A stretch of 27,509 nucleotides of DNA from Gammaproteobacteria bacterium (GCA_041572715.1 JBFFRZ010000001.1:1-27509); one strand, 5' to 3'. Positions 1 through 27,509 are shown, counted from the stretch's first letter. The notes: a model not told the origin generated them from the sequence alone. Numbers and translations are program-made.

Positions 1-1
1 C

Positions 2-463
2 ATGGTAACCATGGTAATTGGCCTTCTTAATCCAGCCACGGGGGAGTTAAGGCTGGCATCGGCCGGACATCCCCCATCAATACTGATTGAACAAAATCAT
101 GACATAACGGAACTGGATCAGTCCGGTATTCCCATCGGTATAGATACCCACACCGAATACCGGGAAAGCTGCCTGAGACTCAATCCCGACACAACGTTAT
201 TATTGTATTCTGATGGCCTGACCGAATGTGTAAATTCACAGGGCGAACATTTCGGAAGGGAGGCTTTGATTGGAGCGGTTAACTATGCAAGCGCTAGGCG
301 TGAAACCGATCTGCTTTCGCACATAGAATTGGAAGTCGACAACTGGCGCGGGCATACTGCCTTGAGAGATGACCTGTCCATGCTGGCAATCACATATACG
401 GGCCAGTACTCCGTTCAACACCAGGACACCCACACATTCGCGTCATCGGGTAAATACCAATGA
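2..463 (+). CDS. SpoIIE/RsbU-family PP2C serine phosphatase, C-terminal part (5' end probably outside the window)
   Basis: Motifs ASAGHPP, LLLYSDGLTE and RDDLSMLAI typical of the SpoIIE domain; the frame is open from the window edge; ATGA overlap with the next gene. Confidence 0.92.
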   Translation: MVTMVIGLLNPATGELRLASAGHPPSILIEQNHDITELDQSGIPIGIDTHTEYRESCLRLNPDTTLLLYSDGLTECVNSQGEHFGREALIGAVNYASARRETDLLSHIELEVDNWRGHTALRDDLSMLAITYTGQYSVQHQDTHTFASSGKYQ

Positions 464-858
464 ACACTGCCTATATGAAGCTTCGCAGCGATGCAGTGGA
501 AGTCACACGTGTACCCGCATGGCTGGATGATGCACTGGCCGGCTGTTCGATGGATGAAATGTCCAGGACTCGTCTGCGCTACGCGCTTATTGAAGTAGTT
601 AACAATTGTATTGAACACGCATATCAGTGCGATCCCTCGGGTGAAATTGTAATCACGTGCTCGGTTGAACATGAACGTATCAGCCTGAGGATTGAAGATC
701 ATGGACAACCATTGGATAAGCTTCCCAATGACGATGCCTTTGATCCGATGGATGAATCCGGCCGCGGGCTCAAAATAATTCGTGCCTGGGTGGATGAATT
801 CGCCATTGAACGTGAACAAGAAAAAAACATTACCCGCCTTGCCATGCATCTGAATTAA
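460..858 (+). CDS. RsbW/SpoIIAB-like anti-sigma factor serine kinase (HATPase_c_2)
   Basis: N-box EVVNNCIEHAY, IEDHG and ESGRGLKII boxes; lies between a PP2C gene and a STAS gene. Confidence 0.92.
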   Translation: MNTAYMKLRSDAVEVTRVPAWLDDALAGCSMDEMSRTRLRYALIEVVNNCIEHAYQCDPSGEIVITCSVEHERISLRIEDHGQPLDKLPNDDAFDPMDESGRGLKIIRAWVDEFAIEREQEKNITRLAMHLN

Positions 859-871
859 CAAAGGCAATCAG

Positions 872-929
872 CTCGCAAATTGCATAACAGTTTTTCAATT
901 TGCGAAAATCGCTTTTCCCATTTTGCAAA
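872..929 (+). promoter_or_regulatory. Three imperfect inverted-repeat boxes; probable enhancer for a sigma-54 activator
   Basis: CTCGCA-AAT-TGCATA (872), TTTTCA-ATT-TGCGAA (892) and TTCCCA-TTT-TGCAAA (915), 100-140 bp upstream of a sigma-54 site; the 20/23 bp spacing is repeated at 8627-8684. Confidence 0.7.
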
Positions 930-971
930 TCCCTGGCCAAGCCCAGCAAAAAAACGTTCCTCGATAATCCG

Positions 972-984
972 CATCCCTCTGATT
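972..984 (-). promoter_or_regulatory. Possible IHF site
   Basis: AATCAG-AGGG-ATG on the minus strand, one mismatch to WATCAR-N4-TTR, between enhancer and promoter; equivalent site at 8726-8738. Confidence 0.3.
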
Positions 985-1013
985 TTGCGGGCTTTTTAAT
1001 TATCTCAGAAAAC

Positions 1014-1029
1014 TGGCACAGCCCTTGCT
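1014..1029 (+). promoter_or_regulatory. Sigma-54 (RpoN) -24/-12 promoter
   Basis: TGGCAC-AGCCC-TTGCT matches TGGCAC-N5-TTGCW, 62 bp upstream of the STAS ATG. Confidence 0.88.
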
Positions 1030-1075
1030 CTAGTAGCTGTACAAGCAATACCAAACCGCCAATGGAGTAATTGAA

Positions 1076-1414
1076 ATGTCACTGCAACACACGACCGAAG
1101 ACAACGTAGAACTTGTCACTCTGCCAAGGCAGCTACTGATGGCTGACGCACCTCATGCCAGGAATGATCTGCTACGCATAGCAAACAAGCAGCATCCGAG
1201 GGTAGTCATGGACATGTCCCAGCTCGAATATATAGATTCGAGTGGCCTGGCCGTGCTGGTCAGCTGCCTGCAAAAAACCCGTCGCAATAGCGGTGAGCTA
1301 TGCCTGTTTGGCGTAAGCGATACCGTTCGCGTTCTGCTCGATCTAACCCGTCTTAACGATGTCTTGCCCATCGCTGAGAAGAAAGACGATGCCATCGAAA
1401 GGGTGCTCTCATGA
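1076..1414 (+). CDS. STAS-domain anti-sigma factor antagonist (SpoIIAA/RsbV/SypA-like)
   Basis: VVMDMSQLEYIDSSGLAVL with the conserved phospho-acceptor Ser (Ser56); GGAG Shine-Dalgarno upstream. Confidence 0.95.
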   Translation: MSLQHTTEDNVELVTLPRQLLMADAPHARNDLLRIANKQHPRVVMDMSQLEYIDSSGLAVLVSCLQKTRRNSGELCLFGVSDTVRVLLDLTRLNDVLPIAEKKDDAIERVLS

Positions 1415-2634
1415 ATACCATACCTCGCGAAAACAATACCGATGCTGGCAATAGCAAAAAGGCCGGGGCGCTGTCGCTGATGGTGTTCATCGACGCACTG
1501 GGCTGGGAAGTTCTCAGAGACAGAAAATTCATGCAAGAGGAATTACCGCATCGTCGCAAGTTGCGCTCGGTATTCGGTTTCTCTTCAGCCTGCGTGCCAT
1601 CAATCCTGACGGGAAAGACCCCGCGTGATCATGGCCACTGGTCCTATTTTTACTATTCACCTCAAAGCTCCCCTTTTGGCCTGTTGAAACTGCTTCGGCT
1701 ATTGCCCAAAAAGCTCACTGACCGTGGCCGTGTACGCCACTTGATCAGTCGCCTGCTGGGCAAGCTGTTTGGATTTACCGGGTATTTTCAGATCTATAAC
1801 CTGCCATTCAGCCACGCCGGTCTGTTTGACTATTGCGAAAAAAACGACATCTTCAAGCCCGGCGGCATGAATAAAGGTGACAACATCTTTGACGTGCTGG
1901 AAAACAATAATGTCAATTACCATGTTTCCGACTGGCGCAAATCGGAAGAGGAGAACCTGAAATCCTGCCATGACGCCATCACCGCGGCCGATGCGCGTTT
2001 TGCATTTCTCTACATGGCATCCATGGACAGCCTGTTACATCAAGTCGGCAAGCATAGCCCGAAAGTGGATACCAAGCTCGCCTGGTATGAACAACAGTTG
2101 CATGACCTGCTTGCCCATGCCCGCGAACACTATGATGAAGTTCGCCTGTTCGTCTGTTCGGACCACGGCATGGCGACCGTCGAACAGGATATTGACCTGA
2201 TGACCAGTATCGAGTCACTGCCACTGACATACGGCGAGGATTATGTCGCTGTTTACGATTCCACCATGGCTCGCTTCTGGTTTCATAATTACAGGGCCAG
2301 AAACCTGATTCGCGAGACTCTGTCTGCTCAGGAAGATGGCCGCATACTTGGTGATAAGGAACTGGCTCAACTCGGGTGTGATTTTGAAGGCAAACAGTTT
2401 GGTGAAATGATTTACCTGCTGGATCCAGGCAAGATCATCGTTCCCAGCCATATGGGGTTGAAAACCATCACTGGTATGCATGGCTATCACCCTGATCACC
2501 CGGATTCTGATGCGGCCCTGTTAGCCAACGTTGAAACAGAGCTGCCGGTTAACAGCCTAACCGACCTTTTTGACCTGATGAGCTATGAAGCAGGCGTAAT
2601 GACAGACATCAGTCTGGAAAAAGCATGCGCCTGA
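1411..2634 (+). CDS. Alkaline phosphatase superfamily protein (nucleotide pyrophosphatase/phosphodiesterase-like), no signal peptide
   Basis: Metal-ligand and nucleophile motifs FIDALG, GFSSACVPSILTG, MDSLLH, CSDHGM and GMHGY. Confidence 0.85.
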   Translation: MNTIPRENNTDAGNSKKAGALSLMVFIDALGWEVLRDRKFMQEELPHRRKLRSVFGFSSACVPSILTGKTPRDHGHWSYFYYSPQSSPFGLLKLLRLLPKKLTDRGRVRHLISRLLGKLFGFTGYFQIYNLPFSHAGLFDYCEKNDIFKPGGMNKGDNIFDVLENNNVNYHVSDWRKSEEENLKSCHDAITAADARFAFLYMASMDSLLHQVGKHSPKVDTKLAWYEQQLHDLLAHAREHYDEVRLFVCSDHGMATVEQDIDLMTSIESLPLTYGEDYVAVYDSTMARFWFHNYRARNLIRETLSAQEDGRILGDKELAQLGCDFEGKQFGEMIYLLDPGKIIVPSHMGLKTITGMHGYHPDHPDSDAALLANVETELPVNSLTDLFDLMSYEAGVMTDISLEKACA

Positions 2635-4163
2635 TCATTAACATCGCAAGCAGTTATTTCCGTTTCCTGGCCAGTATCGTGGTCGTGGTCATGCTGACCC
2701 CCTACATCCTGGAACAGATTGGAATAGACCGCTTCGGGCTCTGGTCATTATGTCTTGCTTCGGCTGGCGTGCTGGCGCTGCTGGATATGGGGTTGAGCAC
2801 AGCAACCGTGAAGTATGTCGCGGAACGCACGGGCAACGGTGACCATCGAGCTCGAAATGAAGCACTGTCCAGCCTGATGGTGGTTTATTCCGCACTCGGG
2901 ATTATCTGCGCGACAACGGTTTTCCTGGTCGCTGAACAGGTCGTTTCTTTGCTGGACCTTGCGGATCAGGACGCTAGCGATTACGTCTTCGCCATGCAGA
3001 TTATCGGCCTGTGCCTGGCATTTGCGCTGCCACTCACTTTATTTAAAACCATGCTGGTGGGTGCCGGGCGATTCGACATGGTTAATGTTGCCGAGATCAT
3101 TGGCGTCGTCCTCAACGCAGTCCTCATAATCCTAATGCTTGAACTGGGCCTGGATATATACGGATTGGCCATTGCCTATGCCAGCATACTGGTAGCAGTG
3201 CCACTGATGCTGGCGCCGATAGCCTTTCGCATACTGCCTGAACTGACGATTAAACCGGCGCTGCTGCGCTGGGAAAGACTGCGTGAATTATTACCCATGG
3301 CCTTTTACTTTCTGCTGGCCAACATCGCCATGTTGCTGATCCTGCGTAGCGATGTCCTTATTATCAAGTCCTTCCTGCCACTCACCGCGGTTGCCGCGTT
3401 TGCGATAGCCGCCCGTATTGGTGAATACGCCTATTTACTCAACAAGCAATTTTCCAATGCCATTATGCCACTGATTTCACAGTCTAACGGCAGCGGCGAC
3501 CGGCATACCGTCAGGGCCAGCCTGGTAGACGCAACCAGGATATTGGCCGGGATTGCCACTATGCTCATCGGGCTGGGAATTTTTCATGCAGAAACACTGG
3601 TGGTTATCTGGGTTGGAGAGGACCTGCTCGATGCGGCGCTGCCTTTACGTATCATCCTGCTGGCTGTCCTGTTCTCAACATTACACATGAACGCTTCCAA
3701 CGTGCTGGGCATGTCGGGCGGCCATCGCGGTGTCGCCGGGATCATGCTCGCTTCAGCCGCGGTGCATGTGCTGTTATCCCTCATGTTGATTCCGGAATTC
3801 GGCATCATCGGTGCCGCGCTGGCCATGCTGATTTCGGCAGTGCTGGTCGAGTTCGGATTGCTATTACCCCTTGCCTGCAAACAGCAGGGTGTAAGGCTCG
3901 GCGAAGTATTCACTGACCTTGTTCCTTGTTTCATTGCTGCCATTCCGATGTTACTGGTAGCCGATATACTCGGCCATCTTATGCCTGCCTCCAGCCTGTT
4001 GATACTGCTGGTGCAAAGCGCAGTTGCAGCGAGTGTATTCATCATAATCTTCATCACGATTGGCCTGACCCGTATGGAACGAAAATTTATCCATGACTTC
4101 GCTATGCGCGTCAAGTCTCGTAGCCAATCATTGCCACTGACAGAGGAGACTACTCATGCGTAG
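2625..4163 (+). CDS. Wzx-like oligosaccharide flippase
   Basis: About 12-14 hydrophobic segments; N-terminal [18 protein letters not shown] pattern; EPS gene context. Confidence 0.88.
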
Positions 4164-4821
4164 TTTAAGAAAGGCCTTGCGTCGGTATGCTTCCGCTCCA
4201 CGTATGTTCTACTGGCAAAAGCGCCTGGCAACACTGGGTAGTGAATGTGATTTACAACCCGGCTCGGTTTTTGAATATCCCGCTAACATTCATATTGGTC
4301 AGGCATGCCGTATTGCAAGACACGCTCTGCTGAGAGCCAATACCAGCAAGCATCCAGGCATCACATTGGGTAACCGTGTGTCACTGCTGGAAAACACACT
4401 GCTCAACGCCAATAACGGCAGCATATCTATCGATGACCGCAGCTGGCTGGGGCCATTCTCACTGATTTATGGCAATGGCGGAGTAAGTATTGGCAAGGAT
4501 GTCATGATTGCAAGCCACTGCGCGATCAATACCGTGTCTCACCATTCCGGTGACACCAGCAGACCCATGAGTGATCAAGATATTTATACGGCCCCTGTAA
4601 CTATTGAGGACGATGTATGGCTAGGGATCGGTTCTATCATCCTGCAGGGAGTGCGTGTCGGCAAAGGCAGCATCATCGGTGCCGGCGCAGTCGTTACCCA
4701 TGATATACCGCCCTGGTCCGTCGCCGTTGGAACACCGGCAAAAGTCATTCGCAAACGAGATTTCGAATCAGTCAACAACGTTACTGACCTGCAACCTCGG
4801 GCAGTTTCAGTACAGGCGTAA
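4156..4821 (+). CDS. Hexapeptide-repeat (LbH) O-acyltransferase
   Basis: [52 protein letters not shown] signature. Confidence 0.92.
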
Positions 4822-4825
4822 CGAC

Positions 4826-6121
4826 ATGTCACCCACAATACAGACAGCGAATAATGAACCAGTGAATGACATGTATGACCAAAAACCTGACTCACTGCAT
4901 GTTATCCAGGTGCCAAGACGATTTGTTGCCAATGAGTGGGGCGGTACAGAAACCATGATTCTTGAATCGAGCCGTGCTTTGACCAGGTCAGGACACCGGT
5001 GTGAAATACATACAACCACTGCACTTTGCGATAACCCGCATGAAAACCTCAACGGTGTTGAAGTATTTCGCCATAACTATACCTATCCATTTTTTGGATT
5101 GAGTGATGACGCGCGGCTCGACATGGACAGGAAGGGAGGCAACATTCTTTCATTATCCATGCTGCGTAATCTATTAAAAACACCTGGTGTTGACGTGTTT
5201 CATGCGCATAGCGGCAAACGCCTGGGTGGCATTGTAAGAACCGCCGCACGACGCAGGGGTTTGCCTTATGTGATTACCCTGCATGGCGGCATGTTCAAGA
5301 TACCCGAGCAGGAGATGGAACAAATGCTTTCGCCTTTGCAGGGAACACTCGAATGGGGGCGCGTTTTTGGTGCCATGCTGGGGGCACGTCGCGTGCTCGA
5401 TGATGCAGATGCGATCATTTGTGTTGGCCAGGATGAACAACAGGCGGTTCAGTCGCGCTACCCGCACAAGCGTGTTGATTGGGTGCCGAACGGCGTAGAC
5501 GTCAGACGCTTCGAAAATGGTGACGGCAAAGGCTTTCGCGCTGCTCATAACATAGCGGAGCATGCGCCTGTACTGCTGTGTGTCAGTCGTATTGATTACC
5601 AGAAAAACCAGCTGCTACTGGTTGATGCACTGGCCAGGCTGATTGAGACACACAGGGACCTGCACCTGGTCATTATGGGTCCGGTTACTGTTGCATCCTA
5701 TGAGCAGAAACTGAAAGCAAGAATCGATGACCTTGGATTACACGATCACGTAACCATACTTGAGGGGCAACCCGCGGGTAGCCAGGAACTCGTCAATGCA
5801 TACCATGCAGCAGACGTATTCTGCCTGCCTTCGCTGCATGAGCCATTTGGCATCGTCATCCTGGAAGCCTGGGCAGCAGGCTTACCGGTAGTTGCCTCCG
5901 GTATAGGTGGTATCCCTTCATTTACAGAAAACGAAACCAATATCCTGCATGCAGATCCTTCTGATACGAACACATTCGTGACCGCTATCGATCGCCTGCT
6001 GGCCGACCACGAATACGCCAAAAGCCTGGCCGATAATGGCAAGACAAAAGCGGCGACAGATTACGACTGGTCGCAGGTAGCCAGCCGACTCGAATCCATT
6101 TACCTGGATGTCAGGAGATAG
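4826..6121 (+). CDS. Glycosyltransferase family 4
   Basis: WGGTE N-terminal motif, SRIDYQKN, and E-x7-E (HEPFGIVILEA); the start at 4826 avoids a long overlap with the upstream gene. Confidence 0.92.
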   Translation: MSPTIQTANNEPVNDMYDQKPDSLHVIQVPRRFVANEWGGTETMILESSRALTRSGHRCEIHTTTALCDNPHENLNGVEVFRHNYTYPFFGLSDDARLDMDRKGGNILSLSMLRNLLKTPGVDVFHAHSGKRLGGIVRTAARRRGLPYVITLHGGMFKIPEQEMEQMLSPLQGTLEWGRVFGAMLGARRVLDDADAIICVGQDEQQAVQSRYPHKRVDWVPNGVDVRRFENGDGKGFRAAHNIAEHAPVLLCVSRIDYQKNQLLLVDALARLIETHRDLHLVIMGPVTVASYEQKLKARIDDLGLHDHVTILEGQPAGSQELVNAYHAADVFCLPSLHEPFGIVILEAWAAGLPVVASGIGGIPSFTENETNILHADPSDTNTFVTAIDRLLADHEYAKSLADNGKTKAATDYDWSQVASRLESIYLDVRR

Positions 6122-6125
6122 TGCA

Positions 6126-7265
6126 ATGAGAATCCTGCATGTACATGAGAATGCGCACTTTCACGGTGGTGTTGAACAAATATTGTTTGATACGGCACGC
6201 GGTCTTTCTGCAAATGGCTGGGAGCAGGCACTGCTGTATCAGAACCGGGATAGTGATGACAATTTTAAACAGGCATTCGACATGACTGCATCGGATAGCT
6301 CGATTATCGACGAGTTTGATCCAGATGCGGTCCTGGTGCACAAGGTGTCGGATGCCGGGCTGATCAGCTCACTAACGAACAAAAAGCCGACTGCACAAAT
6401 GGTGCATGATCACGATATCGTTTGCCCGCGTTCACACAAATACTTTCCGATCAGCCACAAGGTATGCACAAAACCGGCAGGTCTTTCCTGTTATCAGCAC
6501 CTCTGCTGTATACAACGAAACAGGAGCGACTCACTTCTGCCGATCACGCTCAAGGGAACCGGCGATGTCAGAAAACAGATTAGCGCAGGTGAAGGCCTCA
6601 GACGCTACCTTGCCAACAGCCAGTTCATGAAGGATGAACTGGTAATGAATGGCATCGATGCCGAACGCATCAATGTCATACACCCGGTACCCTTTGCCCT
6701 GATCTCCCCCGCTTTTCAACCCGTCGAAGATAATCGCGAAATTCTCTATGTTGGCCAGGTGATCCGTGGCAAGGGCGTAGACCTGTTATTAAAGGCACTC
6801 GTGCATTTAACAGGTGACTGGCATACCACCATCGTCGGTGATGGCAACCACATGAATGAATGCAGGCAGCTTGCTGCCAGGCTGGGTATTGAATCCAGGG
6901 TTACATTCGCGGGTCGTGTACCACATGAAGAGCTGGAGAGCTTTTACCATGCCGCACGCGTTGTTGTCGTGCCATCTCGCTGGCCCGAGCCATTTGGCAT
7001 GGTTGGTATAGAAGCCATGGCAAGAGGCAGACCCGTCGTGGCTTTTGACAATGGTGGGATATCAGACTGGCTCAGGCATGAATCCACTGGCATGTTGGTT
7101 ACCAACGGAGACCTGCAATCAATGGCTATGGCAATTGGTGGCTTTCTCGATAACAGGAATATGGCCGAGCAGTTTGGTCGCAACGGTGTTGCAAGAGTCG
7201 AACAATTTTTTTCACACGCTTCTTACCTGGACAGGATGAAGCAGGAAATGGAAGGTATTTTATGA
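6126..7265 (+). CDS. Glycosyltransferase family 4
   Basis: MRILHV...GGVE, GQVIRGKG and PEPFGMVGIEA; AGGAG Shine-Dalgarno at 6113-6117 supports the 6126 start. Confidence 0.92.
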   Translation: MRILHVHENAHFHGGVEQILFDTARGLSANGWEQALLYQNRDSDDNFKQAFDMTASDSSIIDEFDPDAVLVHKVSDAGLISSLTNKKPTAQMVHDHDIVCPRSHKYFPISHKVCTKPAGLSCYQHLCCIQRNRSDSLLPITLKGTGDVRKQISAGEGLRRYLANSQFMKDELVMNGIDAERINVIHPVPFALISPAFQPVEDNREILYVGQVIRGKGVDLLLKALVHLTGDWHTTIVGDGNHMNECRQLAARLGIESRVTFAGRVPHEELESFYHAARVVVVPSRWPEPFGMVGIEAMARGRPVVAFDNGGISDWLRHESTGMLVTNGDLQSMAMAIGGFLDNRNMAEQFGRNGVARVEQFFSHASYLDRMKQEMEGIL

Positions 7266-8431
7266 AAGTAGGCATATCAGCATTTGCAGGTGATGGCGGA
7301 AAGTCCGGAATTAGCCAGTACATGAAACACATATTCAAGCGGTTGCCAGGGCTGTCTGAAGAGGACGAGTATGTTCTGTTCATGTCAAAGAGTGACCGGA
7401 ACTTCTTCGAGCTGGATCATCCGCGGGTGAAAATCGTTACGGTTGCCGACTGGGTGTCAAAACCGGTGATCAATATTCTCTGGCATGCTCTGATCCTGCC
7501 ACTGGCACTGGCGCGTCATCAATGCGATATCGTATTCATGCCAGCAGCCAACCGCAGACTCTCATGGTGGTACGGAATACCCAGTGTGGGAACGGTGCAT
7601 GATCTTTCCCAGTTGCACATACCCGGCAAATACGATGCCTTTCGGATGGTTTATGCAACCCGGCTGCTCCCGGCAATGATGCGCAAACTGACACATGTGA
7701 TTTCTGTAAGTCACTCTACGCGCAGGGACCTGACCAATCATGCACATGTCGATGATGCCTCCATTGAAGTCGTCTATAACGGCGCCGACCTTGATCGCTA
7801 TTCGCCCACTCTGCGCACAAAAGGCCAGAAACTGGCGCGTCAGAAATACGGGATCGAGGGACCATACATTCTATATACCGCAAGACTGGAACATCCCGGG
7901 AAAAACCATGTAGGCCTGTTGAAAGCCTTTGCCGATCTTAAGCAGAAAACGGGCATCCCGCATAAGCTGGTGTTGTCCGGAAGCCCATGGTATGGAGCGG
8001 ATACGATCTACGCAGCTGCCCATGAGTACGGGATCGAGGATTCCGTCTACTTCACCGGCTTTGTAGCCGATGAGGATCTGCCCCGACTTTATGCCGGTGC
8101 CGACCTGTTTGCCTTCCCGTCCCTATTCGAGGGATTTGGTATTCCGTTACTGGAGGCAATGGCCGCCGGCACGCCGGTTTGCGCTTCCCGCGTGGCCAGC
8201 ATGCCCGAGGTTGTGCGTGATGCAGGCTTATTGTTTGATCCGGAAAATACTGAGGCCATCGCTGACAGTCTGCAGATGCTGATTGAAGACCAGGCCTTGC
8301 GCAAACAGCTGGTACAAAAAGGCTTGCGCCAGGCAAAACTGTTCAGCTGGGATGATGCCGCCAGGCAGACACATGCCGTGTTAAACCTGGTAAACGCCGA
8401 AAATAGCCACGCAGTAGCCAACTGCAGATAG
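7262..8431 (+). CDS. Glycosyltransferase family 4 (mannosyltransferase-like subgroup)
   Basis: SGISQY, TVHDL, ARLEHPGKN and FPSLFEGFGIPLLEAMAAG; ATGA overlap with the upstream gene. Confidence 0.93.
   Translation: MKVGISAFAGDGGKSGISQYMKHIFKRLPGLSEEDEYVLFMSKSDRNFFELDHPRVKIVTVADWVSKPVINILWHALILPLALARHQCDIVFMPAANRRLSWWYGIPSVGTVHDLSQLHIPGKYDAFRMVYATRLLPAMMRKLTHVISVSHSTRRDLTNHAHVDDASIEVVYNGADLDRYSPTLRTKGQKLARQKYGIEGPYILYTARLEHPGKNHVGLLKAFADLKQKTGIPHKLVLSGSPWYGADTIYAAAHEYGIEDSVYFTGFVADEDLPRLYAGADLFAFPSLFEGFGIPLLEAMAAGTPVCASRVASMPEVVRDAGLLFDPENTEAIADSLQMLIEDQALRKQLVQKGLRQAKLFSWDDAARQTHAVLNLVNAENSHAVANCR
7922..8113 (+). repeat. Segment of the GT4 gene duplicated at 8855-9046
   Basis: 64 ungapped codons; 33 of 192 nt differ by manual count (~83% identity). 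Confidence 0.95.
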
Positions 8432-8445
8432 GTCAGGAGGCCGGT

Positions 8446-8602
8446 ATAGCTTCAGCCAGCAACACAGAAATTACAAGCACCATACTGACACATGGGTAGC
8501 CATCCTTTTCTATGCGTTATTGCTTGGCACGTTGAAACAGAAGATCAAGCTGATTATTGCGCGAACACGATTGAGCTGCGTTTCAAGAGTATCCTGACCA
8601 TG
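8446..8602 (+). pseudogene. Decayed 5' fragment of the downstream ExeA-like ATPase gene
   Basis: ATAGCTTCAGCCAGCAACACA vs ATGTCTTCAGCCATTAACACT (16/21). Both start 14 nt after a GT stop codon. Further collinear anchors: SHPF/SRPF, GTTATTGCTTGGCA/GTTATTACCCGGCA, EDQA/HEQA and FKSILTM/FQERNLGM. Confidence 0.7.
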
Positions 8603-8626
8603 CATCTGAATTTATAAGGCAATTAT

Positions 8627-8684
8627 TTCGCAAATTGCTTAATAGATTCTCAATTTGCAAAAAACGAAATTCTCAATTTGCAAA
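8627..8684 (+). promoter_or_regulatory. Three enhancer-like boxes
   Basis: TTCGCA-AAT-TGCTTA (8627) and TTCTCA-ATT-TGCAAA twice (8647, 8670); the 16-mer ATTCTCAATTTGCAAA is repeated exactly with a 23 bp period. Confidence 0.75.
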
Positions 8685-8767
8685 CCAGTTGGAAATCCCT
8701 GCCGATGTAACCCTAAATATTCCTGCATCTGATTGATTTTATGGGCTTTTTAATTACTTCGGAAAAC

Positions 8768-8783
8768 TGGCACAGCCCTTGCT
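8768..8783 (+). promoter_or_regulatory. Sigma-54 -24/-12 promoter (duplicate)
   Basis: TGGCAC-AGCCC-TTGCT, identical to 1014-1029. Confidence 0.85.
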
Positions 8784-8827
8784 CTGGTGTATATACAAGT
8801 AACACCAAACCACTGAGAGTAATTGAT

Positions 8828-9103
8828 ATGTCATCGCAACACATGACCGTAGACAAAGCCTTTGCCGATCTGAAACAAAAAACGGGAATCCCGCACAAGC
8901 TGGCGTTGTCCGGGAGCCCCGGGTATGGAACCGATACGACTTACGCGGCTGCCCATGAATACGGGGTCGAGGATTGCGTGCGCTTCACGGGCTTTGTGTC
9001 CGACAAGAGTCTATCCGAACTTTATGCCGGTGCTGACCTGTTTGCGCTTCTCGTGCGATCTGCAGACGGGGTTGTCCGCGATGCAATAGCCAACCGCAGA
9101 TAA
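8828..9103 (+). pseudogene. Chimeric relic ORF (91 aa): STAS N-terminus fused to an internally deleted GT4 C-terminal fragment
   Basis: MSSQHMTVD resembles STAS MSLQHTTED; KAFADLKQKTGIPHKL...YAGADLFA, VVRDA and ANRR* match the GT4 at 7262; the E-x7-E motif is deleted. Confidence 0.85.
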
Positions 9104-9117
9104 GCAAGTACTACAAC

Positions 9118-10023
9118 ATGTCTTCAGCCATTAACACTTCCCCTAATAACACCGTTACGCGGCTGCGCAACAGGGAAATACCCCTGGCCATGCTGGCATC
9201 CCGACCTTTCGAGCTCGTCCGGGACACTCGCTGTTATTACCCGGCAGAGGAACATGAACAAGCATATGCTGCCATGAATTATCTCTTCCAGGAAAGAAAC
9301 CTGGGCATGGGCCAATTAACCGGTGATGCAGGTACCGGCAAAACACTCATCAGGACGCTGCTGTTCAACACGCTCGATCCACAGCGTTATGTCAGGGTCA
9401 GTATTGAAAACTCTTTGCTTGATTTTGACGGTATGTTACTTGAAATCATTAGCCAGATCCGCCGTGTGCGTGTCACTTCACAGGAACTGGCCGATCGCTA
9501 TAGCCGCCTGTCGACATTCAAGCAACTATTACGTACTCACGTTGAATCCAGTGGGAAACACCTGGCCATTTTTATCGACGAAGCCCAGGACATGGATGTG
9601 ACCACTCTCAAGAACGTTACAGCATTAACCAATATCTCAATGGAACACCAGCAGCTGCTAACCATAGCTTTCTTTGCGTCTGCAGACGTTGGTGCGATCA
9701 CCAGTCATATCCCCGGCATAGACCAGCGCATCGCCATCAAAAAGAGACTGGCCAGCCTGCCCCGGCAAGCCCAGGACGACTACGTCGCACACAGATTAAA
9801 ACTGTCAGGCTGGGATCAACCCCTGCCATTTAGCACCGAGATTCTTGATCACATGTATGAAACAGCAAAGGGCAATCCAAGAATTATCAATGTGATCTTT
9901 AACCATGCGATTAGGTTTGCACAGGATAATGCGCAGGGTCTTGATAACATCAGTCTTGATCATGCCATCAACTTGTATACGCATAATCGATCCGGGCATG
10001 AGACTGCGGGCATGTTGTTATAA
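9118..10023 (+). CDS. ExeA/GspA-like AAA+ ATPase (similar in type to ATPases of PEP-CTERM/EPS loci)
   Basis: RPF motif, Walker A GDAGTGKT, Walker B IFIDEAQD, DQRI and GNPRIIN motifs. Confidence 0.9.
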   Translation: MSSAINTSPNNTVTRLRNREIPLAMLASRPFELVRDTRCYYPAEEHEQAYAAMNYLFQERNLGMGQLTGDAGTGKTLIRTLLFNTLDPQRYVRVSIENSLLDFDGMLLEIISQIRRVRVTSQELADRYSRLSTFKQLLRTHVESSGKHLAIFIDEAQDMDVTTLKNVTALTNISMEHQQLLTIAFFASADVGAITSHIPGIDQRIAIKKRLASLPRQAQDDYVAHRLKLSGWDQPLPFSTEILDHMYETAKGNPRIINVIFNHAIRFAQDNAQGLDNISLDHAINLYTHNRSGHETAGMLL

Positions 10024-10035
10024 ACGGGCACACTG

Positions 10036-12267
10036 ATGAACGCTTCAAACGACATAGGGAAATATCAACCCGCCAGCGACAATCCGGAATGGGATGTTTC
10101 GCCGGCGACAACCAGCAACACGAATGCCGCTGGCACTTTTCACCCGGTAATGCCTGATATCGAGTACCAGGATACGGATGAGGCCGAAAATCAACTCAAC
10201 ATAGACATCCATCGGTATATAACCGGCATCTGGGAACGACGCTGGCAGTCGCTTGCAATCATGGTAACCGTGACTGGCCTCATCCTGATGTTCATTCTGT
10301 TTGGTATGTCCAGAAACTGGCAGGCCTCTACCACGCTGATTAAACGTGACCACCAGGATAACCTTACACTGGCCGAGCGTAACCCATTCAAATTTCAGGA
10401 ATACAACCTGTCAACACTGCTTGATACGTTAAAGTTACCCAGCTCACTGGACCGGATAAGACAGAAAGCAAATCTTGGTGTCAGCCTGACCACCCTGGCC
10501 ACCGCCATAGATGTTGCTATCGGAAAAGATTCCAAGATCATCAATATCAAGATGACATGGGACGACTCAGATATGGCCGCAAAACTTGCCAACCTGGTTT
10601 CACAGACGTTTATTGACCGCACCCGTCGCCTGCTGCGCGATGATGCCAAAGCCGCACACGAATACTATAGCGCTCAGCTCAGTACCACCAGGGACCAGGC
10701 CGGAAAGCTTGCGGCGCGTGTCATGGAGTTCAAGCAGAAAAACAATATTTCAGATCTGGACACCGAAACCAAAGTAATACTCGAAGAGATGTCCCGGCTT
10801 CAGGGCGAATACAATTCCCGAATCGCGGAGGCAGATGCATTACGTGAAGCAAAGATACGACTGCAAGAGGCTCTTGTCGATGAGCCTGACAAGGTAATTA
10901 CCTACACGATCTTTCGCAGCCCGCTTAAATCCCGTCTCGCAGAGTATGAATGGGAACTGCGAGATGCCCTCAGTAAATACACAGAAAAGAATCCGAAGGT
11001 AATAAAGCTCCGCGAACGCATCGATGCGCTCAGCAAGCTGATTGAGCAAAGCAAAGATGAACAGGTTCCAGAAAACACCTACACCAATAATACCAAGCGT
11101 GAAGAAATGGAACTTCGCCAGCAGGAACTGGCCGACGAAATCCAGATGCGAGAGGCACAGGCCAAGGCACTGAACAATACGCTGGGCGAAATGAAAAACA
11201 AGCTATCCGTCCTTGGAGCATGGGACAGGGATTACCTGATGTTGAAAACCCAGCTTGATGGAATGCTTGATCTTGAAAATCACCTGGCGCGACGCGTTGA
11301 AGAGACACGACTGGCAATGCAACGCAATGACGCGATATTCGATGTGGTTGAATACGCCATCCCGCCGGTAGACCCTTTACCTTCCGGTAGAAGACTACTG
11401 GCCATTGCTGCATTGTTTATGGGACTGATGAGTGGTTTTCTTTATGCAATATCAAGAGAATTCCTGGACCCATTCATTCGCTCGTCGCGCGACCTGGACA
11501 AGCTGGTATCGTCAGATGCCATACTTGAAGTGGCACATGATAAAGAGCAAGTACCTGTCATCGATGTCAACAATCCGATCAGCCCACTTGCGAATCGCTA
11601 TAGAAGCTTTGTCAATGAGATTGACGCAATCGATCCGGCGGACAAATATGCCCCTATCGCCATACTCAGCCTGGAGCCTGGATCGGGCAGATCTGCCGCA
11701 GCTGCAAATCTGGCATTGACCCGATCAATAAAGGGGCAAAAGATCCTGTTGCTTGATGCAGATCTAAGAGCCAACGCTGGCCGCCGTCCAGACACTAAAC
11801 TTGACATGACGAAACAGCAGGTGCCTGGATTATATGAATACCTCACGCAAGGCACAGAACCAGTCGCTCAACAGGATGACACAGCACATATCAGCGTCAT
11901 CAATGCAGGCGCAGATATCAAGGACAGTAGTGGCCTGCTCAAGCTCGGCCAGGTAAACCTCAAGGCCCTCATATCAAGGCACTTCCATGACAGTTTTTCT
12001 TTCATTGAGCTTCCGCCAGCACTGGGGCTTGAAGTATCACTGGAACAGGCATCGCTGATTGGTCGCGCCATTATTGTTACAAGAAGCGGCCACACGCGCC
12101 GAAAAGATATCAAGCAGTATCTGGATCAACTGCAAAAAAGAGGCATCAATTGTCTCGGCATGATTGTCAATGACGTCGCACCAGCACGCATGTCTATCAG
12201 CAATGAACTTAACGAATCGAATTATCACAAATATCAATATTCATACGAGGTTTCCGCCAATGCTTAA
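10036..12267 (+). CDS. Wzc/GumC-like polysaccharide co-polymerase with degenerate BY-kinase domain
   Basis: Two TM segments flanking a long coiled-coil region; C-terminal PGSGRS...NLA, LLLDADLR, IELPP and a Tyr-rich tail NYHKYQYSY. Confidence 0.88.
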   Translation: MNASNDIGKYQPASDNPEWDVSPATTSNTNAAGTFHPVMPDIEYQDTDEAENQLNIDIHRYITGIWERRWQSLAIMVTVTGLILMFILFGMSRNWQASTTLIKRDHQDNLTLAERNPFKFQEYNLSTLLDTLKLPSSLDRIRQKANLGVSLTTLATAIDVAIGKDSKIINIKMTWDDSDMAAKLANLVSQTFIDRTRRLLRDDAKAAHEYYSAQLSTTRDQAGKLAARVMEFKQKNNISDLDTETKVILEEMSRLQGEYNSRIAEADALREAKIRLQEALVDEPDKVITYTIFRSPLKSRLAEYEWELRDALSKYTEKNPKVIKLRERIDALSKLIEQSKDEQVPENTYTNNTKREEMELRQQELADEIQMREAQAKALNNTLGEMKNKLSVLGAWDRDYLMLKTQLDGMLDLENHLARRVEETRLAMQRNDAIFDVVEYAIPPVDPLPSGRRLLAIAALFMGLMSGFLYAISREFLDPFIRSSRDLDKLVSSDAILEVAHDKEQVPVIDVNNPISPLANRYRSFVNEIDAIDPADKYAPIAILSLEPGSGRSAAAANLALTRSIKGQKILLLDADLRANAGRRPDTKLDMTKQQVPGLYEYLTQGTEPVAQQDDTAHISVINAGADIKDSSGLLKLGQVNLKALISRHFHDSFSFIELPPALGLEVSLEQASLIGRAIIVTRSGHTRRKDIKQYLDQLQKRGINCLGMIVNDVAPARMSISNELNESNYHKYQYSYEVSANA

Positions 12268-13309
12268 CATACGTCATACCTTATTAACACTAGCTATTAC
12301 CGTCTTTTTGAATGGCTGTATCACTGTACCAAGCTTCAACAATGACGTCAGCCAGGAACAGGTGCCCGTCATCCAGCAGACTGCAAATAATGTAGAGGTA
12401 ACTCAACCTGTGCGGTCTTCAGAGGATCAGCTGAAGGAACTGGAGCGACTGAAAAAAAGCCAGCAGAATGTACCAACATTGGGGCGTGGAGATATTCTCA
12501 ATGTATCGGTATATGATGAACCCGATTTGACTATCAGGGGCATCCCAGTTCGACCTGATGGGAAAATTTCGTTTCCACTTGTTGGCGATGTTCAAGCCGA
12601 AGGTCTTACAGTTGCAGATCTGGCAGATACACTGACAAAAAGGCTGGCGCAATACATGCTGGCACCTAAAGTATCCGTAATCGTCCAGGAGTTTAACAGC
12701 CAGCAATACACAATATTCGGCGAGGTGGTTAAACCCGGTGTATATCCTCTTAAAACAAATGTCAGCATAACCGATGCACTTGCATCAGCTGGTGGATTAA
12801 ACAAGGGACAGTTTCGAGCTACATCTGTGGAACTGGCTGACCTCACCCATGCCTATATAGCGCGTGATGGCCAGGTACTACCAGTGGATTTTGTCAAGCT
12901 GATACGGCAGGGAGATTTACGCTACAACGTCTCGCTTCAGGCCGGTGATTACATCTATATACCTTCTGGCCTGGCCAAGGAAGTATACATACTGGGTGAA
13001 GTCAGGAAGCCGATGCTGTTCGCCTTCCGGGAGAATATGCCGATGTCGCGCACGCTGGCACAGGCGGAAGGATTCACCCCTGATGCGGACCTGAGTCGCA
13101 TCCATATACTTCGCGGTGCATTGCATAACCCGACTATCATCGAGATAGATTTTAAAGAGGTACTGAAAGGGAACGCTCGCGAGATTGCACTGCAAGCCGG
13201 TGATGTCATTTATGTGCCGCCTACCGGGCTGACCTCGTTTTCTCGTATGATGAGCAAGATTCTGCCAACAATCAGCGCGCTGCAAGGTAATCTTTTTACT
13301 TCAAGTTAA
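12260..13309 (+). CDS. wza: Wza-like outer-membrane polysaccharide export lipoprotein
   Basis: Lipobox FLNGC; Poly_export motif GDILNVSV...VRPDGKISFPLVG; SLBB repeats; C-terminal amphipathic helix; GAGG upstream of the 12260 ATG. Confidence 0.9.
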   Translation: MLNIRHTLLTLAITVFLNGCITVPSFNNDVSQEQVPVIQQTANNVEVTQPVRSSEDQLKELERLKKSQQNVPTLGRGDILNVSVYDEPDLTIRGIPVRPDGKISFPLVGDVQAEGLTVADLADTLTKRLAQYMLAPKVSVIVQEFNSQQYTIFGEVVKPGVYPLKTNVSITDALASAGGLNKGQFRATSVELADLTHAYIARDGQVLPVDFVKLIRQGDLRYNVSLQAGDYIYIPSGLAKEVYILGEVRKPMLFAFRENMPMSRTLAQAEGFTPDADLSRIHILRGALHNPTIIEIDFKEVLKGNAREIALQAGDVIYVPPTGLTSFSRMMSKILPTISALQGNLFTSS

Positions 13310-13330
13310 CCCAATACTATCGGCCTCCAT

Positions 13331-15616
13331 ATGTCTGTTGCTCGCCTGGCTGCCTTCGCAATAGTCTGTACGTTCACAGGCATATGGTCCTACCTCGCTA
13401 CTGCAAATGGTAACGCAGTAGTGAGACTACATGACATCAAGCTTGGTTCCGGGATCACATCCCCCGTCGCGGACTGTGAGCCATTTCTTGGATGTTACTC
13501 CGGGAGTGACAGGAACAGTATACTTTACCTCCAATTGCTTTCTGCCAATGCGTTGATGGTGGCATTTAATGGCGATCTCCCCATTGAAGTGCCACTTACA
13601 AATTACCTGTTAAGTGAAGTAAGTCATGAAGGCACCCCGTCACCTGTCACAGCCTCGTTAGCGGGAGAGTCCCGAACTGTTGTTGGCTTTACCCGGACGA
13701 CAGAATACCCTCTTACAGAGCAGCGCATCCACCTGCATTTTCCGATAGCGATGAAGCACAATAAAAGCTATCGACTACATGTGAAAGACAAGCCAGGGCT
13801 GGCCATAAATTTCACGTTCAGTGATAAGTTCATATCACCGAGCATACAGGTAAACCAGGTTGGTTATCTCCCGGTCAGCCGCAAGGTTGGCATAATCGGT
13901 AACTGGCTAGGCACTGCCGGCCCGATGCCGGTTGCGTCATCTCACTTTGAGATCATCGATCAGGCTAGCGGAAAAATCATACTCAGGCGGCCACTAAGCC
14001 TTGTATCCAAGCATGACGAATGGAGCGGTAACCGCGTTTATCATGCTGACTTTACTTCAGTTCAGCGCCCCGGAGATTATTATCTCAGTGCGCCCGGGGT
14101 GGGTATCTCTCATAGCTTTTCCATCAATCACGATGTCTATCGTGCAGTATCTCGACATGTTTTTCGACTGTTCTATCACTCGAGAAACTCAATCCCGATA
14201 CTGGAAAAATATTCAGACAGAGGTTTTTCGCGTCCGTCCGGAATACCTTCTTCGCTCAACGGGATCGTGCACCCTGCGATTAAACGTTCACCATTTGACT
14301 ACGAAAAGAATCCCGGCGACAAAATCAACATCAGCGGTGGCTGGTTTGATGCAGGCGACTATGGACAGTATGTCGTTAATGCAGCTCCGGTCTGGCACGC
14401 GTTCTCTGTGGGTTATGATTTGTCTGCGAATGTCATGAATAATGATGACATGGGCCTGCCGGAAAGTGGTAACGGACAATCCGATTTTATTGACGAACTG
14501 GAATGGGGTATGCAATGGATGCGGGCCATGCAGGATCCAGGCGACGGCGGTGTGTACTCGCGACTGGTACCCGTTAACTGGGATACACAATTACCACAGG
14601 ATGTTGAGACGCCTCGCTATTTGTTTGAAAAAACCACGCACGCCACCGCATCGTTTGCTGCGACGCTGGCGATCCATGCCCGCATGCTTGAGACCGTTAC
14701 GGACCTGGGCACACAGGATTTAGTCACACAGGCCGAACTGGCCTGGGACTTTATAACGCATCAACCATCATGGCCCGAAGAAGGCGATCGATATGTAAAT
14801 CCACACGGTGTGCATGCGGGAGAATACCCTGACAAGTCGTCGATCGATAATCGGCTGTGGGCAGCCGGGGAGCTATATCGCTTGACCGGCAATGCTCGCT
14901 ACATGCAGGCGTTTGTTGCCTTGTTCAACAAGATCCAAGTAGACCCGACAGCTTTGACCAGCTTCAAGGATCAACTGCTCGCCGCTTGCTGGGCACTCGT
15001 GATGGCCGAGCATGAAGGTAAACCGGTAGACGAGCATACGAGTGAACAGGTCAGAAAAATACTGCTTTCCTCGGCTGACTGGTTAATAAGGATGACTGAC
15101 AACCACCCCTACCTTGCGCCAATGCATCACGACTTGCGCTTTACCGGTTGGGGGTCCTTTGCCCATTCTACCCGGGCTATCCTGCCACTCCTGCAGGCTT
15201 ACGCACTAACCAAAAAACAGGTCTACCTGGATTATGCCATGCAAATGAGCAACCCCCAGCTTGGAACCAATCCGCAATCCATTTCATACATAACTGGTAT
15301 CGGCTCACGTTCACCAAAATACCCGTTATCAAAATTAAGTCAGTTCAGCGGGCTTAATAGGCCATTAACCGGCATCCCGGTCAATGGACCACATTATCAT
15401 CTCCCCGCTTTATGGAACTCAACGCGCAAGGTCAACAGTACTTATGTTCCGCTTGAGCAGCGCTCCGACAGCGCCGAAAAGGAAGGTAATGCCCAAATAA
15501 CCTACCCTGCGTTAAGGCGCTATATCGATGCCACGCCACTGCCACCTATGTCAGAGCCGACTGTCGCTGAATATGCACGTACCGCGATAGGGTTGGCGCT
15601 ACTGAAACAAAACTAG
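13331..15616 (+). CDS. Secreted glycoside hydrolase family 9 with N-terminal extension and Ig-like domain
   Basis: Signal-peptide-like N-terminus, VNQVGYLP (CelD_N-type), GGWFDAGDYG, GTNP..ISYITGIG and EPT near the C-terminus. Confidence 0.85.
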   Translation: MSVARLAAFAIVCTFTGIWSYLATANGNAVVRLHDIKLGSGITSPVADCEPFLGCYSGSDRNSILYLQLLSANALMVAFNGDLPIEVPLTNYLLSEVSHEGTPSPVTASLAGESRTVVGFTRTTEYPLTEQRIHLHFPIAMKHNKSYRLHVKDKPGLAINFTFSDKFISPSIQVNQVGYLPVSRKVGIIGNWLGTAGPMPVASSHFEIIDQASGKIILRRPLSLVSKHDEWSGNRVYHADFTSVQRPGDYYLSAPGVGISHSFSINHDVYRAVSRHVFRLFYHSRNSIPILEKYSDRGFSRPSGIPSSLNGIVHPAIKRSPFDYEKNPGDKINISGGWFDAGDYGQYVVNAAPVWHAFSVGYDLSANVMNNDDMGLPESGNGQSDFIDELEWGMQWMRAMQDPGDGGVYSRLVPVNWDTQLPQDVETPRYLFEKTTHATASFAATLAIHARMLETVTDLGTQDLVTQAELAWDFITHQPSWPEEGDRYVNPHGVHAGEYPDKSSIDNRLWAAGELYRLTGNARYMQAFVALFNKIQVDPTALTSFKDQLLAACWALVMAEHEGKPVDEHTSEQVRKILLSSADWLIRMTDNHPYLAPMHHDLRFTGWGSFAHSTRAILPLLQAYALTKKQVYLDYAMQMSNPQLGTNPQSISYITGIGSRSPKYPLSKLSQFSGLNRPLTGIPVNGPHYHLPALWNSTRKVNSTYVPLEQRSDSAEKEGNAQITYPALRRYIDATPLPPMSEPTVAEYARTAIGLALLKQN

Positions 15617-15646
15617 CTAGTCTACAAAATAAATTTCTGCCCGCGA

Positions 15647-16795
15647 TCAGGCGTAGCGTGGCCATGCAATAAAATAATGCCCGGTTAGCTGGTCAACTGT
15701 AAGTTGTGTTTTCTGACCCAGCAATGCTGGCAGGTCTGCCGGGCTATTTCCTTTTGACGATTGCTGCAACAATAATGATGGCAGTATTCCAATCATGCGC
15801 TCACGTGGATACCTGCGAGCGATAAACAGATGTGTCATTGTATGCATCAACCCAAAATCCCGGATGGTAATCAGTATGTTTTTCAGTGCGTTTTCTGACT
15901 CAGACTGTCCTTTGCTGATTTCTATAGATGCATACTGCTGCCAATCACCAATATCATATCCCAGCCTGTTCGATTCAAATTTCCTGAGTGTCTCAAGCCA
16001 GCAGGAAACCGTCCTGTCTTGCCAGTTCACCGGGTCTTCATCAGCATACTTTTCCGGCACAGGGTTAAACTTGTATCGAACTGCCTCCCGATACAGGATC
16101 ATGAAGTTCTCTACAGGGTATATGGACATTTGTTCCAGCCGGTCCAATTTCTCATGATATGACGGATGATAACGATCATGCATCGCAAGCCATGTGTCTC
16201 CACAAGCCAGAACTGCCTTGAATATATAACGGTAAAACTGTTCGGTCTCATGTGCTGCTACATCCCCGGTTTCATCGAGCACTTGCCTGTTCATCAATAG
16301 CAGGCTGCCACGGTTATTCATCAGCCGTGTAAACTCGCCCGCAGGCAGTGTTTGCCAGGGCATTGGTGGCATGCTGGCCAGAACATTAATATCTCCAGCG
16401 ATAACCTGATGGCCCCACTGCATCTCGGAGTGCATCAGGGTAAATGGCAGGCTGGCTATGTCTTCCAGGCGTAAAACTGCAACATCGACCTCGACATCGA
16501 CCAGCCTGTGCAGCTGGTGTGCCAGGGGTTGAAGTTGTTTTTGCAGCTTTCTCGCAGCACGCCGTGACGCGCCCTTGACCACCAGGAAGTAATCGTAGTC
16601 ATTGTATGGATAGGGCTTACCATCCTTCCAGTAATATCCACCCTCTCCCCGTCCATAACCACCAATCAATACCAGGGCATGAAACAGGCGTTTATCAACG
16701 GCACTGGTAAGATAACTGGAAATAATTTGCTGGTCCCGGGCAATTCTCCGCTCTGCAGCAGCACAGCCATCATGGGTATGTATTTTTGTATTCAT
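15647..16795 (-). CDS. Uncharacterised pol-beta-superfamily nucleotidyltransferase-like protein
   Basis: LVLIGGYGRGEG followed by NDYDYFLV (hG[GS]...DxD) and a later VEVDV acidic strand; GGAG Shine-Dalgarno. Confidence 0.75.
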   Translation of the reverse strand: MNTKIHTHDGCAAAERRIARDQQIISSYLTSAVDKRLFHALVLIGGYGRGEGGYYWKDGKPYPYNDYDYFLVVKGASRRAARKLQKQLQPLAHQLHRLVDVEVDVAVLRLEDIASLPFTLMHSEMQWGHQVIAGDINVLASMPPMPWQTLPAGEFTRLMNNRGSLLLMNRQVLDETGDVAAHETEQFYRYIFKAVLACGDTWLAMHDRYHPSYHEKLDRLEQMSIYPVENFMILYREAVRYKFNPVPEKYADEDPVNWQDRTVSCWLETLRKFESNRLGYDIGDWQQYASIEISKGQSESENALKNILITIRDFGLMHTMTHLFIARRYPRERMIGILPSLLLQQSSKGNSPADLPALLGQKTQLTVDQLTGHYFIAWPRYA

Positions 16796-16807
16796 TGGTA
16801 ACTCCGC

Positions 16808-17686
16808 TCAAGCGCCGGCAAGCGCAAGCTGCCCATGTTTTAGTCCGCGCCATCTTGCCCATTTCTGCACAAACCTGAGTGGCACACTATGTATCACTGC
16901 ATCCAGTGATCGTGTGCTGAGCGCCCAGCGCACGTCACGGACGATCTCCATCAGGAATGGCAACAGAAAGGTCCTCGGCCATCGTTGGTCCATCTCACCC
17001 CGCCTGAAAATCCAGGCATCAGCAGTTCCCTCACCAAAGTGACGCCGGTAGGACTGCTTCAGGCTGTAATTATGCGAATGCATGGCCGCAGCCTTTGCAA
17101 CATAATGTATACGATAGCCATCGAGGCGCAGACGATAGGACCATTCGATATCCTCCGAGTACTGGATGTTCGTTTCAAAGGGATAGCGCGCCAGAACGCT
17201 GCGACGGGCAGCAGAATTTGCCATGGAAAAGAAGTGAACCCAGCGAGCTGCCTCGGAACCATCACCAAAAGCGCGCTCGGTATCCTTGATAAACAAGCTC
17301 CTGCAATCCTGGCGTGCCACCTGCCTGCCATAAACTGCGCCAATACCAGGATCATCAAGTGGGCGAATGAGGTTTTCCAGCCAACGCTCGTCAGTTGGCG
17401 TTGCATCGGAGTTCAGGAAAACAATAATCTCTGATTCAACAGTACTGACTGCTTCATTCAACACTTTACCGGGATTGTAGGTTTTGGAGCTATTTAGTCG
17501 AATACGATCCGGGTGATTGAACTCGCGTATGATTTCAAGTGTTCCATCTGACGAAGTTGAATCAAAGTTCCATAACTGGTAATCCCGGTAAGTTTGCTTT
17601 TCCAGCATTTCAAGCGTCTGCCGAATAACAGACCGGTCATTGTATGAGCGCATGATAATGGCCACTTTGGGATTTTTACTTGGCAT
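16808..17686 (-). CDS. Glycosyltransferase family 2 (RfbN/rhamnosyltransferase-like)
   Basis: IIMRSYN, FDSTSSDGT, FLNSDA, SEDIEW and HSHNY motifs; GAGGA Shine-Dalgarno. Confidence 0.88.
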   Translation of the reverse strand: MPSKNPKVAIIMRSYNDRSVIRQTLEMLEKQTYRDYQLWNFDSTSSDGTLEIIREFNHPDRIRLNSSKTYNPGKVLNEAVSTVESEIIVFLNSDATPTDERWLENLIRPLDDPGIGAVYGRQVARQDCRSLFIKDTERAFGDGSEAARWVHFFSMANSAARRSVLARYPFETNIQYSEDIEWSYRLRLDGYRIHYVAKAAAMHSHNYSLKQSYRRHFGEGTADAWIFRRGEMDQRWPRTFLLPFLMEIVRDVRWALSTRSLDAVIHSVPLRFVQKWARWRGLKHGQLALAGA

Positions 17687-17722
17687 AATATTCCTCGTTT
17701 ATGTCCAGGGACCGATGTGGTC

Positions 17723-19108
17723 TCAGTAAGCTGGCTGTTGTTGCCAGGGTTTGGTTAGACGGCTTCTGACTTTGCCTTGCGCCATGAATACCAGGCGTTT
17801 TTGCGGGCTCCTTGCCCGCATTTTTTTTCTTACACGGGGTAGCGCAGCCAGGAAGCCTGCCAACATAAAATATTCAACGACGATATACGTTTGCCTGAAG
17901 GCCCACTCAAGGCTGGACTGCAACCAGAGCGCCAGCATCGATGCAAGTATTCCGATCGCAATGTGAGAAACAATGTTATTTTCACGTTTAATCGTGATGC
18001 CCAACGCTAGCCAGATAAACCTGCCAATGAGCAACAGGAACACCACCAGCCCTATCCACCCCATTTCCGCTGCATGCAGCAGATAAACGTTGTGAACAAT
18101 ACCCCGATCTATTTCCAGAGGTACATAACGGGAAAAGTCCGTATTATTGACAGCGTGAGAATAGTTATTGATTCCTATGCCCAGCCAACCGGAATTCGCC
18201 ATCGCAATCGCAGCGTCATTGGCCTGGTGCCTGCTGAGTTCCGCATTAACCGGAGCGCTTTCAAAGCGTTCAATTATTGAAGGCGCAACCTTGATGATTA
18301 TGGGTAATATAGCTAAGCCCATAATGGCAAGCATTTTCAGCTTGGACATACTAATTCGATCATACATTGATAATGTAACAACAAGCATGTAACACACTGC
18401 CATTACTGCCAGCGCTCCCCGGGAAAAGGTTGCCAACACAATCAGAGTGCCCATACCTAGTGCCGCCCAGTAGCACAGCCGGATGAGACCACGGCTTTTG
18501 TCGTTAATAACCATTGAAAGGAAGATCATGTTGATCATGTTCATGTACACGGCCAGGGTATTCGAATGCGGCATTGTGCCGTGGGCCCGATAGATACCGA
18601 TAAGACGCTGGTAAATAACAAGCATGAATTCAAAGGAAACGATCGCAACCAGTATGAGAAGAAAGAACCTGAGATCTTTTTCTGTTCTCAGGTAGTTGTA
18701 TGCCACCCAGTAGACCAGGAAAGCCCTCAGTATTTTCGATAACCCGAATGCACCGTAGACAGGAACATAACTGACAAATAGCGTGAGTATGGCCAGTAAC
18801 AGATATAGAACCATAGGCACCATATTGGGTGGCATAAAGTCTGGCCGTTTGTTCCTCCAGCGGGGTGAAAACAACATAACCAGTGCCAGGGATATAATCA
18901 TCCAGTCGGTAACGCCGAACTCAAAGCCCCTTGTGTCACCTCTATATTCCTCCATTGAAAGAATATTGATATCCACCAGATATGACGTTGAGAAAAAAGC
19001 ACCTGCAACGAGAATTTTCTCTGCCCACACAAAACGCATACCAAACCAGCTTGCAACCGGAATGAATGCAAATGTCATGGCCAGAAAAATGTAATGTTTA
19101 AGTTCCAT
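17723..19108 (-). CDS. O-antigen ligase/Wzy_C family membrane protein (probable polymerase)
   Basis: Many TM segments; HSNTLA, TFSRGA and GIVHNVYLLHAAEMGWIG motifs. Confidence 0.88.
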   Translation of the reverse strand: MELKHYIFLAMTFAFIPVASWFGMRFVWAEKILVAGAFFSTSYLVDINILSMEEYRGDTRGFEFGVTDWMIISLALVMLFSPRWRNKRPDFMPPNMVPMVLYLLLAILTLFVSYVPVYGAFGLSKILRAFLVYWVAYNYLRTEKDLRFFLLILVAIVSFEFMLVIYQRLIGIYRAHGTMPHSNTLAVYMNMINMIFLSMVINDKSRGLIRLCYWAALGMGTLIVLATFSRGALAVMAVCYMLVVTLSMYDRISMSKLKMLAIMGLAILPIIIKVAPSIIERFESAPVNAELSRHQANDAAIAMANSGWLGIGINNYSHAVNNTDFSRYVPLEIDRGIVHNVYLLHAAEMGWIGLVVFLLLIGRFIWLALGITIKRENNIVSHIAIGILASMLALWLQSSLEWAFRQTYIVVEYFMLAGFLAALPRVRKKMRARSPQKRLVFMAQGKVRSRLTKPWQQQPAY

Positions 19109-19140
19109 ATTCCAAAAAAAGTCATGGCTTGATCTCCTTC

Positions 19141-19157
19141 AGCAATATGCATGCCTA
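19141..19157 (-). promoter_or_regulatory. Candidate sigma-54 promoter for the reverse operon
   Basis: Minus strand TAGGCATGCATATTGCT has GG-N10-GC spacing with TTGCT at -12, but conflicts with a strong Shine-Dalgarno at 19134-19140. Confidence 0.55.
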
Positions 19158-19252
19158 AATCCAGAATTCCGCTGGCAATATCCTGTATAGCCGCCAAACA
19201 GGCAGATTAATGCGCCCGTATCTACTTGTGCCGTTATGCAGAAACGGCCATC

Positions 19253-19298
19253 TTCCCATCCTGCGAATACAGAGGTGCGGACATATGCAAATTGCAAA
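19253..19298. promoter_or_regulatory. Enhancer-like boxes in the divergent intergenic region
   Basis: TTCCCA-TCC-TGCGAA (19253) and TATGCA-AAT-TGCAAA (19284), same pattern as upstream of 1014 and 8768. Confidence 0.6.
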
Positions 19299-19395
19299 TC
19301 ATTCTGCGAAGTCAGCGGACATTCAGCATATCTTTAAAGCGTGCACAGGCCTTTGGTCCAGGATTAAAAATAAGCCTGCAAGCGCCAAACCATAT

Positions 19396-19408
19396 TAACT
19401 GACTGATT
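19396..19408 (-). promoter_or_regulatory. IHF-like site
   Basis: AATCAG-TCAG-TTA matches WATCAR-N4-TTR, lies between the boxes and the 19461 promoter, next to an A/T tract. Confidence 0.45.
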
Positions 19409-19460
19409 TATAGTGTTTTTTTTAAAAATATCTGTGTGCCAATCCGCAGCATGTACAAGT

Positions 19461-19476
19461 TGGCACTGTTCTTGAT
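19461..19476 (+). promoter_or_regulatory. Sigma-54 promoter candidate
   Basis: TGGCAC-TGTTC-TTGAT: perfect -24, -12 reads GA instead of GC; 51 bp upstream of the ATG with AGGAG. Confidence 0.65.
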
Positions 19477-19511
19477 AACACCTTCCTATACAACGTTCGA
19501 AGGAGTAATCA

Positions 19512-21479
19512 ATGAACAACCATACGCAAACTGTTTCAGCTGAAGGTACAGCGTCTAGCGTGGGCCATAACCTCAGTACTGGGGCGGAAGCAAGAGGTCA
19601 GCGATCGCTTGACCTGATGATTGCTTCCCTGATGATCGTGATCACAAGCCCGCTGTTGCTGATACATAGTGTTTGTGCACTGCTGACCCAAGGTCGTATT
19701 CTTGCCAGTGTAGAGACAGCAGAAAACAATCTCCCCGCCCGGTTTGCCAGCAGCCTTCCAACCAATGAGTTGGCCGCTTTGTTCAGCGTACTGACTGGCC
19801 GCTATACATTCGCAGCACAGTCCAATGACCATACTGGACGCAAAGGCTTGTTCACCGCCAGGCAACTTCGCGAGAGGCTGGGCGTTACCTACCTGGAAAA
19901 CCCGGCTAACAACACCGGCACATGGAATCTGAAGTATTACCTGTCGGTACTGTCACGATCTGTGCTCGCCATATTTGTCTCACCGGTAAAAAGCATAGAT
20001 GCACAGGATCACTTCCATATCTTCGGTGTGCGGGTCCACAACGCCAGCATGAAAGATGCCATTACCTGGATGTATGAAGGGCTGGAAAATAATCTGCGCA
20101 CAACGGTTGGCTTTGTCAACACTGACTGTCTGAACAAGGCCTACAGTGACGATGACTATCACAACACATTGAATCATCTTGATCGGGTCTACCCGGATGG
20201 CACCGGTGTAAGGATGGCAGTTCAAATGAATGGGCAAGGTGTTGCTGACAATGTAAATGGCACAGACCTCTTTCCTATGCTGTGCGAACGGCTGGCCGGT
20301 ACGCGACACAGTCTGTTTCTGCTTGGAGCCAGGCCTGGCATCGCCGAGGCAACCGCCGAGAACATGCAGCAACTGTACCCCGGGCTCAAAATCGCCGGAA
20401 CCAGGGACGGTTATTTCACTGCCGATGAAGAACAGGAAGTCATCGGTCAGATCAACGGGTCTGGCGCGACTGTCCTGCTGGTTGCCCTGGGCGCGCCCCG
20501 CCAGGAGAACTGGATCATGCAGAATCAACAAGCGCTCGACCCTGGACTGATGATGGGCGTTGGTGGACTGTTTGATTTTTATTCCGGAAGAATATCCAGG
20601 GCACCGGTCTGGGTTCGGGAAATCGGCCTGGAATGGGTATGGCGCCTGATACAGGAGCCGCGTCGCATGTGGCAGCGCTACCTGGTGGGTAACTTTTTAT
20701 TCCTGTATCGCGTGTGGCGAGAAAAAACCCGTAATGGCTCGGTCTTGAGGCCGTCCGTCATAACCCCATCCAGAGAATCTGACCTGCTCGATTATTACGA
20801 GGACCTTGGACAACATAATGCTACGCGGATACGCATGCTGCAGTTCAAACGGCAGGTATGGAGCCTTGGCCGCCTGGCCAGCCAGTTGATCAAACGCGTC
20901 ATCGATACACTTGCAGCCGCAATACTCATGCTGCTGCTTTCACCGATGCTGTTACTGGTGATGCTGGTCATTCGCATTGAAAGCCCGGGGCCGGTTTTCT
21001 ACTCCCAGATGCGAGTCGGATACAAAGGCAGACTGTTCAAACTCTGGAAATTCCGTTCCATGTATATCGATGCTGATCGACGCAGGGCGGAACTCGAAGC
21101 ACTTAATGAAATGGAGGGCGGAGTCATTTTCAAGATGAAGCATGACCCGCGCATCACCCGTACCGGGCGCATTATCAGGAAATTTTCTATCGACGAGTTG
21201 CCCCAGCTGTGGAATGTATTCAAGGGTGACATGTCGCTGGTTGGGCCAAGACCCGCATTACCTTCCGAGGTCGAACTTTATTCCGTAGACGAGCGCGTAC
21301 GCCTGTATGCGAAGCCGGGGATCACCTGCATCTGGCAGGTCAGCGGCAGATCGGATATTCCATTCCCGCAGCAGGTTCGCCTGGATGAAGACTACCTGTA
21401 CACGCAGTCTCTGGTAACCGATATCAAACTTCTGCTGAAAACCATACCCGCCGTCATCAGCGGCAAAGGCGCTTACTAA
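19512..21479 (+). CDS. Fusion: vestigial sugar-transferase domain + WecB/TagA/CpsF (GT26) glycosyltransferase + polyprenyl-phosphate phosphoglycosyltransferase
   Basis: GT26 motifs VYPDGTG, LVALGAPRQE and GLEWVWRLIQEPRRMWQRY; Bac_transf motifs KRVID, KFRSM, DPRIT, DELPQLWNVFKGDMSLVGPRP and KPGIT. Confidence 0.92.
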   Translation: MNNHTQTVSAEGTASSVGHNLSTGAEARGQRSLDLMIASLMIVITSPLLLIHSVCALLTQGRILASVETAENNLPARFASSLPTNELAALFSVLTGRYTFAAQSNDHTGRKGLFTARQLRERLGVTYLENPANNTGTWNLKYYLSVLSRSVLAIFVSPVKSIDAQDHFHIFGVRVHNASMKDAITWMYEGLENNLRTTVGFVNTDCLNKAYSDDDYHNTLNHLDRVYPDGTGVRMAVQMNGQGVADNVNGTDLFPMLCERLAGTRHSLFLLGARPGIAEATAENMQQLYPGLKIAGTRDGYFTADEEQEVIGQINGSGATVLLVALGAPRQENWIMQNQQALDPGLMMGVGGLFDFYSGRISRAPVWVREIGLEWVWRLIQEPRRMWQRYLVGNFLFLYRVWREKTRNGSVLRPSVITPSRESDLLDYYEDLGQHNATRIRMLQFKRQVWSLGRLASQLIKRVIDTLAAAILMLLLSPMLLLVMLVIRIESPGPVFYSQMRVGYKGRLFKLWKFRSMYIDADRRRAELEALNEMEGGVIFKMKHDPRITRTGRIIRKFSIDELPQLWNVFKGDMSLVGPRPALPSEVELYSVDERVRLYAKPGITCIWQVSGRSDIPFPQQVRLDEDYLYTQSLVTDIKLLLKTIPAVISGKGAY

Positions 21480-21492
21480 CAAGGAGAAAGCC

Positions 21493-22380
21493 ATGTTTGC
21501 AATTATTCTCGCCGATACAAATGATGCCGGCCTTGAACCGCTGACATCGCGCTTGCCTCACGCTCTGCTGCCGCTGGTTGGCAAGCCAATTCTGGTCCAC
21601 CTGCTGGAACAGCTGCACAGAAACAACATTACGGATGTAATGGTGGTCTCCCCGGATCACCACGATCGCCTGGCAAGATCAATTGATACCGGCCCACTGT
21701 TGGGCATGAGAATCAATTTTGCATCCGAACTCCCCGATTTACGCCGCAACCCTGATGACACGCTGGTCATTGGCAGCAGATATCTGGTGGACCTTAACTG
21801 GCGTCTTATCACCGCAAGCCTGAGTGAAAACAACGGCTGCGAAAACTCCATGATGATCACCAGCTCGGCAAAGCCGGTGGCACTGATCGTCCCCCCGGGG
21901 GCGTCAGATCTCGTGCCTGATAACTGGACTGATGTAGAACAAATGGTGATACCAAGAGTTTCCGAAGACAGTCCTCCGGTATTGAATATTGACTCACTAA
22001 AAAATTACGTTGATGCCAACTTCAGGTTACTCAATGAAAAATTCCAGCACTTCTTTCCAGCTGGACGGCAAAACATCGCCGGCCTGTATGTCTCGCCGAA
22101 GGCTACGGTCAAAACTCAAAGCCTGCAAAGCAATAATGCCTATGTCGGCTCATATAGCCGCATCGATGCAGCGGCTACCCTGCACGGGGACGTTGTGGTT
22201 GGTGAGAAAGTCGTGATCGACAAGGGCGCCAGTATCTCAAACAGCATTATTCTTGACGGCACCTACGTAGGTGCCATGACCCGGTGTAATAACGCGATTA
22301 TTCATCAGAACCTGCTAATCAGGGTCGATTCCGGGATCTGTGTGGAAATCAATGACCCAGTTCTGGTATCGGCCTGCTGA
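21493..22380 (+). CDS. NDP-sugar synthase-like protein (nucleotidyltransferase fold + LbH) with degenerate active-site motif
   Basis: IILADTNDAGLEPLTSRLPHALLPLVGKPIL aligns with the GGxGTRLxPLT...PKxLLP family; C-terminal hexapeptide repeats; AAGGAG Shine-Dalgarno. Confidence 0.78.
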   Translation: MFAIILADTNDAGLEPLTSRLPHALLPLVGKPILVHLLEQLHRNNITDVMVVSPDHHDRLARSIDTGPLLGMRINFASELPDLRRNPDDTLVIGSRYLVDLNWRLITASLSENNGCENSMMITSSAKPVALIVPPGASDLVPDNWTDVEQMVIPRVSEDSPPVLNIDSLKNYVDANFRLLNEKFQHFFPAGRQNIAGLYVSPKATVKTQSLQSNNAYVGSYSRIDAAATLHGDVVVGEKVVIDKGASISNSIILDGTYVGAMTRCNNAIIHQNLLIRVDSGICVEINDPVLVSAC

Positions 22381-22415
22381 TTCCCTTTTATCAAACCATC
22401 ATGAGGACAAATACA

Positions 22416-23918
22416 ATGATACCTATAATTCTATCTGGCGGTGATGGCTCACGTCTGTGGCCACTATCACGCAAAAGCAGGCCAAAACAGTTTATCCCGG
22501 TAATTGGGGAATTGAGCCCCTTCCAGGAATCGGTCCAAAGGGCAATCTCCCTGGATGATGTCGATAATTGCATGGTTATCTGTAACGAAGATCATCGCTT
22601 TACGGTTGCGGATCAACTGCAAGCGATTGACAGTACCAGCCACAACATTGTGCTGGAGCCGGCAGGCCGCAGTACGGCGCCAGCCATCGCGGTAGCCGCC
22701 CTGCTCGCCCTTGAAAATGCGCCGGAAGACGATCCGGAATTACTCGTTATGCCTTCAGATCATGTCATCAGTGATGTGGATGCCTTTAAACAGGCTGTCA
22801 GGCAAGCAAGAACTGTGGCCTCAAGCGGGCACCTGGTCACTTTTGGTATCATGCCTGGCATGGCGCATACCGGGTATGGCTATATCAAGCATGGTGAAGC
22901 GCTCCCGGGGAATCATGCACACCGCATCCTGGGCTTTACTGAGAAACCTGATTATTCAACTGCGCTTGGCTTTATTCGGTCCGGGGATTACCTGTGGAAT
23001 GCAGGAATATTTCTGTTCAGAGCATCGACAATAATTCGTGAGCTTGGAGAACATGCTCCGGAAATACTGGAGATGGCCAGGTTGGCGATCACTAATAGCA
23101 CCCGCGATCTCGATTTCTGCAGACTGTCCCGCGAAGCATTCACCCGTTGCAAGTCCGCTTCAATTGATTACGCAGTCATGGAGAAAACCACTGCAGCTGC
23201 AGTGGTTCCGTTAGACGCGGGCTGGAGTGATATCGGTACCTGGGACACCATCTGGGAGCTCAACAATAAGGATGAATCAGGAAACGTATGTCGTGGTGAT
23301 GTTCTGCTGAACAATGCAGAAAACAATCTAGTGTACGCCAGTCATCGGCAGGTCAGCGTAATTGGCGTGGAAGATACCGTGGTGATCGAAACCAGTGACA
23401 GTGTACTGGTCCTGAGTCGGGATCATGCAGAAATGGTAAAGGAGATTGTTGGCACGCTCAGATCAAATGGTCGCAACGAGGCCAGCGAACATCGCCAGGT
23501 TCATCGTCCCTGGGGCTGGTATGACTCCATAGAAGAAGGAGAACGATTCAAAGTCAAACGCATCATGGTGAAACCTGGTGAAAAGCTATCACTGCAAAAA
23601 CATCATCACCGTGCGGAGCACTGGATCGTCGTCAAGGGGACTGCAATGGTGGAATGTGATCAGGAAACTCTGATGCTGGGTGAAAACCAGTCTACCTATA
23701 TCCCGTTAGGATCCACACATCGCCTCAAAAATCCGGGAAAAATTCCGCTTGAGATTATCGAGATTCAGTCCGGAGCCTATCTCGGCGAAGACGATATCGT
23801 CCGCCTGCAGGATGACTATGGACGAACTGAATCAATACGCGAGCCTAAAAAGCATAGCAGTGACGTTGATATAGCTGATAGTGATCCTGCTGCGCTGTCA
23901 GTTGTAGCAGCCTCATGA
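22416..23918 (+). CDS. manC: Mannose-1-phosphate guanylyltransferase / mannose-6-phosphate isomerase
   Basis: GGDGSRLWPLSRKSRPKQF, EPAGRSTAPA, FTEKP, WSDIG, RPWG and HHHRAEHW; GAGGA favours the 22416 start (alternative 22401). Confidence 0.96.
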   Translation: MIPIILSGGDGSRLWPLSRKSRPKQFIPVIGELSPFQESVQRAISLDDVDNCMVICNEDHRFTVADQLQAIDSTSHNIVLEPAGRSTAPAIAVAALLALENAPEDDPELLVMPSDHVISDVDAFKQAVRQARTVASSGHLVTFGIMPGMAHTGYGYIKHGEALPGNHAHRILGFTEKPDYSTALGFIRSGDYLWNAGIFLFRASTIIRELGEHAPEILEMARLAITNSTRDLDFCRLSREAFTRCKSASIDYAVMEKTTAAAVVPLDAGWSDIGTWDTIWELNNKDESGNVCRGDVLLNNAENNLVYASHRQVSVIGVEDTVVIETSDSVLVLSRDHAEMVKEIVGTLRSNGRNEASEHRQVHRPWGWYDSIEEGERFKVKRIMVKPGEKLSLQKHHHRAEHWIVVKGTAMVECDQETLMLGENQSTYIPLGSTHRLKNPGKIPLEIIEIQSGAYLGEDDIVRLQDDYGRTESIREPKKHSSDVDIADSDPAALSVVAAS

Positions 23919-23963
23919 TTTGTACTGGATGCTGCGACTCGAAAACACCGGGCGGTAGAACTT

Positions 23964-24788
23964 ATGAACCTGTTCTCAATAAAGTTAATTTTCATGACTA
24001 GACATAACAAGTTTAATGCCCCTGGCGTTTTGCTGCTGCTTATCTGTGCATTATTTGCGCACACTGCAAGAGCAGAGGTACCAACGATTCTTACCGATAC
24101 CATCAAGTCCGGAAGCGGTACGATCGATATCATGCAGGATGTGACTGCCAGCGAGCTCGATGGTGCATTGAGTGACGGCACCATGTATCTCGGTGTGGAT
24201 CTCAACGAGGATGCATCAGGACTTGAAAAATCAACCTCCCAGGGTGTGGCAATCAAGGAGGTTGAGCTGGTGCTGACTACCACTGATGGAACATTTACCT
24301 TCAATACTTTCTATACCAACACCACGGCCATGATCCAGGAGCAGGGGTCCACCGAAAGCAGCGAGTATCACACGCTTTTCGGCCAAACCGGCAGTAGCGA
24401 GATCTCAAGCACCACCGAGGGTTTCAATCTCTCTTCATTTGATGACGTGATAGAGATACAGGATATCAGCTATACCGGAGAAATTATTGATGCCCAGCTC
24501 AACGTAACATTTCTTGATACAGAAAAAAATGCCGGAGACAACGAGTCATTCTTTGACTATTCCGCAGGCTTTGAAGACTTTGCAATCCTTTCATCAACGG
24601 ATGCGCAGACGCTCGACAATGCAGACATAGGTCTGACAGAGGCGCCGACGACGATCACTTACACAAGTTCCACGCCAAGTGGTGGTGATGTTGCAGCGCC
24701 GAGTGGCACTCCCGAACCACCCTGGCTATTGCTCGCCGCCTTACCTGCGCTGCTGTTTACGAAAAGAAAACGGCAAGCAACTACTTAA
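23964..24788 (+). CDS. PEP-CTERM sorting-domain surface protein (acidic, Ser/Thr-rich)
   Basis: Signal peptide ending AHTARA; C-terminal TPEP + hydrophobic stretch + KRKR; exosortase two genes downstream; the start may be 23994. Confidence 0.85.
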   Translation: MNLFSIKLIFMTRHNKFNAPGVLLLLICALFAHTARAEVPTILTDTIKSGSGTIDIMQDVTASELDGALSDGTMYLGVDLNEDASGLEKSTSQGVAIKEVELVLTTTDGTFTFNTFYTNTTAMIQEQGSTESSEYHTLFGQTGSSEISSTTEGFNLSSFDDVIEIQDISYTGEIIDAQLNVTFLDTEKNAGDNESFFDYSAGFEDFAILSSTDAQTLDNADIGLTEAPTTITYTSSTPSGGDVAAPSGTPEPPWLLLAALPALLFTKRKRQATT

Positions 24789-24793
24789 AGGGT

Positions 24794-25855
24794 ATGCGGA
24801 AAATGAAACTCGGGAAAAGCGAAATTCGTAATATGGCGATAATGGCGGTTGTTGCCGTCGCTGCCCTGGTCCTGGCTTTAGCAGTCAGCGGCCCAAGGCT
24901 TTCAGAAAGTACGGCCATCGACCAACAGGGCCCGATCAAGCCCATTAACGCTGCAGAAATCAGGGTGACGCCAGAACTACTCAGTGCAATGCGCTGGAAT
25001 GACATGGGCAAGGTCGTAGCAACGATAACAACAAGCCCTGAAGAGATCGGTCGTGTAGCCAGGCTTGTTGATGACATGAGTACGCCGGTTACCCTGTACC
25101 TGAAGGCGTTATTGCTACTGGCGCAAAACCAGCCGCAACAGGCCCTGGGCGTGTTTAATCAAATACAAATCGACAGAATTCCGCCTAATTTTCTTTATGC
25201 TCCACACCGGTTGCACCAGGCCATCAACGGTATTGAGAATGACAAGTACCGGGAATTGCTGGAAAAAGCCGTCCACGAGAACCAGACATCAGCGCTAATC
25301 ACGGCTCGCGTACTGGCCGCCAACGGCGCCCTTGAAGACGCGCTGTCCAGTTACCTGCAATCAGATCCGGCCAGTTGGGCAAGCTATGATCTAGCACTGT
25401 TCAGAAGAATCGGCAGCTACGAGGGATTGTCAGTCGATCTTGCAAGAATGCTTACTGGTGCAATCTCATCGGGGCGCGCCAAGACAGATCTTGTGCCACA
25501 GCTGGCACAGATAGCCAGGCAACCCGCAGACGGTTCCGAAATCGCTGAATTTGAAAATCGAATCAGGAATGCGATTAAAAATGACACGCCTGAGGGGAGA
25601 ATTGCACTTGAATCTGCAAGAAACTTACTGCGTGACCGAAAGATATTTTTAAGCCGGCAGTATCATGAGCTCATAAAACTGTATAGCGCCGCCAAACCGA
25701 TCAAGCTGTCAACTGAAACAGTGCTGCTGCTGTTTCTTTCCTCTGTCGAGCTGCAGGACCAGGAGCAAGCTGAAACATGGGGCCAGGAACTGAAACGTCG
25801 GCATGCTGAAACCGAAGTCAGGGACTGGGTGAATAAAACCATGGCAACAGCATAA
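24794..25855 (+). CDS. Hypothetical membrane-anchored, largely helical (TPR-like) protein
   Basis: One N-terminal hydrophobic segment; helix-pair-like Ala/Leu patterns; tightly packed between the PEP-CTERM and exosortase genes; alternative start 24803. Confidence 0.75.
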   Translation: MRKMKLGKSEIRNMAIMAVVAVAALVLALAVSGPRLSESTAIDQQGPIKPINAAEIRVTPELLSAMRWNDMGKVVATITTSPEEIGRVARLVDDMSTPVTLYLKALLLLAQNQPQQALGVFNQIQIDRIPPNFLYAPHRLHQAINGIENDKYRELLEKAVHENQTSALITARVLAANGALEDALSSYLQSDPASWASYDLALFRRIGSYEGLSVDLARMLTGAISSGRAKTDLVPQLAQIARQPADGSEIAEFENRIRNAIKNDTPEGRIALESARNLLRDRKIFLSRQYHELIKLYSAAKPIKLSTETVLLLFLSSVELQDQEQAETWGQELKRRHAETEVRDWVNKTMATA

Positions 25856-27255
25856 TGATTTATAACCTGGTCATTATCTCTGTCATCTTTGTACTGCTTC
25901 AGTTGGCCAACCTGACTGAACTGCTGTCGTATCTTTCACGGCCGCTGGTCACTGAAACAGCATCATTATTTGGCATCAATGCCATAAACCGGGGGACTGA
26001 CATCGTACTCGGTAGCGTGGTGCTTCCCTGGACACAGGATTGCTCGGGGGTAAATACACTGATCATACTGTGGGGGGTAACGCTATGGGCAAGCCGGAAT
26101 AAAAGACCAGGCAGACTGCTGGCCATCAGGATGATTCTCTGTATTCCGGCAGCATTAATCGCCAACATGCTGCGAATTTTTACGATTGCCGCATACAGAT
26201 ATATATTCTATCCGGCCTGGGAAAGTGAGGAGCTGCATTACTTTTTCGGCTTCCTGTGGCTAATCCCTTTTCTTTTTCTCTTCATTGATGATTTTCGTCG
26301 AATGGGCCGTTCGCGCTGGATTGAAATAATCCACCTTAGTCTAGTTCTCGCGCTGCTTGCGCCGGTAATCTTTGCACCGGGGGGCAGCCTGGTGGCTATC
26401 GCATCACTCTTTTACCTGGCTCATACACACACAAATAACGCCATCTCGGGAAAAACAGTGATTGCCTACCTGGTTTGGATAACTGCTGCGTTTGTCATCG
26501 CGTTATCGAGTATGGAGTCATTGTGGATTCCGTGGTTGCTGTTATGTCCCAGACTCGCGCCATGGAAAGTCGTCTTCTCATGGTCCGGCCTCGTCATACT
26601 TTCAGGGACCATCCTAGTTCTCGCCATGCATACGGAATGGCAGATGATTGTCGCGATGGCCCTCGTATACAGGGTAGTTCCGATCATCAGAGGCAGTCAG
26701 CAGAAATTATCGTTTGAAGCAGGCAAACCAGGCAACTTTGAACTGCCCTTGCTGGCACTGCTTGGCCTGGCCCCGTTCAGCCTGTCTGCTGCTATTGGCC
26801 TGACACACCCGGTTGAAATACCACCACCCGGGAATATGACCAGACAAATTACCATGAACAGCTACCAGATAGCCCTTACGGGTCAACCAGCTGATATACG
26901 AATGTACTGGTACGGTGCATACGGAGATGGCCGTCATCACTCACTTGAATCATGCATGCAGTTCAGAGGCCTGGAACTGGAGGCTCTACCCGAACAACCC
27001 GATGTATTGACCGGTGGAAAAATGTTGATGAAGGACTTCTATATACATGAAGGAAAGCTCCTCAACAGCTACAGCGAATATCTGCTCGCGAGTTTTTCCC
27101 CGTTTTCTGCGCCCGGTGTACACATCATACTTGACGCTCCGGCGGATTCGATGAGTGCATCCTACTTTTCAAGGAAAAGTGTTGAATTAGCCGAGCGGGT
27201 CCACGCATCGTACCGGGAAAGATCCATGAGAATTGCGCTTAACACGGCGCGATAG
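25855..27255 (+). CDS. Exosortase/archaeosortase-family transpeptidase with long C-terminal extension
   Basis: Cys63 (DCSG), Arg107 (ANMLRI) and His128 (LHYFFG) triad within TM segments; 1-bp TAATG overlap with the upstream gene. Confidence 0.85.
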   Translation: MIYNLVIISVIFVLLQLANLTELLSYLSRPLVTETASLFGINAINRGTDIVLGSVVLPWTQDCSGVNTLIILWGVTLWASRNKRPGRLLAIRMILCIPAALIANMLRIFTIAAYRYIFYPAWESEELHYFFGFLWLIPFLFLFIDDFRRMGRSRWIEIIHLSLVLALLAPVIFAPGGSLVAIASLFYLAHTHTNNAISGKTVIAYLVWITAAFVIALSSMESLWIPWLLLCPRLAPWKVVFSWSGLVILSGTILVLAMHTEWQMIVAMALVYRVVPIIRGSQQKLSFEAGKPGNFELPLLALLGLAPFSLSAAIGLTHPVEIPPPGNMTRQITMNSYQIALTGQPADIRMYWYGAYGDGRHHSLESCMQFRGLELEALPEQPDVLTGGKMLMKDFYIHEGKLLNSYSEYLLASFSPFSAPGVHIILDAPADSMSASYFSRKSVELAERVHASYRERSMRIALNTAR

Positions 27256-27509
27256 CGGGTAATAACATTCAATTTCACCTGGATTCGACCCGTATGTATT
27301 CAGAGCTACCACAGCACCCCTGAACCGGTATTCCCGCGCTTTATCTCCGGGCAGGACCGGCACCCAAGTGTGAGTTCGTGCTATTCAACAATCAGGCTTT
27401 CTGGATTAGGGTCGATTCAGTAAAAATGTGGATCCCAGAGCAAAAAATGCCGAATCGGACTGTTGCTCTTACCAAAATTGGTATCTCGCGCCAACCACAA
27501 AGTAAATGA

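Follow-up and report, generated by a model that had tools for sequence, protein, structure and literature searches.

Genes and mosaic at the locus

The window analysed here, i.e., the whole of a 27,509-nt stretch of DNA from an uncultured sediment gammaproteobacterium, carries a syp-like, sigma-54-controlled exopolysaccharide (EPS) operon for a biofilm polysaccharide (Table 1). Its Pfam domains comprise SpoIIE, HATPase_c_2, STAS, three GT4, MatE-like, Hexapep, AAA_22, Poly_export, Wzy_C and Bac_transf, which at the domain level only brings together a STAS protein (SypA), its cognate kinase/phosphatase and syp-like biosynthesis and export genes. The third glycosyltransferase gene, GT4c, is full length in orthologues at 99% and at 65–70% identity, and the ATPase gene is the first one downstream of promoter 2.

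Table 1 Features around the mosaic, in window coordinates.
Feature	Position	Strand	Evidence and remarks
RsbW-like serine kinase gene	460–858	+	Pfam HATPase_c_2, E 2.4e-21
Enhancer (UAS) of promoter 1	873–928	+	Inverted repeat (10-nt arms, 13-nt spacer) and third box; SypG UAS-like motif in each of the three
Sigma-54 promoter 1 (-24 GG / -12 GC), upstream of STAS, ancestral	1014–1029	+	Exact consensus match
STAS gene (anti-sigma-antagonist, SypA-like)	1076–1414	+	Pfam STAS, E 2e-19; TIGR00377
GT4c, third GT4 glycosyltransferase, intact	7262–8431	+	Pfam Glycos_transf_1, E 4.6e-39
Copy of GT4-stop/ATPase-start junction	8432–8480	+	Spacer with AGGAGG, dead ATPase start, ~7–12 recognisable codons
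Stretch without assigned ancestry at the duplication junction, 112 nt	8481–8592	+	Decayed ATPase 5' DNA or filler possible
Copy of kinase 3' end including stop region	8593–8614	+	18/22 identical to 837–858
Enhancer (UAS) of promoter 2	8627–8684	+	Same inverted repeat; the published SypG UAS motif is perfect in two boxes
Sigma-54 promoter 2	8768–8783	+	16/16 identical to promoter 1; predicted transcription start near 8794
Chimeric 91-codon leader ORF	8828–9103	+	STAS start and 9 codons in frame with GT4c relic; translation
GT4c relic	8855–9103	+	Codons 221–283 83% identical (nt); further on, deletions of 70, 2 and 189 nt
AAA_22 ATPase gene (ExeA-like, SypD-like)	9118–10023	+	Pfam AAA_22; TIGR03015 score under its cut-off
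Rest of export unit	10036–15616	+	Wzc-like co-polymerase 10036–12267; Wza ~12260–13309; GH9 13331–15616; Pfam and NCBIfam

The 686 nt between GT4c and the ATPase gene (8432–9117) are a mosaic of other parts of the window, as a sequence-only reading of the DNA had proposed. Self-BLAST and a repeat search returned two strong matches. In one, 8593–8856 resembles 837–1104 (76% over 270 columns, E 5.6e-50; proposed as 8598–8856 and 842–1104) and contains the kinase 3' end, the enhancer, the sigma-54 promoter and the first 9 STAS codons; in the other, 8855–9054 resembles the GT4 interior at 7922–8120 (83%, E 5.6e-50), and the likeness then continues collinearly to the GT4 stop, in agreement with the GT4 pieces proposed for 8855–9103 and 7922–8431. 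A third, weaker match from self-BLAST joins 8406–8465 to 9078–9137 (70%, E 2e-4) and covers the GT4 3' end, the spacer and the first 20 nt of the ATPase gene; in the copy, the start codon ATG has given way to ATA at 8446. At its left edge the copied segment has the last ~22 nt of the kinase gene (837–858), where similarity to 8593–8614 starts at 837 with none upstream, and at its right edge it has STAS sequence up to 1104, with the ribosome-binding site and the first 9 codons. The relic derives from GT4c between codon 221 and the stop (7922–8431), and the STAS/GT4 junction is clean, with a microhomology of 2 nt only. Read in order, the segments are GT4 end and ATPase start, then kinase end, promoter and STAS start, then GT4 interior to stop and the ATPase gene, which is what a single duplication junction combined with a single deletion junction would produce. 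Elsewhere in the 2.53-Mb assembly we found no further copy of the mosaic segments.

Two predicted enhancer-dependent promoters

Both promoters match TGGCAC-N5-TTGCW (-24 GG / -12 GC) exactly. Promoter 1 is invariant in the orthologous clusters L208, L207 and L206, which also keep its enhancer boxes, and it is present in the deep relatives L060 and L063; in the orthologue of promoter 2 in L059, GG-N10-GC is kept with one spacer change. The exact inverted repeat occurs genome-wide only at 875–903 and 8630–8658, with arms identical at 19 of 20 positions between the copies, against 7 of 13 in the spacer that separates them. From the third box to the -24 element there are 98 nt in copy 2 and 99 nt in copy 1, and the boxes of promoter 2 sit 85–140 nt upstream of -24, i.e., inside the range of ~80–150 bp set for such sites. 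The SypG UAS motif TTCTCA-N3-TGMDWN (PMC10162802) has 18 matches in the window (5.8 expected), clustered at three sigma-54 sites (892–928, 8627–8683 and 19253–19310); those at promoter 1 start at 892, 893 (minus strand) and 915.

The regulatory boxes were claimed to be better conserved than the DNA around them, and the counts bear this out: the -24/-12 element (16/16) and the enhancer boxes (28/30) of promoter 2 agree with copy 1 at 44 of 46 positions, compared with 114 of 172 (66%) outside them (Fisher p 1.3e-5). An enhancer-plus-promoter module, with three boxes and a -24/-12 element, is present ahead of ATPase-wzc-wza-GH9, as had also been read from the sequence.

The genome encodes RpoN (Sigma54_DBD, E 5.9e-71, contig C67) and at least eight enhancer-binding proteins, as judged from nine strong Sigma54_activat matches (E 1e-21 or better) of which one is cut by a contig end. 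Several are response regulators, and a search among these activators for the PrsR class, a regulator of PEP-CTERM boxes, gave no assignment above the cut-off. RNA-library contigs give the entire cluster an even coverage of ~5x with no ends and no start site, and may derive from carried-over DNA.

A chimeric leader in place of a glycosyltransferase

The offsets between the relic and its source step from 933 to 863, 861 and 672, which accounts for the three deletions, and the catalytic region has been lost, so that the relic is not a functional transferase. The 115–126-aa "glycosyltransferase" annotated in several assemblies is a relic or leader, and no enzyme. Changes specific to the relic are spread evenly over codon positions (7/5/9). 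The leader ORF, whose frame includes the compensated pair of deletions of 70 and 2 nt, ends at the GT4-type stop, and it is open in three lineages at lengths of 115 aa (P0154/L058), 91 aa (window) and 49 aa (L059). The deletions differ between the lineages, and the end always lies 14 nt before the ATPase ATG. No Shine-Dalgarno sequence was found in this 14-nt spacer (9104–9117). In both lineages, moreover, 2 nt are missing from the copied ribosome-binding site (GGAG to GAGAG).

These features raise the tentative idea, at present rather doubtful, that selection has kept a meaningless STAS::GT4 frame open, across separate in-frame and compensated deletions in three lineages, solely to bring ribosomes to an ATPase start that lacks a Shine-Dalgarno sequence, in which case a whole expression cassette (enhancer, sigma-54 promoter, ribosome-binding site and start codon) would have moved. 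In simulations a stop-free relic arose by chance with P 0.26–0.45 per lineage, which alone is weak evidence of selection. Since the shifted frame after the 70-nt deletion also stops near the ATPase gene, the case for selection on the open frame relies mainly on ~4 in-frame junctions and deletions. This case was made post hoc.

The duplication junction and its 112 nt

The DNA of the mosaic can be traced to two parental sites with the exception of 8481–8592. An ATPase relic had been proposed for 8446–8602 as a copy of 9118–9309; the first ~20–35 nt of it hold (the 70% match above), and beyond ~8480 six tests scored at or near noise, which leaves the reading of 8481–8592 as ATPase DNA unsupported. 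Local and global alignment of this stretch to ATPase DNA gave z 1.6–2.8, and frameshift-tolerant protein/DNA alignment gave z ~1. An nhmmer search with an ATPase 5' profile reached E 0.7 and covered 8442–8479 only, an N-terminal HMM of the ATPase family scored at the null level, and BLAST against the loci collected for comparison stayed at or near noise. The diagonal anchored at the proposed CATG junction showed 34.6% identity, a value equalled by 3 of 121 offsets. Descent from the kinase interior fared no better (z 0), and there was no significant match in the rest of the genome or in Rfam and no stable fold.

The live ATPase 5' end is 84–86% identical between lineages, i.e., it evolves at a normal rate, and the loss of the stub cannot be put down to a fast-changing live copy. 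The 112 nt are far more decayed than the other pieces which is at odds with a simple relic of the same age. As for the junction itself, which had been placed on a CATG shared by the kinase gene (843–846) and the ATPase gene (9306–9309), a CATG/CCTG microhomology is present at 8593–8602. It fits the kinase side at least equally well and thus does not prove an ATPase-side breakpoint; the one at 9306–9309 is unsupported.

Relatives from before and after the event

Syntenic relatives (L060/L061 and L063/L064) match the window in gene order (PP2C, kinase, STAS, phosphodiesterase, flippase in part, hexapeptide transferase, three GT4, ATPase, Wzc, Wza and GH9) and represent the unduplicated arrangement in outgroups: their only sigma-54 promoter lies upstream of STAS, and a GT4 gene is followed directly by the ATPase gene with gaps of 31–54 nt, the arrangement that the sequence-only reading had called on relatives to show. 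The export order ATPase-Wzc-Wza-GH9 is the same in L058, L059, L060 and L063. The ATPase gene is by far the most divergent gene between the syntenic clusters (35–38% aa identity).

The same STAS/GT4 junction is found in the L059 lineage (88%) and in the L058/P0154 lineage (95%), each with deletions of its own. The relatives thus come from before and after the event, and the latter are at successive stages of decay. Both lineages with the internal promoter also carry STAS and GT4 remnants; a promoter free of such remnants in relatives had been named as a finding that would speak against a duplication, together with missing collinear matches and reads that fail to span the mosaic, and none of these was observed. 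In the L208 lineage, the biosynthesis half is 82% identical at the nucleotide level, homology stops exactly at the GT4c stop, and the export module is distant and inverted; no residue of the mosaic was found downstream of its GT4c. Three-taxon counts place the event near the split from L208 and before the split of L059. A search of metagenome contigs with the 18-nt STAS/GT4 junction pattern returned 120 unrelated loci, none of them the mosaic; the pattern is too short.

Origin of the mosaic

On this evidence, the mosaic is probably the scar left when part of a syp-like sigma-54 EPS operon underwent segmental duplication long ago, with the result that a complete second regulatory module lies before the export genes. 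As the relatives show, the ancestor had one promoter upstream of STAS and GT4c directly before the ATPase gene. The new junction would have linked the ATPase gene, a short way past its start, to the final ~22 nt of the kinase gene. From the downstream copy, 6.8 kb (STAS codon 10 to GT4c codon 220) would have disappeared, whether afterwards or as part of one and the same template-switching event. Ahead of ATPase-Wzc-Wza-GH9 there remain three SypG-type boxes, the -24/-12 promoter, and the STAS ribosome-binding region with its start codon, which leads in frame into the GT4c tail. The enhancer-binding protein of promoter 1 would probably act on promoter 2 as well, and the export genes would therefore have a start of their own ~325 nt upstream of the ATPase gene in addition to read-through from promoter 1. 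Ribosomes on the leader would stop 14 nt before the ATPase start and may re-initiate there, which would preserve the ancestral translational coupling of GT4c and ATPase. The sequence-only reading had put forward a ~7.75-kb tandem duplication with reciprocal decay; its duplication scar, segment order and ancestral state are retained, and its full tandem intermediate is a presumed stage only, given that a single event with two template switches yields the same product. Its additional step, the loss of the ATPase gene from copy 1, is unnecessary, because copy 1 of a tandem duplication only ever holds the 5' stub.

A chimeric assembly might be suspected, since the window is a contig of a metagenome-assembled genome in which repeats could have been collapsed or mis-joined, and two related contigs (L058 and L059) break inside the mosaic. 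However, contigs from other samples (L065, L186 and L187) span GT4c, mosaic and ATPase gene at 99.8–99.9% identity, and those of two further samples (L188 and L189) include the promoter half of the mosaic and the ATPase start at 99.4–99.8%. Fourteen DNA runs from six studies contained 7900–9700 completely (all sampled words), and the junctions are common to diverged lineages. The mosaic is not an assembly artefact, and the chance that it is a chimera is negligible. Promoter 2 might also be real and dead, with the export genes served by read-through from promoter 1 only and the likeness of the boxes owed to limited age or gene conversion: no start is mapped there, one RNA-library contig runs across the promoter from upstream, the plus strand between GT4c and promoter 2 has no terminator-like site, and the GT4 relic shows hints of unequal rates or conversion (6 vs 22 lineage-specific changes). 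Yet the conserved islands are short and coincide with functional boxes, their spacers having diverged (as in the inverted repeat, and at 40–55% from the third box to ~-60), whereas conversion would act in tracts and make contiguous DNA uniform. Orthologous copies of promoter 1 keep the same islands, perfect SypG-motif boxes number two at promoter 2 and none at copy 1, and the L059 lineage retains the -24/-12 element beside a relic that has diverged by ~30%, all of which makes a dead promoter unlikely.

More weight can be given to an origin in one step, in which one replication error, switching template twice (from the ATPase 5' end back to the kinase 3' end, then from STAS codon 9 forward to GT4c codon 221), made the mosaic with no 7.75-kb tandem intermediate. 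Such an intermediate is indeed not seen, both junctions being common to all lineages, and a perfect direct repeat of that size would be unstable; the second junction is clean, and the ~112 nt of unassignable DNA at the first resemble template-switch filler. We nevertheless consider this route the less probable one, if a real contender, as the two-step route is open too, survival of an intermediate is expected in neither, and documented cases more commonly took the path of tandem duplication with subsequent deletion of genes made redundant (PMC6614815, PMC11111574). Alternatively, the downstream half (promoter 2, relic and ATPase to GH9) could have come by recombination from a related but distinct syp-like cluster, with copies that had diverged beforehand. 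The halves of the cluster are separable, as L208 demonstrates, copy 2 of the promoter region shares as many states with L208 (22) as with copy 1 of the window (18), and the divergence of the ATPase gene would fit a foreign source. In the GT4 region, however, the relic shares more derived states with GT4c of the window (17) than with L208 (7), relic and promoter 2 are far nearer to this lineage than to L060 or L063, and the dead ATPase start (8446–8465) resembles the present ATPase gene and no other type, so that a join of this kind is very unlikely. Duplication within the operon thus remains our preferred explanation.

Discussion

The locus resembles the syp locus of Vibrio fischeri, which consists of four sigma-54 operons, each activated by SypG via an upstream syp enhancer, according to the passages in which PMC10162802 and PMC4517449 cite Ray et al. 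2013. Both are EPS loci headed by a STAS gene under partner-switch control, have more than one sigma-54 promoter, each preceded by boxes of the SypG-UAS type, and share GT4s, flippase, acetyltransferase, ExeA-like ATPase, Wzc-like and Wza-like proteins, polymerase and priming transferase. They differ in gene order, and kinase and phosphatase are separate here but fused in SypE; moreover, no enhancer-binding protein of this genome is assignable as the SypG orthologue. The origin of the internal promoter can be read from scars here, whereas that of the syp promoters is unrecorded in the literature surveyed. The best NCBIfam matches of the ATPase, chain-length protein and Wza are to XrtA/PEP-CTERM EPS export (TIGR03015, TIGR03007 and TIGR03027), but all three score under the curated cut-offs (113 vs 324, 110 vs 279 and 156 vs 180 bits).

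The event also has the outline of promoter capture, in which direct duplication sets an existing promoter upstream of genes not previously adjacent, through junctions with little or no homology. The rnk-citT duplication of the E. coli long-term experiment is reportedly such a capture by tandem duplication. Under laboratory conditions the process has activated genes that were silent or had been transferred (PMC6614815, PMC11111574). In all these captures a foreign promoter is fused to a gene by the junction itself and the amplification is recent, whereas here the operon re-used its own enhancer-dependent promoter internally and lost the genes in between, through an old event that has become fixed in several lineages. 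A survey of promoter propagation and reuse in prokaryotes grouped promoters of high similarity, for most of which no mechanism could be read (PMC3575422); as in that survey, a promoter region occurs a second time in the genome before different genes, but in our case the mechanism is legible from the fragments of genes on either side, and enhancer sites and a translation start were copied along with the promoter.

The mosaic is thus a well-preserved natural example of a known mechanism of operon rewiring and no new kind of system. It provides a natural and datable record, with both junctions preserved, of a ~14-kb sigma-54 operon gaining an internal enhancer-dependent promoter, and with it two predictions: that transcription starts near 8794, and that translation of the ATPase depends on the leader frame. 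It also offers a concrete model for how multi-promoter loci of the syp type originate. If this reading is true and general, cassette duplication would be one way in which long enhancer-dependent EPS operons, among them the syp loci, are split into several co-regulated units.

Locus and gene content

The window makes up the entire length of C1, a contig in a metagenome-assembled genome of 2.53 Mb (351 contigs, 86% complete), and from its domain content, STAS-first layout and enhancer boxes we assign it to a putative syp-like exopolysaccharide locus, the likeness to syp loci being at the level of domain matches and of the SypG UAS motif (PMC10162802). The export proteins resemble XrtA/PEP-CTERM families, all below the curated cut-offs. 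With the ATPase as query, six species representatives of the same genus (G001-G006) gave no match at E 1e-20 or better, and judged in this way the cluster seems to be accessory in this genus.

Genes and regulatory features of the locus
Feature	Position	Strand
PP2C phosphatase (end)	2-463	+
RsbW-like kinase	460-858	+
Enhancer boxes, copy 1	873-928	
Promoter 1 (sigma-54)	1014-1029	
STAS gene	1076-1414	+
Alkaline-phosphatase-superfamily enzyme	after STAS gene	+
MatE-like flippase	after alkaline-phosphatase-superfamily enzyme	+
Hexapeptide transferase	after MatE-like flippase	+
Three GT4 glycosyltransferases, last (GT4c)	7262-8431	+
Mosaic	8432-9117	
Enhancer boxes, copy 2	8627-8684	
Promoter 2 (sigma-54)	8768-8783	
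AAA_22 ExeA-like ATPase	9118-10023	+
Wzc-like protein, Wza, GH9 hydrolase	after ATPase	+

Composition and occurrence of the mosaic

In a self-comparison of the window, 8593-8856 match 837-1104 (76%, E 5.6e-50), which runs from the 3' end of the kinase gene through the intergenic regulatory region to STAS codon 9, and 8855-9054 match 7922-8120 (83%, E 5.6e-50), that is, GT4c from codon 221; both matches had been claimed in an earlier sequence-only reading, and both are strong and collinear. The STAS-GT4 junction (8856/8857) is a clean join at which 2 nt of microhomology are present. From there the GT4 relic continues as far as a GT4-type stop (9101-9103), having lost 70, 2 and 189 nt in three deletions. 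Relic-specific changes fall evenly over the codon positions (7/5/9), the pattern expected of a pseudogene.

The ATPase relic that the same reading had placed ahead of these pieces held in part: the end of the GT4 gene, the spacer that follows and the ATPase gene's first 20 nt are present twice (8406-8465 against 9078-9137, 70%, E 2e-4), with the first-copy start changed to ATA (8446), but nothing is recoverable past ~8480. Six tests for ATPase ancestry of 8481-8592 all returned noise or near-noise, and the segment matched neither any other part of the genome nor Rfam and has no stable fold. It is an outlier, since the remaining relic pieces retain 66-83% identity to their sources and the 5' end of the live ATPase gene shows an ordinary rate of evolution; it is filler or else scrambled ATPase DNA. 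The dead ATPase start is preceded by a strong Shine-Dalgarno sequence, AGGAGG (8435-8440).

The mosaic is real. Contigs from other samples (L065, L186, L187) span GT4c, mosaic and ATPase at 99.8-99.9% identity, those from two further samples (L188, L189) cover its promoter half and the ATPase start, and every sampled word of 7900-9700 is present in 14 DNA runs from six studies (marine, estuarine and other sediments). The junction is common to diverged lineages: contig L059 (ATPase 88% aa), which begins at promoter 2, has a shorter GT4 relic behind the STAS start, and the L058/P0154 lineage (95%) has a longer relic with the 189-nt deletion only. The Wzc-like gene of L058 is called as two ORFs of 118 and 668 aa (L058:1233-1287, window ~10208-10230), with ~76 extra nt relative to the window, including a 23-nt repeat; the L058 assembly therefore has either a local duplication or a frameshift here. 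A strain variant in an RNA run (X15, record 7) differs at 14 positions, all in 8536-8743 and none in 8744-9317, sparing the core enhancer boxes; it may represent a recombinant strain, or the Logan contig may be chimeric.

Ancestral state, timing and origin

Two deeper syntenic relatives (GT4c 65-69% aa) share the PP2C-to-GH9 gene order of the window. Their ATPase directly follows GT4c (gaps of 31 and 54 nt), as the sequence-only reading had predicted for relatives, and their one sigma-54 promoter lies upstream of STAS, which supports an insertion derived in the window's lineage. In the deep relative L063, the RsbW-like kinase gene and the STAS promoter are separated by an inserted gene for a GAF-HisKA-receiver hybrid kinase, encoded on the opposite strand (L063:3096-4889). 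The ATPase (9118-10023 against L060:11190-12068 and L063:11249-12169) has diverged much more than any other gene of the syntenic clusters, at 35-38% aa compared with 50-72% for its neighbours.

A closer relative, L205/L208 (ENA ERZ23879989 NODE_43), is 82% identical over window 1-8430; homology stops exactly at the GT4c stop and restarts at a GT2 gene (window 16845-17696), and its export module is distant (34-51% aa), inverted and located behind dTDP-rhamnose (rml) genes (region L208:8561-18258). The cluster halves are therefore separable units, and in these clusters the biosynthesis half and the export half are swapped as modules. In three-taxon counts, the relic shares its state with the window's own copy at 17 positions and with L208 at 7 in the GT4 region, and copy 2 does so at 18 and 22, respectively, in the promoter region. 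Taken together with derived states common to copy 2 of L059 and of the window, these counts date the event to around the time when the window and L208 lineages separated, with L059 splitting off later.

Three routes yield one and the same product. We give an even chance to a tandem duplication followed by deletion, in line with the ~7.75 kb duplication with reciprocal decay originally proposed; a single event with a double template switch is rather unlikely, and a join with a related cluster improbable. The unassigned 112 nt at the first junction fit a decayed stub and, equally well, template-switch filler.

The copied promoter and its enhancer boxes

Promoter 2 is identical to promoter 1 at 16/16 positions and is preceded by an inverted repeat, with 10-nt arms around a spacer of 13 nt, and by a third box. 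In its exact form the repeat is confined, within the genome, to the two promoter modules. Copy 2 has two boxes that fit the SypG UAS motif, in the form quoted in PMC10162802, without a mismatch; with at most one mismatch the window contains 18 matches (5.8 expected), clustered at three sigma-54 sites. That the regulatory boxes are better kept than the surrounding DNA, as the initial reading held, is borne out by the non-coding parts of the two copies, where 44/46 box positions are identical compared with 114/172 elsewhere (Fisher p 1.3e-5). The box islands are also the conserved parts among promoter 1 orthologues (L208, L207, L206), in which sequence from the third box to about -60 varies freely.

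The third, sigma-54-like site (TGGCAC-N5-TTGAT, in which the -12 GC is replaced) is found 36 nt ahead of the ribosome-binding site of a WecG/Bac_transf priming transferase gene (19512; region 19253-19476), with SypG-motif-like boxes at 19253, 19285-19299 and 19297(-); apart from the boxes, it has no detectable similarity to promoters 1 and 2. An rpoN gene is present in the genome, along with genes for at least eight enhancer-binding proteins, none of which could be assigned to the locus as cognate activator. A small contig of the source genome carries an enhancer-like half-palindrome (C175:4604-4631, two mismatches to the inverted-repeat pattern) and a truncated enhancer-binding-protein gene (C175:3-209), together a possible lead to that activator.

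The leader ORF

From the copied STAS ATG (8828) the reading frame continues into the GT4 relic, which creates a 91-codon ORF ending 14 nt before the ATPase ATG, in front of a spacer that holds no Shine-Dalgarno sequence. A homologous ORF is open in three lineages, always with the same stop, at 115 aa in P0154/L058, 91 aa in the window lineage and 49 aa in L059. The open frame needs an in-frame fusion, an in-frame 189-nt deletion, the compensated -70/-2 pair of the window lineage and, for L059, a deletion of ~66 codons that also keeps the frame. By itself a stop-free frame is unremarkable (P 0.26-0.45), the peptide is not conserved (15/30 identical between window and L059) and two bases are missing from the copied ribosome-binding site; maintenance of the frame across about four independent junctions (roughly 0.01, post hoc) is suggestive. 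Selection for translation as far as the ATPase start, as translational coupling or leader protection, is possible if somewhat doubtful.

Proposed function and precedents

One activator would fire both promoters, and because of this the export genes would gain their own transcription start on top of read-through. No terminator-like site was found from GT4c to promoter 2, and RNA-library contigs, in which DNA carry-over is possible, cover the cluster evenly, one of them crossing promoter 2, and mark no start site. Multiple sigma-54/SypG promoters within a single syp locus (PMC10162802), promoter capture via tandem duplication (PMC6614815, PMC11111574) and promoter reuse (PMC3575422) are already known, and the duplicated module is a further example of a known mechanism; it differs from those cases of capture and reuse in being intra-operon and enhancer-dependent, with a captured translation start. 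It is also unusually legible, in that relatives record both the state before the event and the successive decay that followed.
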